From a virus, in the IMG/VR virus record IMGVR_UViG_3300034025_000120, positions 1 to 64,000 of that record: a stretch of DNA of 64,000 nucleotides. One strand, written 5' to 3'. The notes below the pieces were generated by a model. The model had not been told where the DNA came from and did no database searches. It was given only the letters and a program-made list of their open reading frames with translations. This document shows, piece by piece, positions 1 through 64,000 of this stretch. Position numbers and translations under genes: made by a program. Within the stretch, counting starts at the first letter, position 1, and every line of letters starts with the position of its first letter.

Positions 1-40
1 TTCAGTGTTTTGAGAAAAGATGGTTTTGTAACTCATCAAT

Positions 41-68
41 GGGACGCTTGGCGTCTCTTTTATACCGG
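41..68 (+). terminator. hairpin plus T-tract
   Basis: GGGACGC-TTG-GCGTCTC stem-loop followed by TTTTATACC, a variant of the recurrent TTTATGCCG flank. Confidence 0.4.
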
Positions 69-136
69 ATTTTTAGGATGTCGTTTTTTACAGTGGAAAG
101 GGATAGTGTAATGACTTTTACACTGGAGATGAAACG

Positions 137-1255
137 ATGAGTGATAGCGAACAAGCTGGTCCAAGCCTAGGTGATGTTCTTGCTGATGTGGTCTTTGAAG
201 CAATCGATAAAGTTATCGTTGACCATCTGGCAGTGCATCCAGAAGATGCCGCCAAGTTCGCTGAACCCGATTACACGTCACCCGTGGTGTCGATCGTTAA
301 TCCAACACCACCTGCCTACACGCTTCCCGGTGGTCCATGCTATCCACGGGAGTTGACCTATCCTGCGCCATTCCCGCTAAGCGCCCAAGATAACGCTTGC
401 TGGGGCTACAATCCCTTTGCGTTGCCGCCAGAAATAACGATGTCGCTGGAAGACGATCCCAAGATGGAAGAGTTGAAACCCTATACACCGCCAAACTGGA
501 ATGGTTACGTGGAGGATGCCAATATCGGCTGGATGGTCGAGGAACACTTCTTGGGCAAACGACTTACGCTGGACATGCTGTATGCACCGCATCCTGATCC
601 TTTCCAGAGAATTGGTAAGAAAGGTCCGCCGACACCGTGGCCGTCAGGTGGCCACCTGTGGAGCCACCGCCACCTGACAGCGTTCTGGGGTAACTGGCAT
701 ATTCACGAGCCAAATAATGATTTCTACAATATCTGGCAGAGGAACGAGAACAGGTCCTTCCCACCACCATTAACGCTTTATGATCTCAGAACTTCTTTTG
801 CTGACGCCATTACCCCACTCAATACTTTGCTCACGCAAAAGGTAAAAGAAATGACGAAAAGTTTATCTGCAATAGTACTTGAACGTATGTCGGTTCGCAC
901 ATTCGTTGCCCATGGGATGGGGAACCGTAATCCTTGTCCATCAGGGTCGATGCGCAAGAAGAAGGCCAAGCGCCATACGGCATTGCGCCGTGTCTATGGC
1001 GATAGCTACAAGCGGATGGAATTCATCGACATCAAGGAAGGGAAACGCGGGGAAGTACCCGATATCGGTGAGTGGCAAATCGTCCAGCATACACCGCCTG
1101 ACTTACCGGTGTTGTTTGACCATGGTAACGGCGTAAAGACTTACCTCTTGGCGTCTTTGTCCCCGCCTTCTGCGTGTTGGCCTGAGTATCCAAAGATGGA
1201 AGAACCACCTTTCCCACCGCCTTTCAAAGTTATTCCTAAAGGAGAGGGTGAATGA
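137..1255 (+). CDS. hypothetical Pro/Trp-rich protein with PSGSMRKKKAK motif
   Basis: 372-aa ORF. GGAG lies upstream of the ATG. It shares the PSGSMRKK(K)AK motif with ORF 2412-3515. Confidence 0.6.
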   Translation: MSDSEQAGPSLGDVLADVVFEAIDKVIVDHLAVHPEDAAKFAEPDYTSPVVSIVNPTPPAYTLPGGPCYPRELTYPAPFPLSAQDNACWGYNPFALPPEITMSLEDDPKMEELKPYTPPNWNGYVEDANIGWMVEEHFLGKRLTLDMLYAPHPDPFQRIGKKGPPTPWPSGGHLWSHRHLTAFWGNWHIHEPNNDFYNIWQRNENRSFPPPLTLYDLRTSFADAITPLNTLLTQKVKEMTKSLSAIVLERMSVRTFVAHGMGNRNPCPSGSMRKKKAKRHTALRRVYGDSYKRMEFIDIKEGKRGEVPDIGEWQIVQHTPPDLPVLFDHGNGVKTYLLASLSPPSACWPEYPKMEEPPFPPPFKVIPKGEGE

Positions 1256-1491
1256 GCGCCGCCCTCAATGTCAACGAGGTCATGGCAGGCGTTGATGCGT
1301 ATCTGAAAGAAGCCGTCGATAAACGGATGGTCTCAGGCGTATAAGTTACTGTCGCCGATGTTTCGCCTCAAGCCGGGTATAGCTGGACGATCGAGATCAC
1401 CGCCCAACCTGGAACGACAATGTACGATTACATTAAAAGCCAACAACCACCTGACCCCTTGATCCCTTAACCGTTGTTCCTGAAAGAGACA

Positions 1492-2100
1492 ATGAAAACA
1501 CTCAACAATTTGTTCTGGAAATACTTTGCCCTGTTTCTCGCGCAACCCAAAGTTACCGCGTGGCTCATTGCCCGTGCCAAGAAAACGCCGTACCAACACA
1601 TCCTGTCACCCGATCACAAGGAAGTGTACATGGAGCGCTACTGGCTGTTCAATCCGTATCCGACCCAAAAGGTCAAGGATGAATACAAAGCCCGTGGCGA
1701 AAAGTTGCCGTGGCAGTTTCCGATCTCGATCCGGATTCACCGCATCATGGTACCAGACGGTGACCGTCATCACCACGATCATCCGTGGCCAGCTAGGACG
1801 ATGTTGCTCCAAGGCGGGTACGATGAAGAACGGCTGGAACACCATGCATCTTGTCCTTCGTTGGACTGGACCGTGATGTTGCCTGAAGCATACAGCGCTA
1901 TGCCATACCGCCGCAAACAAGGCGATACGGCGACCTTGGGCTTTGGTGAATTCCACCGCATCACCAAGGTTCCCGTAGAAGGTGTTTGGACTCTGTTCAT
2001 CACCTACCCTTTAAAAGGTGACTGGGGGTATTTGGTGGATGGTAAGAAAGTGAGTTTCCGCGAATACGTTCGTGAAGGAACCGTGGTTGATCCAAGCTAA
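1492..2100 (+). CDS. hypothetical protein with HHHDHPW His-rich motif (possible metal-binding)
   Basis: ORF 1474-2100. The internal ATG at 1492 follows GAAAGAGAC. Motif is IHRIMVPDGDRHHHDHPWPARTMLLQGGY. Confidence 0.55.
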   Translation: MKTLNNLFWKYFALFLAQPKVTAWLIARAKKTPYQHILSPDHKEVYMERYWLFNPYPTQKVKDEYKARGEKLPWQFPISIRIHRIMVPDGDRHHHDHPWPARTMLLQGGYDEERLEHHASCPSLDWTVMLPEAYSAMPYRRKQGDTATLGFGEFHRITKVPVEGVWTLFITYPLKGDWGYLVDGKKVSFREYVREGTVVDPS

Positions 2101-2234
2101 CGACCATACTGGCAGAGGGAGACCCCTCTGCTGCTATGCCCTAAAATATTGATTGGAGGAAATTATAACCACATATAACCGCAGTGAGTTGAGTCGTAAT
2201 TCGTTTAACCATTCATTTTAAAGAAGAGGTAGCT

Positions 2235-2387
2235 ATGCATCCCGCACAATTTAAAGAAGGTCAAGAAGCTTATCTGGGTGGTCGCAAAAAAGAAGACAAC
2301 CCTTACCCATCTGGCACGTTGGCGTACGGCCAATGGAATACGGGCTGGGAGTTCCAAGCCAAGGCCGATCTCGGTGAACCAGAATAA
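2235..2387 (+). CDS. small RMF-like (ribosome modulation factor-like) protein, 50 aa
   Basis: AGAGG RBS then ATG. The translation contains GQEAYLGGRKKEDNPYPSGTLAYGQWNTGWEFQA, which fits the RMF pattern G.xA..GR.KE..PY...W..GW. It falls below the ORF-track length cutoff. Confidence 0.45.
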   Translation: MHPAQFKEGQEAYLGGRKKEDNPYPSGTLAYGQWNTGWEFQAKADLGEPE

Positions 2388-2411
2388 ACCAAAAAAGAAA
2401 GAGGGACTAAA

Positions 2412-3515
2412 ATGGCAACAAACGAAAACGAAGTACGAACCATTGTTCAAAATGTCGAGCGGATTCTCGAAGAAACCGGCCACAGTGCTATCCCACAAAT
2501 CTTGTCTGGCGTCACGATCATCCCTGAGGCCGAGCGAGTAGTCATCGAGAAAGCGATTGTCGACTGGGCGGTTCGCCTGATGCGCCAGCCCGGCATGTTC
2601 ATCAACTCCGACCGGGATTCTATTATCCTCAGCGAGAAGGGGTTGGAAATCGCGACAGCTTTTAAAGAGTATGTCGCTCTAGGCTTGCCTAACCCATGGG
2701 AAACTAATCTCAGTGAGCGGGCGATCGAGAATTTTCGCCACCTGTCGGCCCAAGGGAAACTGATTCAAATGAAATCGGAATTCGCCTTTCCTCCGCCACA
2801 CGTGATTCCATTGCCGAACAAAGAGATGTCGGTAAGCGACCATGAAGTTGGTACGAGGAACGGCATGCTGCGCGACCTCGATCCACCGCGTCTTTACAAC
2901 ATCCCGAAGGAGGGAAGCGAAGATCGCGTCGAGTATCACTTCGGTCCACGGGCATTTACGGTAAGCGATAGTCGTCGTCAAATGTTCGCCAGCCACCTGT
3001 CGGAAGCCCGCTGTGACGATCGGTACCTAGTTCTTAACGAGCACGGCAAGCTCGTTAAGAATGGCAAAGAGTGGCGTGATACCAGCAAGTATGCCAAGCG
3101 TCTGAACAACAAGCGCAAGGGGTCGCGCGTGAAGACGGTCTTCCCGCGCAGGAATCCCGTCCGGAAGTGGGGTGAAGTCGAATCCATCTACGCCAACCCG
3201 TACCGCTACACGAAACGCCGCTTCAGCGGCAAGGTCGTGATCGACGGTCAGACTGGTGGCTACGCTATCACGGAAAACCGGCTGATCCATCGCGTCACCT
3301 TTCAAGATCACTTGCAAGCACCGAGTGGTTCGATGCGCAAAAAAGCAAAATACCGCTCCCGCATCGTCAATACGTTCTGGACGCATAATCCGTACGCCCG
3401 TGTCGTCAAGGCGATTCTTGACCTCGAAGCCTCGCCGGGCTACACTGCTCGTCACGCCGAGATCGTCAAGCAGTTAGAGGCCGCCAAACCAACCCGCAGC
3501 AAAGAACCGAAGTAA
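2412..3515 (+). CDS. hypothetical protein with PSGSMRKKAK motif
   Basis: 367-aa ORF with AGAGGGA RBS. Confidence 0.65.
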   Translation: MATNENEVRTIVQNVERILEETGHSAIPQILSGVTIIPEAERVVIEKAIVDWAVRLMRQPGMFINSDRDSIILSEKGLEIATAFKEYVALGLPNPWETNLSERAIENFRHLSAQGKLIQMKSEFAFPPPHVIPLPNKEMSVSDHEVGTRNGMLRDLDPPRLYNIPKEGSEDRVEYHFGPRAFTVSDSRRQMFASHLSEARCDDRYLVLNEHGKLVKNGKEWRDTSKYAKRLNNKRKGSRVKTVFPRRNPVRKWGEVESIYANPYRYTKRRFSGKVVIDGQTGGYAITENRLIHRVTFQDHLQAPSGSMRKKAKYRSRIVNTFWTHNPYARVVKAILDLEASPGYTARHAEIVKQLEAAKPTRSKEPK

Positions 3516-3551
3516 TCCCAATCTATCAATCTAGCAAGAAGGAGCATTACC

Positions 3552-4373
3552 ATGAGCATCATCTTTACCGCCATCGCCGAAGACATGGAAGAACGCACTC
3601 GCCGCGAGCAAGCCGAACAAGAGCAGGCCCGTACCTCGATCCACAACATCGTCAGCCTCGATGACTTGTGGAAGTTCCGCACCGGACACGAGCAAGAAGT
3701 CCTGATGCGCGAAATTAAGACTAACGCGGGTGTCCGTCTGGCCTGGCGCATTGTCAACCGCATCGAACGCGCCGAACATCTGGTGCGCGCCTACGACCAC
3801 ATCATGACCACGATCATCGAACCGTCGACCGGCAAACCGATGTTCGAAGAATCGATCGACGTCGATGGCGGCGTATCAGCAATCCTGATCGAAGCGGCCA
3901 GGTTCGACTTCATGGACAACATGAACTTCGACAATGAATTCTCGCTGATGGAATTCGTGCTCACCCACGAAAATCCACTCTTCGTCTATGAGTTCATGGA
4001 CAACTTCATCCACAATGTCCTCGGCACCATCCTGGCGGGCGATACGGCCGCTGAGCGTCAAGCAGCTTTCCGCGAAACCATGGAACAGCCTGCGGCGGAA
4101 TTCATGCGCTTGGCCATCGATGCTTATCTCATTTACCTGAACGAGCAGAAACAACGTTTCAATAGCTCGCGTTACGGCAACGACGTCCTGCACACTGAAC
4201 CGCAGCAAGATTCACCGAATTCGCCGGATGCATCGACCGAGGCACCACCAGCACCGGCAGAACCCGGCCATACCGTCGCGACAGCCGAACCTTCGGTCAT
4301 CATTACCGATCCGAATGCTACGATCCATGTGAACGCGGCGCCGGTCGAAGCAGCGCAACATAAACCAGAGTAA
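3552..4373 (+). CDS. hypothetical acidic protein
   Basis: 273-aa ORF with AAGGAG RBS and GC3-rich codon use (casts an antisense shadow ORF). Confidence 0.7.
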   Translation: MSIIFTAIAEDMEERTRREQAEQEQARTSIHNIVSLDDLWKFRTGHEQEVLMREIKTNAGVRLAWRIVNRIERAEHLVRAYDHIMTTIIEPSTGKPMFEESIDVDGGVSAILIEAARFDFMDNMNFDNEFSLMEFVLTHENPLFVYEFMDNFIHNVLGTILAGDTAAERQAAFRETMEQPAAEFMRLAIDAYLIYLNEQKQRFNSSRYGNDVLHTEPQQDSPNSPDASTEAPPAPAEPGHTVATAEPSVIITDPNATIHVNAAPVEAAQHKPE

Positions 4374-4387
4374 TTATTAACACAACC

Positions 4388-4418
4388 GGAGTGAGTTATG
4401 AAACTCACTCCTTTCTTT
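4388..4418 (+). terminator. rho-independent terminator
   Basis: GGAGTGAGTT / AACTCACTCC 10-bp stem followed by TTTCTTT. Confidence 0.6.
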
Positions 4419-4529
4419 GGAGAATCCCCATGTAGATTCACTCCGTGTCTTTTTCAGCCAGTACCCACGTAGACGTAGCATCGTTACCAAGTCGGTAACC
4501 TGTATGAACCCTTTTAGGAAGGAAGTATC

Positions 4530-5252
4530 ATGGACAAGAATCAACTGATCGAACAGCAAATGGATGACTTCGTGGCCCTGTTCCACAGCATCGACAAAAC
4601 CATCTCGTTTAACAAAACCCACTGGCACGGCGAAAAGGGTTCGCTCCACGGCCTGATCCATAACGAAGAACACCGTCTGATCATGGAGCACGGTGAAATG
4701 GCCAAGGTGGTTGACAACTTCAACCGCAAGATCGTCCTGTTCGGCACCCACTTCGGCATCATCGCCGTCTATCCGACCCAGCCCCAGCCAAGCCGAGGCA
4801 GCATCCCGACTCTGTCGTACTGCACCACCCAAGCACTCAGCGACGCCATCGCTACACGCTTCCCGACCAGCCTGGCCGTATCGGCAAAGCTGATCGACCG
4901 TGAACATTTCCCCTTCCTGAAACCAACCGAGCTGTTCGGCCTGATCGACGAGCTGGCCACCTACTGCCGCGATCGTCATGTCTATGTCGGCGACGGCCTG
5001 CCAAAGCCCAAGCCCATCGTCAAGAAGTTCAAGCAACGCACGCACTCGAAGAAACCGGCTGAAGCAAAACCCAAAGCTGAGCAAAAGCCTCAGCAGCCCA
5101 AGTTGGGCCATAAATCCAAGAACCAAAAATCGCACCAGAAACAACCGCAACAAACCAAACCGGAAGAAGTAGCAAAAGTCCCGATGATGCAGGTACAGGA
5201 AATTACCCCTGAAATGCTGGCTTCGCCGGACGCCATCGCCCTCGCTGCCTAA
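4530..5252 (+). CDS. hypothetical protein with basic K/P/Q-rich C-terminal low-complexity tail
   Basis: 240-aa ORF with GGAAGGAAG RBS. The tail reads KKPAEAKPKAEQKPQQPKLGHKSKNQKSHQKQPQQTKPEE. Confidence 0.7.
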   Translation: MDKNQLIEQQMDDFVALFHSIDKTISFNKTHWHGEKGSLHGLIHNEEHRLIMEHGEMAKVVDNFNRKIVLFGTHFGIIAVYPTQPQPSRGSIPTLSYCTTQALSDAIATRFPTSLAVSAKLIDREHFPFLKPTELFGLIDELATYCRDRHVYVGDGLPKPKPIVKKFKQRTHSKKPAEAKPKAEQKPQQPKLGHKSKNQKSHQKQPQQTKPEEVAKVPMMQVQEITPEMLASPDAIALAA

Positions 5253-5253
5253 G

Positions 5254-5292
5254 CGGCATAAAGAGCTAGAGAACATCCTAGCTCTTTTTTTG
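5254..5292 (+). terminator. rho-independent terminator with CGGCATAAA 5' flank
   Basis: CGGCATAA, then AGAGCTAG/CTAGCTCT stem, then T7. Confidence 0.7.
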
Positions 5293-5311
5293 TTTATTTG
5301 GAGAATAAGAA

Positions 5312-5920
5312 ATGACTCGTGAAGACTTACTCGCACCGATCATCAAGCTTGACGGTACGAACACAGAAACCTATTTCCGGCAAACCGGTCGTACCACACG
5401 CATGCTCGAAGACGCAGTGCGTACTGCCACGACGGGTCGACTGGTACTGGTGCTGATGAAAGACGATTACTGCATGAATGCCGCAATCGAAAAGGTGAAA
5501 GCAATGCCTGGTAAGTTTTCGCTTACCATTGAAAACGCCACGCACCCCAAAATCCGCAACAAGATCGACTGGGACAATCTTCGCGTCGGCCTCGATTACG
5601 TGCACCACCAGGTCTTCTTCGACCATGAAGTGCTGTACTTTAACGATCGTTACAAACACATCTTCCAAGCGGCCAGCAAATACGACCCGAAGATCGAAGT
5701 CAGGGGTAATGGCTTGTACTTCGCTGGCGACCCAGTCTTGTCTGTTACTGACAAGGCATCCATGCGCTGGCAGATGCTACTGGCCAAGATTTGCGAAGAA
5801 TTCCAATGCAACGACAAGCAAGCGGTGAATATCTACCGTGGTTTCTTCACACTGGCGGCCGGTGGCCATACTACCGCTAACGTCGAAGCGGTGTACGAGA
5901 AATATGGCATCCCAAAGTAA
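5312..5920 (+). CDS. hypothetical protein
   Basis: 202-aa ORF with GGAGAA RBS. Confidence 0.65.
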   Translation: MTREDLLAPIIKLDGTNTETYFRQTGRTTRMLEDAVRTATTGRLVLVLMKDDYCMNAAIEKVKAMPGKFSLTIENATHPKIRNKIDWDNLRVGLDYVHHQVFFDHEVLYFNDRYKHIFQAASKYDPKIEVRGNGLYFAGDPVLSVTDKASMRWQMLLAKICEEFQCNDKQAVNIYRGFFTLAAGGHTTANVEAVYEKYGIPK

Positions 5921-5926
5921 AGGGAA

Positions 5927-5960
5927 TAAAGAGCTGGAATAACCCAGCTCTTTTATGCCG
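5927..5960. terminator. bidirectional terminator between convergent genes, TTTATGCCG 3' flank
   Basis: AAAGAGCTGG / CCAGCTCTTT stem followed by TATGCCG. Confidence 0.65.
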
Positions 5961-5965
5961 CTAAC

Positions 5966-6772
5966 TTAACGGTGACCACCGATCGACTTCTTCAAGTACC
6001 GGGTGTAAGATTCGACATCGTTCATGAGTGCAATCTTGCCCCACTTCTCTTTTAAGTAGGTTTTGTAGAGTTCATTGCATTCCTTGTATTCCGACACCAA
6101 GTTCTTGATCTCGCCCAGTTGCTGACCGCCGACCAATTGTCCCATGTCCATTTCAAGAACAAGTTCTTTGTAGATGTGGGACTTGACCGCATAGATCACG
6201 AGTTCACAAAAACGCGAGTAACTCTTCAGTTGCAAGTGTCCCATGTTCTCATCGTTGGCGAGGATACAGCGCAGGTAACAGAAACCGGGCATGATGGTCG
6301 GGTCACGCACAGCCACCACATTCTCGCCAATCAGTTGCACCCGTGCGGTTGAGATATTGGGGATGTTGCCATGGGCATCCATCATGCCCTGGCCCAAGTT
6401 CATCAAAGCCGAGCCACCCATGCTGTTGCCCGCATTCGCGTAGTTGAGCGAATCGGGACTCGTGAACGTGATGTTCAACACCGAAATGATAGAACGGTTC
6501 TGGGTCTTGGCTTTGGGAATCCGGTACACCGTGGTGTAATCGTCCGTGCGGTCCGTCATCAACCCACGCAGATCGATGTAGGCTTCGGTGCCACCCATCA
6601 AGTTGCAGTCGATCAAGACTCGTGGTCGGATGACTTCGTGCATAATCCGCTCATCGATCGAAACCGGTGCCCGCCCCCACATATCTGAGTGCTGGGGCTT
6701 GAACGCAATGTCCAGCAAGCGGCGTGGGATTTCCCGCTTGACTTCATCGAGTGCTTTTTGTATAGGGTTCAT
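5966..6772 (-). CDS. hypothetical protein
   Basis: 268-aa ORF. GGAGG lies upstream of the ATG on the minus strand. Confidence 0.65.
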   Translation of the reverse strand: MNPIQKALDEVKREIPRRLLDIAFKPQHSDMWGRAPVSIDERIMHEVIRPRVLIDCNLMGGTEAYIDLRGLMTDRTDDYTTVYRIPKAKTQNRSIISVLNITFTSPDSLNYANAGNSMGGSALMNLGQGMMDAHGNIPNISTARVQLIGENVVAVRDPTIMPGFCYLRCILANDENMGHLQLKSYSRFCELVIYAVKSHIYKELVLEMDMGQLVGGQQLGEIKNLVSEYKECNELYKTYLKEKWGKIALMNDVESYTRYLKKSIGGHR

Positions 6773-6795
6773 TGCCCCTCCTAAAAATGTTTGAA

Positions 6796-6806
6796 CACAT
6801 ATTACC
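6796..6806 (+). promoter_or_regulatory. recurrent CACATATTACC motif (candidate phage promoter)
   Basis: One of six near-identical copies, all on the plus strand. Five lie in intergenic DNA and one (27793) falls within the listed antisense ORF 27774-28007. This copy is about 110 nt upstream of phuZ. Confidence 0.45.
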
Positions 6807-6918
6807 CATTAGAGATCACATACGATTTCGCTTTCAAGTGCAGTAAACATTATTTTTTAACCGTGTGTCACTAGGTTATGTACCAAGTGCAACACATCAA
6901 TAAAAGAGGACAAAAGAA

Positions 6919-7932
6919 ATGAACGACGAAAAGAACATCAACACGGTACGCCTGTATGCCATGGGTGGTGTCGGCTTCAATGCTGGCTCCCAACTGGAAA
7001 ACTTCCGCGACCACAAGATCACTGGCGCCGCCGCCCTCGACATCGCGTACGGTGACACGAGCGACTCGGACCTGCAAGCGAACATCAGCCCCGAACACTG
7101 CTTCTTCCTGCCTGGTGCCAAAGGTTCCGGCAAGTTCCAAGGCCAGCACCTCGACGCGATCGACGCCCATGCCAAATCGATCCTGCAACAATTCAAGCCG
7201 TCGTCGACGCTGAACATCTTCCTGTCGTCCGGTTCCGGTGGCTCTGGCGCCCCGATGGTCTCGACCCTCGCATCTGAACTGCTGGCTACCGGCCACAACG
7301 TGATCGCGATCATCGTCGGCACCACGGCGGACAAGCGCGAAATCGGCAATACGCGCAACCACATCCTCTCGCTGGCCAACGTCGCTGAAGACACCGACAA
7401 GCCGCTCGTTGCGGCCTACTTCCAGAACAGCCCTGAAACGCCGCGTGAAGAAGTCGACAAGGCCATCATCGCTCTGATCGGCGGCCTGTGCGTGCTGTTC
7501 TCCGGCAAGAACCACGGTCTCGATCCGCAAGACCTGTTCAACTGGTTGCACTTCAATGGCAACAAGACCACGTCCTACGGCGCGCGCCTGGCGCAACTGG
7601 GCATGTTCGAAGGCGCCAAGCGTATCGGCAACATCGGTAATGTCATCAGCGTGGCGACCCTGACCACGCCGCAATCCGGCCACGAGATCGAACAGACGCC
7701 AGAATACCAGGTCGTCGGCCGTCTCTCGCCGAATACCAACCAAGTCCTGATCGACAAAGCCCCGATCCACTTCGTTGTCAGCACGGGCCTGTACGGCAAC
7801 GTCCTGAACGATCTGGAAGGTCGCCTCGCTGAACTCAAGCGGGTACGCGAAGCTTTCGTCGAAGCGCCGATCACGTCGGCGCCAGTCGCGGGTGCACGGA
7901 CCACGAAACGTGGAATCGTTGTCGACGACTGA
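6919..7932 (+). CDS. phuZ: PhuZ-type phage tubulin
   Basis: Motifs are LYAMGGVGFNAG, GAKGSGKF, the tubulin-signature-like SSGSGGSGAPMV, and the acidic C-terminal tail KRGIVVDD. It is GC3-rich, with AAGAGGA upstream of the ATG. Confidence 0.85.
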   Translation: MNDEKNINTVRLYAMGGVGFNAGSQLENFRDHKITGAAALDIAYGDTSDSDLQANISPEHCFFLPGAKGSGKFQGQHLDAIDAHAKSILQQFKPSSTLNIFLSSGSGGSGAPMVSTLASELLATGHNVIAIIVGTTADKREIGNTRNHILSLANVAEDTDKPLVAAYFQNSPETPREEVDKAIIALIGGLCVLFSGKNHGLDPQDLFNWLHFNGNKTTSYGARLAQLGMFEGAKRIGNIGNVISVATLTTPQSGHEIEQTPEYQVVGRLSPNTNQVLIDKAPIHFVVSTGLYGNVLNDLEGRLAELKRVREAFVEAPITSAPVAGARTTKRGIVVDD

Positions 7933-8624
7933 TGGCAAGCGCGTGGTGATTCTTGGGGGTGGCGGTATGTGCAGGCGAACACGATCGGTGTTGATCGCCG
8001 CCGTGGCACTGCTTGGAATGAACGCAGTCGTGGTTGATGCAGAACCAGCTGTGATCTCCCATACCGCTAGAAAATCTCCCATTGAAACATCGTTGGCCAA
8101 GATGATCCGGGATTGTTCACCGGTTGCATCGTACTACAGGGATTGGGTAACCGACCCTGCTGTGTTATCGCGGCCCATCGAAGACACCATGCCTACCCAC
8201 GCCGGCGTTCGGTCAAACGCCCGGCATCAAAGAACGACCACTATCGCCAATGGCGCCGACCCCCAGGTTCCGGGGACCTGTAAGGAAAAGCGTTCATCAG
8301 CCTTAGTTCGTCGTTAAGGGTGGAGCCACTTGACTGTACGACAAGGAGCTGGAGCTTAGGCCCCTTTAACTGAGCCATAAGTGCTCAGTAACCAATGCTA
8401 ACAACCTGTGTCCGCCGGATTACAGGAGGTCGCAGTTCACCGAGTCCACGTCCGTTACTGGAACATGCTGTCCACCTTCAACGAGGGTGGAAGATGGAGA
8501 AGGTCGAGTCATGGAGTGACTGCAAGAACCACGTGAGGGGAAGTAAACCGTGCCGCAGACTGATCATAACGGAATGCGCTAGAGCCGTAAGACTTTCCCT
8601 CACACCAACCTTTTTAGGACACAC
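7933..8624 (+). other. long ORF-poor structured intergenic region (candidate ncRNA). A weak ORF at 7966-8317 cannot be excluded.
   Basis: About 690 nt holds only two unconvincing Arg-rich ORFs. There are several local hairpins. It ends in an 11-bp stem (8533-8543 / 8593-8603) followed by a T5 run at 8610-8615. Confidence 0.35.
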
Positions 8625-8873
8625 ATGAAAATTGTCATTACGCCATCGCTCTTGGTAGTCGTTGACTACGATGGCGATGAACTCGCTGTTGCACTACGCC
8701 CAGACGAATACCAAAAACTCGTTGAAATCGAAGCCCACGTGCCTCGACCAGAAGAACCAGGTGTATTTACGACGTCAGGGATTGGCTGGTACACCAAGCA
8801 GGATTTCTACAAGTACGTCAACCTTGTGATCCGCACTGCATGGAAAGATACACGCCGTACATTGAACCGATAA
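8625..8873 (+). CDS. hypothetical small protein
   Basis: 82-aa ORF followed by a terminator. Confidence 0.55.
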   Translation: MKIVITPSLLVVVDYDGDELAVALRPDEYQKLVEIEAHVPRPEEPGVFTTSGIGWYTKQDFYKYVNLVIRTAWKDTRRTLNR

Positions 8874-8927
8874 AAGGTTTTCTGTTACTCTTCTCGCAAG
8901 GGGTAGTAGAAAACCTTTTTTATGCCG
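8872..8927 (+). terminator. terminator with TTTATGCCG 3' flank
   Basis: AAAAGGTTTTCT / AGAAAACCTTTT outer stem followed by TTTATGCCG. Confidence 0.6.
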
Positions 8928-8985
8928 TATTAAAAAACACAACGTGCTAATCTTATGTAGGGGCACCCATGTCGAAGGAAAAACA

Positions 8986-9351
8986 ATGAAAATTGGCGCA
9001 TGGTTGATCCAAGGTTTGTCAGGCTACCTGGGTGAACTTGAACCACAACTGAGCCGCATTCTGACGCAATACCACATCGATCGCACTACGTTTGTCTTAT
9101 GGTTGGTTCGTCGTGAATTGCTGGAGGTGTATAATCTGTACGAGAACCGTGCAGTTTGCTGGCCATCCACACATCTGAACGCGTACGAAGACTTAAGCAA
9201 CGCAGTGCCGTTTAACATCCAGTCTTGTTTCATGCACTATTTCAAAGCACCCCGCCTCTACGACACAGCAGAGATCGAAGTTCACTTACGATCCGATACC
9301 GTAGTGTGCATTGGGTACCACACTAACTTAAAGAATTTTCATCAAACATAA
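8986..9351 (+). CDS. hypothetical protein
   Basis: ORF 8944-9351. The ATG at 8986 follows GAAGGAAAAAC. Confidence 0.55.
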   Translation: MKIGAWLIQGLSGYLGELEPQLSRILTQYHIDRTTFVLWLVRRELLEVYNLYENRAVCWPSTHLNAYEDLSNAVPFNIQSCFMHYFKAPRLYDTAEIEVHLRSDTVVCIGYHTNLKNFHQT

Positions 9352-10073
9352 TGGCCGATACCTATCCCATCAAGAAGATTCACATTATCGATATCCTGCC
9401 TTCCGCGGCGATGTTCGACGATTGTTTTTCCAAGCAGTTACAGACGCCGCCGGTGGGTATATACGTGCGCAATGAAATCAAACCACGCATGGTACCTTTT
9501 CAGCACTACCGCCAAACGATTCTGTCGGATTCCCCCTCCGGCGGCACTGCCAAAGCAGAAGTACCGCTGACCCACATGGACCTCGAACTCATTGAGACCG
9601 CTGTGTTTAACGAAGTAGGCGAATGTGTGATCCCAGCGCGTCAAATTTCAATGCTGACCACACTACCGAATCTTCCTGTCGTCGCGATCAACATGATTTG
9701 CGAATTAATGCAAAATCGACTTACACAGTTGCAGTCGTGGCCAACCTATGGTGGACATGCGATGCTGCGCCAAGTAAAACGGGACTACGACATCATCGCC
9801 AAGTACCTGAACACCGGAACGCTTGACCTCCTCCACCAGGAGTACGGGGATTTCGGTGACGACAGCAATCCAGTGATCACGATCGATCTGTTCGAAGATA
9901 TGCTGGCCAAAATCTCCGGATTGTTCCAGAAAATGGCATCGTTCGTCAATGGCGAGACTTGGACCGTGCACTTCATGGACTTCATCGAACCCATGGCGAT
10001 CAAGATTTCAAAAAGCATCGATTACCGGATTGCTGACTGGCATATTCGCAACGGTTTGGAAATCGATTACTAA
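9351..10073 (+). CDS. hypothetical protein
   Basis: 240-aa ORF. Its start overlaps the upstream stop (TAATG). Confidence 0.6.
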   Translation: MADTYPIKKIHIIDILPSAAMFDDCFSKQLQTPPVGIYVRNEIKPRMVPFQHYRQTILSDSPSGGTAKAEVPLTHMDLELIETAVFNEVGECVIPARQISMLTTLPNLPVVAINMICELMQNRLTQLQSWPTYGGHAMLRQVKRDYDIIAKYLNTGTLDLLHQEYGDFGDDSNPVITIDLFEDMLAKISGLFQKMASFVNGETWTVHFMDFIEPMAIKISKSIDYRIADWHIRNGLEIDY

Positions 10074-10082
10074 GGAACCATC

Positions 10083-10538
10083 ATGAAGAAACAGCGGGCC
10101 GTGCTGTTGGACTTAACCGGTCCGGTGGCAGTATTGGTGCAAGAGTTCTATGAATGGGCGGTGACAGTGGCCAAACATCCCGACTGGGTCTCACCACCCG
10201 CAGTCATGATGAAGGCAGAAATGTTCGTGCCCTTTATAGAGGCCATGCTCTACGAAATCTTCAAAGAGTACCACCATTCCTTGGTCCCGATTGAATCAGA
10301 AGCCAGCAAGTTCTTGCGTGAACTTGGGGTGCCAGAAGAATTGGCCTTGCACTTAAAGTGTGAGTTCTTAAATAGCGTAATTGCCATTATCTACCGCACC
10401 CTCCCCGACATTTACTTTGCTGAAGTGGAGCGCTGTGATTACGCGATTACCAGTAACAACACTTTATTGATCCACATCAATGAAGAGGCGAACGCCCCCA
10501 TGCACTTGGTGGCGACTGCCCCGCCTTCTCGCTACTAA
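10083..10538 (+). CDS. hypothetical protein, member 1 of a tandem paralog family
   Basis: 151-aa ORF. The N-terminal pattern AVLLDLTGPVAVLVQEFYEWA recurs in the downstream genes. Confidence 0.6.
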   Translation: MKKQRAVLLDLTGPVAVLVQEFYEWAVTVAKHPDWVSPPAVMMKAEMFVPFIEAMLYEIFKEYHHSLVPIESEASKFLRELGVPEELALHLKCEFLNSVIAIIYRTLPDIYFAEVERCDYAITSNNTLLIHINEEANAPMHLVATAPPSRY

Positions 10539-10580
10539 CACCCTTACCGCAGCGAAAGTTGCGGTAAGTAGGAGGTTTCC

Positions 10581-11018
10581 ATGAAAAATGCTTTTATTCT
10601 GGATTGTGATCATGAAGTAAAAAAGTTCATTATCGACACCATCGACATTGATTTGCCACCCATTAATGTGGAGGTGATTCTTGAAGACATCGTCGAGATT
10701 TTAAACCAAGAAGACTTGAACGGCCAGCGGTCAAGTCGTTTCGTGTACTGGGCAACTGCCAAGTATATTGGTGAGTCAGATGTCTCTATTCAGTATGACA
10801 ATGAAGCAGAAATGCGTCTTTACTCTGCCATGCTGAAATTGACCGGCGCAATTAGAAATAAACTACGCCACCACCATGCCTATGTTGACGGGCAGTTCCC
10901 ATTCACTTTTACGAGACTTATTCAAAATGGCACCTTTTACCTCACCCGGAAACGAGACGCAGCCAACGCCAACGCACATCATCCTCGACACACGGAAGGT
11001 GGTATTGGAACTGCGTGA
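10581..11018 (+). CDS. hypothetical protein, paralog family member 2
   Basis: 145-aa ORF with TAGGAGG RBS. N-terminus reads AFILDCDHEVKKFIIDTID. Confidence 0.55.
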   Translation: MKNAFILDCDHEVKKFIIDTIDIDLPPINVEVILEDIVEILNQEDLNGQRSSRFVYWATAKYIGESDVSIQYDNEAEMRLYSAMLKLTGAIRNKLRHHHAYVDGQFPFTFTRLIQNGTFYLTRKRDAANANAHHPRHTEGGIGTA

Positions 11019-11400
11019 ATCGATGATGTCTTTCTATGAAGGCGAAAACGACTCGACCCGAATCGTCAACGGCTTTTGGCGTGATGACATGGACAAGATT
11101 CTTCCTGAAATTATTCAAATTATCGCCTTTAAAAACGATGCAGAACTCTCGCTCCAGTACGAAAGTATGCAGATGGTCCAAGAAGCCATGGGCGAGCGCG
11201 ATGTGAGCCAAGTGGTGGAGTACACCCGCTTCTTGGTCAACCTCGGCATGCACTTGGTGACCATCTTGCAACGCATCGGCGCTTACCAAAACAACCGTTT
11301 GATGTATGTGTACAAGTGCATGTTTAACGAAAACATCGTGTTGGAGCATTTCCTGTTTGTGGGGAAAGGGAAAGATTATGACCCGCCAATTCCCACCTAA
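10927..11400 (+). CDS. hypothetical protein, paralog family member 3 (start uncertain)
   Basis: ORF 10876-11400. The ATG at 10927 retains the family N-terminal block HIILDTRKVVLELRESMMSFYE but overlaps the upstream gene by 92 nt. An alternative ATG is at 11023. Confidence 0.45.
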   Translation: MAPFTSPGNETQPTPTHIILDTRKVVLELRESMMSFYEGENDSTRIVNGFWRDDMDKILPEIIQIIAFKNDAELSLQYESMQMVQEAMGERDVSQVVEYTRFLVNLGMHLVTILQRIGAYQNNRLMYVYKCMFNENIVLEHFLFVGKGKDYDPPIPT

Positions 11401-11764
11401 TGTCATCGTCGAGATGCCGCAGTACTACGCAATCTTCGAACAGTATTTCCAAAAAGACTTGCCAGTGCGGGAAGACTTTGACGAATTGATCCGTCAAATC
11501 GTGTATGGTCTCATGAACTATCCATTTCAACATGTGATGGACCATATTGGTGCTACCTTGCCGGAGACCCATCTTATGCGAGACCAGCGCTGGACTGTTG
11601 ATTCAGCCAGTCTCAACAAACTAAGTTTGGTGGCCGGTGAAATCACTGCCAAGTTGTACGGCTTTTTTATTAAGGCTGACTTGGTGGACGACGACGGCAC
11701 TCTTCCCTATACCCCCCGCAATATCCACAAAGACATCATGCTCTTGAATTTTGTCAACGGATAG
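11378..11764 (+). CDS. hypothetical protein, paralog family member 4
   Basis: ATG at 11378 follows GGGGAAAGGGAAAG. The C-terminal block DIMLLNFVNG resembles the paralogs. Confidence 0.55.
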   Translation: MTRQFPPNVIVEMPQYYAIFEQYFQKDLPVREDFDELIRQIVYGLMNYPFQHVMDHIGATLPETHLMRDQRWTVDSASLNKLSLVAGEITAKLYGFFIKADLVDDDGTLPYTPRNIHKDIMLLNFVNG

Positions 11765-11792
11765 GATCAATACTTTCTTTTAGGAAACCATA

Positions 11793-12194
11793 ATGACTTT
11801 CGATACCAATAGCGTTTACTCGTTCGATTTGCATGCCCCTGGTATCTTGGGGTCGAGCTACAAAAACGTTACCTGCACAATCGGCTCGATGAGTGAACGC
11901 GCTGCCATTCGCGCCGACTGCAAGACGCGTGAAATCCATGCGCAGGTATTTAACCAGCTGCCGATCGGAACGCCAAATGACGCCGGCGCTTACACCTACG
12001 CTGAATTCCAAACGATGACCGGTGAAACGGTGGTCTTGGGTCTCCCGTGGATCAAGGAAGACAGCGTCCAAAAAATCCTGTCGCAGAACTACAATGTGAA
12101 AGTGGCCGGCATCAGTTCATCGGACTTGCCGCGTCTGCGCAATGCATTGCTGACGAGCGACTTCAAGAACTTCGAAATCACACTCGCGGAATAA
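11793..12194 (+). CDS. hypothetical protein
   Basis: 133-aa ORF with TAGGAAACC upstream. Confidence 0.6.
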   Translation: MTFDTNSVYSFDLHAPGILGSSYKNVTCTIGSMSERAAIRADCKTREIHAQVFNQLPIGTPNDAGAYTYAEFQTMTGETVVLGLPWIKEDSVQKILSQNYNVKVAGISSSDLPRLRNALLTSDFKNFEITLAE

Positions 12195-12259
12195 CCAAGT
12201 TTTTTTACTAGGTAAATCCATAGTGTGCGTAGTAAGAGGGGTTAGGTCGATCCCGCTTG

Positions 12260-12316
12260 CTCGTTCCTTGGTACCAGCGTAGTTCTCTCCCACGTCAAGG
12301 AACGAGAAACCTTTTC
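12260..12316 (+). terminator. hairpin plus short T-tract
   Basis: CTCGTTCCTTG / CAAGGAACGAG 11-bp stem followed by AAACCTTTTCC. Confidence 0.45.
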
Positions 12317-12492
12317 CGCATGAAGGCGACCAGCAAACACCGCCAATACCCGATCCATCTATCATTCCTTCTTCATGGGTGGATTCTAGCGATGGACCGT
12401 TGCGCTTGCGCTCTGCCAGTTTTCCCCTCTTTCTTGGTGGATTGATGCGTGCAGCGATTCACGGGTGGTGTGGTTTGTGAGTGATGCGTTTA

Positions 12493-12538
12493 AAGGACGG
12501 GGCCTTCGGGTCTCGTCCTTCTTTTTTCTTTTATGCCG
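12493..12538 (+). terminator. terminator with TTTATGCCG 3' flank
   Basis: AAGGACG...CGTCCTT stem around GGCCTTCGGGTC, followed by CTTTTTTCTTTTATGCCG. Confidence 0.65.
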
Positions 12539-12607
12539 TCAACTCTTTTTCTTTTAGAAAAATATCGACTCCCGACATGTTGTGATACCATTACGGAGTG
12601 CACCACC

Positions 12608-14782
12608 ATGAATGCATTAGCTGCCAATCCCTTTGTCCTGGCACCAGACGCCTACCAACGCGACATTGACCCGATGGGTCATTACAAAGATGATGCTGCG
12701 TTCTATTTGTCCGTGATGACGGACCGAACCCGCAGCAAAGCGTATTGCCTCAGTTACATCGAACGCCAAATGGCACCGGGTGGCAAGTTTGAATTCAAAG
12801 ACCCCTCGGCCATGTTCTTGCACCGCAAACCCAATGGTGACCGTGTCAAACGCGCCATGCCATTCTTGGGTTACCTGAACGAAGCGATCAAGAACCAAGA
12901 GTTAATTGCTGCCACTTTCACGACGTACATCCACCCCTCGAAGAAACAATCGCTGTTGGTGGACTACATCGACGATAACGTGGCGATGCGTAGTAAAGCC
13001 AAGAAGGCCATGTTTGCCGCGAAGGCAGCCGGGAACAAGGCCCTGGCCCTGCTCAAGAAGATCGAGCAGAATAGCCGCAAGATTCGTAACAATGCAATTT
13101 CGGGGTCGCACGTCACACCATCGACCCCCATGTACAACCCGACCGGCCATAGTACCCTGACCTCGACTTGCCGCGTGACGTCAGGTTACGGTAACGTCAA
13201 CAACGAAAAGTTCGTCGCTGGTAACCGCCATTATTGGTCGCCCCAAGTGGCACTCAATAACATCGTCTCGATTGTCAACCATAGCGACTACCAGAAGATT
13301 CGCCAAGTCATCGAGAAGTACGACATCGCTTACCCATCGGTGCAAGACACGATGGATTGCATCACATATTCGAGCAATCTCTACTGGCCACATGCTGTTG
13401 CCGCTGTGGCGCGTATTCGGATATTGGTGGAAAAGCTTACACCGCTCGAACGGGCTGCTTTTGTGTACACCGGTGACATGTACCACCTGATGAAACACAA
13501 CCAAGTCTTGGTACGCACTTTCTTGGATAAGCTGTCGCTGCGGGCAGCAGAACCACACCCTGATCCAGAAAACGTCATCAAGCAAGTACGTGGTGACTAT
13601 TTGAATCTGGCGGGCTCGATATGCGCAGACATCATCATGGCTGTTGATCCCGGTGAAAACCAAGAGCCGCCGTATCACAATTTAAAGGGCAGCGCCGTTT
13701 ACGGGATCATTGCTGCCACTGCTGAGAACGTCGCAAATGTCCTAACCGAGTATTCTGACCTAATCGATGCTCTTTGGGTCACCACCAACATGCCAGCCTC
13801 GCTGGCCAGGCTGCCCGACAGTATTCGCCGCGTGGCGTTGGTGTCCGATACTGACTCGACCATCTTCACCGTGCAAGACTGGGTGATGTGGCACCAAGGT
13901 CGGCCTGGCTTTGATCCCCAGTGTAAGGCCATCGGTTCCTCGATGATCTTCTTGGCTTCGCAGACCGTTACGCACCTGTTGGCGCGGATGTCGGCAAACT
14001 TCGGGATCGAGCAAAAGCGCTTGTTCCAGATCGCCATGAAGAATGAGTACTACTTCGACGTATTCGTCCCGACCCAAGTGGCGAAGCACTACTACGCCGT
14101 CAAGTCGATCCAAGAAGGTCAAATCTTTGCCAAGCTGGAAGAAGAGATCAAAGGCGTGCACTTGAAATCCTCAAACGTGTCGAAAGAGGTAATCAAGGAA
14201 GCAGCGGTCATGATGCGCGACATCATGGACACGGTGATGATGGAAAAGCAGATTAACCTCTTGGACTATGTCAAGCGTGTGGCCGATATCGAACGGCGGG
14301 TGATTGCCACCATCAAACGTGGCGATGAAGATTACTTCAAGCAGACGCAGATCAAGAACGCGGAATCCTACACCATGGAAAAGGAAGATTCCCCGTTCAA
14401 ACACCACACCTTCTGGCAAGAAGTATTTGCTCCTAAGTACGGTTATGCCGAAGCGCCGCCGTATGGTGTGTTGAAGATTTCGGTCGACCTGTCGTCCGCC
14501 ACCAAAGTGCGTCAATGGATCGATGGCTTTAAAGACCGGGAATTGGCAGCGCGCATGGAAAAGTACATTGAAAAGACTGGCAAGATGAAGTCGATCAGTA
14601 CCTTCCAGCTACCGCAACCCGTCATTGCCCAGTCCGGTATTCCAGAAGAAATCTTTGAGATGATCAATTACCGTCGGATTGTCATGGACACAGTCAAGGT
14701 GTGTTACATTGTTTTACAAACCCTCGGCTGGTTTCATTCAGGTGAAGACAAGCTGACACGTCTGGTGAGCGACGACCATTAA
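12608..14782 (+). CDS. family-B DNA polymerase, polymerase (palm/thumb) polypeptide
   Basis: Motif C is VALVSDTDSTIF (DTDS). A motif-B-like KIRNNAISGSH is present. A KxY-like region reads KNEYYFDVF..AKHYYAVK. The ATG at 12608 follows GGAG. No exonuclease motifs are present. Confidence 0.8.
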   Translation: MNALAANPFVLAPDAYQRDIDPMGHYKDDAAFYLSVMTDRTRSKAYCLSYIERQMAPGGKFEFKDPSAMFLHRKPNGDRVKRAMPFLGYLNEAIKNQELIAATFTTYIHPSKKQSLLVDYIDDNVAMRSKAKKAMFAAKAAGNKALALLKKIEQNSRKIRNNAISGSHVTPSTPMYNPTGHSTLTSTCRVTSGYGNVNNEKFVAGNRHYWSPQVALNNIVSIVNHSDYQKIRQVIEKYDIAYPSVQDTMDCITYSSNLYWPHAVAAVARIRILVEKLTPLERAAFVYTGDMYHLMKHNQVLVRTFLDKLSLRAAEPHPDPENVIKQVRGDYLNLAGSICADIIMAVDPGENQEPPYHNLKGSAVYGIIAATAENVANVLTEYSDLIDALWVTTNMPASLARLPDSIRRVALVSDTDSTIFTVQDWVMWHQGRPGFDPQCKAIGSSMIFLASQTVTHLLARMSANFGIEQKRLFQIAMKNEYYFDVFVPTQVAKHYYAVKSIQEGQIFAKLEEEIKGVHLKSSNVSKEVIKEAAVMMRDIMDTVMMEKQINLLDYVKRVADIERRVIATIKRGDEDYFKQTQIKNAESYTMEKEDSPFKHHTFWQEVFAPKYGYAEAPPYGVLKISVDLSSATKVRQWIDGFKDRELAARMEKYIEKTGKMKSISTFQLPQPVIAQSGIPEEIFEMINYRRIVMDTVKVCYIVLQTLGWFHSGEDKLTRLVSDDH

Positions 14783-15168
14783 TAGGAGAGGCAGTGCTCA
14801 ATTTCAGCGAAAACCTAAAAGCCAGTTTATCGGTGGCGGCGTGTAAAGCAGACTTCATAGCGGCGGTTAAACAGGGCCTCGAAAGCGGCGAAGCAACGTT
14901 TTGGTGCCCTGTCTCCTTTCCACCGCCTCGTGTAAAGTTCCGCTCGCCACAAAAACACCATTCACCCCGTAAGCGATAATTACCATGCGACCCACCAGCG
15001 AAGAACATATCAAGAAAGACAAAGCCAAGCCCAACAACAAACCCACAATTCCAGAACACCGCGAGTTACCGCGCTGGAAAATGGCGTGTCATGTTGAACC
15101 GGGTTATACCGAAAACTACGGCGCCATCCGGAAGCGGGATGATTATGCTGGTCCAGACGGAGCCTGAC

Positions 15169-15393
15169 ATGAAAACCACTACCGTTGAACCAAAAAGTAA
15201 GTGGTTTTCGTGGAGTAGCATTAAGATTAAGAAGCTGGTTTTCTTCGACATCGTAATGATGCTGGCAGTGGGTTACTACATCGTTAAAGGGTTGAATGCT
15301 TCCGCCCTTGTGACGCTCGGCCTAATCGCGGTGACTAAGTTATCGGTCATCGCCCATGAACTCATGGAAATCAATACCAAGATAAAGGACTAA
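15169..15393 (+). CDS. small membrane protein (two predicted TM helices)
   Basis: ORF 15091-15393. The ATG at 15169 follows ACGGAG. Hydrophobic segments are LVFFDIVMMLAVGYYIV and ALVTLGLIAVTKLSVIA. Confidence 0.4.
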   Translation: MKTTTVEPKSKWFSWSSIKIKKLVFFDIVMMLAVGYYIVKGLNASALVTLGLIAVTKLSVIAHELMEINTKIKD

Positions 15394-15395
15394 GA

Positions 15396-15974
15396 ATGGA
15401 CCAGCAAAAAGAAAAGGAACCGGCCAGTGGTTTTGACTTCACTGGTTCGTTTAACCGCGCCCAGCCAACTGAACAGGGCGGCCCGATCTACCCGAAGTGG
15501 ACGGGTAACTTCCGTCGTTACAGTCCAGACAGCAGTACCCCGGAAGTGATCTCGCCCCAGGTACTTGCGGGTTTACGCGGTGTGAATGACGCCGACATTC
15601 CACCGCCCAGAACAAAAGGCCCAGACTGGAATGGGTGGCAACTGGACCGCATCCGGGAGTACTCTCCACCTAAAACGATCGATGATCCCGCTATTCGTGC
15701 CATGGCCGGTGAATACATGTACCACCGGATCAAGATGCAACACGAGCGCAGTAGGCTTACTGTCAACCCATCGTGGGTCCGCGTGACGAAACTCATCCTT
15801 GAAAAAGGACCAATGCGTTTCGACGACCTCGATATCAAGGACAAGGTTGTGGTGCCTTATCTGTACCAATTTGACTTGGTGGCATTTATCTATACCAAGG
15901 AAGATCAGAGTGGTCGGTTGTTGGCGTGTACCTCGTATGGGTTATCTGTATGTAAGGCATACGAGAATACCTAA
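15396..15974 (+). CDS. hypothetical protein
   Basis: 192-aa ORF with AAGGAC upstream. Confidence 0.6.
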   Translation: MDQQKEKEPASGFDFTGSFNRAQPTEQGGPIYPKWTGNFRRYSPDSSTPEVISPQVLAGLRGVNDADIPPPRTKGPDWNGWQLDRIREYSPPKTIDDPAIRAMAGEYMYHRIKMQHERSRLTVNPSWVRVTKLILEKGPMRFDDLDIKDKVVVPYLYQFDLVAFIYTKEDQSGRLLACTSYGLSVCKAYENT

Positions 15975-15999
15975 CCATTACCCGCCATAGAGGACTACC

Positions 16000-16191
16000 A
16001 TGCGTATTATCAGAGACAACGGCCAAGGTGTCGTTGACGTGAGTAAGATTGGTTTGACGTCACCGGCGTCGGCTGTCACCCGAATGAACGACGCCTTCGA
16101 TCCGCGCGTAAGCCCTGAGCAACGCCGAATATTGGTTGATAACCACCAGTTGTCGGAAGCGGCTGAACTGCGTGTACGTCGGGAAGGCTAA
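16000..16191 (+). CDS. hypothetical small protein
   Basis: 63-aa ORF with AGAGGAC RBS. Confidence 0.4.
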   Translation: MRIIRDNGQGVVDVSKIGLTSPASAVTRMNDAFDPRVSPEQRRILVDNHQLSEAAELRVRREG

Positions 16192-16193
16192 GC

Positions 16194-16328
16194 GTGAAAC
16201 CGACCACGGATACCCTGATGATCGCATCGGCCATGTTCTTTTGGCCTTACCTGATTTTCTTGAATGTCGGCATGACGATGTTGTCCCCAGTACCAACGGG
16301 ACCTGGACAGCGTGCAACGTATTTGTGA
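16194..16328 (+). CDS. possible small membrane protein (44 aa, GTG start)
   Basis: GGAAGG RBS then GTG. The hydrophobic core is MIASAMFFWPYLIFLNVGMTML. It falls below the ORF-track cutoff. Confidence 0.3.
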   Translation: MKPTTDTLMIASAMFFWPYLIFLNVGMTMLSPVPTGPGQRATYL

Positions 16329-16338
16329 AGGAGAATAA

Positions 16339-16602
16339 ATGGGTTTCGTATTTCCCGATCCAGACGATCGGTCAAAGAATTCCCCCGCAGTATTGATTCA
16401 GCCGGAAGAAATATTATCGGCGTACCTCCAAGCGTATCCCGACAATACTACTGCCACAGCAAAAGACGTTGCAGTCCATAACTGGTTTGCGAACAAAGCG
16501 ATCGACATGGGGTGGAAGATTTATTACCATGCGGGTAACCAAGCTATCTTGTCCATGACTGACAAAATGGGCACGGTCATGAAGAACCACCGGTCTTTGT
16601 GA
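16339..16602 (+). CDS. hypothetical small protein
   Basis: 87-aa ORF with GAAGGAG RBS. Confidence 0.55.
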   Translation: MGFVFPDPDDRSKNSPAVLIQPEEILSAYLQAYPDNTTATAKDVAVHNWFANKAIDMGWKIYYHAGNQAILSMTDKMGTVMKNHRSL

Positions 16603-16605
16603 ATT

Positions 16606-16658
16606 CGGCATAAAACGAGAGTCCGCGATGGAACTCTCGTTTTTTTCTTTTATGCCGC
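16606..16658. terminator. bidirectional terminator, full CGGCATAAA...TTTATGCCG palindrome
   Basis: CGGCATAAA, then ACGAGAGT/ACTCTCGT stem, then T7CTTTTATGCCG. It lies between convergent genes. Confidence 0.7.
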
Positions 16659-17849
16659 AGACACAATGCTCTTGTCGAAGATATCGCCCAATTCCAACTC
16701 CGCTTCAATATAGTCTTCAATCGGCAAGACTGTACTAAAGACATTGTCCAGTCGGTACGAGCTGATCGCCCGCCGGATGGCATTGACTTCCATTTGGTTC
16801 AAACTGTGTAACCGTTCTGCTGCGGATTTGAACAAGAACGCCACCGCATGCAGTCGTGCCAACACCAAGGCCCACGTCACTTGGCGGGTCGGCGCAATGT
16901 CGGGCATTTCCATGACGTTCGCCATGTTGGGTTTGATCGCTGCGGGAATCGTGTACAAAATGCCCAAGAAGTCTTGGCGTTTCTTGTGCAAGTATTCCAA
17001 GAGTTCCATGTGTACTTCAGTGACCCGCTTGCTATAATCGGGCAAGGCAAACGAGTGGGCTTGTTTACTTTCCCCAAGCGGTGCGCCTTTTTGCAGATTG
17101 TCAATCCGGTTAAAGAGCGCCACATCCAAATGGCTCGGCAGCATATTGGGAAGCACAAACATGCGCAAGAAATGGTACACCGACAAACGCGCACCCTGGG
17201 TCACGGCTTGTTCTTCATACCGACAAAATGCGCGGTACATGATGGCCAGCATCGGAATATTAATACTGAGTACAACTAATCCCGATTCACTTCCTGTATC
17301 GGTGCCATCAGGCAAATTCATCATCAGGTCTGACCGCGGGTGGCGCAAGACTTGGATCGGTTGCAAGTTCATCCAGTTACGGTCAGCTTCGTAGATGTCA
17401 AACATGTCATTGTGGGCAATATAGATTTCATGACAACCCGGCCCATAGAACAAACCCTTAAAAACCTTGCCAATAGAAACAGGTGATGTGAATTTTAACG
17501 CGCTTGCGGTATTGAATGTACCAGCATCGACGTTCTCGAAATAGCGGTCTAAACTAAGTGAATGTGGAACCGTAATCGCCCCTAGCAGGCGAATCAAAAT
17601 GTGCGACCCTTGCACAGCTTGGGGGTTTTTACGGTGGTAGCGCAAGATGACTTCAAGGTTACGCCTGAGTCCATCTCGCACATAGGGCCAGTGGGCGGAG
17701 CGCAACACACCGTATTCACTTGGTGGTTTGAGATTAAACAAAGTACGCATGGGGGATTGTCCAGTCGTTAGATGAGTACAGCACATACCATGGATCATCG
17801 AATTGCAGGAAGCGCGAGATAGACAGAAGAATATTTTTTTACTAGCCAT
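16650..17849 (-). CDS. hypothetical protein (start codon uncertain)
   Basis: 399-aa ORF. No clear RBS precedes the first ATG, and internal ATGs are possible. Confidence 0.55.
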   Translation of the reverse strand: MASKKIFFCLSRASCNSMIHGMCCTHLTTGQSPMRTLFNLKPPSEYGVLRSAHWPYVRDGLRRNLEVILRYHRKNPQAVQGSHILIRLLGAITVPHSLSLDRYFENVDAGTFNTASALKFTSPVSIGKVFKGLFYGPGCHEIYIAHNDMFDIYEADRNWMNLQPIQVLRHPRSDLMMNLPDGTDTGSESGLVVLSINIPMLAIMYRAFCRYEEQAVTQGARLSVYHFLRMFVLPNMLPSHLDVALFNRIDNLQKGAPLGESKQAHSFALPDYSKRVTEVHMELLEYLHKKRQDFLGILYTIPAAIKPNMANVMEMPDIAPTRQVTWALVLARLHAVAFLFKSAAERLHSLNQMEVNAIRRAISSYRLDNVFSTVLPIEDYIEAELELGDIFDKSIVSAA

Positions 17850-17964
17850 ACGCTATGGTATAGGAAACGACTTCATCGGTCGTTCTACCATCTCTGAGTT
17901 CACGCTTGGAGTGGTTACTCGCTATAGGGAGCTATGATTTGCCATGAATGAAACTTTTCATGGA

Positions 17965-17975
17965 CACATATAACC
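17965..17975 (+). promoter_or_regulatory. recurrent CACATATAACC motif (candidate phage promoter)
   Basis: About 85 nt upstream of the highly biased gene at 18059. Confidence 0.45.
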
Positions 17976-18058
17976 TACATGAGTCAGCGACAATAAAGTC
18001 GCCTGCTCTAACGTTTGTTTGCGCAAACATCATCGTTAATTAAAAAGAGGAAATAGAA

Positions 18059-20017
18059 ATGATCAAAGACGAAAACACCCAATCGACCGCGATGGGCCAA
18101 GCACTGAGCAATGCCGGCGCCACCGGTAAAGCAGCAGGTCAAGCACAGCCGGACAACAGCCACGCCGCTTCCGCCGGCTTCAACCCGACCGCTACCCCTA
18201 GCGGCAAGCCGATGGGCTTCTCGTCGCTGGGCTTCGGCATCGATGCACCGATTCCGCTGAACAACACCGGCGAAGTGCTGACCAGCTTTCAGCGCGCGAT
18301 CCAGACCCTGCTCGACAGCTACAAGCAAGACACGAGCCCGGTCGTCACCACCCTGATCCCAGTCGAACGCAACGACGGCGTGACTAACCTGCCGGTGTCC
18401 TACCTGATCGTCTGCACGCAGCTGCGCAGCAACAAGGAAGCCGGCGTCGGCTACCAAGCACTGATCATCGAAGGCTCGATCGACCAAATCCTGACCACCG
18501 AAGAATACGTGCCTGGCGCCCCTGGCGGCAAAGTCACCGTCGAACGCACCGCGGCCGATGCCGATGTCCCGAAAGTCCGCGAAACCGTCAACAACCTCGT
18601 CAAGGCGCGTTTCCAGACCGAAAAGGTCTTCCCGGCGATCGCCATGGTCGTGCCGAAGAACTTCACCGAAAACCTGACCGATCCGCAGCGCGTCAAGAAC
18701 CTGACCGCCCGCGTCACCTACGCCGCATCGCTGGCCCTGCACATCGGCGCCGGCCTGGTCAAGCCGCTGAACCTGAAAGAATTCATCGGCGGCGGCGATG
18801 CTCTGCAAGCCAAACTGAGCTTCGATTCGCGTTCGGTCCAGAATGTCTTCAACATGCCAGTCGCCTCGCATGCCAAGATCGACCTGCTGTCGGAACCGGT
18901 CGCCAAGTCGGAAGTCCCTGGCTTCGGCTCGGGCGGTAGCACCAAGCTCGCGACCATCTCGGCCGTGCTCGACGTGATCTACCAACCGAAGACGCCGTCG
19001 ACGTCGGTGGCCGGACTGCCGATGTTCGGTACGCCAACGGCGGACATGTACAAGAAGTTCATCCCGCGTGTCGTGCTGACCATGCTGCAAGCTGATCGCC
19101 TGATGACTCTGGGCGGCCAGATGCTGGCCCTGGCAGCAGCCGTGTCGATCCGTGAACGTGGTCTGTGGATGGGTATGGCCCTGCCGCAGCGCGATGTTCC
19201 TGCGAACGAAATCGATCTGCGCGACTTCGGCGTGCTGAACCGGGAAGTGAACTTCGGCGGCGATCCAAGTCAGCCGGGTGCACCGCTCGACATCAAGGCC
19301 GACTCGTTCACCAACGGTCACCTGATGACCTACCTGAAAACCATCTTCCACGATGGCAATCCGGTGTTCGCGGTCGACGTCTCGCTGCGCGGTCCTGACA
19401 CGTCCTACAACGGCGCCCTGGCAGCCGCAGATGATGGTGATCCGGGCGCTGAAAAGGCAGTCTTGAACGCGCTCAACATCATGACCAATGGCGAATTCGC
19501 TCGTCGCTGGGTCGAAGGTACGCCGGTGACTCTGCGCAAAGGTGAAAACATCCACCTCGGCCACTACACCAAGCCCAACGGCGAAGTCGTCGATCTGCGT
19601 ACGCTCGACAACTACATCGCGGTCCAGAACCTGGCCGGCGGCTCGGCACCTGATCTGGTGCGTGATTACTCGGACACCTACCTGAAGACTTCCTACCCGG
19701 AAGCCCAACGGATGGCGGCCCGTCTCGTGATCCTGCGCAAGCTGGCACCGAACCTGGTCATCACCGGCACCGCGCGCCGTGTTTCGTTCCACGGCAAGAC
19801 CATCGATACGCTGGTCGAAGCGATGGCAGCAATCCAGGCATCGATCCCGGTCACCGGCAACACCTACGTCGATACCGGTACGGCAGATCGCGCAGTCGGC
19901 GACTTCCTGTCCGGCCTGACCAGCGCCGATTCGTCGACCGTGTACAGCCGCCAGTTCGCCGGTGCTGCTGCTTCGGGCGCTGTCGGTGGCAACCAGTACG
20001 CTGGCGCCTGGCAATAA
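18059..20017 (+). CDS. candidate phage-nucleus shell protein (chimallin-like), assigned by synteny, size and expression bias
   Basis: 652 aa with extreme GC3 bias (casts a 668-aa antisense shadow ORF). Both termini are Gly/Ala/Ser-rich. It lies directly upstream of the RNAP beta-prime-N gene and is followed by a strong terminator. Confidence 0.5.
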   Translation: MIKDENTQSTAMGQALSNAGATGKAAGQAQPDNSHAASAGFNPTATPSGKPMGFSSLGFGIDAPIPLNNTGEVLTSFQRAIQTLLDSYKQDTSPVVTTLIPVERNDGVTNLPVSYLIVCTQLRSNKEAGVGYQALIIEGSIDQILTTEEYVPGAPGGKVTVERTAADADVPKVRETVNNLVKARFQTEKVFPAIAMVVPKNFTENLTDPQRVKNLTARVTYAASLALHIGAGLVKPLNLKEFIGGGDALQAKLSFDSRSVQNVFNMPVASHAKIDLLSEPVAKSEVPGFGSGGSTKLATISAVLDVIYQPKTPSTSVAGLPMFGTPTADMYKKFIPRVVLTMLQADRLMTLGGQMLALAAAVSIRERGLWMGMALPQRDVPANEIDLRDFGVLNREVNFGGDPSQPGAPLDIKADSFTNGHLMTYLKTIFHDGNPVFAVDVSLRGPDTSYNGALAAADDGDPGAEKAVLNALNIMTNGEFARRWVEGTPVTLRKGENIHLGHYTKPNGEVVDLRTLDNYIAVQNLAGGSAPDLVRDYSDTYLKTSYPEAQRMAARLVILRKLAPNLVITGTARRVSFHGKTIDTLVEAMAAIQASIPVTGNTYVDTGTADRAVGDFLSGLTSADSSTVYSRQFAGAAASGAVGGNQYAGAWQ

Positions 20018-20050
20018 GCCTGCGACCGCAAGGTCGGTAGTAATCTAAGT

Positions 20051-20080
20051 AAGGGACCCTTCGGGGTCTCTTATTTTTTT
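20051..20080 (+). terminator. rho-independent terminator
   Basis: AAGGGACCC-TTCG-GGGTCTCTT stem-loop followed by ATTTTTTT. Confidence 0.75.
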
Positions 20081-20111
20081 CTAGTTTTTGTATAACTGAC
20101 AGGAGACTACT

Positions 20112-21407
20112 TTGGGCGTTGGCGTTGAGCTTGAAGACTTCGATAACTTGTTTCGACTTCACAACCGCAGGACCAAGGTCATCTTGAATGATTTGCGGAA
20201 TGCAACCGAAGAAGACCGCAAGAATATCGAGAAGCTTTTGTGCACCCGGTACGACTCCACTGACTTTCTTTCTAATATTCCGTCGTGCGGCTGTGGTGAA
20301 ACCACGGGTGCATATGCGGAAGGGTTGGTGGGCTTCTTGTGCCCCAAGTGCGGGACACACGTAACAAACCAGTTGGAACAGGACTTGGAACCCTTGGTCT
20401 GGATGCGCGCACCAATGGGTGTCGTGGCCTTGCCGAATCCGAATTTCTGGAGCATGCTCTTGGAGCGCTTCAAGTTAAAAGGATTCTGCGTGATCCAGTA
20501 CCTGTGCGACCGGACCTACAAAGCATCGGTGAAGTTCCCACAAGAGCTGCCCCAGATCGATGCACTGGTGCGAACCATCATGAAAGAGCGCGGGTACAAC
20601 AACTTTGTCAATAATTTCGATGCGATGATGCGCGGAATGTTGGCATTGAAAGTGTTCCGTAAAGGCACCAAGAAGCGGGAAGAATTTGATGCATTCCCGA
20701 TCCTGATCCAAGAATCGCGCAAAGCATTGTTTGCGCAACATCTTCCAGTCCCGAACCGCGCCTTGTTTGTGCTTGAAAACACGAACCTCGGTGAGTACGG
20801 CGACATGACGATGAATGGACTCATCAATGCCGTGAACATGATGACCAACATCGATTCTGACTTGAGCGGTTTGAAACCGGCCAAGAAAGAAATCCTGACG
20901 GTCAAGATGCTCAACAGCCTGTGCACTTTCTATGACGATATCTACCGGGATCGGTTGTCGCCGAAGGAAGGTTGGTTCAGGAAGCACGTGTTTGGTAGTC
21001 GTTCGCACTTCAGTTTCCGTGGCGTGATTGCTTCGTTGACGGGTCGGCACGATTACGACGAGATTCATGTCTCGTGGGGGATTGGGGTATCGGTGCTGTC
21101 CTTGCACCTGACCAACAAACTCCTGAAGATGGGATGGAACAATTACGAGATCAACAATCTCTTGTACGAGTATGCCCAGAAATGGCATCCCGTGCTCGAC
21201 CAGTTGTTTAAGGAACTGATTGCAGAAAGCCCGTACAAGGGTATCCCTGTGATCTTCCAGCGTAATCCATCACTGGAACGTGGTTCGGCGCAAGCCATGT
21301 TCATTACGCAAGTGAAGGGGTCAGCAGTACGACCGCAAGATGCAGAAATCCCCACTGTGTCGATGTCGATCCTTAGCGTTACGGGTTTTAATGCCGATTT
21401 CGATGGT
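20112..21407 (+). CDS. multisubunit RNAP beta-prime N-terminal subunit, exon 1
   Basis: TTG start after AGGAG. Zn-ribbon CGCGETTG...CPKCGTH is present. The exon ends at the catalytic motif FNADFDG, after which the frame degenerates. Confidence 0.8.
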
Positions 21408-22807
21408 AAAGTAACAACATTGCCATCGCTAAACTTCTTTAACTGTCTGGAACACCCTGAGAGTCTTGTCAACCACAACGCGGTGCGAAAGCACGATCGT
21501 GACGGTTTGAAAATGACAAGGATTGGGAAACCAGCAGCCAAGCCTCTGTTAAATGAGGAAGGTTCAACGACTATCGAAACCACCCGCAAGGGACAAGGGA
21601 GTAGAGTAGGGTACCAAGCGGACCCGAAACGGGAAGCACTCTTAACAGAGTGAAGATATAGTCTCAACCGGTATGAGAGTATCGGAAGTCATTGTCTGGA
21701 CCACAATGACGGCTAGGGTAGCGCCTAGTAGCTTCTACTAACTTAAAGGAGAGTAATGAATAGAAAACACATTCCAGGAACCACTGGCTTTCAAGCCGAC
21801 AGAGATGGCAACATCTACGATGCATTTGGTAGGAAACGCAATACCTACTTAAATGGGGACGGATACGTTACTGCATCGGTTTATACTAACGACGGTCGTT
21901 GGGTAACTTTCGGTGTACATCGGCTGGTGGCATTAGCGTGGTTGGGCGATAAGCGCGGTCCTGGGTGTGATGAAGTCAATCACCGGGATGGTGATATCAA
22001 GAATAACCGAGTTGAGAATTTAGAATGGGTAACATCCAGTCAGAATAACATCCATTCCGAAATCATGAGACGCTGCAACATTTACCCCACGCTCATGGTG
22101 GAATCAAATGGTGTTGTTAGATTGGCCAACGATGCTTGGGAAGCGCAAAGTTTCACAGGTGTCAGTGCACTAGACATTTGGGACGCCATTAAGGATGGAA
22201 CGGTGGTGCAGGGATTTAAGTTCACGCATTTTCCATACCGGACGAATATCCCAGCGCAGTTACATAAGCCCAAATTAGGTCAGCGCGATGTAAATGGCAG
22301 AATGATCGAACGGGCTATCAAGACGTTGGATATTGATACCGGTGAGATCGAAGTGTTCACTTCGTTTGCTAAAGCGGCTGCTAGATACAATACCACTGCT
22401 AGTCAATTGCATCTTGCCATTCCGCGACGTGGCGAAGTGCGGGTGTTTAGAAAGAAATACCAAGTCGAGTACATGGATCAAGATTTTCCAGAGATGACTC
22501 TGGAAGAACTGGCTCGTGCAAAGAATCGCGGACCACGGTCTGTACTGGCGTATAACACCGTCACAAAGAAGTATTCGATTTACGAGAGCGCCAAAAGTTT
22601 CATTGCTGCAAATGAATTAAGTAAGAAAGCAGTAACCACCTCCCTTGTGAAAGGGAAGTTGCGGCAGGTCGGCGACTGGGTGGCCGTGTATGTAAATACA
22701 GAAAACACAGAAAAGCTCAAAGAGTATGTGAAAGGTCCAGCGGACACGCACTCTTCCTGACAACAGTAGAAGCGATAAAAGCACAGCAATGTGTACAATG
22801 AAATTTG
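21408..22807 (+). mobile_element. group I intron carrying an HNH homing endonuclease ORF
   Basis: The 5' exon ends in U. The exon end GAUGGU can pair with intron GCCAUC (21422-21427) to form P1 with a U.G wobble at the splice site. The conserved core element AAGATATAGTC is at 21653-21663. The last intron nucleotide is G (22807). Joining the exons restores NADFDG-D. Confidence 0.8.
21756..22760 (+). CDS. HNH homing endonuclease (NUMOD4-like N-terminus, HNH, C-terminal HTH repeats), intron-encoded
   Basis: Motifs are HIPGTTGFQADRDGNIY and HRLVALAW...VNHRDGDIKNNRVENLEWVTSSQNNIH. GGAGAG RBS. It is more AT-rich than the flanking DNA. Confidence 0.85.
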   Translation: MNRKHIPGTTGFQADRDGNIYDAFGRKRNTYLNGDGYVTASVYTNDGRWVTFGVHRLVALAWLGDKRGPGCDEVNHRDGDIKNNRVENLEWVTSSQNNIHSEIMRRCNIYPTLMVESNGVVRLANDAWEAQSFTGVSALDIWDAIKDGTVVQGFKFTHFPYRTNIPAQLHKPKLGQRDVNGRMIERAIKTLDIDTGEIEVFTSFAKAAARYNTTASQLHLAIPRRGEVRVFRKKYQVEYMDQDFPEMTLEELARAKNRGPRSVLAYNTVTKKYSIYESAKSFIAANELSKKAVTTSLVKGKLRQVGDWVAVYVNTENTEKLKEYVKGPADTHSS

Positions 22808-23035
22808 GATCAGCAAAACGGCACGCTGTCGATTGACCACATGACGACCGAGCAATTGGGCCGTCTCGCACCACACATGAGCGCCTGCGGTTTAGATGGC
22901 GTCCGGACGCTTTCACGTAACCTGTCCATTCCGAAGACAGTGATCGCGACCATGGCCAACTGGCTGCATTGGGAAGAAGAACCATTGACGGAGGAACAAC
23001 ATCGCAAGATGGCGTTGATTCCGACTCTGGATTAA
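22808..23035 (+). CDS. RNAP beta-prime N-terminal subunit, exon 2
   Basis: Begins GAT CAG (D-Q), which completes NADFDGDQ (compare E. coli NADFDGDQM). 75 codons to the stop. Confidence 0.75.
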   Translation, partial: DQQNGTLSIDHMTTEQLGRLAPHMSACGLDGVRTLSRNLSIPKTVIATMANWLHWEEEPLTEEQHRKMALIPTLD

Positions 23036-23051
23036 GAAAGAGAGGAAAGCT

Positions 23052-23696
23052 ATGATGCAATCAGGTATGATGAGTCCAGGCATACTGGATGAGTTCAGTG
23101 TCATGGCCTATGCGCAAAAGAATGTCAATACGGTGCAGTTTCTGCAAAACCGGTTTCAAGATACGTTCGCAAATGCCAGTAACATCTTAACCGATGCGGG
23201 CAGAACGTTCTTTGAAACCAGCCGTAAAGCGTTCGAATACGTTACTGGTGCTGAAGCTGTACGCTTCAGTAATGGTGTGTTGCGCAAGGTCAAGAACATG
23301 TTTCAGCGCAATGAGTTCCGGGAATTGGATACCGTGGCAGAGGTACAACAGTCGCCCCAGGTCATGCATCGCTGGCTGATGGCGCAAGAGAATCTGCGAA
23401 CACTGTATCTGGACCAACGATGCTGTGGGTTTGAAGGGACCTACCAGAATCTGGACGGAAACGATGTGGGCCGTGAACACCGTGACTGGCGGTTGCTGAA
23501 CGACGGTCTGGTCCGTGATGACGCAGAACACGGCTGGGTACAGTCGTACTTCTGCGATGCACGGGAAGAACGCCCAGCGGTCGACTATGTCAATGCTGAC
23601 ATGAAGTTTACGGTCAGTTCGGCGTGGGATTTGATTGCCGGTGCCATTGAAGTGGGTGACGATGACCCAAGTTCGCCATTTGGCGACAAGCTGTAA
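23052..23696 (+). CDS. hypothetical protein
   Basis: 214-aa ORF with AGAGGAAAG RBS. Confidence 0.6.
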   Translation: MMQSGMMSPGILDEFSVMAYAQKNVNTVQFLQNRFQDTFANASNILTDAGRTFFETSRKAFEYVTGAEAVRFSNGVLRKVKNMFQRNEFRELDTVAEVQQSPQVMHRWLMAQENLRTLYLDQRCCGFEGTYQNLDGNDVGREHRDWRLLNDGLVRDDAEHGWVQSYFCDAREERPAVDYVNADMKFTVSSAWDLIAGAIEVGDDDPSSPFGDKL

Positions 23697-23709
23697 GGAA
23701 GCCCCCATA

Positions 23710-23754
23710 AGAAGCTCTATCCGCCGTCACTGGTAGATAGAGCTTCTTTTTTTT
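23710..23754 (+). terminator. rho-independent terminator
   Basis: AGAAGCTCTATC / GATAGAGCTTCT 12-bp stem followed by T8. Confidence 0.75.
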
Positions 23755-23808
23755 CGTCGATTCTATGTGCCGATACCGTTTCCTTCTTTTTCCTTACAGG
23801 ACTTCCCC

Positions 23809-24219
23809 ATGCCACAAAATGATGTTGCCACCCTGTCACTGGCCGGTTATGTCAAGACGCCGGCTGAAAAAGCCGACACCTTGATGGCCCACGCCCAAGC
23901 GTCCGACAAAAGCCAAACGGCCTTGTACGGAAACGCTGTGATCAGTCTCGCGTGGTTGTTTGAACAATACAGTGCTGACCTTGGTAAACTCTGCGAAGAA
24001 ATCAAGAACGGGTACTTGGGTTTGTTTAGCCGCTACTTTGATAATGTCGATGTCGATGCTACCCTCGACGCCAGTACCAACGAAAACCGTCTGACGCTGC
24101 GTTTGTACATCTCCTTCATGCAAGATGGCAAATCGTACACAGTCGGCCACTTGCTGTATGGCTTGAATGGCAAATACGATAAAATGGTCAAGCTGAAAGC
24201 CTACGGCGCGACCTCTTAA
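23809..24219 (+). CDS. hypothetical protein (start uncertain)
   Basis: ORF 23767-24219. The first ATG is at 23809 and the RBS is weak. Confidence 0.5.
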   Translation: MPQNDVATLSLAGYVKTPAEKADTLMAHAQASDKSQTALYGNAVISLAWLFEQYSADLGKLCEEIKNGYLGLFSRYFDNVDVDATLDASTNENRLTLRLYISFMQDGKSYTVGHLLYGLNGKYDKMVKLKAYGATS

Positions 24220-24239
24220 ATCACAAGAAAGGAACACCA

Positions 24240-24842
24240 ATGCAAGACCCTACCAAAGGTCCCATCAATTACGCCGCCATCACACGCGATGAGTTGATTG
24301 CGGAGCGTTCGCAACAGATTCAAACGATCTCGCAAAGCTTGACCACGTCCCCGCCGCGCGAAGAAGCGCCGCGCCGTATTCAAGAAACCATCTTCAAGGA
24401 AGTGTTCTTGCCGCTCTTCATGGGCAAACCCAACGAACGCTATCCGGAAATCCAAGCGGCCAACTGGATCACGGTTGCTGGTTCTCCGCACGCCGAAGTC
24501 GAGGTCGTGGATCACACGAATACCATCGTGTTCGTGGTGCCACCACTGATCGAAAGTGAGCAGGTAGCACCGATCACCGGGAAGCTCGATGTCGACATGA
24601 GCTTCGTCACCGGGCAAGCCAGACTGTACGGCAACAGTCTGCCACAAGTGGCGGAAAACTACTTGATGGAAGAATTAACTAAGCGGACTTCATATATGAA
24701 GAGCAATGCCGATGTGTCCGCAACCATGACCGCGTGGAAGAAAATCTTCGCCTACTACGGTCTTTTAAAAGCAGCGGATGTCGCGGCCACCCCAAACAAC
24801 AAACCGCCGATCGACCTCGACTATGAAGATGTCCCGCCCTGA
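24240..24842 (+). CDS. hypothetical protein
   Basis: 200-aa ORF with AAGAAAGGAAC RBS. Confidence 0.6.
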   Translation: MQDPTKGPINYAAITRDELIAERSQQIQTISQSLTTSPPREEAPRRIQETIFKEVFLPLFMGKPNERYPEIQAANWITVAGSPHAEVEVVDHTNTIVFVVPPLIESEQVAPITGKLDVDMSFVTGQARLYGNSLPQVAENYLMEELTKRTSYMKSNADVSATMTAWKKIFAYYGLLKAADVAATPNNKPPIDLDYEDVPP

Positions 24843-25950
24843 ACTGAACATCCTAAACATAGGCGATATCCATTTCCTCCATCGCCTTGTTTCCGCATCG
24901 TCCATCATCGATAACCTGGACACGGTCTTGAATGATCCCGTTGAGACCGCCAAGATTGACATGATTTGTTTTACCGGAGACGTCTTCGATTCCCGAGGAA
25001 GTCTCGATGACCCCGCTGTTCCCCGCATTCAAGAGTGGATGGCCCGTGTGCTGAAGAAAGCCAAACAGCACGATATCCTGGTGCGCGTACTGAAAGGTAC
25101 GCCTTACCATGATTGGGAGCAATCACAACTGTGGGAGAACATCAACGCAATTGCCGACATTGGCGCTGACCTCAAATACGTGAAAACCGTCTCCATCGAG
25201 TACATAGAGCGCTATGGGATAACCATGCTCTATGTACCCGATGAGGCCAATCCGTCCACCGAAAAAACCCTCAGCCAAGTCCGCGAATTACTGCGTGCCA
25301 AGGGGCTAGATCAAGTTGATTTCGCCATGATGCACGGTCAATTCGATTACCAGTTAGATGTCCAATTGGACAAGTTTAAAACCCACGATTCTGACGCATA
25401 TCTCGCGTTGGTGCGTGAGCTTATCATGGTGGGTCATGTGCACACGTATAGCCGCCATGACCGGATTATCGCACCCGGTTCGTTTGACCGTTTAGCCCAA
25501 GGCCAAGAAGAAGCCAAGGGCCATGTGCGTATCTGTGCCCGTCAAAATGGCGAGTACGATGTGGAGTTCCGTGAGAACAAGGGTGCCAAACGCTTTGTCA
25601 CGGTGCCTTGTAAGGGACTGGACTTGGCTGACACCAATGCCCAGATTGACAAGTATGTAAAAGACTTGCCGATCGATTCTTACGTGCGGGTGGAAGCAGA
25701 TGTGGGCAACCCCATCTTACTTAACATGCAACAAGTAATGCTCCGGCATCCTGCATTTAACTGGTCGAAGATTGCAAGAAAAGAAAAGAAATCACAAGAG
25801 GCCGCCACGGACAAGGTAAAAGAAGCATACCAACACGTGGCATTAACGAAAGATAACCTTGGCGGTATGCTGTTAGCCCGTGTCGCTGGTGTCACACCAG
25901 CCCCTGCGGTACTAGAAGCTGCGCGCCGTTTAATTGGGGAGGTATTATAG
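24823..25950 (+). CDS. Mre11/SbcD-like metallophosphoesterase nuclease
   Basis: Calcineurin-like motifs appear in order: NIGDIHF, FTGDVFDS, MMHGQ, MVGHVHT. The start overlaps the upstream gene end. Confidence 0.75.
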   Translation: MKMSRPELNILNIGDIHFLHRLVSASSIIDNLDTVLNDPVETAKIDMICFTGDVFDSRGSLDDPAVPRIQEWMARVLKKAKQHDILVRVLKGTPYHDWEQSQLWENINAIADIGADLKYVKTVSIEYIERYGITMLYVPDEANPSTEKTLSQVRELLRAKGLDQVDFAMMHGQFDYQLDVQLDKFKTHDSDAYLALVRELIMVGHVHTYSRHDRIIAPGSFDRLAQGQEEAKGHVRICARQNGEYDVEFRENKGAKRFVTVPCKGLDLADTNAQIDKYVKDLPIDSYVRVEADVGNPILLNMQQVMLRHPAFNWSKIARKEKKSQEAATDKVKEAYQHVALTKDNLGGMLLARVAGVTPAPAVLEAARRLIGEVL

Positions 25951-26790
25951 ATGTCTCTCGCAGATTACCCTGGCCGCACGACGGGCCAGTTTCCGATCTC
26001 GGTGGCCACCTCGCTGGCCATTGAAGCCGCCCTCGGGATTTACCCGGAACGCCCTGAAGACCCCGCGCCGATTCTGCAATACGAAGAATTCTGGATTAAC
26101 CTGCGGACCTTGTTCCGTAACCTGCACGGTTCGTTCGACAAAGGCGTGGCGGAAACGGTGAGTATTGCTACTTACGCTGAAGCCATCAACGACGAGATGA
26201 CGCAGATTCACGAGATCATCACCGGCAAGACGAATGGCTTGACAAAGGTGATCTACTATATCAGTGATTACACCGATATCGACAAGAAGTATCCGTACGC
26301 AGTGACCCGGCGGGATAACACTACTCGTCAGAAGCTGTTTACATCCATGTTGAAAGATACCATGGATAAGTTGTTGAAGATGCACCCCGAAGGTAATATC
26401 CGGAAGGTGCGGTTAAAGCTCAAGCCTGAGCATAAAACCAAAGCAATGATCTTGACCCATATTGCGTTTGATTTAGTCTCGTATCTGGACTTCAAGGAAC
26501 TGACCTTGCTGGAAAGTCATACAGGGGCCATCAAGTCACGTAGTTCTTGGTTTTCGAAGTACTACGAAGGCAAGACCCTCTCGATGATTCCTTTCCGGGA
26601 AGACTTCTTGCAAGTGTTTGGTGACAACGAATTCTTCCGTCCCGCTGATAAAAAGCTGCGCCAAGAAATCGTTGATCTCGCTGTGAAGTATCGCTGGTCG
26701 GCAGTAACGACCGATGAAAAAATCAATTACGGCATTCAGCAAATCAAGAATCCATATGCTCTCGAAGTTCTGAGAAGCATGCTGGTGTAG
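25951..26790 (+). CDS. hypothetical protein
   Basis: 279-aa ORF with GGGGAGG RBS. The ATG abuts the upstream stop. Confidence 0.6.
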   Translation: MSLADYPGRTTGQFPISVATSLAIEAALGIYPERPEDPAPILQYEEFWINLRTLFRNLHGSFDKGVAETVSIATYAEAINDEMTQIHEIITGKTNGLTKVIYYISDYTDIDKKYPYAVTRRDNTTRQKLFTSMLKDTMDKLLKMHPEGNIRKVRLKLKPEHKTKAMILTHIAFDLVSYLDFKELTLLESHTGAIKSRSSWFSKYYEGKTLSMIPFREDFLQVFGDNEFFRPADKKLRQEIVDLAVKYRWSAVTTDEKINYGIQQIKNPYALEVLRSMLV

Positions 26791-26885
26791 GGCCATTTCC
26801 GGCGTAGGGTTAAAATTTACGTATCCGTAGCATCATGTAGATAAGCTACTACGCCACAACCACAACAAAATAGAAGGAGGGCCAC

Positions 26886-27710
26886 ATGGCCGATTTCCAA
26901 CAAAATAACCGCCCCAAAGTGCCGAAGACGCTTTTGGACGATCCATTCCTCGCCCTGAGCGCACCGTGTCCGACGGCAGCTGGCGAAGCACAGAACCGCA
27001 AGTCGAAGCTGTTCGTGATGCTGAAAAAGAATGGCCCGCAAAGCCTGCGCAACCCGCACATGGTCGTCAAGACCGGTTGCCCAACCGAACAAGACCAGTC
27101 CACCGATTACGGCAAGATCATCGCGCCGTTCGACTTCGGTACCTGGGGTACGGCGATGGAACTGATCAGCGAAGCGGTCGACTGGGAACCGGGCAAGCGC
27201 ATGTCGATCATCAGCAAGAACACGGTGTTCGTGGCCGGCAAGCGCTCGAACGAGCCCCTGCCACAAGCCACCGTCATCGTGGGCAAAGACAAAGACGGCA
27301 TCATCTGCCTCAGCATCAAGCACTTCAAAGAAGGCCGTCCCGTCATCGTCTTCAAGATGCTGCCGCCGGCAGGCTTCTTCGACTTCAAGAACGCGGACGG
27401 CACGCCAGTCTCCGACGCAGTCATCTCGAAGTGGTACGCGAAAGCCTACGTCAAGCGCATGCAGGCCGTGGTCAGCCAGCTGATGGTCGACACCTACGAA
27501 GAGCCTGCGCCGTACGATCCGAACAACCGCGGTGGCAACAACGGCGGTGGCGGCGGCAACAATAACAACAACCGCGGTGGTGGTGGTGGTGGCGGTGGTG
27601 GTAACAATAACTTCCGCGGCAATAGCGGCGGCGGTGGTGGCAGTGGCGGTAACAGCGGTGGTGGCGGGAACGACAGTTGGGGTGGCGGCGACGACGACAT
27701 TCCGTTCTAA
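26886..27710 (+). CDS. SSB-like protein: divergent N-terminal domain, Gly/Asn-rich linker, C-terminal DDDIPF tip
   Basis: AGAAGGAGGG RBS and GC3-rich codon use. The C-terminus reads ...GGGGNDSWGGGDDDIPF, identical in its last six residues to the E. coli SSB tip. Confidence 0.7.
   Translation: MADFQQNNRPKVPKTLLDDPFLALSAPCPTAAGEAQNRKSKLFVMLKKNGPQSLRNPHMVVKTGCPTEQDQSTDYGKIIAPFDFGTWGTAMELISEAVDWEPGKRMSIISKNTVFVAGKRSNEPLPQATVIVGKDKDGIICLSIKHFKEGRPVIVFKMLPPAGFFDFKNADGTPVSDAVISKWYAKAYVKRMQAVVSQLMVDTYEEPAPYDPNNRGGNNGGGGGNNNNNRGGGGGGGGGNNNFRGNSGGGGGSGGNSGGGGNDSWGGGDDDIPF
27523..27690 (+). repeat. coding low-complexity (GGN)n/(AAY)n tract
   Basis: Runs such as GGTGGTGGTGGTGGCGGTGGTGGT encode the SSB linker. 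The tract generates several spurious overlapping ORFs on both strands. Confidence 0.8.
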
Positions 27711-27723
27711 GTAAGTGGTCAGC

Positions 27724-27758
27724 AAAAAAGCTGGGTGGTTTTCCCACCCAGCTTTTTT
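27724..27758. terminator. bidirectional-type terminator
   Basis: AAAAAAGCTGGGTGG-TTTT-CCCACCCAGCTTTTTT. Confidence 0.75.
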
Positions 27759-27792
27759 GCCTAGTGGTGTGTGCTACACAAAAAATTCATAG

Positions 27793-27803
27793 TCACATAT
27801 CAC
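27793..27803 (+). promoter_or_regulatory. recurrent CACATATCACC motif (candidate phage promoter)
   Basis: AGTCACATATCACCGTGGTG lies about 40 nt upstream of the TTG start at 27844. It sits within the listed antisense ORF 27774-28007, which is not called here. Confidence 0.4.
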
Positions 27804-27843
27804 CGTGGTGTGCTGGTAAACATAGTGTTTTAGGGAGAGACAT

Positions 27844-29397
27844 TTGAAGATCATCGTCAAACAACAAAGCATCGAAGAAGACCGCGTGCTTATCTCTGTC
27901 GTCCATAATAACGAAGAGTTAGACTGGGTGGTAGACTTCTTGGAAACCGCCAACAAATCCAAGAAGACGGTTTTCGCTGCCAAGGTTGATCCGTACGATC
28001 TGATCAACCGTTACTGGGAAACGCTTTCGCCGAGCCGGCAAGACCGTATCTTTGACGTGTACCGTCAGATTAACGACATCTTCGGTTCGGTCTTTGTGTA
28101 TGAAGACATGACACGGGCGTTGATTCCGTTGGTGGCGCAGTTGATCGATCTGCACGGGATCGACGAAGTAAAGAACTGGGCAGACTTCCGCAGCAATGCG
28201 TACATCCCGCCGAACGACCCAAAACTCTTGGTGTCGTACGATGTGGCCAATACAAGTAAGAAGCCGCGTGAAGGTACGTACCTGCTCGAAGACTACAAGT
28301 GGCTGATCGCCATTTCGATCTTGGTGCGTTGCGTGATCCCAATCTGGGGCACGTACATCCACCGGGTTCAGCGCTTGGTCGGTACGAACTTCAAGGAGTA
28401 CAAAGCCTACCAGTTGCTGAACCAATCGGACCTCTTCGAACACCCCGCCATGGCGAAGTTGCGCGACTACGTCCGCTTCAACACCAAGCCAGACCAAGTC
28501 AAGATGTCCGCGATGCAGCGCGGCCTATCCACGGAAGAGTATCCCGAATGGATGCTGGGCGTTGTTGCAGTACGAAAACTCGGCTGTCTGGACTTCCTTA
28601 ACCGGGAAGCCACGACGTCGTGTATCACGGTGTTGTTTAATTACATCGCGCACAAGCTGAAGAATAGCGACAATAGCTTTGGCGGTGCGATCACCGAAAA
28701 GAAGTTCGAAGGCACCCAAGGTGAGGGCGAGAACAATCTGTCCACACTCGAAGGTTACCGTACACCACAAGCAATCGCTCAGGGTAACATCACCGCGTTT
28801 CAGGTGTACGCAGAAAAGACCGGTGTCATGGCCCAGCAGCTTTGTCCAGGCATCGATCTGAAAATGGTCCAACGCTGCGTTAATTCGGTACGCCAATTGC
28901 ACGGCGGTGTGCCAACCGACGAACAGTTGATGATCATGCAAGTGACGGTGAAGAAAGTCTTGTCACCGCAGTCGCTCAAGCTACTGAACCACGAAACCAT
29001 TATGGGAGTGATGGGTGTCGTGCAAGCAGTACTGTGGCACCGGGGGTTTCCAGAGTTGGCGGCGGCCGCCACAGCCAAGCGCGATGAACTGGGAACGGCG
29101 AGTGGACCTGACCACCGTGCACGTATCTTGGATGTTCAATTAGAAGAATTGCGCGCTCTGTATCCATTCCAGCGCCGCTTGACGTCTAAGCCGAAACAAG
29201 AACAAAAGAATGTTGCACAACAAGAAATTGAAAATATCGAAAAGGAGCTGAGCAAAAAGAACTGGACATTGACCATGCCTAAGGAATGGGTAATGGAAAT
29301 GAACCGGAGTGAAGTCAACCGTAGGTTTTCAGTGCCAAGCAATTTCCGGATTCGCTTGGCGGATTTAGTCATTACCGTAGCAAAGGGGGAATTTTAA
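27844..29397 (+). CDS. hypothetical 517-aa protein
   Basis: TTG start after GGGAGAG. Long uninterrupted ORF. Confidence 0.6.
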   Translation: MKIIVKQQSIEEDRVLISVVHNNEELDWVVDFLETANKSKKTVFAAKVDPYDLINRYWETLSPSRQDRIFDVYRQINDIFGSVFVYEDMTRALIPLVAQLIDLHGIDEVKNWADFRSNAYIPPNDPKLLVSYDVANTSKKPREGTYLLEDYKWLIAISILVRCVIPIWGTYIHRVQRLVGTNFKEYKAYQLLNQSDLFEHPAMAKLRDYVRFNTKPDQVKMSAMQRGLSTEEYPEWMLGVVAVRKLGCLDFLNREATTSCITVLFNYIAHKLKNSDNSFGGAITEKKFEGTQGEGENNLSTLEGYRTPQAIAQGNITAFQVYAEKTGVMAQQLCPGIDLKMVQRCVNSVRQLHGGVPTDEQLMIMQVTVKKVLSPQSLKLLNHETIMGVMGVVQAVLWHRGFPELAAAATAKRDELGTASGPDHRARILDVQLEELRALYPFQRRLTSKPKQEQKNVAQQEIENIEKELSKKNWTLTMPKEWVMEMNRSEVNRRFSVPSNFRIRLADLVITVAKGEF

Positions 29398-29398
29398 C

Positions 29399-30916
29399 AT
29401 GTTGCAAATGAAACCAATTGAAGAACAGATCGGGGTATCGAAGTTTCTGGTACAAGAGTCGTCCTCGTACAAGCCGCAATACCGGCGCTCGTACGAAGCG
29501 CGCATTACCGGCAACATCCATGACCTGATCGCCGCCCGGTTCCGTAACATCAAAGGACCGGTTGCGACCGGCGCCTTGGCCTCAGGTGTGGCCGATTCGT
29601 TCTTGGTGCCCAGCATGCAAGGGACACCAGTGGCGATGCCGGCCATGCAGGGGCAAGGCATCAATACCCAAGGTAACTGGGACATGCCGGTTTACCGTGC
29701 CCTGCTGCATGTGAGTGCACGCGCCGAAACCGGCCATTACGTGGACTTCGTGCTGACTGCGTTTAGCGACCCAGTCGATCGTTCCATGATGGGTAGCCTC
29801 AACCCGCGCATGCCGTTTTATATTTCGACAGTCAGCGTACTGCGAAAGTTCAACGATCGCAGTACTGGTGTCTCGGTGCCAGTGACAGCGCTTGGCAGTG
29901 CGTCGCAACTGATCGCCGACAACAAGTTCGCCGGCTTTAACAAGGGCCACGACTTCCGCATCCGCCCGATGGATGTATTTAGCTATATCGGTCACCAGGC
30001 ACTCGATCTCGGAACGCCACAGTCAGAAATCTATGATGAACGCACGGTCGTGACCGAAACGCCCATCCATTCCGAGGTACGCAATCAGTTGCCGGGTGTG
30101 TTCGTCTCGAAAGTGCTCGGCGCCTATGCAGCAGCCCATGAAAGCTCGGGCGAGATCGGTGGCACGGGTTACGACAAGATCAGCGAAGCCCAGGGCGTGA
30201 TCCAAGAGCAAGAAGCGGCTACCAACATGTTCCTGCGCGCCCTGCGCAATATCCGGGGCAACGGGTTCAATGAATCTGTCCGGAATTACTTCACGCTCGA
30301 AGAACTGCAAAAGCTGTCGCCGAACGAGCACACGCTGCGTCCGCGCATCGTTCCGTTGTCGAGAGACGTGATCGAAGCACGCGCCCAAGGACCGGGTGAA
30401 AACTGGGGCGCCGCCCAGCCATTGCAACAAATGGCATCGTTCATCAAGGATGCAGTGCCGGCCCTGATGATGGAAAACATGCTGATGCGTGCGCATATCA
30501 AGGTTAGCAATATGGTGTATGCCACCGGCCAACCAGTGGCCCAAGTGCTCGATTGGGCCACATTCTCGGATGTCGATGTGACCCAGCAGATTCTGGCACT
30601 GGAACAACGCATTGTGCGGGAAGTGTTCATGCCTCTGTCCGAGCAGAACCAGCGCACGCTCGATTTGGATTTGTATATGTTTGTCGATAGCGACAGCCGT
30701 ATCAATATCTCGGTCGATGGCCATCCCGCTGTCCCCTTCGTCTCGCCGACCTTTGCCGGTTCGCTGCTGTCGCCTGTCGTTACTTCGAACGCCCAAGCCG
30801 CTTTCACCATGGCCGAAGAGTTCAAGACCTTGGGCGACATGATTGCCGATGCAGGCACGCAATTGCCTACCCTCAAGGGTGCGGTCTACCAAACTGGCGG
30901 TAAGAAAGCCTTCTAA
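29399..30916 (+). CDS. hypothetical 505-aa protein
   Basis: The ATG lies 1 nt after the upstream stop, with AAGGGGGAA RBS. Confidence 0.65.
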   Translation: MLQMKPIEEQIGVSKFLVQESSSYKPQYRRSYEARITGNIHDLIAARFRNIKGPVATGALASGVADSFLVPSMQGTPVAMPAMQGQGINTQGNWDMPVYRALLHVSARAETGHYVDFVLTAFSDPVDRSMMGSLNPRMPFYISTVSVLRKFNDRSTGVSVPVTALGSASQLIADNKFAGFNKGHDFRIRPMDVFSYIGHQALDLGTPQSEIYDERTVVTETPIHSEVRNQLPGVFVSKVLGAYAAAHESSGEIGGTGYDKISEAQGVIQEQEAATNMFLRALRNIRGNGFNESVRNYFTLEELQKLSPNEHTLRPRIVPLSRDVIEARAQGPGENWGAAQPLQQMASFIKDAVPALMMENMLMRAHIKVSNMVYATGQPVAQVLDWATFSDVDVTQQILALEQRIVREVFMPLSEQNQRTLDLDLYMFVDSDSRINISVDGHPAVPFVSPTFAGSLLSPVVTSNAQAAFTMAEEFKTLGDMIADAGTQLPTLKGAVYQTGGKKAF

Positions 30917-30956
30917 ATAAAACGACCCTAGTAAAACAGGGTCAGAAAGGAATAAC

Positions 30957-32348
30957 ATGAAATTGAATGATTTCTACGTGCAATTGATGCACGCGCTGGG
31001 GTTGGTGGTCGATACCGATGGTTTCGTTTCCCGCAAAGAAGGGGACAAAATCGTGCCGTTGACCATCAAGGACCAACGCCTCGTGCTGCCATTCGATGCG
31101 CAAATGCAAAACCCGGACTTCTCGGCGCGCATCGCGTTCAACCCGCTGTACGAATCGTTGACGCGCAAAGAGTCGCCCGTGCACGAAGCGTTCCGCACGA
31201 TCCTGAACATCCGGCTGAACACCATCTTCGGTATCTTGCTGGGCACCTTGCTCAAAGTATCGCGTGATACCGACAAGCACGCGCACCTGAAGCCTGAACA
31301 GACGGAATTTCTGTCCTTCGTCAAGAAGGTCGACAAGGATTCGCTGAAGAACTACGAGAAGATGATCAAAGCCTTTGTCGATGAAGACTCGATCAAGGGC
31401 TATGCCGATCTGCTCGATGCGTTCCCTGGCGACCGGGCGCTGGTCAACATCTACAGCAAAAACGGCGGCGTGGTCAATGCCTTGCAAGAAGATGGCAGCT
31501 TCAAGGCCGAGAAGTTTTCGCGCGCTGCAATCGTCAGCTTCCCGGCGTACGAAGCGCTGGCCGCAGCAAAAGACGGCGTGGTGGCAGCGCCTGGCAAATC
31601 CCTGAAGATGCGGCCGAAGGACATCGACGCGTTCAAGAAAGTCATGGAATACCTGATCCCGAACATCGCCAAGAAAGACTACTACCACGTCGGTAGTTTG
31701 TCCCAAATGGCACCGATCATGGAATCCGTGCTGAAGGCCGCCGCCAAGTTGTTCGGTTACTTCAACGAGCAACTCGAACTCTTCGCTGACCAGATCGCCG
31801 GCGCCGAAGACCTGATCGTGCCGATGGACTGGGTTGACGAGATCGACCGGAACATCGGCGCGCTCTATACCCAGGCACGCCGGGTCGGTATGCTCGAAGG
31901 CAATGAAGGCCAGGTCGTGAATGCACCGGCAGCGGCACAACCGGCAGCCACTGCCCCAGCCCAAGCGGCACCAGCACCAGCACCCAAAAAGCAAACCCTG
32001 ATCAATCCGATCACGGGCGAGCCAGTCGTGGTGTCCGGTGCACCAGTTGCAGCGTCGCCTTTCCCGGTACCAGCGGCCGCCCAGCCTTGGGCACCGCCAC
32101 CCGCATTTAACGGCAACGCGCAGCCATGGAATGGTGGTTACCAGCCGACACCACCTGCACCACCGTCGATCGTGAAAGCCAACGGTAAGGCGGACTTCAT
32201 GGCGATCTTGGCCAACAATCCAGCGCTGGCCCAACAAGTCGGTGTCTCGACGCAGTCGTTCCAGGGGCAGTATCAATCGCCACAAACCCGTACGCCGGGC
32301 TGGGCACAGGGTGCGGGTTACAGCGCCCCTGTGAACAAACCTTTCTAA
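30957..32348 (+). CDS. hypothetical 463-aa protein with Ala/Pro-rich C-terminal third
   Basis: GAAAGGAA RBS and GC3-rich codon use. Low-complexity segment APAAAQPAATAPAQAAPAPAPKK. Confidence 0.65.
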   Translation: MKLNDFYVQLMHALGLVVDTDGFVSRKEGDKIVPLTIKDQRLVLPFDAQMQNPDFSARIAFNPLYESLTRKESPVHEAFRTILNIRLNTIFGILLGTLLKVSRDTDKHAHLKPEQTEFLSFVKKVDKDSLKNYEKMIKAFVDEDSIKGYADLLDAFPGDRALVNIYSKNGGVVNALQEDGSFKAEKFSRAAIVSFPAYEALAAAKDGVVAAPGKSLKMRPKDIDAFKKVMEYLIPNIAKKDYYHVGSLSQMAPIMESVLKAAAKLFGYFNEQLELFADQIAGAEDLIVPMDWVDEIDRNIGALYTQARRVGMLEGNEGQVVNAPAAAQPAATAPAQAAPAPAPKKQTLINPITGEPVVVSGAPVAASPFPVPAAAQPWAPPPAFNGNAQPWNGGYQPTPPAPPSIVKANGKADFMAILANNPALAQQVGVSTQSFQGQYQSPQTRTPGWAQGAGYSAPVNKPF

Positions 32349-32350
32349 TG

Positions 32351-32395
32351 CGGCATAAAAAGGTCGAATCCCTAAGGGGTCCGACCTTTTTTCTT
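32351..32395. terminator. bidirectional terminator with CGGCATAAA 5' flank
   Basis: CGGCATAAAA, then AGGTCG...CGACCT stem, then TTTTTC. It lies between convergent genes. Confidence 0.65.
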
Positions 32396-32415
32396 TGTAC
32401 GGTAATGCAATGGGT

Positions 32416-32754
32416 TTATGTCACGCCATTGGAACTGGTGACAGCTTGGCGGATATTGTCCACCACCTTGTAATCGGGGACGACAAGGTACGCAAGGTCT
32501 TCGGGCACGATCTGGGCCGATTCAAGTTCATTCATCCGGCGCACGCAGTAGTGATACTGGCGCGGGATATTGATAGCGGTAAACAAACCGTAGAGATCGC
32601 CTTGGAAACGTTCGATGTCCTTGGGAGAGAGATTGACGACTTCGTTGTTTGGATGATTTCGCAAGAAGGTCATGTGGTCGTCAATGGCATTGCGTACCGC
32701 CAAGGTGTAATAGGAAAGCGCCCCGGAGTCTGGCATGAGGTCATTAATGTCCAT
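32416..32754 (-). CDS. hypothetical protein
   Basis: 112-aa ORF. It is an isolated minus-strand gene, with GGACAACC upstream of the ATG. Confidence 0.55.
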   Translation of the reverse strand: MDINDLMPDSGALSYYTLAVRNAIDDHMTFLRNHPNNEVVNLSPKDIERFQGDLYGLFTAINIPRQYHYCVRRMNELESAQIVPEDLAYLVVPDYKVVDNIRQAVTSSNGVT

Positions 32755-32778
32755 GGTTGTCCTGTAGAAATTTAAAGT

Positions 32779-32789
32779 GACATATTACC
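32779..32789 (+). promoter_or_regulatory. recurrent GACATATTACC motif (candidate phage promoter)
   Basis: About 80 nt upstream of the RNAP beta gene start. Confidence 0.45.
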
Positions 32790-32867
32790 TAAGTGTAGTA
32801 GAACCACGAATTGGTATCATACAAAGAGTTTGTTGTTATAACACGAACGAAAAGGAAGACAACGAAA

Positions 32868-34091
32868 ATGCCATATGGACAAAATCCATCAGCACTGTAT
32901 CTAATCAAGCACGAACCCAACGAACTGCGGCGTGAGTTCTTGGGCGTATGCGCGCTTAATCCTTGGTTCGCCCACGATTCTTCGCCACGCCAGCAAATGT
33001 TTGCCAGCCACTTAGGGCAAGCACTGGTGTTCAAAGGAATCGGTCGCCGGTATTTCCAAACCGGCATGGAAAGGGAATACGGTAAATACACCTTCTCGGT
33101 CAAGATGCCCACCACAGGGGATGTCATCAAGATCGTTGAACGGTATCGTCGTGGCGTGAGTGCCAGTTCCATCAACCCACCCAAGTCACCCCAAACGATC
33201 CTCATCTACGAGGATTACCAAACCAAGGAAATCGGCTGCATCGATTTGCCGACGCATACTTCGAATCACCCGTATTTTGGTTTTGAATACCAAAGCACCG
33301 ACGCACTGCAAGACTTGATGTGCGGGAAGAAATCGTTTACCGAAGGCCAGATTTTCCTGGATTCTCCTGCAAAGGATAAGAATGGTAACTATGGCTTTGG
33401 CATGGAAACCCCGATCGCTTTCCTCTCGCTACCCGAAACATCGGAAGATAGCGTCTTGGTGTCTGAAGACCTGTTGCCGTTGCTGAAGTTCAAGGTCACC
33501 GAGCGGCGCACCGTGGAATGCGGCCGCGATGCGTTCCCGAAAGGGATGTTCAATTACATCGATGCCAGCGGCAAAGAAGTTTTCAAACCGTTTCCCGAAA
33601 TTGGCGAGTACATCCGCGAAGACGGGCTGGTCATGGCCACGACCCGGTACAACGAGAAGTCGGCGTTGTTTGAAATGGGGATCAACGATGTCAAGACCTT
33701 GAACATTCCGTTCGACCTGCCCTGCTACGCCACCGCGGGCAAAGGCAAGATCGTCGACATCAAAATCTGGCATGACCCGTACAACACGTCCGGGTTAATT
33801 CCTTTTGGCATGGAAGACATGTTCAAGAAGTACGATGGCGGCATGCGCGCCTTCTACTTGGAAATCTATCAGGAGTGGAAACGCTTGCACCGCCAACGCG
33901 GCGCAGCCTTGAAACTCAGCCCTGCCTTTAGTGCTTTGGTCGAAGAAGCCATCGCCATGGTGGGTGAGCACAAAGAACGGATTCACATGCATCGCCGGCG
34001 CAAACCGCTGGATGACTACACGATTGAATTTACGATCGAGTACGACGTGGTCCCGACCGAAGGCTTCAAGCTAACTGATTGCCATGGTGGT
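32868..34091 (+). CDS. multisubunit RNAP beta subunit C-terminal half, exon 1
   Basis: SSPRQQMFASHLGQA (compare bacterial NMQRQAVP). ETSEDSVLVSE (compare FEDSILVSE). The exon ends ...KLTDCHGG inside the HGxKG motif. The ATG at 32868 follows AAGGAAG. Confidence 0.8.
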
Positions 34092-35395
34092 CGACATTAA
34101 GTGAAGATTCATCCATCTCTTTGAAAGGAGGTGGACATGGTAGAAGAGGAATTTAGAGTTGTACCTGGTTATAAAGAATTCAGTGTAAGCAATGATGGAA
34201 TTGTTAAGTTATCGGAAGATAACTCGATAGTTACTTTGTACAGCACTGGAGGTTATTGGACATTTAGCTTACCCAGTAACTATTCAGGATCGACGTTGTC
34301 AGTGCATAGAGCTGTAGCATTGGCATGGGTAGCAAATCCTAATCCAAGTGAATTTAACATCGTCAATCATCTTGACGCTAACCCTGCCAATAATTGGTGG
34401 GGAAACTTGGAATGGACAACCTATTCAGGTAATAATTACCATGCTATAAACAATGGTTTAAGACCGGACAATATTCCCTGTAAAGTGCGAGACTTTATTA
34501 CAGGAGAAGTCTACGAATATAGTTCGATGGCACAAGCTGCCGAAGCCATGGGGTTGAGGAAAGATACATCCATTTATCAGTTATACCCGAAGATGTTTGG
34601 GAAACTGATCGTGAATCGTTATGAATTTAGATTTGCTAATGACTTCACGCCGTGGTTCTATGAAAGTAGAAAGTATCAGATTCGACCTGCACGCTATATG
34701 GTGATTGTTACCGATGTCGAAGAAAATACCAGGGAAATTTTCTCAAATGCGACATTGCTCAAGGAATATCAGCTGTACGATAGTCCAGGTAAGTCGATAC
34801 CAGCGTTAGCGGAACACGGGAACCAGATATATCCCCATTTGAAATTCAGTGTACGAGACAGTTATGCGGAGGAACGTTTCCGCGTGATGCGTCAAACGAA
34901 AGAAAGTCGATCAATGCCAATCAAAGCTAAAAGCGGAGAACGGACCATCGACTTTGGTTCACTGACTCAATGCGCTAACTACTTTAAAGTTGATCGATCC
35001 AGTATTACAAATCGTTTAAATAACGATAAGAATTTGGATGGATGGACCTTCACTCAGTCAGCCTCTTTAGCTAGTAATGGCTAAAGAAACTTCCTTTAAT
35101 TGACCGGAAATAACCTGAGAGCCTTGTACACCAAGCCAATACCAAAAGTATTGGTGGCCAGCGTAACGAACTGGGTATGGTAACAGAGACAAGGATTGGA
35201 GAACCGGCAGCGAAGCTCCCAACGGGAGAACGTTCAACGACTAAGACCTTACCAGTCTGTAGGATCAAGCGATCCGAAATGGGGAACACCCGAACCAGCG
35301 ATGGAGGGTGAAGACATAGTCTCGACATCCGGCTAACAGCCGGAGCTGCGCGTAATGGCGCGGGTTAGGTGTAGCGAACCTAGTTGAAGGTATCG
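34092..35395 (+). mobile_element. group I intron carrying an HNH homing endonuclease ORF (exact junctions inferred)
   Basis: The 3' part (35073-35395) shares blocks with the intron at 21408-22807: CCTGAGAG, GACAAGGATTGG, GTTCAACGACT and GTGAAGA(T/C)ATAGTCTC. The junction 34091(U)|35396, preceded by G at 35395, restores HGG-KGIICKI. I could not identify a P1 guide sequence. Confidence 0.7.
34137..35084 (+). CDS. HNH homing endonuclease, intron-encoded
   Basis: AGGAGG RBS. Motifs are FRVVPGYKEFSVSNDGIV (NUMOD4-like) and VHRAVALAW...VNHLDANPANNWWGNLEWTTYSGNNYHA. It is markedly AT-rich. Confidence 0.85.
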   Translation: MVEEEFRVVPGYKEFSVSNDGIVKLSEDNSIVTLYSTGGYWTFSLPSNYSGSTLSVHRAVALAWVANPNPSEFNIVNHLDANPANNWWGNLEWTTYSGNNYHAINNGLRPDNIPCKVRDFITGEVYEYSSMAQAAEAMGLRKDTSIYQLYPKMFGKLIVNRYEFRFANDFTPWFYESRKYQIRPARYMVIVTDVEENTREIFSNATLLKEYQLYDSPGKSIPALAEHGNQIYPHLKFSVRDSYAEERFRVMRQTKESRSMPIKAKSGERTIDFGSLTQCANYFKVDRSSITNRLNNDKNLDGWTFTQSASLASNG

Positions 35396-36331
35396 AAAGG
35401 CATTATCTGCAAGATCAGGCCAGCGCACGAAATGCCGGTGGACGAAGCAGGAAACCGGGCCATGATTGCGATGGACCCGAACTCGACTGTGTCGCGCATG
35501 AATATCGGACGGCTCTACGAGCAGTTCATGAATGCATCGCGCCGCGATACCCGCAAAGCACTGTCGGCCATGCTGGGCATCGAGCACCATGATCCAAAGG
35601 CGGTGGTCAAGGTCCATGAACTCCAGCAACGCGATCCTGCCACCTTTAACAAGGCGTGGGATTACCTGCTCGGGTTCTATAAGATCGTCTCGCCACAGCA
35701 GTACAACTGGCATGTCACCGGCGAATACCGCGATCCACCTGCGACCCATCTGGGCAAAGTGATTGCGGATGATCTGTTTGTGTTCTTGCCGACGGAGAAT
35801 GACCCAGAGTCGGAGCAAATCGTTCATGACCTGTGGAAGTATTATCCACCTACCTACGGCCCCGTGCAGTATGTGGGTAATTCCGGGAAGCTGCGTACTA
35901 CCCGCGAAAAGGTCATGATTGCTGAGATGTATGTCATGTTGCTGGAGAAGATCGGTGACGATTGGACGGCAGTGGCGTCTGGCAAGACCCAGCACTTTGC
36001 GGTGTTGTCGCAAATGACGAATGCGACCAAGTATTTGCAGCCGACACGCAATTCGCCGGTCCGGACTGACGGGGAAGCAGAGAAGCGCATCTTTGTCTCG
36101 TATTGCGGTTGGCAATTGGCATCGGAACGCCATGACCGGAATAACAACCCGGCCACGCACAAAGAAGTGACCTACTCGATTCTGACGGCCGATCGACCAA
36201 CAGACATCAAGTGCGCCGTGAACCGCAAGAAGAATCCGCTGGGCCAAGACCGTCCACTGGTCATGGTCAAGCACATGCTGCAAACCGGCGGTACCAAGGT
36301 CACCTATGAAGACGTGGGCTTTGTTCACTAA
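35396..36331 (+). CDS. RNAP beta subunit C-terminal half, exon 2
   Basis: KGIICKIRPAHEMPVDEAGNRAMIAMDPNSTVSRMNIGRLYEQ aligns by eye with bacterial KGVISKI..DMP.DE.G...DI.LNP.GVPSRMNIGQ. Confidence 0.8.
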   Translation, partial: KGIICKIRPAHEMPVDEAGNRAMIAMDPNSTVSRMNIGRLYEQFMNASRRDTRKALSAMLGIEHHDPKAVVKVHELQQRDPATFNKAWDYLLGFYKIVSPQQYNWHVTGEYRDPPATHLGKVIADDLFVFLPTENDPESEQIVHDLWKYYPPTYGPVQYVGNSGKLRTTREKVMIAEMYVMLLEKIGDDWTAVASGKTQHFAVLSQMTNATKYLQPTRNSPVRTDGEAEKRIFVSYCGWQLASERHDRNNNPATHKEVTYSILTADRPTDIKCAVNRKKNPLGQDRPLVMVKHMLQTGGTKVTYEDVGFVH

Positions 36332-36377
36332 TGCGCTCCCTATTTAAAAGAGGGTAGGGAAATAAAAAGGAGGAAAG

Positions 36378-38489
36378 ATGGCAGCATTAAAACGCATCAG
36401 TGCAAGGGCACTCTTAGATTTGTCGCAGGACTTCTTGAAAGAGAACCTGCATGGACCATTCAAACTGGTCTTCGACGACGGGCACGAAATTGTCACGAAT
36501 GCACGGGAAACGCTGTTGTCGGGCTATGGCTGGGAGTACCACCGGGAATACCGGGAAACACCCCTGCTGTACCGACACCACGTGCAGCATGTGTTAGCCG
36601 GCGGTATGTTGGACGCCGATACCCACTTAAAGCTCCTCAGTATCTGCATGTGGAGTGTGTATGACGAGTATGTCTTGCCGAATTACAAAGCACGCATGCT
36701 CGTCGCCAATACAGCAACCGAGCAGTTGGAAATGCAGGTGGTCGATGAAGTTGAGTTACGCGAACTGTTGTTTAAGCGCGCGTACGAGTTGACCAACCTC
36801 ATTTACAATGAGTTGAGTGAGCACTGCGAAGAGTATGTGGTGTCCTTGAACATCTTGGACTTCATGGAAGTCTTGGCGCACCCCAAAGTGCGCGAGATCA
36901 ACAATACCTTGCAGCCCAACCCAGCGTCAATCAACAACGCCTATAAGGTGGTGAAAGACACGCTCAGGAATGCCCCTGAACTGCAAAGAAATCCGCTGGC
37001 CAAGGCCGTGCATTCCCGTACGGTGAAAGAAGACCAGCTGATGCAGTGTCTGACAGCGCGCGGTACCTTGACGGACGTGGACTCGTATGTGTTCCGGCCA
37101 CCGGTCTTGCGTGGTTACGCCCGTGGCTTCCGAAAAGTGTATGAAGCCATGGTCGAATCGCGCTCGGCAGCAAAAAGCTTGGCGTCGTCGAAAGCGCAAT
37201 TGCAAGATGCTGAGTATTTCTCGCGGCGCTTGCAGTTGGTTGACCAAGTGGTGCAAAACCTCCACATGGCCGATTGCGGTACCACCGAGTACGCGGAGTG
37301 GTATGTCCGTGGGGAAGAAAAGGAAGCGGGCCGTACCAAGCGCAAGGCTGACCTGAAGAAGTTGGTGGGCTTGTACTACTTGACGGAGCAAGGTGAACTG
37401 CGTACGATCAAGGAAACCGATTCTCACTTGATTGGCAAGAAGATCAAGCTGCGGACGGTGCTCGGTTGTGCCCACCCTGATCCGTACGGTGTGTGCAGTA
37501 CGTGTTTCGGTGACCACTCCTTGTCGGTACCGCGTGGCTCGAACTTGGGCCACATGTGCTGTACCCACATGACGCAAAAGAGTAGTCAGTCCGTGCTGTC
37601 CTTGAAGCACTTGGACATGAGTTCGGATGTCGATGGCGTGATCATCGATTCCTTCATGCGCAAGTTTGTCCGCGCATCGGAAGACGAAAGCTCGTATGTA
37701 TTGGCCCCGGAGTTGAAACAAGCCGATGCTGTCAAGCTGATTGTGTCGCCGACCCAGGCCCGTAACTTGACGGATATCCGGAATGTGGACGAGGTCGAGA
37801 AGTTGGCCTTGACCCACGTCTCGGAGATGGAATCCATCACCATCGAGCTTACCACCCAAGGCGGTAAGCATGAAGAACCACATGTGGTCCCGGTTCGGAT
37901 GGCAAACCGCAATGCCAGCATGACCCATGAACTGCTCGACTACATCAAGATGTTCGGGTGGGCCACGGATACGGCCACGGGTAATTACGTGATCGACATG
38001 ACCAATTGGGACTGGTCATTCCCCTTCTTGACCTTGCCACCCAAGCACTTTAATATGAGCGACCATTCGGCCGCCATTGCGAAGATGCTGGAATCGACCG
38101 TGAAGGATGTCGATGAGCGGGATAGCCAAACCGATCCTGTGGAATTCTTGAAAGAGTTCCATGACCTCGTCAACGACAAGCTCGATGTGCCGTTGGCAGT
38201 GAACGCAGTGATTGTGCTCGGCGTGACAATTCGTTCGGCGAAAGACTTCGATTACCGGCTCCCCAAGCCGGGCACAGCAGTCGGCCTTGGTGTGCGGTCC
38301 AACATCATGGACTACCGCAGTGCGTCAGCAAAGTTTGCATTCCAAGGACACCGGGATTTCTTACGAAACCCCGCTATGTATTTGAAGGGTGTGAACAAGA
38401 ACCGTCCTAATCACCCGATGGACGGGGTCATTACTCCGCAAGAAGTATTGCAAGCGGAACGAAACCGGAAAGGTTGGGTCACCAACTAA
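36378..38489 (+). CDS. multisubunit RNAP beta-prime C-terminal subunit
   Basis: AGGAGGAAAG RBS. ADCGT (compare DDCGT). IKLRTVLGCAHPDPYGVCSTCFGD (compare VKVRSVVSC..FGVCAHCYGRD). Trigger-loop-like HMTQKSSQSVLSLKHLD. Confidence 0.75.
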   Translation: MAALKRISARALLDLSQDFLKENLHGPFKLVFDDGHEIVTNARETLLSGYGWEYHREYRETPLLYRHHVQHVLAGGMLDADTHLKLLSICMWSVYDEYVLPNYKARMLVANTATEQLEMQVVDEVELRELLFKRAYELTNLIYNELSEHCEEYVVSLNILDFMEVLAHPKVREINNTLQPNPASINNAYKVVKDTLRNAPELQRNPLAKAVHSRTVKEDQLMQCLTARGTLTDVDSYVFRPPVLRGYARGFRKVYEAMVESRSAAKSLASSKAQLQDAEYFSRRLQLVDQVVQNLHMADCGTTEYAEWYVRGEEKEAGRTKRKADLKKLVGLYYLTEQGELRTIKETDSHLIGKKIKLRTVLGCAHPDPYGVCSTCFGDHSLSVPRGSNLGHMCCTHMTQKSSQSVLSLKHLDMSSDVDGVIIDSFMRKFVRASEDESSYVLAPELKQADAVKLIVSPTQARNLTDIRNVDEVEKLALTHVSEMESITIELTTQGGKHEEPHVVPVRMANRNASMTHELLDYIKMFGWATDTATGNYVIDMTNWDWSFPFLTLPPKHFNMSDHSAAIAKMLESTVKDVDERDSQTDPVEFLKEFHDLVNDKLDVPLAVNAVIVLGVTIRSAKDFDYRLPKPGTAVGLGVRSNIMDYRSASAKFAFQGHRDFLRNPAMYLKGVNKNRPNHPMDGVITPQEVLQAERNRKGWVTN

Positions 38490-38576
38490 TCCACAAGGGC
38501 GGGAGATCGCAGAGCACCGCGGTCTCCCATTTCGGTGCGGCATGTTGTCGTTCGTTTTTTGTAAGAAAGGTGATCA

Positions 38577-40118
38577 ATGCCAGAATTACGCGTCCATGTA
38601 CGCACCCACCATTTTGTTGTCCGTGATTTTACGCTGCGTGCGCAACCGGCCATCGATGAGTTTGCGCGCAAATACATTCAGTACGGTAGCCAACGGCTGC
38701 CGAACGGTAGTTACACCCGGATCGCGATGCGTACCTACGCCGCTGCGACCAAAGACCGCCGTGAGTACCGGTTTCACATTAACCAACTCCCCGGTTTTAA
38801 GGAAATCCTCAAGAAACACCACTTGACGGACGAACGGGTCGAGTTCATTAAGACTCCGCTGTACGCGCCCAAGAAAGTGGAATTGCCCATCTTCCCAAAA
38901 TGGCAACCGCGCGACCAGCAGCCCGATGTATTGGCGTTCATGAACAATGTCCCGCCACCACCATATCCGCAAGATTATACCGCCGCCAAATTGGTGAGTA
39001 TCCAAACAGGTAAGGGCAAGTCGTTTTGCGAGATGTACTCGGCTTCGAATTTCGGTTACCGCATGGTGATGTTCATCAAGCCGATGTACATTGACAAGTG
39101 GATCGAAGACATCAAGAAGACCTACGACATTGACGACGACGACGTGCACGTCGTTCAAGGTGGTGCCTCGCTCATGCAAACCTTGGAGGATGCAGAAAAC
39201 GATACATTGAAGTTCAAGGTCATGATCGTTAGTAACAAGACGTTCCAGAATTATATCAAAGCGTATGAACTGTTCCGTGACCAGATCACCGAGCACGGCT
39301 ACGCCTTTGGTCCGGATGAATTCCATGAGAAGTGCGGGATCGGCTTCCGTGGGATCGATGAAGTCCACCAAGATTACCATTTGAATTTCAAGATCGACCT
39401 GTACACCCATTGTCCAGTCTCGATCTCCTTGTCAGCCACCTTGACTTCGTACGACCAGTTCTTGGAATCGGTGTACGAGATCGGCTACCCGAAAGTCGTG
39501 CGCTATGACAAGATGGAATACCACAAGTATGTGGCTGCCCGTGCCCTGATCTGGAGTTTACAACAACCCCAGAAAGTCAAGTACAAGAACGGTGGCAACT
39601 ACTCGCACAATGTGTTTGAACAAAGCATCCTGAAGTACAAAGGGATGACGGGCAACTACCTGGAGATGTTCAAGAAACAATTGGACATCGATTTCATTCC
39701 AGACAAACGTGACGATGACCGCGCTTTGATCTTTTGCGCGTCGATTGACATGTGTACGGTCGTGACCGAATACTTGAAGAAACAGTACCCGCACTTGGAT
39801 GTGCGTCGGTATGTGGAAAAAGACCCGTATGAAAATGCCATGGAACCAGACATTATTGTCTCGACCATGCTGTCGGCGGGCACAGCGCTAGATATTCCTA
39901 ACCTGCGGTTCGTCTTCATGTCGACCTGCATGTCAAGTAAGCAAGGGAATATCCAAGGGTTTGGGCGGTTACGATTCATCCCCGGTGTCACGCTACGCTT
40001 TATCTACTTGTCGTGTGAAGACATTGCCAAGCAGATGGCGTACCACGAAGAAAAGAAAACCCTTCTTCGGGATCGTGCGTTGTATTTCCGTACGGACTAT
40101 TATCGAACCCCCGTGTAA
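38577..40118 (+). CDS. SF2 (DEAH-type) helicase
   Basis: Walker A QTGKGKS, motif II IDEVHQ, motif III SLSATL, motif VI QGFGRLRF. Confidence 0.75.
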   Translation: MPELRVHVRTHHFVVRDFTLRAQPAIDEFARKYIQYGSQRLPNGSYTRIAMRTYAAATKDRREYRFHINQLPGFKEILKKHHLTDERVEFIKTPLYAPKKVELPIFPKWQPRDQQPDVLAFMNNVPPPPYPQDYTAAKLVSIQTGKGKSFCEMYSASNFGYRMVMFIKPMYIDKWIEDIKKTYDIDDDDVHVVQGGASLMQTLEDAENDTLKFKVMIVSNKTFQNYIKAYELFRDQITEHGYAFGPDEFHEKCGIGFRGIDEVHQDYHLNFKIDLYTHCPVSISLSATLTSYDQFLESVYEIGYPKVVRYDKMEYHKYVAARALIWSLQQPQKVKYKNGGNYSHNVFEQSILKYKGMTGNYLEMFKKQLDIDFIPDKRDDDRALIFCASIDMCTVVTEYLKKQYPHLDVRRYVEKDPYENAMEPDIIVSTMLSAGTALDIPNLRFVFMSTCMSSKQGNIQGFGRLRFIPGVTLRFIYLSCEDIAKQMAYHEEKKTLLRDRALYFRTDYYRTPV

Positions 40119-40122
40119 GACT

Positions 40123-40153
40123 GGTAGAGGAGGCAACTCCTCTACCTATGCCG
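40123..40153 (+). terminator. hairpin with TATGCCG 3' flank (no T-tract)
   Basis: GGTAGAGGAG-GCAA-CTCCTCTACC followed by TATGCCG. Confidence 0.45.
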
Positions 40154-40180
40154 TAACTTCATAAAAGAGAGAGTGTTATC

Positions 40181-40459
40181 ATGAACAAAGTCCAAGTATT
40201 AATCGCTGGGGAATTATTGAAACAAGACCAGACCGATGCAGTATTCAAAGCGGCTTTGCTCATGTTCAATCGCTCTGAAAGGTATTTGAAAGAGTACCGG
40301 CATGACCCCAAGAAAACGGCGGATCATCTCGAAGACTTTTTACGGGCTGCCGAAATCATTCATTTGTTCGAACCAGAGAGGGTCATTTACCATATCCATT
40401 TCCATAACGGACACGCTACTTTAATGGGTTCGATCGACGCTGTGTTTGGTAAACATTAA
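40181..40459 (+). CDS. small hypothetical protein, tandem array member
   Basis: 92-aa ORF with AGAGAGAG upstream. Confidence 0.5.
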   Translation: MNKVQVLIAGELLKQDQTDAVFKAALLMFNRSERYLKEYRHDPKKTADHLEDFLRAAEIIHLFEPERVIYHIHFHNGHATLMGSIDAVFGKH

Positions 40460-40471
40460 AAAGGAAAAGAA

Positions 40472-40738
40472 ATGCAGATTGTAGTGAACGATGTACCGCT
40501 GGAGCATACAGAGTCCAAAAAACTGTTTGAAACTTTGATTGCAACGCACGAGCTTTTGAAAGCTACACTGCTCGACAGAAGTCTGCCGATGTATGTACGG
40601 GGCATAGCGATGAATGACTACGTGGTCATGGGTCAGTTCATTCATCGCTTGAATCCTGATATTTACATCGCTTACGTCACCTTTAGCGACGGCATCACAG
40701 CAAAGTTCACGGAAGACCTCGACGAACTTGGTAAATAA
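40472..40738 (+). CDS. small hypothetical protein, tandem array member
   Basis: 88-aa ORF preceded by AAAGGAAAAGAAATG. Confidence 0.55.
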   Translation: MQIVVNDVPLEHTESKKLFETLIATHELLKATLLDRSLPMYVRGIAMNDYVVMGQFIHRLNPDIYIAYVTFSDGITAKFTEDLDELGK

Positions 40739-40753
40739 AAGAAAGGAAAAGAA

Positions 40754-41002
40754 ATGAAGAAAGTAACGGTTTATCAAAGCGAAAACTGTACGACCGATAA
40801 TTACGTGGCATGTATGGCGATTTTGCGCCACGCCATGATCCCCTATAGCACCGAGGTCGATGTCCGTAAGATGATGACCTTGGCGAATGGCACAGCAAAC
40901 CCAACCAATGGGTTTGCTATGGTCACTAAAGATGGCACGGTAATGCGCAACTTCATGCACTTGACTGCATGGATCGAACGTAACGGTATCATGCCACTTT
41001 AA
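40754..41002 (+). CDS. small hypothetical protein
   Basis: 82-aa ORF preceded by GAAAGGAAAAGAAATG. Confidence 0.55.
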   Translation: MKKVTVYQSENCTTDNYVACMAILRHAMIPYSTEVDVRKMMTLANGTANPTNGFAMVTKDGTVMRNFMHLTAWIERNGIMPL

Positions 41003-41016
41003 AGAAAGGTAATGCA

Positions 41017-41616
41017 ATGTCACACGTACCACCAGTCGTTATCGATAATACTCCCCTAGACGCAGCGCAGGTTGTTCATTTGCGCACCGCTTTTCTCAAG
41101 TACTTCAGCGAACTGCGCGCGAGCGGGAATACAGATAGCCCTGTAGAAGAGTTAGAAAGCCTCGCCACGCTGTTGGCACCTGGGTACTGTGCAGAAGACA
41201 CCTTCCAGCACTTCGCCGCGTATGCGCTGCCTCAGCCCGCGCCATCGCATAGCTTGGTGTTGTTTAAGAAAGACGACTTGAAAGCAGTATTGAGTCGGCA
41301 CTTTCTATCTCAAGGCCGGGAAGAAGAAGTGTGGCGCAGGATTGAACGCGACCTCCAAATCACGTTCAATGAGTTACTTGACCTGGACCATGAGCGGGTG
41401 GTGTTCTCCATTGTGACCACCCCAGAAGAAGCGCTGCGCGCAGCTGAAATTCGCATCAATGTGTTTTATGTCCTCCACCCTGAATTCACGTTCGAGGGTT
41501 ATACCAACCGGGTGTTCCATTACCAGTACGCCCGTCGTGGTCACATCAATGTCTTCATGGGGGTGGACATTCCCCTGATGTACGATGCGTCGACCGACGG
41601 TTTCAAATTCATTTAA
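41017..41616 (+). CDS. hypothetical protein, tandem array member
   Basis: 199-aa ORF. N-terminus is PPVVIDNTPLDAAQVVHL. Confidence 0.55.
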   Translation: MSHVPPVVIDNTPLDAAQVVHLRTAFLKYFSELRASGNTDSPVEELESLATLLAPGYCAEDTFQHFAAYALPQPAPSHSLVLFKKDDLKAVLSRHFLSQGREEEVWRRIERDLQITFNELLDLDHERVVFSIVTTPEEALRAAEIRINVFYVLHPEFTFEGYTNRVFHYQYARRGHINVFMGVDIPLMYDASTDGFKFI

Positions 41617-41631
41617 AGAAGAGGAAAAGAA

Positions 41632-41952
41632 ATGAGCGAACATAAGAACCAGCACCACGTCATCATCGATGGCCACGAACTGACGCCGCTGCAATCGAAC
41701 CATGTAGTGGAAGCCATTGAAAGCCAGCTCGGCAACTCTTTGGACGACATGTTCGATAGCGACGTTGATCCGTATCAAAAACAAACGATGGCGCCGGCAG
41801 TCAGGTCGCTGGCCGAAGTGCTGTATCTCGTGGCACCGCACATTCTGTTTGATGGCATTGAAGTCATTGGTGGTAAAGCCCACTTCGATGAAGAACTGGA
41901 AGAGTTCAATCCAGGCGGTACCGAAGAAGTCATCTATCCAAAAGACGAATAG
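41632..41952 (+). CDS. small hypothetical acidic protein, tandem array member
   Basis: 106-aa ORF preceded by GAGGAAAAGAAATG. N-terminus is HHVIIDGHELTPLQSNHVV. Confidence 0.55.
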   Translation: MSEHKNQHHVIIDGHELTPLQSNHVVEAIESQLGNSLDDMFDSDVDPYQKQTMAPAVRSLAEVLYLVAPHILFDGIEVIGGKAHFDEELEEFNPGGTEEVIYPKDE

Positions 41953-41954
41953 TC

Positions 41955-41990
41955 AGCATAAAAGCGAGGGGTTTCCCTCGCTTTTTTCTT
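41955..41990 (+). terminator. rho-independent terminator with AGCATAAA 5' flank
   Basis: AAAGCGAGGG-GTTT-CCCTCGCTTT followed by TTTCTTTT. Confidence 0.7.
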
Positions 41991-42023
41991 TTGTTGTTTT
42001 GGACGATTCAAAGAAATTACAGT

Positions 42024-42034
42024 CACATATTCTT
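42024..42034 (+). promoter_or_regulatory. recurrent CACATATTCTT motif (candidate phage promoter, variant)
   Basis: AGTCACATATTCTTCCGGTGAG lies about 60 nt upstream of the gene at 42096. Confidence 0.35.
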
Positions 42035-42095
42035 CCGGTGAGTTAGAGTAAGTAACCTTATTCCTTTTGTATTTAACCACTGGAGATTTGCAACT

Positions 42096-42770
42096 ATGAC
42101 TACCATTATCTACAATGCAGGTAAACTGTTCGCCGACAGCCGTGTGTGCCAAGTCACCATGCACAATGGTGTGCCTACCCCTGGCGAGTACCTCGACACC
42201 CTCAAGAAGATTTATGAGCCCCAGCACCTGCGTATGGGCGGAAGGAAGATTCTCGCACTGACCGTTTGCGGTCAAGCGGGGATTCTGGAATTGATCAAAG
42301 AACTCGATGCGCTTGCTGCAAAAGACCAGCAAATCTTCGACCTCGGCGACGGCACGGTACCAGCGGCTTTGATGCCGCACATCCAGCTCGAAACCCGCAT
42401 CATGATGGTGACCACGCACAACGTGGCTGTGTTTTCAATTGGCCACGGCGAAGCATCGACACAGATGTTTAAGCTCTCCAGCCAGCTGGCGATGGGCAGC
42501 GGGGTGGATAAGCTGCCCTCGCTCATCAACACGGTACGCAAGGTATCGTCCGAAGTGGCCATGGCCGACGCCATGGCGGTTGACTGCATGACGGGCGGCC
42601 CAGTCTCGCTCTGGCAGTACGGTTCCATCGGTGTGCGTCAGTTGGACTTAAAGCGTACCTATTCGAAACTGGATCGCTACGTGATGAGTTGGGTGCAACT
42701 GGGCGTGACCATTCGCGATGTCTTCAAACTCGTGAAGAACGTGATGAAAAACAAGACTGTCAAGCCCTGA
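42096..42770 (+). CDS. HslV/proteasome beta-like Ntn-hydrolase (putative Thr peptidase)
   Basis: N-terminal MTTIIY..GKLFADSRV (compare HslV MTTIVSV...AGDGQ). Lys in TLKKIYEP. ALTVCGQAG. LAMGSGVD (GSG motif). DCMTGGP. Confidence 0.5.
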   Translation: MTTIIYNAGKLFADSRVCQVTMHNGVPTPGEYLDTLKKIYEPQHLRMGGRKILALTVCGQAGILELIKELDALAAKDQQIFDLGDGTVPAALMPHIQLETRIMMVTTHNVAVFSIGHGEASTQMFKLSSQLAMGSGVDKLPSLINTVRKVSSEVAMADAMAVDCMTGGPVSLWQYGSIGVRQLDLKRTYSKLDRYVMSWVQLGVTIRDVFKLVKNVMKNKTVKP

Positions 42771-42809
42771 TAGTCTTTCTTATCTTAACCTCATTGGAGA
42801 ATAGCAACT

Positions 42810-43421
42810 ATGGCACATGTAATCGGACCGAACAGTTTTCTTCCTGGACAAACCATGTCCACAGTAGCAAATGCCGTGTGCGACGATCACCCCGATCGTC
42901 CTGCATACAAACGGATCGTCGGGGAAACCGATTCGTTTGGGTCGGAACTGATTGACTTGTGCCAAGAATGCTACACCGCGCACATCAACCGCGTGCCGGA
43001 GCCGATCACCGGACCATGCGCCTGGTGCAAGAAGCATTCGGATAACCTGAAGGCGACTCGTGACTTCGAAGAGGGTATGGCAGGCCCGGTGTACGATGTT
43101 TGCCTGCCTTGTATTCAGAACCAGAACAAGATCGCAGCAGAAGACCTCGCAGCGTTCGATGGGAATGATGACGGCCCCGGTAATCGTCGCGGCTTCAATG
43201 ATGACGGGGACGACGACGAGGATGGTTTTATCGAACTCGCACCATCGAACGCATCGGAGGTATCGGCAGTAGACTGGCGCGAAGAAACACGCGATTACAC
43301 GCCACCGCTGGTTACATTACGTAGTCCGAAGCAGCCAAAGGTGATCACCACCAAGGTCGAACCAAAGACGCTACTCAAGCTGCCCGGTTCCGAGTGGCCG
43401 TTCCCGACCAGCACTAAGTAA
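42810..43421 (+). CDS. Cys-rich zinc-binding protein with acidic low-complexity segment
   Basis: CxxC pairs CQEC, CAWC and CLPC, followed by DDGDDDEDG. Confidence 0.6.
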   Translation: MAHVIGPNSFLPGQTMSTVANAVCDDHPDRPAYKRIVGETDSFGSELIDLCQECYTAHINRVPEPITGPCAWCKKHSDNLKATRDFEEGMAGPVYDVCLPCIQNQNKIAAEDLAAFDGNDDGPGNRRGFNDDGDDDEDGFIELAPSNASEVSAVDWREETRDYTPPLVTLRSPKQPKVITTKVEPKTLLKLPGSEWPFPTSTK

Positions 43422-43439
43422 TAGAGAGAGGAGAACAGC

Positions 43440-43658
43440 ATGTGGAAAAAGGCAATCGCCATTCTGCTCGCTGGTCTCTTCTTGTCGGTGTTCTTATCCA
43501 AGTGCAATCGCAACGCCGATATTGATCTCACGACTTGTGTTGACCACTGGAACGCAGCGTACCGACAAGAAGTTGGTGATGAACCCATCATTACCATGGA
43601 CCAGATACGCGAGTGGAAAGACTGGTGTGTTGACGGCAAGAAGCCTAGCACACTTTAA
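43440..43658 (+). CDS. small exported/membrane-anchored protein
   Basis: 72 aa with GGAGAACAGC RBS. N-terminus KKAIAILLAGLFLSVFLSKC is signal- or lipobox-like. Confidence 0.5.
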   Translation: MWKKAIAILLAGLFLSVFLSKCNRNADIDLTTCVDHWNAAYRQEVGDEPIITMDQIREWKDWCVDGKKPSTL

Positions 43659-43683
43659 CTAACTTAAAGAACAGGAAACTATC

Positions 43684-43818
43684 ATGTACGCACAAAATGA
43701 ATTCAGCAAAACCCAAGCCATCGCCAACCGCGACAAGCAGCACGGCTGGATCAATTTCGCTGTCGCAATCCCCGTCATTATCGGCTGCATCGTGCTGGCC
43801 GCTCGCGCCATCGGCTAA
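43684..43818 (+). CDS. possible 44-aa tail-anchored membrane protein
   Basis: CAGGAAAC upstream. C-terminal hydrophobic segment WINFAVAIPVIIGCIVLAARAIG. Below the ORF-track cutoff. Confidence 0.35.
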   Translation: MYAQNEFSKTQAIANRDKQHGWINFAVAIPVIIGCIVLAARAIG

Positions 43819-43826
43819 GAAGTATC

Positions 43827-43902
43827 CGGCATAAAAGAAAAGAGGAGGCTCCTTCGGGAAGCCTCCTCTTATGCCGCGAAAAGAACTGTCGTTCTTTTTT
43901 TG
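43827..43902. terminator. double hairpin terminator between convergent genes, CGGCATAAA...TTATGCCG palindrome
   Basis: CGGCATAAAAG..AGAGGAGGCT-CCTTCGGG-AAGCCTCCTCTTATGCCG, then AGAAC-TGTC-GTTCT followed by T7. Confidence 0.7.
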
Positions 43903-43908
43903 TTTGTT

Positions 43909-44367
43909 TCAACGCAGCCAGTCTTCTGGAATATACACATTCACAGAAATGGGAAGCGGGTCCAGATGACGCTCGACCAGAGGCCAGACTTCTTCCCACC
44001 AGAGCAAGCCACCATTGCCACAACCGGGCGGTGGTAAAGCGAGACTGGTGATGCCGTAATCCTCATAGCGCCGTGCCATTTCCTGGAGCGAGGCTTCCAC
44101 CCATTCTGGCTTGGAAGGATACCGCCAATGGCCTTTCGTGACCATGCACAAAATCTGCAAGTCGTCCGATACCTTAAAGAGCCAGGTCGAATGCTTCCGG
44201 AAGTAGTCGTCCCGACAAGCGCGTTTGTACGCTTGAAACATTTCGGGCCAACGTTCTTTAAACACCTTGGCCACCCCAGCACCCATCACTCCCACGGTAT
44301 TGACCGTACAGACCAGCGTTTGGGCTTTGCTGTCAAACAGACTACCACCAAAGACAGTTACAGGCAT
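43909..44367 (-). CDS. macrodomain protein (TARG1/DarG-like ADP-ribose hydrolase family)
   Basis: LVCTVNTVGVMGAGVAKVFKERWP and LALPPPGCGNGGLLWWEEVWPLV match, by eye, the TARG1 blocks ..MGAGIA..FKKKF and ..MPRIGCGLD.L.W..V. Confidence 0.75.
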   Translation of the reverse strand: MPVTVFGGSLFDSKAQTLVCTVNTVGVMGAGVAKVFKERWPEMFQAYKRACRDDYFRKHSTWLFKVSDDLQILCMVTKGHWRYPSKPEWVEASLQEMARRYEDYGITSLALPPPGCGNGGLLWWEEVWPLVERHLDPLPISVNVYIPEDWLR

Positions 44368-44376
44368 GGCTTACTC

Positions 44377-44733
44377 CTAGTCGAGCCCAGGGGGCTGGTG
44401 TTTGCTATCACGGGCTTGGCGTTGTCGGCATTTCTCGAAAACACTTTCTACCCGTTCCCGTGGCCACTGCAATAACTCTTTAAAAGACATCCCAGTGTAC
44501 TTCAACACATCGAAGGCCATAAAGTCTTCCAAGCGCTGTTCAAACTTCCCACCTTTGGAATTGTTTTCCGCAGGCTGCATAGTCATCAAGGCCAAGGGGT
44601 GGACGTTGGGGGCGTCATGGTCACAGATATGAAACACCGTCTCATACCGCTCCCGCATCATCAACTGGGTGTCGGAAGACAATTGTTTCGGTGACTTCTC
44701 CAGTAGCCGACCAATCTCTGTACGAATGGCCAA
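44377..44733 (-). CDS. hypothetical protein
   Basis: 118-aa ORF immediately upstream of, and co-oriented with, the macrodomain gene. Confidence 0.55.
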   Translation of the reverse strand: MAIRTEIGRLLEKSPKQLSSDTQLMMRERYETVFHICDHDAPNVHPLALMTMQPAENNSKGGKFEQRLEDFMAFDVLKYTGMSFKELLQWPRERVESVFEKCRQRQARDSKHQPPGLD

Positions 44734-44789
44734 ACTGTAATCCGGATGTTCACCGAAACCCGATTGCGCGATGTGAAGCCGGGGCGGAC

Positions 44790-46271
44790 CTACGTCCGTT
44801 GACCCATTTGTTGCACCTTCTGGCGGAGAAGGATAAAAAAAGTTGACATCACATCCAGGACGAGGTAGTTCGGGAACTTCTTCATCTTGGTCGATTCTTC
44901 ATCGTAGTCACCACGGGTGACGGCCACGACCGAGATGGTCGAGTCTTCGATGTAGGCTTGCACATCGTCGAAGAACTTCTCGCTGTATTCGTCGGCACCA
45001 CTGTACACGTTCAGGCTGTTGTCGATGTCTTCGCGCTTGTCGATGACGTCTTCGCCGATGGTGATCGAAGTGATCCAGTGTCCGTACTGGCGCACGTTAC
45101 TGGCCTTACCGAGCTTTTCGATATAGTCGACCCGCTTGCGTTCATCTGCATTCAGGCCGAGTGCTTTGTCGACGATGGCCGTAATCGTGTCGACCCACTT
45201 GGCGCCGCTTTCCAGATATTCGGCAATCGTTGGCACCGCCATTTCGAACGAAACGACGTCGTTGACCTTGACCTGGCGCTTTTGACCACGCAGGAATTGT
45301 TCTTGGTACAGACGCACGGTTTCGAGGTTCACCTTCTGGCCGCGTTGCTTGGCCATGTGCGAACGTTGGCGCTCGGTGAGCGACAGGTTGTCAGTGATAA
45401 AGCAGCCGCCGAGTTTCAGGACCGCTTCTTCCGTCACATACGTACCGTCGGCCGGATTGAGCTTGACGCGGCTGTATTGGAAACCCTGCGGCCAAACAGT
45501 GTACGCCAAACAACCGATCAGGATCGGCAGGTCGAGACACTTGATGACTTCGTGGTAGCTACGCTCAGCTTCGATCAGGTTGCTGTCGTAAATATGGTCG
45601 ATTGCGAAGTCGGCCAGGATGCCGGCGAAGATGGCCGAGTTGTTACCGAACACCATGCCGTGGGTTTGGCGGCCGAGGTTGGCCTTCTCTTCCATCAGGC
45701 GCCGTTCGAGTTCGATCAGTTCTTCATCGCTTGGTGCCTTGACCGTGACCCAGATACCGGTATGGTACAGTGGAACGGTAAAGGTGGTGCCTTGCCCCAG
45801 CGCTTGGCGCATGCGCATGATGGCCGCTTCACCGGTCAGCAGTTTGCCATCGCCTGATTTGAAGCGCTGCACGCTCGGTGCCAGCAGTCCCGATTCGCTC
45901 GGGATTTCTTGCACCCAGTAACTACCTGGTCGGGTGGTAGTGCCTGCGTACCAGCTGTCGTAGGGAATCGAGAACAGCGAATTACTGAAGCTTTGCAGGA
46001 ACGAGCGACCCGATTCGGACTTGGCATAGTCCGTGTTCGGCATGCCGTTCAGCTTGTCGATCGTTTCGTTGTAGGTCTCGTTGGCCAGCGAGATCGGACC
46101 CGCTTTCGGTTTCTTGTTGGCCGGCAGGTCGACGAAGATATCGCGCGTCTGTTCACCGAATGCCACTGGTTCAGTCGGCGGTACTGCTGCAACAGGGACT
46201 GCTGCGCTTTCAGGCACCTCATTCGGAAGGCTTTCGCCTCCCGTGGTGTTTTGGTTTTCTTGTTCGGACAC
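44790..46271 (-). CDS. hypothetical 493-aa protein
   Basis: Long GC3-rich ORF that casts plus-strand shadow ORFs. Confidence 0.7.
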   Translation of the reverse strand: MSEQENQNTTGGESLPNEVPESAAVPVAAVPPTEPVAFGEQTRDIFVDLPANKKPKAGPISLANETYNETIDKLNGMPNTDYAKSESGRSFLQSFSNSLFSIPYDSWYAGTTTRPGSYWVQEIPSESGLLAPSVQRFKSGDGKLLTGEAAIMRMRQALGQGTTFTVPLYHTGIWVTVKAPSDEELIELERRLMEEKANLGRQTHGMVFGNNSAIFAGILADFAIDHIYDSNLIEAERSYHEVIKCLDLPILIGCLAYTVWPQGFQYSRVKLNPADGTYVTEEAVLKLGGCFITDNLSLTERQRSHMAKQRGQKVNLETVRLYQEQFLRGQKRQVKVNDVVSFEMAVPTIAEYLESGAKWVDTITAIVDKALGLNADERKRVDYIEKLGKASNVRQYGHWITSITIGEDVIDKREDIDNSLNVYSGADEYSEKFFDDVQAYIEDSTISVVAVTRGDYDEESTKMKKFPNYLVLDVMSTFFILLRQKVQQMGQRT

Positions 46272-46276
46272 GGAAA

Positions 46277-47125
46277 TTACTCCTGGGTACTGGTATCGGC
46301 TTCGACCGGCGCGAAGTTCGGATTATGGACGCTAACGGACTGGTCTTGACCGTCAGCAAAATCCACGGCCATGACTGCACCGATCGGCGCATTGATTGCC
46401 TGCTTGAAATCAGGGTTTTCGATCAGCGTCGAAATGGGAGTCAACTCGTTCTTGATGACACCGAGTTCGTCGATCGGCGTGAAGACCGAAGTTTGACCTC
46501 GTGCGGGGACGACGTCTTTGACTTCGACATCGGTGACGACGTTGACGTCTTGCACCGCAGCCGCTTCTGCTTCCTGGGTCAGCTTGATGCGGCGCGCTTC
46601 GTCGAACATCGCCGTCAGTTCCATCATCGTCTTGTCGAGGATGGTCGACGCTTTGGCTTGCCATGCACTGTAGTGCTCGGAAATTTCCATGGCCGCCAAG
46701 GTTTCGCGGTTGCCGGTGTTGTCGTTGGCGCGGTGGGCGTGCAGCGCATGGATGGCGTTCAGTTCGGCTTCGAAGCGCTTGACGTCGGCCTTGAAGATGG
46801 TGACGCGGTCGATGAACTGCTGCGGTGCGCGCATGTGGACGAGGACGCTGCGGTCGTTCATGTCGGCGATGCTGCGTAGGAACTGGACCAGGCCCATGGC
46901 GCACTGGCGGAAGATGTTTTCGATATCGTTCCACAGGTCTTTGCCGTCACCGGACAGCGCCGCCATTTCTTCTTCTTCGCTGATGCGGGCCAGTTCTTGA
47001 CGGGCCATGTCGCCCAGTGGGTCGATGTGCGGCACGGTGCGTTCGGTGGTGGCTTGCTGTGGATTGCGTGCTGCGACACGTGCTGCTTTGCGGCGGGCTT
47101 TACGGGCATCGCTCGTATTGGACAT
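46277..47125 (-). CDS. hypothetical 282-aa protein
   Basis: GC3-rich ORF. Its stop lies 5 nt upstream of the next gene start. GGAG-like RBS. Confidence 0.7.
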   Translation of the reverse strand: MSNTSDARKARRKAARVAARNPQQATTERTVPHIDPLGDMARQELARISEEEEMAALSGDGKDLWNDIENIFRQCAMGLVQFLRSIADMNDRSVLVHMRAPQQFIDRVTIFKADVKRFEAELNAIHALHAHRANDNTGNRETLAAMEISEHYSAWQAKASTILDKTMMELTAMFDEARRIKLTQEAEAAAVQDVNVVTDVEVKDVVPARGQTSVFTPIDELGVIKNELTPISTLIENPDFKQAINAPIGAVMAVDFADGQDQSVSVHNPNFAPVEADTSTQE

Positions 47126-47302
47126 GATGGCTCCAGTTATCTCAGTTTTCTTTAGGATGAACGCAAATCATCTGAATCCACTCAGTGTGAATCAGCAATT
47201 TCATTGCGGGGTTTGGGTAATGCGATCATTAAATTTCCGCACTCTCCGCTACTTTATTTACATAAACAATATTTTTCAACATATTTCCGGGAGCAACATT
47301 AC

Positions 47303-48136
47303 ATGCTCGAACTTCATCACCAGTTCATTGTGGAAAATACCACACCTGAACTCCAGGTAGCGATTACGAACGCCTACGCTATTTTAGTTACCATGGGTGC
47401 TCCTACCTTGGATGACAGCGTAGAAGAACTTATCATGCTCGATTCCACCGTGGAAACGGGCGTGACGGTTACTCGCATTGTGGAACTCATGCAGGACTTA
47501 CAACACGATATGCTGCGCCAGCATGAAGTTCGGTTGGTCGAGGGTGTGTCCTTGGCGGTGACCACCAACCTTTTGCAAGGGATTCTTTCTTTGCAGGAAT
47601 ATGAAGACATGGGCCGTCTCTACCAAATTACCACGGCTGACCAAGATGCGACCGAGACCTTTGCCCAAGCCATGGAACTCGTAACGCCTTACAATGCCGA
47701 TAACCTGTCCATTAGTTTGGAAAGCGTCGGCGGTAGCCTTATCCGCCGCATGCGTGAAATGGCTGGTACCCGCGAAGAAGAATTGGTCACCGACGAAGAA
47801 CGCATCGAGCGTGCCGGTTATGTCAGCAAGATCAACCAGTTCTGTCATTACACGCGTAGCCGCCATTACCGCATGGTTACGCTCTTGCAGTCGGGTTGGA
47901 GTGTAGGTTACCCCTATACCACCTATGCTGACAATGTTGGGCGTGAATTTGAAGGCATCTTGCCTGAACAAATTGCCAAAGAAATGATTCTGATGGCACT
48001 CGCCTCCAACGATGGTACCAAGAACCCACGGGCCGTGATCAAACCGAATTTGGAACGTTACATTGCCAGCATGAATGTGATCACCAAGGTCGATATCGAG
48101 GTGACGCGCCTGTTACAAGGATTTGAACATGGATAA
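47303..48136 (+). CDS. hypothetical protein
   Basis: ORF 47204-48136. The ATG at 47303 follows GGGAG. Confidence 0.55.
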   Translation: MLELHHQFIVENTTPELQVAITNAYAILVTMGAPTLDDSVEELIMLDSTVETGVTVTRIVELMQDLQHDMLRQHEVRLVEGVSLAVTTNLLQGILSLQEYEDMGRLYQITTADQDATETFAQAMELVTPYNADNLSISLESVGGSLIRRMREMAGTREEELVTDEERIERAGYVSKINQFCHYTRSRHYRMVTLLQSGWSVGYPYTTYADNVGREFEGILPEQIAKEMILMALASNDGTKNPRAVIKPNLERYIASMNVITKVDIEVTRLLQGFEHG

Positions 48137-49436
48137 GCGTACTTTTTTCTTGAAGGCCATGGCGGCCCAGGAATACCGCCGCCGGGCATGGGTGATTAGC
48201 GCCTTTAGCTTGATCAACGAAGGTGGTGATGCATGGAAGAAAGAACCCTATGCTTACCGCCTCGTCCAAATGCCGACTGGACATTTCTTTGTTGACCCAG
48301 ACAAGAATGGCGAATTGACCAAGATCGACGATACCAAAGCTGGTAGTGCACCTTTCTCGTTCAAGGACCGTATCCTCTTGAAGAAAGGCGACATGCCGAA
48401 TGTCTTCCAAGAGGTGGACACAAACTACGGCAATGTGTTATTGAACTACACGGTACTGGTCTATCCGTTTGGCCACAAAGTACCATTCGTGACAGGGCGC
48501 ATCAAGCCACGCCAATTGGAAAACATCGTCTTGGCACGCTTGGAAGATACACCGAAAGCTGGTGAAACACGGGACGACAAATACCTCTACGTCGATGAGT
48601 ACATCAACTTCGTCGATGCTGCCTTTGCAATGGTGGCGTACACCCAGTTATGCGTGCCAGCGGCCACCGAGAAAACCATGCAGCCTGCTGATGGTATTCA
48701 CGAATACCGCGACAAGCTCTTGGCTGAAAACAAAGACCGCCTGCATGACCCAGCGGTGATCGCCAAAATTGACGCAGCCCTCGTTCAGTATGACCGCGAA
48801 TGGCTCAAAGGTGATCCGGGTGAAAACTTCATGATTACCGATAAGTCGATGGCGATTGTGCGCAAACGCCAACACGGTATGTGGGGTGCGGAAGCGGGCC
48901 TATCAGAAAACATCAATGTGGATTTGATTCCCACATCACTAGGTGAAGGGTGGGACATCGATAAGTTCCCCCAGATGAACAATAGCCACCGCGCTGGTTC
49001 ATACAACCGGGGCGCCCAAACCATGCTCGGCGGGGAATCGGTCAAGTGGTTACTCCGTGCATCGTCGAACATCAACATCACAGTTGATGATTGCGGTACC
49101 AAGATGGGCTTGCCACTCCAAGTGGACAACGACAACATCGAGATGCTAGTGGGTTTCAGCATTGTCAGTAAACAAGGTCGAATCCGTATCCCCGATATGG
49201 ACACCGCCCGCCAATACTTGGGCAAGCGCGTCATCGTGCGTAGCCCGATGTATTGCAAGCTGACCTTGACTGACTACTGCAAATGCTGTGTGGGTGACCG
49301 CTTGGCAGCGAACCCAACCTCGGCGTCGACAGCAGTGGCCGGCTACGGAAGTGCCTTCTTGAACATTTACATGCAAGCTGGGCACGGAAAGAAGCTATCA
49401 TTGGCTAAATTCGATTGGAAGAAGGACATTTTCTGA
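48123..49436 (+). CDS. RNAP beta-prime-like fragment (second RNAP set), ending inside the trigger-loop-like motif
   Basis: DDCGT. VIVRSPMYCKLTLTDYCKCCVGDRLA. YMQAGHGKKLSLAKFD is paralogous to HMTQKSSQSVLSLKHLD of 36378-38489. The ORF stops 8 codons later. Confidence 0.65.
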   Translation: MNMDKRTFFLKAMAAQEYRRRAWVISAFSLINEGGDAWKKEPYAYRLVQMPTGHFFVDPDKNGELTKIDDTKAGSAPFSFKDRILLKKGDMPNVFQEVDTNYGNVLLNYTVLVYPFGHKVPFVTGRIKPRQLENIVLARLEDTPKAGETRDDKYLYVDEYINFVDAAFAMVAYTQLCVPAATEKTMQPADGIHEYRDKLLAENKDRLHDPAVIAKIDAALVQYDREWLKGDPGENFMITDKSMAIVRKRQHGMWGAEAGLSENINVDLIPTSLGEGWDIDKFPQMNNSHRAGSYNRGAQTMLGGESVKWLLRASSNINITVDDCGTKMGLPLQVDNDNIEMLVGFSIVSKQGRIRIPDMDTARQYLGKRVIVRSPMYCKLTLTDYCKCCVGDRLAANPTSASTAVAGYGSAFLNIYMQAGHGKKLSLAKFDWKKDIF

Positions 49437-49508
49437 TTAGTTTAGTGTAATTATTCACTTTAACCTCCCTATCTATATGTGTTAAACATTAAAATAGGGA
49501 GTTTTAAC

Positions 49509-50504
49509 GTGTCCGAAAAAATTGTCATTACTAAGCCAAAAGATTTCTACGACATTCCAGGCAATGACTTGGTGTGGATTGCTCGCGACGGTCGGTGCAT
49601 CAGAAAAGATAATGGAAAGAAAATCAAGATAACTCCGACAGGCGCGGGATATAGTGTTCTTTCTATTTATAGAAGGAATAGAAATGCTGCTAACTTTTAC
49701 CATCATCGACTGTTAGCGTTGGCCTTTCTAGAACGGCCACCACGCCACGCGGATAAGCCGTTTGAAGAATTAGAAGTCAACCACAAGGACGGTGACAAAG
49801 CCAATAATCGGTTGACGAATCTTGAATGGTGTACTCCAGAAGAAAATGTCGAACACGCCATCGCGCTCGGTTTGTACAAGCATGAATTTGTTTTGGCACG
49901 GGATATTCGAAGTAATTCCATTCGCCGCTTCATGGGGGCGCAGGGGTGCTCGGAAGCTTTTAGTACATGTCACAAGCGTATGCGCCGCCACCTGCGGTCA
50001 AAGCAGGCTGGTTACATTACGAAAGACTGGCACGTGTTTAAACTCGACGATGGATCGCCGTGGCCAGAATTGCGTGACGAGCATTATATCGAAAATGGTT
50101 GGACATACAAATTCGGTATTTGGGTAGCCACCAGTGTCGAAGTCTCGGGTAAGACCGTCATCGCATCGACCTTCCCACGACTCTGTGAAATTTTAGGCAT
50201 CTCCGCTACGGTAGCGCAGGTTACCATGCGAAATCGACCGAAGGGTACGCCATACATGAACTGGGTAATTGTGTATGATGAACTTGGTTTGGCGAATGCC
50301 GTACAGGAAGCACGTACCCATGCTGATCGTGTAATCTTTCCTCCGAAGGATGTCACTGTCAAGAATATCAATACTGGCGAGGTGCAGACTTTTGCCAGCC
50401 GTAACATCGCTGCCAGTTCTCTTGGACTTCACGCAGACAAGATTCGTTACGCCATGAAAGCCAAAGGCGGACGTATTGGCGACCTTCAGTTCACTGAAGC
50501 ATAA
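49509..50504 (+). CDS. free-standing HNH homing endonuclease
   Basis: GTG start after GGGAG. Motifs are [19 protein letters not shown] and HHRLLALAF...[28 protein letters not shown]. It is AT-rich, and no intron core motifs flank it. Confidence 0.8.
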
Positions 50505-50559
50505 GACGCTAATCTTGTGAAGCTTCCTCATTTTAACAACACGTATTAAGGACACCATC

Positions 50560-51333
50560 ATGGGTAAAGGTAATAACAACCAGCAGCGTTTCCAAGGTGC
50601 TGCGCAACCACCACAAGGACAACAAGATGAACAGCCAAAAACTTCCGGCGCGCCTATCGGTGACCACACTGCTGCTGGCGACGCTGCATCGCAATCCGAC
50701 ACCGATGTCGTTCAGTCCAGCACGGGTGATGCAGGAACTTCGCCAGCCACTGGTGTTTCCGAAGTCGGTGATCAGGCCGGCGGAAGTGACAGCGGCGCTA
50801 CGACCGAAGTGGTTGGCGCGGCGTCGCTCGTCCCAGAACACCTGACGGCGATCCACGAAGAACTGGTGGAAATCGAAACGATCGCTGCGGCTGAAATCAG
50901 CCCGTTCGCTGGCGGCCTGCTGCACAGTCTCGAAGAATATGCTGAGCTGATGAACCCACGCCGCCCAACGTCGGCGGCTGAAGGTGTCTCTTGCCAGCGC
51001 CGCCTGTTCCGTGCCCTGAAATCGATCATCAACGATCTGGATGGCAATGACTTCGATACCGTCTTCGGTAACCTCCTGGCCATGATCGAGAAGAACACCA
51101 CCGGCGCTTTCGCTGACCTGGCGATGTTCCGTCACCTCGAAGCCAAGGAACTGAACCTGGTGCCAGCCGACCGTCGCTCGTTCCGTGACATGGTGAACTT
51201 CCTCCTGAAGATCGCTCCCCTGCAATCGCGTACCACCGTGGCCCGCCAGGTCAACCTGAACGCCACCTTCGCTGGCGCTGCCTTCAGCGAAGAAGGTCGT
51301 CAACGCGTGCAGAACTATTGCCACATCGGCTAA
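50560..51333 (+). CDS. hypothetical protein with disordered acidic/Gly-rich N-terminus
   Basis: 257-aa ORF with strong GC3 bias. Confidence 0.7.
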   Translation: MGKGNNNQQRFQGAAQPPQGQQDEQPKTSGAPIGDHTAAGDAASQSDTDVVQSSTGDAGTSPATGVSEVGDQAGGSDSGATTEVVGAASLVPEHLTAIHEELVEIETIAAAEISPFAGGLLHSLEEYAELMNPRRPTSAAEGVSCQRRLFRALKSIINDLDGNDFDTVFGNLLAMIEKNTTGAFADLAMFRHLEAKELNLVPADRRSFRDMVNFLLKIAPLQSRTTVARQVNLNATFAGAAFSEEGRQRVQNYCHIG

Positions 51334-51397
51334 CTTCGAAACCCACCAGAGCCGCCTTCACCGGGCGGCTCTGTATTACGAATAGTGGAGAAAAAAC

Positions 51398-52219
51398 ATG
51401 AATGAGGCAATGCCGGCGTACTACACACGCGAATATATCCGCCAGGTGCAGATGGCGCTCAATGAAAAGCAAAAAGCAAACCTACCCTTGACCGGTGTCT
51501 TCGGTAAGGGTTGGTCGGAGTTACTGAAGGGTTTTCAAATTAATCACGGCCTGGTGCCGAGCGGTCGCTACGACGACGCTACCCGCGATGAGATAGAACC
51601 ACTCATCCACAAGAAGTATTTGCAACAACACGATTACGAAGACGCTGCACTAGTCATTGGGTGCACTCCAGAAGCCCTCCAGGCGATTTGTTTGACCTTC
51701 GCAGTAGGTACGGGCTTCATTAGCAATGGCCGCGCTCGTATCGTGTTTAACCGCGAGAAGTTTTACAAAGAACTAGGCAAGCAGCGTAGCGAAGAACAAA
51801 TCACAGAACTGGTTCGCAAACACCCGACCATCGTCTCAGCCTCTGGCGGCGGTTACCTGAGCGACGACTACGAGTACGTGCGCTTCGCTGCGGCTATCTC
51901 GGTCGATTCCTATGCTGCCATGATGGCGACGAACTGGGGTATGTTCCAATTGCCAGGTCTGAATTACCGCTTCTGTGGGTATTCAAAGATCACCGAGTTC
52001 ACGCTCGACATGCAACACTCCGAGCGGCGCCAGTTGCGTATCTTCGCTGACTTCATCAAGAATACCCCGCACCTGCTGACAGCGATCAAGGCCACTAACT
52101 GGGAACACTTCTGCCAAGCCTACTGTGGCCCTGCCTTCCAGCAATACGATTACCATACGCGCATTGCACGCCACTACCGGGAGCTGACGCGCAAGAAGCG
52201 TAGCACGATTCCCGCCTAG
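51398..52219 (+). CDS. endolysin: peptidoglycan-binding domain plus N-acetylmuramidase (DUF3380-type) domain
   Basis: LTGVFGKGWSELLKGFQINHGLVPSGRYDDATRDEI is PG_binding_1-like. ATNWGMFQLPGLNYRFCGY...SERRQLRIFADFIK...NWEHFCQAYCGPAFQQYDYHTRIARHY fits the muramidase family pattern. Confidence 0.75.
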   Translation: MNEAMPAYYTREYIRQVQMALNEKQKANLPLTGVFGKGWSELLKGFQINHGLVPSGRYDDATRDEIEPLIHKKYLQQHDYEDAALVIGCTPEALQAICLTFAVGTGFISNGRARIVFNREKFYKELGKQRSEEQITELVRKHPTIVSASGGGYLSDDYEYVRFAAAISVDSYAAMMATNWGMFQLPGLNYRFCGYSKITEFTLDMQHSERRQLRIFADFIKNTPHLLTAIKATNWEHFCQAYCGPAFQQYDYHTRIARHYRELTRKKRSTIPA

Positions 52220-52220
52220 G

Positions 52221-52269
52221 CGGCATAAAGAGAGGAGCCAAGCGCCCCTCTCTTTTTTCTTTTATGCCG
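52221..52269. terminator. bidirectional terminator, full CGGCATAAA...TTTATGCCG palindrome
   Basis: CGGCATAAAG, then AGAGAGG/CCTCTCT stem, then TTTTTTCTTTTATGCCG. It lies between convergent genes. Confidence 0.7.
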
Positions 52270-52570
52270 CAATTTCAGGTGCGCTTTCTTTGCTAAAGAC
52301 AAAATAGAAATACCACGGATTGACTTTGCATTCTTCCACCACTTGCAACTTTTGCATGATTGTCAGGTCTGGGGCGTAAGGATCAAGCCCAATCAAGGAT
52401 TTATTGTGGAACACCTCGACCGGGGGTTTCTTGAGAATCACATAGCCTGCGCCCGATAACCGTTCCAGCATCTCTGCTGGCGTAAAGCTTTGTTGGACAT
52501 CCCCGTCAGCTTGGCGTCGGTCGGGTAACACGGCGTCGCTGAACTGTTTTGGACTTAGTGCGTGGTTCAT
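52262..52570 (-). CDS. hypothetical small protein, paralog of 52581-52766
   Basis: The internal ATG of ORF 52262-52705 is used. It shares the block AEMLERLSGAGYVILKKPPV with its neighbour's ETMLDNLKQNGYFIKKPV. Confidence 0.5.
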   Translation of the reverse strand: MNHALSPKQFSDAVLPDRRQADGDVQQSFTPAEMLERLSGAGYVILKKPPVEVFHNKSLIGLDPYAPDLTIMQKLQVVEECKVNPWYFYFVFSKESAPEIAA

Positions 52571-52580
52571 TTCTGTCTTT

Positions 52581-52766
52581 CTACAGAATGTAATCCGGTG
52601 CGGGTGGCAGCTTATCGCTGGTGGGCTGGAGAATAACAGGTTTCTTGATGAAGTATCCGTTTTGCTTGAGATTATCGAGCATGGTCTCAGTCGAAAACGC
52701 GCCATAACAATCGATAGCGGGCGCGATCAGATTAAAGAAAGTTTTTTCATCGATGTCGTGTTCCAT
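52581..52766 (-). CDS. hypothetical small protein, paralog of 52262-52570
   Basis: 61-aa ORF with GAAAAGGAAAAAG upstream on the minus strand. Confidence 0.45.
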   Translation of the reverse strand: MEHDIDEKTFFNLIAPAIDCYGAFSTETMLDNLKQNGYFIKKPVILQPTSDKLPPAPDYIL

Positions 52767-52806
52767 TCTTTTTCCTTTTCATACCAGTCCCCGAAGGGAC
52801 TGGCGT

Positions 52807-54651
52807 TTATGCTGCGATCGCTTCTTCGACTGGGACTACTGACTGAGATGCCAACGTACTTGGGTAATAGAAGTGACCAAGTTGGATGGGTGGCAATCCT
52901 TCGTCTTCCAAGAAGGCATCCAGGAAGGCATCGAGTTCTGGTGCTTTACAGATGACCGTCATGAACTCTACCGCGTTACTGTGCCCGCCCGACAGATTGA
53001 TACCCTGTTCGCGTTGGTCTTCGTATTCCACCCCATCGATCCGGTGCAGTTCCCGTACCGTAGTGTCTTTCGAGACATTGAAGACCGCGCCGCCATTCGG
53101 GTACGAAGCCGCCACGTCCAAGTCCCCTACGTGGATATAGATGTTGGTATGACGGTTCGGCAGTTCTTTAATGATTTTCAGACCGTTCATCGCAATGTTG
53201 GCTGCTGGTAGGGTACAAATCCAGCCATCCAACTTGACACAGTACTCATCGAGTTCATGCTTCATCTCGTCCGAGGTAGTACCCAAGATAAAACCCTTGG
53301 TTTGGACGAAGAAGTGCAGGTTATCCGCCGAACAACGTGGCTGGGAGGAAAAGTCTTGGTAGTCCGATGACCCTGTCATCATCGGCAATGTCAGACGCAT
53401 ATCGTTGGTGGCTTCGTCGAGCAACTCAGGGCCAACACAGTCAAAGTTGTTATAGACGATGTAATGCAGAGGGTGCTTCGTCTGCATGTACTTGTGCCAC
53501 GCCAAGCCACCCAACTTATCGGCTTCAGGAACGGTTTTCAGCTTACCACGCTTGGCCAAGTGCTTCTTCATGATGGCATCCAAGGCGTAGCTTGGTTCAT
53601 CGGATTCAGCCCCCGTCCGAATCTTCTTGTACGCACAAGCTTGGTCAATGAAGGTAAAGCTGGCCGGGCACGCAACTGTGTGCCATTGCTCGACCCACTT
53701 TAAGGGCTTGACTTTCCCGGACGCCGTGATCATCTTGTTCTTACCCTGGATGTACTCAAAGGTGCGGTACTTCTTTGGGATGATCGGATCGCAGAAAATC
53801 TCTTCTGGTTTGACGCCTTTCTTCTGCAATTGCCAAATCACCTTTGGCATATCAAAGTTGATGTTCCAAATACCAATGATGTCGGGCTTCCATTCATGGG
53901 CACGGTGAAAGACATGCTTGATAATCGCCACCGGGTTATCGACCAACACCAATTCCCAGTTGATCTTACGCTTTTCAATGTCGTCGGCCATGTACCGTTT
54001 AAACAGTGCCATGGTGTCGTTGATGACGTCGTGGTAACCCCCCACAAAGTTCTTATCGACGGCGGTGACGATCCGGCTCCCAAATGACAAGGTCGCCATG
54101 GTGATGTCTTCCGAACCATCGAGCACATTGGTTTCCACGTCGAAGATCGCTACCGTCGATGGCGTGGTATCGAACTTGGCAAAGCGCTGTTGATACGTGC
54201 GTTTAATCAAGGTGGTCGATTTGATGTCGGCCCCGTAAATCCACGGGTTACGCATCATCGAACGCACGCCCCGGTCAATAATGCGTGGTGCTTTACTCCA
54301 CTCCTTGAAATGCGGGTTGGGTTGCATGGTCGACAAGACTTGGGCAATGGTACGGCGCATCCGGGATTGGATCGTTACGTAACGCACCAGGTTTTCTTTC
54401 TTTTCCCACTCTTTCTTTTCCAAGTGGTTTTGCTTGCCTTGCTTGGTGACGTAGAAAGCCCGTTCGTAATTCTCAACGATCACGGTGCGTGGTACCACCC
54501 GGCCATCCTTGTAGTGCACCACTTCTTTGACCATGTGGTAATCGTTCTGGGCACCGAATTGGGCATCGCAAAAGAACACATGCCGCGCTTCAATGTGGGA
54601 GATATCCTCAGGGATATTCTTCAAATAGTCGATCAGGTTTTTGATCAGCAT
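52807..54651 (-). CDS. family-B DNA polymerase, exonuclease/N-terminal polypeptide including motif A
   Basis: Exo I VAIFDVETNV. Exo II IWNINFDMPKV. Exo III YIVYNNFDCVGPELLDE. Motif A GDLDVAASYPNG. There is no DTDS motif. Confidence 0.8.
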   Translation of the reverse strand: MLIKNLIDYLKNIPEDISHIEARHVFFCDAQFGAQNDYHMVKEVVHYKDGRVVPRTVIVENYERAFYVTKQGKQNHLEKKEWEKKENLVRYVTIQSRMRRTIAQVLSTMQPNPHFKEWSKAPRIIDRGVRSMMRNPWIYGADIKSTTLIKRTYQQRFAKFDTTPSTVAIFDVETNVLDGSEDITMATLSFGSRIVTAVDKNFVGGYHDVINDTMALFKRYMADDIEKRKINWELVLVDNPVAIIKHVFHRAHEWKPDIIGIWNINFDMPKVIWQLQKKGVKPEEIFCDPIIPKKYRTFEYIQGKNKMITASGKVKPLKWVEQWHTVACPASFTFIDQACAYKKIRTGAESDEPSYALDAIMKKHLAKRGKLKTVPEADKLGGLAWHKYMQTKHPLHYIVYNNFDCVGPELLDEATNDMRLTLPMMTGSSDYQDFSSQPRCSADNLHFFVQTKGFILGTTSDEMKHELDEYCVKLDGWICTLPAANIAMNGLKIIKELPNRHTNIYIHVGDLDVAASYPNGGAVFNVSKDTTVRELHRIDGVEYEDQREQGINLSGGHSNAVEFMTVICKAPELDAFLDAFLEDEGLPPIQLGHFYYPSTLASQSVVPVEEAIAA

Positions 54652-54787
54652 AATGGCCGCTCTCTTCTTCTTCAGTGCGTAATTTGGATAATCTTTATGA
54701 GTTTCAGCTACTTTTTCGGTAACAGTACTCGGTCAGATGATCTACCGAGGTTGTTATATTTGACTTTCATGCCTTATAGCTAGAGGA

Positions 54788-56020
54788 TTGCACATGCGCC
54801 TTATTAACCCCAGCTTGGAAACGATCCAATTCCAAAGCACCCAGTTTCGTGACGAGCTGATTCTCGCCATGGAAGCCATCGATCAGCTGAGCCCATCCAA
54901 GGTACCGGACAGCGAAGAAGAGGAACGCGTCGGCCGCTTGATCAATGATTACACCCACCTCAACATCACCGTGACCTTTGGCCAACACCAGCCATCGATT
55001 CACGTGCCGGATGTGAACAAGAACAACGTCCTCATCCAGAATTACCTGCGCAATTACATCGACGGCGTCGACGGTATGGCCTTCTTGCACAAGAACGACG
55101 GCATCATGCGTGGTAGCGTCGACCTGGTGCGTGGCAAGGTGTATGGCGTGTTCGCGGAGTTCCCGGCTGTTCTGCGTATGCCACTGACCATGGTCGGGAG
55201 CAAATACACCGCCGGCCAGAAAGCCGCTATCGTGTTGCACGAAGTCGGTCACTTGCTCTACTTCTGCTACTTCATGGCGCACACTGCGAGCACCAACCAA
55301 GCCATGGCTTCGCTGTCGAAAGCCCTGGACAAATCCGGTAGCGTTGAAGAACGCGAAGTCATCATGCTCTCGGTCAAGCAAGCGCTGAAGCTGAAAGACC
55401 TCGATGAAAAGACGCTTGCCAAGTCGACTGACAAGCGCGTCATCGAAGCCGTGGTGGTGTCGGCGGTGGCCCGTGAATCGAAGAGCCAACTCGGCCGCAG
55501 CATTTACGATAGCACTAGCTGGGAATACATGGCCGACCAATACGCGGCCCGCAATGGTGCTGCCCGCGATCTGGTCTTGGCCTTGGACCAAATCTATAGC
55601 GGTGCCTGGAACATCTCGTTCCGTTCGCTGCCAGCCTTCCTCTTCATGGAAGTGGTGAAAATCTGCTCCCTGTTCATGTTGCCACCGCTGGCGGTCTTGA
55701 TGATCGCGATGGATGGCAATGACTCGCGTTACGACAAGCCGGGTGCCCGGATGCTGCGTATTCGCAGCCAGATCATCGAAAACCTGAAAGACCGCGACCT
55801 CGACAAAGAAGACGTTGTTCGACTGGAAGAAGACATCAAGGTGATCGACAACCTGCTGAAAGATGTCAACGACCGCCGCCAGTTCTTCAGCGTCCTCTGG
55901 GATACGCTGGTGCCGTCGGCCCGCAAAGACCTGAACTACACCACGCTGCAACAGGAACTCGAAGCCTTGGCCACGAATGACCTGTTCCTCAAAGCTGCCC
56001 AACTGCGCACCACCGCGTAA
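54788..56020 (+). CDS. putative Zn metallopeptidase (HExxH)
   Basis: AAIVLHEVGHLLYF. 410-aa GC3-rich ORF. Confidence 0.55.
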   Translation: MHMRLINPSLETIQFQSTQFRDELILAMEAIDQLSPSKVPDSEEEERVGRLINDYTHLNITVTFGQHQPSIHVPDVNKNNVLIQNYLRNYIDGVDGMAFLHKNDGIMRGSVDLVRGKVYGVFAEFPAVLRMPLTMVGSKYTAGQKAAIVLHEVGHLLYFCYFMAHTASTNQAMASLSKALDKSGSVEEREVIMLSVKQALKLKDLDEKTLAKSTDKRVIEAVVVSAVARESKSQLGRSIYDSTSWEYMADQYAARNGAARDLVLALDQIYSGAWNISFRSLPAFLFMEVVKICSLFMLPPLAVLMIAMDGNDSRYDKPGARMLRIRSQIIENLKDRDLDKEDVVRLEEDIKVIDNLLKDVNDRRQFFSVLWDTLVPSARKDLNYTTLQQELEALATNDLFLKAAQLRTTA

Positions 56021-56044
56021 ATACCTATCTCCTGAAAGATCACC

Positions 56045-56506
56045 ATGAAACAGTTCTACATGGACTTTGTCCAGCAAGCCCAATCCCAAGTCCCCGACGC
56101 CATGTTGCGTAGCCGGGTCGTCGCTGCTGCCGTGGCGGTGGCCATTTCGATGTCGCAGTCGCTGCCCAGTGGTGAAGTGTCCCACGCCGGTGAATACTTC
56201 ACCAACCAAGTCATGCCAGCGGCCCAGCGCATCATCTCGGAGTTCAACGAGAACCTGGTGTTCGATACCCACGCCGCCCTCATGTACACACGCCAACTCT
56301 GGCAACTGCGTTACTGGAGCGCGTTCCAGCAAATGCAATCGGTCAAGCTGGTGAACAACGATTTCTTCGGTTCGTTCACGGGCGTCAATGCCTTGATCGC
56401 CGATAACTTCCGCGTCTTCATGGGCGAGAACGCAGAAGTCGTAACGAACCTGTCGTACTTCGCGACCGACGCCATTGGTGCCCAGGCTGCCTCGGTCATC
56501 GGTTAA
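56045..56506 (+). CDS. hypothetical protein
   Basis: 153-aa GC3-rich ORF. Confidence 0.6.
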   Translation: MKQFYMDFVQQAQSQVPDAMLRSRVVAAAVAVAISMSQSLPSGEVSHAGEYFTNQVMPAAQRIISEFNENLVFDTHAALMYTRQLWQLRYWSAFQQMQSVKLVNNDFFGSFTGVNALIADNFRVFMGENAEVVTNLSYFATDAIGAQAASVIG

Positions 56507-56515
56507 GGAACTGTC

Positions 56516-57934
56516 ATGGCCGATAACTTAAATGCAGGGTCCGAACTGGACCATGAACTACCAGACGCGCCGGAAGCAGGTGCTGATCTGGCAGAGGATG
56601 ATACCCAGCTGGTAGCGATGGAAGCAGCCTTGGTCGACATCCTTGGCTTGGCTGATGAAATTCGCAGCACCGGTGGCATGTCGCGCGGCTTTGCCATGGA
56701 AGCCGAACGCATCATGCCCAATACGCTGTCGGCGTCGATCGCGTACTTCTCCGAGTCACCGACCGCGACCCGTTACCAGATTTCGCTGGAAGAGATCGAC
56801 AAGGGGGTCTGGGCCTTGATCATCGCCGGTGTCACGGTGGTGGTGGGTGCCATCTACAAAATCTGGAAGTGGCTCTCCGGTGACAAAGATGGTGACGGTA
56901 CTGGCACCACGGCAGTTTCGAATACTGAACGCAGGATCGAAGAAGTCACTGCGGCCGGTGATTCGACGGTGGAGCTGTCCGACAGCATGGCCGAAGCAGG
57001 CCGAGAAATCCGCGCCCATCCCATCCAGTTCCAAGGCAAAGATGGCACAGTGCGTTGGAACAGCATGGACCAACTGATCGACTCGGTGTTTGTGAACGGC
57101 GACCGGTACGGCGAAGAGAAGAAGTTCTTCCTGGAACCGAAACCAATTCACCGCGACATCGTCGAGCAAGGTCCGTACACCAAGATGGTGCACCAGTTGG
57201 CCAAGGCCCATGTCTTTAACCGGGCCGCAGAACTCATCCTGGCCAAGATCAAGCTGCTCGAAGAAATCGAACACCGCGACCGCAATGCCCAAGGCACCAT
57301 TATCGCGGGCTTGCAAAAGCAGATGGACGACATCGCCAAACCGATCATGCTGAAGTTTGAAGGCAAAGAGATGACGCTCGGTCAACTCGCCGGTCGTTTG
57401 CGGGAAGCCCGTGAAGCAGCGGAAGCTACGAAGAACACCCATCGCCTGCATTACGATGAAATGTTTACCAAGCTTAGCCAGTCGTACAAGAACAAAGACT
57501 TGGTCGAACTCTTGAAACAGATGCTGGGCTACCTGCCGGTGCTGGACGAGATGCGCCAAGGCTTGGAACGCACCGAGCACTTTGTCGGCGACTTGACCCA
57601 AGACGGTCAGCCTGGTGGTAACTCGCCCCAAGTCGCCCAGCGCATCCGGGTCTTGATCGGCGCCATGCATGAACAGTTGACGGGCTTTGCCAGTCTCGCC
57701 AACGAAATCGATCACTACGTGCACCATTTCAAGAGCCTGTCGAAAACCACGACAGGCTTCGGTAAGGAAATCGTACGCAAGGTATCGAGTCACATGCGTT
57801 TGGCAGAAGTCGAAGAGATTCCTGTCGAGTGGAAGAAAGTCGTGGCCGGGATTGAAGCCGCGCTCGATGCCATGGAAAAGAGCCACTTCCCCAGTGGTAT
57901 CCAAGGCCGCACCATCCGTGGTCTCATGAGTTAA
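56516..57934 (+). CDS. hypothetical protein with one predicted TM helix and coiled-coil-like regions
   Basis: 472-aa ORF with hydrophobic segment VWALIIAGVTVVVGAIYKIW. Confidence 0.65.
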   Translation: MADNLNAGSELDHELPDAPEAGADLAEDDTQLVAMEAALVDILGLADEIRSTGGMSRGFAMEAERIMPNTLSASIAYFSESPTATRYQISLEEIDKGVWALIIAGVTVVVGAIYKIWKWLSGDKDGDGTGTTAVSNTERRIEEVTAAGDSTVELSDSMAEAGREIRAHPIQFQGKDGTVRWNSMDQLIDSVFVNGDRYGEEKKFFLEPKPIHRDIVEQGPYTKMVHQLAKAHVFNRAAELILAKIKLLEEIEHRDRNAQGTIIAGLQKQMDDIAKPIMLKFEGKEMTLGQLAGRLREAREAAEATKNTHRLHYDEMFTKLSQSYKNKDLVELLKQMLGYLPVLDEMRQGLERTEHFVGDLTQDGQPGGNSPQVAQRIRVLIGAMHEQLTGFASLANEIDHYVHHFKSLSKTTTGFGKEIVRKVSSHMRLAEVEEIPVEWKKVVAGIEAALDAMEKSHFPSGIQGRTIRGLMS

Positions 57935-57941
57935 GACCTCA

Positions 57942-57987
57942 CGGCATAAAGCCCCTAGCCTTGAGATTGGCTAGGGGCTTTATGCCG
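57942..57987. terminator. perfect 19-bp palindromic terminator containing CGGCATAAA/TTTATGCCG
   Basis: CGGCATAAAGCCCCTAGCC-TTGAGATT-GGCTAGGGGCTTTATGCCG, between convergent genes. Confidence 0.75.
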
Positions 57988-57993
57988 CATTCC

Positions 57994-60903
57994 TTAATTC
58001 ACACTCATGCGTTCAAACTCAACTGACACTGCTTCTTGGGTCACCAAAGACCCATCGGGCAAGGCCACCAGTCGTTTGCGCAAGCTGCACCGATTCGCTT
58101 CATTCAAAATCTTAAAGCTTGACAGATTGGCTGCACCTCCCAAACCACTGTGGCGGTGACTCAAGACTTCATTGCCATACTGCGCATCGAGGGCCTTGGT
58201 GATCGCACTGTCGGAGATGGAGGACGAAGCCATCAATTCGCTCATGGTCTTGATGGTGGTGGTTTCCAATTGCTTGCGCAACGCCTCGTCGCGGTACACT
58301 GTATCCGAGACTTGGAGAAACACCACAAACGACTGCGCCGCTTCAATACTGCGCGTGACATTGTCCCCGACCAAGACGTCGATCATCCCCATCGTGGTTT
58401 TTGGGTAGAAGTAGATACGGGTCTTATCGAGTACCTTCTTCGACACTTCCGCCAATTCATCCACCAGCCAACCGACTACCTTCTTGGTCAGCTCCTTGCG
58501 GTAGTTGACGGTTGAAAGGTCGTCTGCAAACCAGTACGTGCCATCGATCAAGAACACATCGATCATTCGGCGTACACTGCGGCTACCGGACACGACGGGC
58601 TTGCCGTCAGCATCTAACACAATGTCGCCCTTGCGGTGCCGGTACACAGGTGCACCTTGGCCATCCACCACGGGCGTTCCACGGGCATGGAGAAGTTCCA
58701 GTACCACTTGCCCTTGTTCGTCAAACGAAATGGGCGAACCTGTCTCATCGAGTTTGTAAACATCGTTCTCGTAGTACATGGGCACATCGACGATGTGCTT
58801 CTGGTACGGTTCGCCTGTGGCATAACTGCGGCTCTTGGTCCACAGCGTTTTCAAGGCATCGCCGAACTTGATCTTGATCGACTCTTGTGTTACCCCGGCA
58901 ATCGACAGGGGGAGGTAAGCACGGCCCAAGGCTGCATCGATCGTGTTGGCTTTCCACTGGGTTTGCATCGGGCTTGCAACGGAGTACAGCAAATCAAAAC
59001 TGTTGGTCAAGTCCGTGTGGGTAATGCGTGGCTCATTGTTGTACATCAAGAAGCGCTTGAGTTGCAGCAGGTTCTTGCTGGTCACGTTGAAATTCGTACC
59101 GAGGTCGAAACTATAGATACGTTCGCCATTTTCATCCAGACCCTCGAAACTTCCGGCCAAATAGGCCCGGTCTTTTTCGCCCGCTGGAATATACGCCAAC
59201 TGGACAAACACATCCTCATTCGCCAGTTGGCGGAATGCTTCAGACGAGGTGGTCACGATTTGGAGCGTATAGCCTTCGGCGGTTCGGAAGATACCATACT
59301 TGGCAGTTGAGACTTGGAGCAAGGTGGTCGCGTTTTCACCGACAAAGGTTTTACTCACCGCTACTGGGGCGTCCAGATGGTAAGCCCGCAAGTCGAACTC
59401 ATCGCCACTGGTGTCGAGCACATAGTGGAAGGGAGTGTAACGCCAATTGTTGCCACTGACCGACAGAGCCCGCTTTTCAGGTGCCATCGCCAAGACAGCA
59501 GCGAGTTCTCCGGTCGAGACGGCACTCGTAATGCCATTGTCTTGGCGGTAGAGTGTTTCTGGCGTGATCGTGACTGAGCTGCCGTTGTTGATGACGCTGT
59601 CGAGGAGCACGATCTTGTCGAGATCAATTGCTACCGTTTCGATGCCCGACGCTGCGGCTGTTAAGAGCCTTTCATCGGTCGGGGTCGGCATGGCCTTGGT
59701 AGCCAAGAACACCCGCTCAGTGATGTTGTCGACTTCCAATACCACGCCATACCCGCTTTGCTCTAACTTGGTTTCAATCTGGACTTGCGAGATTGGGTAT
59801 TCGATCGCACCACCAGCTGAATTACGCATGACCCGTTCACGCAAGGTGGTAAAGGGCAAGGCACCACTACCGCCCCGCGACGTACCGCTGAGGAAAGGAA
59901 TCAGTTGCTGGAAGTTGGCCATGGGCGCGGTAAAGACCGTGTCATCGCTTTTGTTGTAGTTCATCCAGGTGATGCCGAACTGGTCCGCCAGATAGTCCGA
60001 CACATCCAGATTGAGTTCACCCACCGTTTGGTACAGATCGACCCGGACCTTTTTGCTGGCCAAAATGGTGTTGGTGTACACTTGCGGGATTTTGGTGTTG
60101 AGCACATTACCCTTGACGGACAGCACGGCTGTCACCACAGTGGGGTCGTACACCTGGTCGGTATAGGTGGTGCGGATTTCTTGCCAACCCGTGGCGGCTT
60201 CAACGTACACCCGTGCGTAGTAGTATTGCTGGGTAAACGGGATGTTGAGCGAAAACTCTTTGCCCCGCATCACGTCGTCTTGTTTGGTCTCGATGCTAAA
60301 TTGGTCCACATCGAATTCCAAGCGTACATAACGCTGGCCACCGCTGTCTTGCACAAGTTCGGTATCGACCAAGTTACTCGACAGTGTCAAGAGCGGCGAG
60401 GGTTGGCTCACATCGTACACCACCCGCAAGCCTTCGTGTTGCAGTTGGCTAATGACGATGGGGTATTGCAGCGAGAAGATGTAGCCTGATACCGTGAAGA
60501 AAGTGTTGCGTGGAATCACCACCTTGCGGCTCTTGGTAGCGGGGTCTTCCACCATGCGGTTTAAGAGTTCGTCTTCTGCAATCAAGAGCCCCGCCCGAAT
60601 CTTGCTCGGAGTGGCAAAACGCCCGATGTAATCGTCGTCCGACATGTGTAGGTAGAGTTCCCCTTCCGTCTGCGCCATTTGGCTGTAGAGACGCCGCATA
60701 TCGCTTTCAGAGCGATCCATGAAGGCAGAGAAGGAACAGGCCACCGATTCCATGCATAGCACAACGGGATTGGTAGGGTCGACCAGTGGAATCTGTCCAT
60801 TTTTCGCATCGCGTGCCATGGCAATGATTTCTCGCTGCACCCGCGACGGGTCGTATTGGTATAGTTGAAGATTGGCAACAACCGTATCCCGGCTTGTACT
60901 CAT
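57994..60903 (-). CDS. hypothetical 969-aa protein (possibly virion-associated, no motif support)
   Basis: Long uninterrupted ORF overlapping the upstream gene by 4 nt. Confidence 0.7.
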   Translation of the reverse strand: MSTSRDTVVANLQLYQYDPSRVQREIIAMARDAKNGQIPLVDPTNPVVLCMESVACSFSAFMDRSESDMRRLYSQMAQTEGELYLHMSDDDYIGRFATPSKIRAGLLIAEDELLNRMVEDPATKSRKVVIPRNTFFTVSGYIFSLQYPIVISQLQHEGLRVVYDVSQPSPLLTLSSNLVDTELVQDSGGQRYVRLEFDVDQFSIETKQDDVMRGKEFSLNIPFTQQYYYARVYVEAATGWQEIRTTYTDQVYDPTVVTAVLSVKGNVLNTKIPQVYTNTILASKKVRVDLYQTVGELNLDVSDYLADQFGITWMNYNKSDDTVFTAPMANFQQLIPFLSGTSRGGSGALPFTTLRERVMRNSAGGAIEYPISQVQIETKLEQSGYGVVLEVDNITERVFLATKAMPTPTDERLLTAAASGIETVAIDLDKIVLLDSVINNGSSVTITPETLYRQDNGITSAVSTGELAAVLAMAPEKRALSVSGNNWRYTPFHYVLDTSGDEFDLRAYHLDAPVAVSKTFVGENATTLLQVSTAKYGIFRTAEGYTLQIVTTSSEAFRQLANEDVFVQLAYIPAGEKDRAYLAGSFEGLDENGERIYSFDLGTNFNVTSKNLLQLKRFLMYNNEPRITHTDLTNSFDLLYSVASPMQTQWKANTIDAALGRAYLPLSIAGVTQESIKIKFGDALKTLWTKSRSYATGEPYQKHIVDVPMYYENDVYKLDETGSPISFDEQGQVVLELLHARGTPVVDGQGAPVYRHRKGDIVLDADGKPVVSGSRSVRRMIDVFLIDGTYWFADDLSTVNYRKELTKKVVGWLVDELAEVSKKVLDKTRIYFYPKTTMGMIDVLVGDNVTRSIEAAQSFVVFLQVSDTVYRDEALRKQLETTTIKTMSELMASSSISDSAITKALDAQYGNEVLSHRHSGLGGAANLSSFKILNEANRCSLRKRLVALPDGSLVTQEAVSVEFERMSVN

Positions 60904-61988
60904 GTAGCTCTCCGTTTCTTTTGGTCTAGATACACACCCAGACGCTGCTGATAAATGTCATTTGGCACCCACCACTCCAAATCGGACGTGTCGGGGTTGA
61001 TATACGGATATCCGCGGTTATTAAAAATCTCCAAGAACTCCATGTCGACCTTGGTGTACATCTTGCTGCGATACGCATTCTTCATGGTGTCGTTGAAGAG
61101 TTGTACCGTGCGGTTAAATTCGCTATACAAAATGGTGTCTTCGTACATGGCGCCAATGGCACGGAAGTTCACCGAGATAGTGTCAAACGCATTGTTTAAG
61201 GGCCGGTCCGCAGCGAAGTTAAACTTCGCACCCATCGGGGCTGACAGCGGCATGGCCGCGCCACAGGCGGAGATGCCTTGGACCTTAGTTTTGGTGACAT
61301 CGAGCACCAGCCGGTAGATGCGGGTTTGGTAATCGATTTCGTTTTCAATGATCTGTTCGAAGTACGGAACCAAGATGCCTTGGTAGATCAAGGACATGTA
61401 GTGAATCCACGTAAAGAACAATAGTGTGATTGGGCTACCAGGCATGTTCCGAAAATCGGCTGTAATATCGTATGCCGAATAATCCTGCGCAACACTGTCG
61501 ACCATCGCCCAGGTCTGTTTATATGCGCCTTCTTGGGCAGTGAAGGTATCCACCCGCAAGTCGGGCCACCCATTCATCGACACCAGGTGGTTGGTCAAGA
61601 GCGGAATAAAAGCCTGCTGGTTATCGATAAACGGACACCGAATTCCACGCTTGACCAGTTCGCGATCGAATGAACAGCGGATCGCCCGCTGGATCGAGGC
61701 TTCTTGCGTGGTTAAGAGCGGGGTCAGTTGGCGGCTGTTGTTCAGGTTTTCCGTGGTCAAGTTAAACCGTGGTCGCGTAAAGAACGTCAAGCCGTAGGAA
61801 TCTTTGTTAATTGGTACCACTGTCGCTGTTTGGCGGTGGTTAAACCCGTGAAAGCTATTGCCGATCGCAGAATCGATTTCACCCAGACTGGTCGATTGAA
61901 AGACCTGATTGATTGCTTCTGGAATGGAAGGATAATTAATCTTCTGGATGATCTCGGCGATATCAAAATTTTTAGCAGTATCGGCCAT
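60900..61988 (-). CDS. hypothetical 362-aa protein
   Basis: Uninterrupted ORF, translationally coupled to the downstream 969-aa gene. Confidence 0.7.
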   Translation of the reverse strand: MADTAKNFDIAEIIQKINYPSIPEAINQVFQSTSLGEIDSAIGNSFHGFNHRQTATVVPINKDSYGLTFFTRPRFNLTTENLNNSRQLTPLLTTQEASIQRAIRCSFDRELVKRGIRCPFIDNQQAFIPLLTNHLVSMNGWPDLRVDTFTAQEGAYKQTWAMVDSVAQDYSAYDITADFRNMPGSPITLLFFTWIHYMSLIYQGILVPYFEQIIENEIDYQTRIYRLVLDVTKTKVQGISACGAAMPLSAPMGAKFNFAADRPLNNAFDTISVNFRAIGAMYEDTILYSEFNRTVQLFNDTMKNAYRSKMYTKVDMEFLEIFNNRGYPYINPDTSDLEWWVPNDIYQQRLGVYLDQKKRRAT

Positions 61989-62021
61989 TTAAAACCCCAT
62001 GTAGAAAAAAGGAAGTGAACC

Positions 62022-63104
62022 ATGTCAGACTCTCCAACCACGCTTGCGCTTGTGCGTAAGATTCAGGACCTGTGGCGTGCCAGTGCGTCCGACTCGCTCA
62101 TCGACTACACGCAAGAATCGCGCGTGGAACCGATTGTGCTGATTGGTACCGATGTGCTGTACAACGACATGCTGCCTGACGTCATGCAAACCAACCTCGC
62201 GTTGATCTCGGCCCTGTACCTGCAAGGCATCGCGATCTCGTGCACCGTCGGCAACATCGAAGTGGCACGCACGCTGTCGAAGCTCAATCCAAAGCGCAGC
62301 GCTTCGGCCGCAGCCGCCGATTCGCTCGGCTGGATCATGGCCCATGAAAACTACGAACACCGGCTCCCGACGATGCAGGCCAAGATGGCCCTCGAAGCGA
62401 TCCGCGACCGCACCGAAGAAGGCGAAACCTTCACCGTGGCCCGCGATACCAACCGCGAGCTGAAAGAGCTGGCGAACCTGGCGGTGGGGAAAATGCTGAT
62501 GGTGGAAATCAGCGATGGTTGCCATAAAGCGACCATTCCAGTCTCGGTCCGTCTGCAAGCATCGAGCCTGCCAACTGAGCGACTGGCTCATATCTTAACG
62601 AGCGGTACGCAGGACATCTCGATCAAAGAGCGCTGGAAACAAGTGACTTCCGGTGAGATCGAAATGATCAACGACTTCATCCTGAACAACGATCTGGTCG
62701 AAGAGCACCGCAAGAACCTGAAGGCCGACACCGCCGGCCTCTACAGCGAAATCCTGAAACGCCGCCGCACGAACGGGCTGGCAGCCATCGTCTCGGGCAA
62801 TCCATCGGTCGCTACTGCGTCGAACGTCGCTATCATTTCGCGCGAAACCGCGAACCAGATGGAAATCCTGGCCAACGGTAAGCTGTCAAACCCGAAAGTG
62901 CGTGAGCGTATCTTCGAGAAGACCAGCCTCATGCTGATCAACGTCCTCGATGCGGCCGATTCGCGTGTCACCATCTACTCGCGCGGCATCGCCATGCCCA
63001 CCGAATACGGTGCCCGTGACCTGCGCGGCGCGACTGCTGGAAGTGGTCCAAACGTCAGCGATGTGCTCAAGGCGTATCAGTTGGGGCACAGTCCTAGCTT
63101 GTAA
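62022..63104 (+). CDS. hypothetical 360-aa protein (highly biased codon use)
   Basis: AAGGAAG RBS and GC3-rich codon use with antisense shadow ORFs. Confidence 0.7.
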   Translation: MSDSPTTLALVRKIQDLWRASASDSLIDYTQESRVEPIVLIGTDVLYNDMLPDVMQTNLALISALYLQGIAISCTVGNIEVARTLSKLNPKRSASAAAADSLGWIMAHENYEHRLPTMQAKMALEAIRDRTEEGETFTVARDTNRELKELANLAVGKMLMVEISDGCHKATIPVSVRLQASSLPTERLAHILTSGTQDISIKERWKQVTSGEIEMINDFILNNDLVEEHRKNLKADTAGLYSEILKRRRTNGLAAIVSGNPSVATASNVAIISRETANQMEILANGKLSNPKVRERIFEKTSLMLINVLDAADSRVTIYSRGIAMPTEYGARDLRGATAGSGPNVSDVLKAYQLGHSPSL

Positions 63105-63221
63105 GATCGCGTTCGGATTTAAGTAAATCTCCGTCTTATCAACTAGGAACGCCACCAAGCGTTAAGTTCGAATTACACACCGTGCCTTTACCGGCACGGT
63201 CTTACCTAGGTATAAACCACC

Positions 63222-64000
63222 ATGAAATTCTCCGAATTCGTTTCCGGGCTGTTGCCCAACTTCGATAAGGGCCGGGTGATCGAAGACATTCGTCTGCGCC
63301 GTGCAGAACTGAAAGAAACCACGATCCCGGTCTACGACGCCGCTGCCCCCTTCCTGTCGAAGTGGTCGGTCAAGTCGGACAAGATGAAAGAACTGCAAGT
63401 CTCGTTCCAGCGCATCACGCGCTCGCGCGACAACATGTTCGTCCACATCCACAAAGCGCTGCCGAATATCCTGAAGAACCTCGATGAAGTCGAAGCGCTA
63501 GTCGAAAAGTCGTACGGTGAAGACGTCGCCGCGCCGGGCCTGTCGTACCTGAAAGCCAACCTGCTGCAATTCGTTGTCTGCACGGGCTTTGTGGCCCGCT
63601 ACGCACGCAAGCTGGTCGCCTACGTCTACATCTACGAAACGGGTGAATACGAAGACGGCGGTACCAATGTCAACGACAGCCTGACCCCGTATGAGCGTCA
63701 GTACGTGGAAGCGAACTTCGCCAACTTTTGTTTGGCCTTGCAAGCCATCTCCGGTAACCCAGCCAATGTCAAGCACACCCTGAACGACGTGCCCGACATC
63801 ATCGTCAAGGCCGACAACGAACAGTCGCTCGGCCAGACCATGGGTGAAGACAAGCTCGACCCGCTCGGCATGCGCTTCGTCACCGGCGTTTGGTCGCCGA
63901 TTTACCAGATTCGCATGATGGTCGCCGAATGGCAGAATGCCCGCCACAAGGAAGCCCGCGAAGAACTCGGCCTGCTCCAGCTGCGTAAGCTGAACATGGA
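63222..64000 (+). CDS. hypothetical protein, 5' partial in window (runs off the end)
   Basis: ATG at 63222 (MKFSEFVSGLLPNFDKGRV...). The frame is open to the window end and GC3-rich. It is absent from the ORF track because no stop is present. Confidence 0.65.
   Translation, partial: MKFSEFVSGLLPNFDKGRVIEDIRLRRAELKETTIPVYDAAAPFLSKWSVKSDKMKELQVSFQRITRSRDNMFVHIHKALPNILKNLDEVEALVEKSYGEDVAAPGLSYLKANLLQFVVCTGFVARYARKLVAYVYIYETGEYEDGGTNVNDSLTPYERQYVEANFANFCLALQAISGNPANVKHTLNDVPDIIVKADNEQSLGQTMGEDKLDPLGMRFVTGVWSPIYQIRMMVAEWQNARHKEAREELGLLQLRKLNM

Follow-up and report, generated by a model that had tools for sequence, protein, structure and literature searches.

What has happened at the 3' end of a polymerase gene that seems to stop too early? 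In the 64,000 nucleotides analysed here (IMG/VR record IMGVR_UViG_3300034025_000120, positions 1 to 64,000; hereafter the window), an open reading frame related to the beta-prime subunit of RNA polymerase ends inside its trigger-loop region, and the next gene encodes an HNH endonuclease. A preliminary description, made from the sequence alone, took this for a gene fission at, or created by, the insertion of a homing endonuclease. Our analysis favours another reading, to which we give a probability of roughly 80%: two independent and ordinary things adjoin here, a complete middle beta-prime (Mid-beta-prime) subunit of the virion polymerase of a phiKZ-like jumbo phage and an HNH homing cassette. 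The features on which the argument turns are given in Table 1.

Table 1. Features of the Mid-beta-prime/HNH locus, in coordinates of the window.
Feature	Position	Strand	Basis or remark
gp79-like partner gene of the polymerase gene	47300..48136	+	phrog_5038, E 7.6e-21
Mid-beta-prime gene, phiKZ gp80 / SPN3US gp42 family, 435 aa	48129..49436	+	phrog_2962, alignments
Zn-binding cysteines C322, C376, C384, C387	within 48129..49436	+	homologue alignment
First trigger-loop helix motif MQAGH, M415 and H419	49371-49385	+	homologue alignment
Left repeat copy, functional: last eight codons and stop (FDWKKDIF, stop)	49410..49436	+	alignment
AT-rich cassette spacer, 26% GC	49437..49508	+	composition, folding
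Hairpin arms	49465-49472/49494-49501	+	HNH ribosome-binding site GGGAG lies in the 3' arm
TATG in hairpin loop	49476-49479	+	match to phiKZ late-promoter consensus
Free-standing I-HmuI-like HNH homing endonuclease, 331 aa	49509..50504	+	HNH_3, phrog_59, 1U3E
Right repeat copy, vestigial polymerase 3' end with ancestral TAA (50510-50512)	50485..50512	+	alignment
Ancestral intergenic spacer of the empty site	50513..50559	+	blastn, alignment
Syntenic downstream gene, function unknown, non-polymerase	50560..51333	+	phrog_18957, E 6.3e-21

The polymerase gene ends where its homologues end

The subunit most likely starts at 48129, with an ATG that shares nucleotides with the stop codon of the gene before it (ATGGATAA). 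The stop at 49436 given in the preliminary description stands, but its start at 48123 is the less likely one and the protein has 435 aa, not 437. Paralogy with the 703-aa protein encoded at 36378-38489 was borne out. By BLASTP residues 316-434 align with residues 294-418 of this paralog (22% identity, E 1e-4), through the DCGT motif, the cysteine cluster and the first trigger helix and up to the last-but-one residue of the shorter protein, and each of the two matches the PHROG family of the other (E 2.8e-8 and 4.4e-5). Beyond the aligned end the paralog runs on for 285 residues, close to the 300 estimated beforehand. The 435-aa chain does end within the trigger loop, ~16 residues past its invariant histidine; the trigger-loop residues conserved across the family are M415 and H419 of MQAGH, not those of the LSLAKFD stretch, and six codons rather than eight follow the KFD.

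To judge from its sequence, the protein is not truncated but represents, in full length, the middle beta-prime family of jumbo-phage virion RNA polymerases. In a profile search its residues 1-434 aligned with positions 1-432 of the 433 of phrog_2962 (E 4.9e-141). It matched 303 GenBank phage records, 292 of them with a coverage of at least 80%, and its C-terminal end is a common alignment column in all 11 aligned homologues. The ORFs of 20 IMG/VR relatives (434-456 aa), retrieved with a five-sequence alignment of the subunit family, all stop where it stops; of 1,280 cluster representatives, the best 150 are all free of a C-terminal extension, their ends lying within a few residues of one point. 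C322, C376, C384, C387 and H419 are invariant in the 11-homologue alignment, and M415 nearly so. Among PDB entries the profile of the protein matched bacterial beta-prime as well as AR9 nvRNAP beta-prime-C (7S00_D), the latter up to residue 408; both matches include the region of the cysteine cluster and trigger helix. Identity to the GenBank members of the family is only 24-51%, megablast of 47000-52000 against the GenBank phage collection gave no match, and the nearest sequences come from uncultivated IMG/VR contigs (84% and 69% identical).

The neighbouring genes are those of the relatives. In 16 of the 20 IMG/VR loci, and also in GenBank relatives, tblastn places a gp79-like homologue directly 5' of the Mid-beta-prime gene; homologues of the downstream gene lie directly 3' of it in L015 (55% identical), in L013 (E 1e-16) and in the majority of the other relatives. 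This downstream ORF had been called unrelated, which its PHROG assignment upholds, and of different codon bias, which is not the case: its GC3 is 0.63, equal to that of the polymerase gene, and it differs in bias from the HNH gene alone. A scan of 47000-51500 for sigma-70 promoters and terminators gave counts not above those of shuffled sequences; to our knowledge, host-type signals are not expected in such phages.

The remainder of the beta-prime chain

In the phage studied here the beta-prime of the virion polymerase would consist of three polypeptides, the middle one stopping at the trigger-loop tip. The remainder of the chain would be a separate small virion protein of ~240 aa (phiKZ gp176 / SPN3US gp244 family) whose gene lies far off, and the break would be ancestral to the whole phage group. 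The trigger-loop tip is a site of insertion domains in other RNA polymerases. In AR9 nvRNAP beta-prime-C the trigger-loop insertion domain comprises residues 400-508 (PMC9209446). A three-way split of beta-prime into N-, Mid- and C-polypeptides has already been published for the virion polymerase core (PMC5105663; PMC7598289; PMC7618050): the phiKZ enzyme is made of gp178, gp149, gp180, gp80 and gp176 (PMC7618050), and in SPN3US gp42 (431 aa) is beta-prime-M and gp244 beta-prime-C (PMC5105663). In the literature on phiKZ and SPN3US these subunits are virion components that assemble into the polymerase for early genes; by analogy, the 435-aa subunit would be packaged as well.

The preliminary description had rightly placed the missing C-terminal piece outside the window. 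Searches of the 64 kb with phiKZ gp176 (tblastn and phmmer) found no gp176-family gene, and neither a 41-sequence HMM of the family run against the six-frame ORFs nor tblastn with the protein of the nearest relative found one (best E 0.57). In relatives the gene is at least ~65 kb away: it lies ~160 kb off on the contig, or ~65 kb if the genome is circular, in the 69% identical HNH-bearing relative (L069), and ~65-68 kb from the Mid-beta-prime gene in RP31 and FLC9. Going by these genomes, it is probably encoded elsewhere in the genome of this phage. Sequence similarity between the gp176 family and the C-terminal portion of beta-prime could not be detected: hhalign with residues 395-703 of the paralog gave E 0.21 over 13 columns, and a profile search of the PDB gave only chance matches to MntR. 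The family is therefore taken as the missing piece on the authority of the literature, which draws on genetics, proteomics and a weak match in HHpred.

The HNH gene

The gene that follows is AT-rich, with a GC3 of 0.48 against 0.58-0.69 for core genes, and is a paralog of the two intron-borne HNH genes of the window, at 34131-35084 (E 8e-13) and 21756-22760 (E 4e-14), both as described beforehand. Its product scores above the curated cut-off of Pfam HNH_3 (E 6.7e-9) and also matches phrog_59 (E 1.4e-31) and I-HmuI (PDB 1U3E, E 2.1e-7). The HKDG..NN..N motif is aligned with that of I-HmuI, whose catalytic region also aligns with the NLEW...EEN of the HNH protein; the catalytic motif is intact, and the enzyme may still be active. 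The C-terminal ~140 residues have a weak NUMOD-like match in Pfam (E 0.05) and none in GenBank phages. The ORF as listed begins at 49479; the most likely start, giving 331 aa, is the GTG at 49509, located 3' of a GGGAG ribosome-binding site and in agreement with the L014 orthologue.

The absence of intron core elements on either side, reported earlier, was confirmed: Rfam detected no intron of any kind in 49200-50800, either at the gathering threshold or at E <= 10, and the same scans found group I introns beside both paralogous HNH genes. The HNH gene forms an ORF of its own, provided with a start codon and a ribosome-binding site, and the gene downstream is not a continuing exon. An orthologue with 66% identity occupies the identical site in L014/L016; at this locus the gene is carried by 2 of the 20 IMG/VR relatives and absent from L015 and 17 others. 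Judged by these sequence comparisons, the HNH gene is free-standing and probably mobile.

Boundaries of the cassette and the empty site

L015, which is 84% identical in the subunit and 91% in the endolysin, has no HNH gene: its subunit stop codon leads directly into the spacer and then into the downstream gene, and the blocks of homology that it shares with the window adjoin exactly at this stop codon. In the window the polymerase reading frame is intact and the original stop and spacer persist 3' of the HNH gene, which delimits a cassette of ~1,076 bp (49434-50509) at the extreme 3' end of the polymerase gene. Positions 50509-50522 (CTAATCTTGTGAAG) match the L015 empty site TTC-TAA-TCTTGTGAAG letter for letter, and in blastn the right-hand block, which takes in the spacer (window 50509-50638, L015 4805-4944), has 80.7% identity. 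In its wider context the L015-type empty site reads ...TTCGATTGGCAGAAGGATATCTTCTAATCTTGTGAAGATGCC...

The left and right copies of the polymerase 3' end (Table 1) form a degenerate direct repeat around the cassette. The vestigial right-hand copy overlaps the last HNH codons, and L016 retains GGATTATCTTCTAATCTTGTGAA there. Clean double-strand-break-repair homing does not leave a flanking direct repeat, and the one present here counts against it. A count by eye on the printed sequences puts the window, over the 33 nt preceding the stop, at ~94% identity with L016, which has the HNH gene, and at ~80% with L015, which lacks it; for the whole gene the values are 70% and 76% respectively. The tract next to the cassette thus looks co-converted. 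On the other hand, the identity of the HNH genes of the window and L014 (66%) is similar to that of the flanking genes (69%), so that long vertical residence with a loss in the L015 lineage fits as well as repeated homing.

At the equivalent position PhiPA3 and PBS1 carry unrelated endonuclease genes, of the GIY-YIG and the treble-clef/HNH type respectively. A kinship between the PhiPA3 enzyme and the HNH protein was considered and rejected, no relatedness being found.

The leader of the HNH gene

The leader folds into a hairpin with a free energy of -14.7 kcal/mol (z -4.45), a value reached by none of 200 shuffled sequences. The leader of the L014 orthologue adopts a like fold (z -4.14) and differs by one compensatory double change, C:G to G:C. 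For the first HNH gene of the window (21756), folding gave no support for a hairpin masking its ribosome-binding site (z +1.27). The TATG of the loop, of which ~0.12 occurrences would be expected there by chance, is the consensus of phiKZ late promoters (PMC7618050); judging from this 4-mer, the hairpin loop may contain a late-type promoter.

A possible course of events

The cassette carries an I-HmuI-type HNH homing endonuclease gene and, ahead of it, an AT-rich leader. During co-infection the enzyme would nick or cut HNH-less alleles at or near the junction of the polymerase 3' end and the spacer; the predicted target is the L015-type junction ...GATATCTTC-TAA-TCTTGTGAAG... This site-specific cleavage would be followed by copying of the gene, repair transferring the cassette and a short flank into the cut genome; the seemingly co-converted flank tract is indirect evidence of this. 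The hairpin, by hiding the ribosome-binding site, would restrain translation of the HNH gene, and this restraint may be lifted in transcripts starting at the late-type TATG within the loop. The enzyme may also handicap competing relatives, as was shown for PhiPA3 gp210, which confers a competitive advantage and is an earlier example, among these phages, of an HNH enzyme directed at a polymerase (PMC11620839).

Alternative explanations

According to the preliminary description the 435 aa are the N-terminal fragment of a once-continuous beta-prime-C-type gene, split recently by the HNH insertion in the manner of Aeh1 nrdA/mobE. That homing endonucleases split genes elsewhere, as in Aeh1, lends this some plausibility, as do the end within the trigger loop and the exact abutment of the cassette on the stop codon. 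The break of the beta-prime chain inside the trigger loop is indeed real, but it is family-wide, is documented as such in the literature and predates the HNH gene. Every homologue examined has the identical C-terminus, with or without an endonuclease nearby; the 84% identical L015 has the same stop and no HNH gene; and what lies 3' of the HNH gene is a conserved unrelated neighbour, not a second half of beta-prime. The comparison with HNH-less relatives, proposed beforehand as a check, yielded a complete conserved subunit with no endonuclease nearby in phiKZ/fnug, RP31, FLC9, Xoo-sp14, EL, RAY, SPLA10, SURPRISE13 and 18 of the 20 IMG/VR relatives. A recent local fission is practically untenable because relatives with the empty site carry the same 435-aa subunit. 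Could the cassette instead be an unrecognised or degenerate self-splicing intron just 5' of the stop, whose splicing restores TTC-TAA (...ATTTT joined to CTAATCTTG)? Group I introns need a U at the end of the 5' exon and a G at the end of the intron, and by inspection one register of the 5-nt junction ambiguity provides both; the neighbourhood of group I introns and the two paralogous HNH genes points the same way. We nevertheless find this very improbable, as the Rfam search that detects those two introns is blank here, and the non-coding part of the cassette (only ~77 nt) is too small for an intron core. Moreover spliced and unspliced messages would give the same protein, so that nothing selects for splicing.

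An unlikely, though less easily dismissed, explanation is that the HNH protein is a long-resident domesticated nuclease, directed for instance against competitor or host DNA, and that L015 has simply lost it. It would account for a divergence between window and L014 similar to that of the flanking genes and for the ORF and catalytic motif being intact in both, and it has a parallel in the advantage conferred by PhiPA3 gp210 (PMC11620839). However, the presence in only 2 of 20 relatives, the atypical codon composition, the co-converted look of the adjacent flank and the unrelated endonuclease genes at the equivalent site elsewhere are typical of mobile elements; mobility and domestication are compatible. 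More of a long shot is the idea that the 3' end of the Mid-beta-prime gene is a long-lived homing site, and that the original fission of beta-prime was made by such an insertion and fixed when a rearrangement moved the C-terminal piece. Three unrelated endonuclease families are found at the break in three lineages (I-HmuI-like HNH here, GIY-YIG in PhiPA3, treble-clef/HNH in PBS1) and the cassette brings replacement last codons, hence the original fission could be insertion-made; an essential polymerase would then have been split, in the forebear of the whole phage group, by the mechanism known from Aeh1 nrdA. Mobile introns as a cause of the beta-prime splits have already been suggested, at least in work cited in PMC7598289.

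On the reading that we prefer, a complete subunit beside a homing cassette, the seemingly truncated gene would be annotated as a normal subunit of a piecewise polymerase, neither as a pseudogene nor as a fresh fission. Both the subunit and the endonuclease belong to known kinds, and the one positive result is a modest one: for a free-standing HNH gene beside a virion polymerase gene, two phages with 84% identity provide a clean pair of filled and empty site. The locus could be used for testing endonuclease-driven competition between jumbo phages, extending the PhiPA3 gp210 result.

Comparison with known systems

The counterparts of the 435-aa subunit are phiKZ gp80, SPN3US gp42, PhiPA3 gp077 and RAY gp270 ("vRNAP beta' subunit 2"). 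With the phiKZ gp80 family it shares the end-to-end profile, the length class, the Cys4 cluster, the M..H trigger motif, the C-terminus and a gp79-like upstream partner overlapping the start. The paralog at 36378-38489 corresponds to the non-virion beta-prime-C, phiKZ gp74 / AR9 gp154 (PDB 7OGP-type, 7S00), which has in common with the 435-aa protein the core from bridge helix to trigger helix, the Zn-binding cysteines and the trigger-loop histidine. In these non-virion proteins the trigger-loop insertion domain, the second trigger helix and the C-terminal region all follow on a single chain, whereas in the virion enzyme the chain ends at the tip of the trigger loop and a separate polypeptide, per the literature, is used for the rest.

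The HNH protein resembles I-HmuI of Bacillus phage SPO1 (PDB 1U3E) in its HNH_3 motif and in an N-terminal DNA-binding region that aligns. I-HmuI and PhiPA3 gp210 are both intron-encoded, in contrast to the free-standing gene described here. phiKZ gp179, 31% identical over the N-terminal half, likewise adjoins a jumbo-phage polymerase gene. In Aeh1 mobE splits nrdA, while here the element splits no adjacent gene, the break being family-wide and older than the cassette. The closest likeness in genomic habit is to the seg and mob genes of T4-like phages, free-standing endonuclease genes which are known to lie between conserved genes, with a patchy distribution, an atypical composition and a hairpin over the ribosome-binding site; the HNH cassette resembles them in placement, patchiness, composition and its putative restraint by a hairpin.

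The polymerase subunit and its end point

Hallmark genes mark the window as DNA of a phiKZ-like jumbo phage; the module comprising the 435-aa gene and its HNH neighbour lies further along than the helicase gene. No match to the GenBank phage collection was found by megablast for 47000-52000. Among named phages, the 435-aa protein is closest to its counterparts in Ralstonia phage RP31 and Burkholderia phage FLC9 (~49% identity).

Features of the window; (-), minus strand
Feature	Position	Remarks
High-GC kilobase	7001-8000	second such region
High-GC region	18001-20017	GC 0.60-0.62, unusually high; 652-aa ORF (+), fully overlapped by a 668-aa antisense ORF, probably a composition artefact
Region of the non-virion beta-prime-N gene	20112-22760	phrog_2987 (1-426 of 478); interrupted at catalytic NADFDG motif; second exon, expected to encode the last ~50 residues, not located
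Group I intron in beta-prime-N gene	21377-21685	Rfam, 82.7 bits
HNH ORF	21756-22760	next to this intron
Non-virion beta-N gene (beta-type), two pieces	32811-34100 + 35384-36331	both phrog_3295, which they span together; HNH gene in between
HNH gene	34131-35084	intron-borne
Group I intron core	35024-35343	45.6 bits vs Rfam threshold 50, E 5.5e-10
Beta-prime-C-type gene, 703 aa	36378-38489	phrog_3015; helicase gene next
ORF, 282 aa	46277-47125 (-)	no PHROG match at E <= 0.001
Mid-beta-prime gene, 435 aa	48129-49436	likely start ATG 48129, overlapping the upstream gene's stop
HNH leader hairpin	49465-49472/49494-49501	-14.7 kcal/mol, z -4.45
HNH gene	49509-50504	GTG start
Downstream gene	50560-51333	unrelated to RNA polymerase
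ORF, 147 aa	52262-52705 (-)	weak terminase large subunit family matches (E about 4e-5); may be a fragment or exon; adjoins the DNA polymerase gene
DNA polymerase gene	52807-54651	phrog_3011
ORF, 523 aa	54767-56338 (-)	no PHROG match at E <= 0.001

Residues 316-434 of the 435-aa protein align with 294-418 of the 703-aa paralog (BLASTP, E 1e-4) over DCGT, the Cys cluster and the first trigger helix; the paralog extends 285 residues beyond, and each protein matches the PHROG family of the other. The paralog corresponds to phiKZ gp74, where the Zn-binding domain comprises C288, C341, C350 and C353 and the first trigger helix spans T365-V383 (PMC8287921). The pattern given in the preliminary description, i.e. 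ORF, stop and following HNH gene, was found again; the start codons, the number of codons after the motif and the conserved trigger-loop residues needed small corrections.

That description considered the ORF, which is directly followed by an endonuclease gene, most likely to be a fragment of a gene split by, or at, the HNH insertion. Homologues lead to another reading. The protein matches phrog_2962 end-to-end (1-434 against 1-432 of 433, E 4.9e-141), and tblastn found it in 303 phage records, with at least 80% covered in 292 of them; their annotations include "putative vRNAP beta' subunit 2" (RAY) and phiKZ gp080 homologues (PhiPA3 note). In an alignment with ten homologues that reach from RP31 and FLC9 to EL and Bacillus phage PBS1, all 11 sequences shared one end column, 16 residues past the invariant H419, M415 and four cysteines being likewise conserved. 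Twenty further IMG/VR homologues (ORFs of 434-456 aa) have the identical end point. Of 1.84 billion cluster representatives scanned with HMMER, 1,280 matched, and the best 150 of these were inspected for their ends: the match stops no more than a few residues short of the C-terminus, and the few longer proteins among these 150 have N-terminal extensions only. The 435-aa protein is a full-length subunit, and the point at which it ends is characteristic of the family.

The break point lies within a recognizable part of the enzyme. The family profile matches bacterial beta-prime chains, and its best match is the AR9 non-virion beta-prime-C (7S00_D), in an alignment that extends up to residue 408 of the chain and pairs the family's invariant His with AR9 "AKH". 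In AR9 beta-prime-C the trigger-loop insertion domain occupies residues 400-508 (PMC9209446). Thus, judging from the profile alignment, the subunit ends at the trigger-loop tip. The SI3 insertion of E. coli also sits at this tip.

The break itself is real, ancient and described before. SPN3US gp42 (431 aa) is listed as beta-prime-M by Thomas et al., and SPN3US gp244 (240 aa; phiKZ gp176) was identified as the long-missing beta-prime-C because it is lost from polymerase-mutant virions, is present in all related phages and has a weak HHpred match (PMC5105663). A review depicts three beta-prime polypeptides (N, Mid and C) and two pieces of beta for the virion polymerase (PMC7598289), which in phiKZ consists of GP178, GP149, GP180, GP80 and GP176 (PMC7618050). 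The inference that the HNH element split the gene is wrong, the break being ancient and the gene ending at this point in every homologue examined.

As had been anticipated, the C-terminal piece appears to be encoded outside the window, which gave no match with phiKZ gp176 (phrog_2926), with the gp176-family protein of the nearest available relative or with an HMM of 41 members (best E 0.57). The phiKZ gp176 query did retrieve the homologues of FLC9 (3e-60) and RP31 (1e-53). On the contig of this HNH-bearing relative the gp176-family gene and the Mid-beta-prime gene are ~160 kb apart, a distance that would shrink to ~65 kb in a circular genome of 225 kb; RP31 and FLC9 give a comparable value (~65-68 kb) when it is measured across the ends of the record. 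Our searches recovered no sequence similarity that joins the gp176 family to the C-terminal part of beta-prime, and this assignment is taken from the literature.

The HNH cassette

The HNH protein (Pfam HNH_3, phrog_59) aligns with the homing endonuclease I-HmuI (1U3E) through the catalytic motif (E 2.1e-7). As the preliminary description stated, it is paralogous to the window's other two HNH proteins and its gene is AT-rich. GC3 is 0.48 (vs 0.58-0.69 for core genes), and Rfam places no intron around the gene, even at E <= 10. For the C-terminal ~140 residues of the protein (about 190-331) there is no GenBank phage match, every hit covering less than 80% of its length; the relatives L014 and L021 conserve these residues, whose only match is a weak NUMOD-like one (E 0.05).

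The closest relative found, IMG/VR contig 3300011867_000002 (L015; identity 84% for the 435-aa protein, 75% for the upstream gene, 91% for the endolysin), is without the HNH gene. Its empty site reads ...GATATCTTC TAA TCTTGTGAAG...(spacer)...ATGGGTAAAGG, the last being the downstream gene start. Homology runs in the window through the stop codon to 49437 and restarts at 50509 (C TAA TCTTGTGAAG), which delimits an insert of ~1,076 bp with CTGAT at one border and CTAAT at the other. Both the ancestral stop and the spacer persist 3' of the HNH stop. At the right junction there is a degenerate copy of the polymerase gene's last ~27 nt, easier to recognize in L014/L016 (GGATTATCTTCTAATCTTGTGAA), the second relative that carries the HNH; the cassette thus brings its own replacement for the last codons.

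L014/L016 has the gene order of the window (identity 69% for the polymerase subunit, 66% for HNH, 43% for the downstream gene). Among the 20 IMG/VR relatives examined, L021 carries a more distant HNH (37% identical) at the corresponding place and the other 18 carry none there. The ORF following the Mid-beta-prime gene of L021 (4885-6288, 467 aa) apparently holds two tandem HNH-like modules: a degenerate "FHKDANPANH..NLEW" stretch, then the region 37% identical to the window's HNH. By a count made by eye on the printed sequences, the final 33 nt of the polymerase gene are ~94% identical between the window and HNH-bearing L016 but only ~80% between the window and the otherwise closer L015. Such a tract would result from co-transfer of the flank with the element, or from protective changes common to alleles that bear the HNH. 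On sequence grounds the HNH gene is an independent, unexceptional homing endonuclease cassette of the free-standing kind that inserted where a complete gene ends.

Expression signals

The 72-nt AT-rich leader of the HNH gene folds into a hairpin whose 3' arm holds the GGGAG ribosome-binding site. The L014 orthologue has an equivalent hairpin in which a double change turns one C:G pair into G:C. The HNH gene at 34131 has a comparable one (34112-34135 region, pairing GGAGG; -12.6 kcal/mol, z -2.1); none covers the ribosome-binding site of the HNH gene at 21756. In T4, such an arrangement delays translation of intron and free-standing endonuclease genes. Both loops (window, L014) contain TATG, the phiKZ late-promoter consensus overlapping the transcription start (PMC7618050); with a chance expectation of ~0.12 occurrences, the motif hints only weakly at a late promoter.

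Comparison with other phages

Novelty is slight and confined to four points: the filled and empty sites could be defined exactly, a vestigial duplicate of the gene end persists, the hairpin is conserved, and unrelated endonucleases recur at this location. PhiPA3 gp078 (L004 5444-6637, phrog_314), a homing endonuclease of the GIY-YIG family, lies between the gp80 and gp81 homologues, which are adjacent with no endonuclease gene in between in phiKZ/fnug; it shows no relatedness to the window HNH. In PBS1 a treble-clef/HNH type endonuclease (PBS1_2720, L009 4199-5896, phrog_559/3339) immediately follows the Mid-beta-prime gene. A tie between this recurrence and the origin of the ancient beta-prime split is speculative and improbable. 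The arrangement at 32811-36331 is like that of phiKZ gp71-72-73, and phiKZ gp179, among the nearest GenBank relatives of the HNH protein, is encoded between two virion polymerase genes. That endonuclease genes target polymerase genes is well established for these phages: phiKZ gp178 is nicked by PhiPA3 gp210, an enzyme that confers a competitive advantage (PMC11620839).
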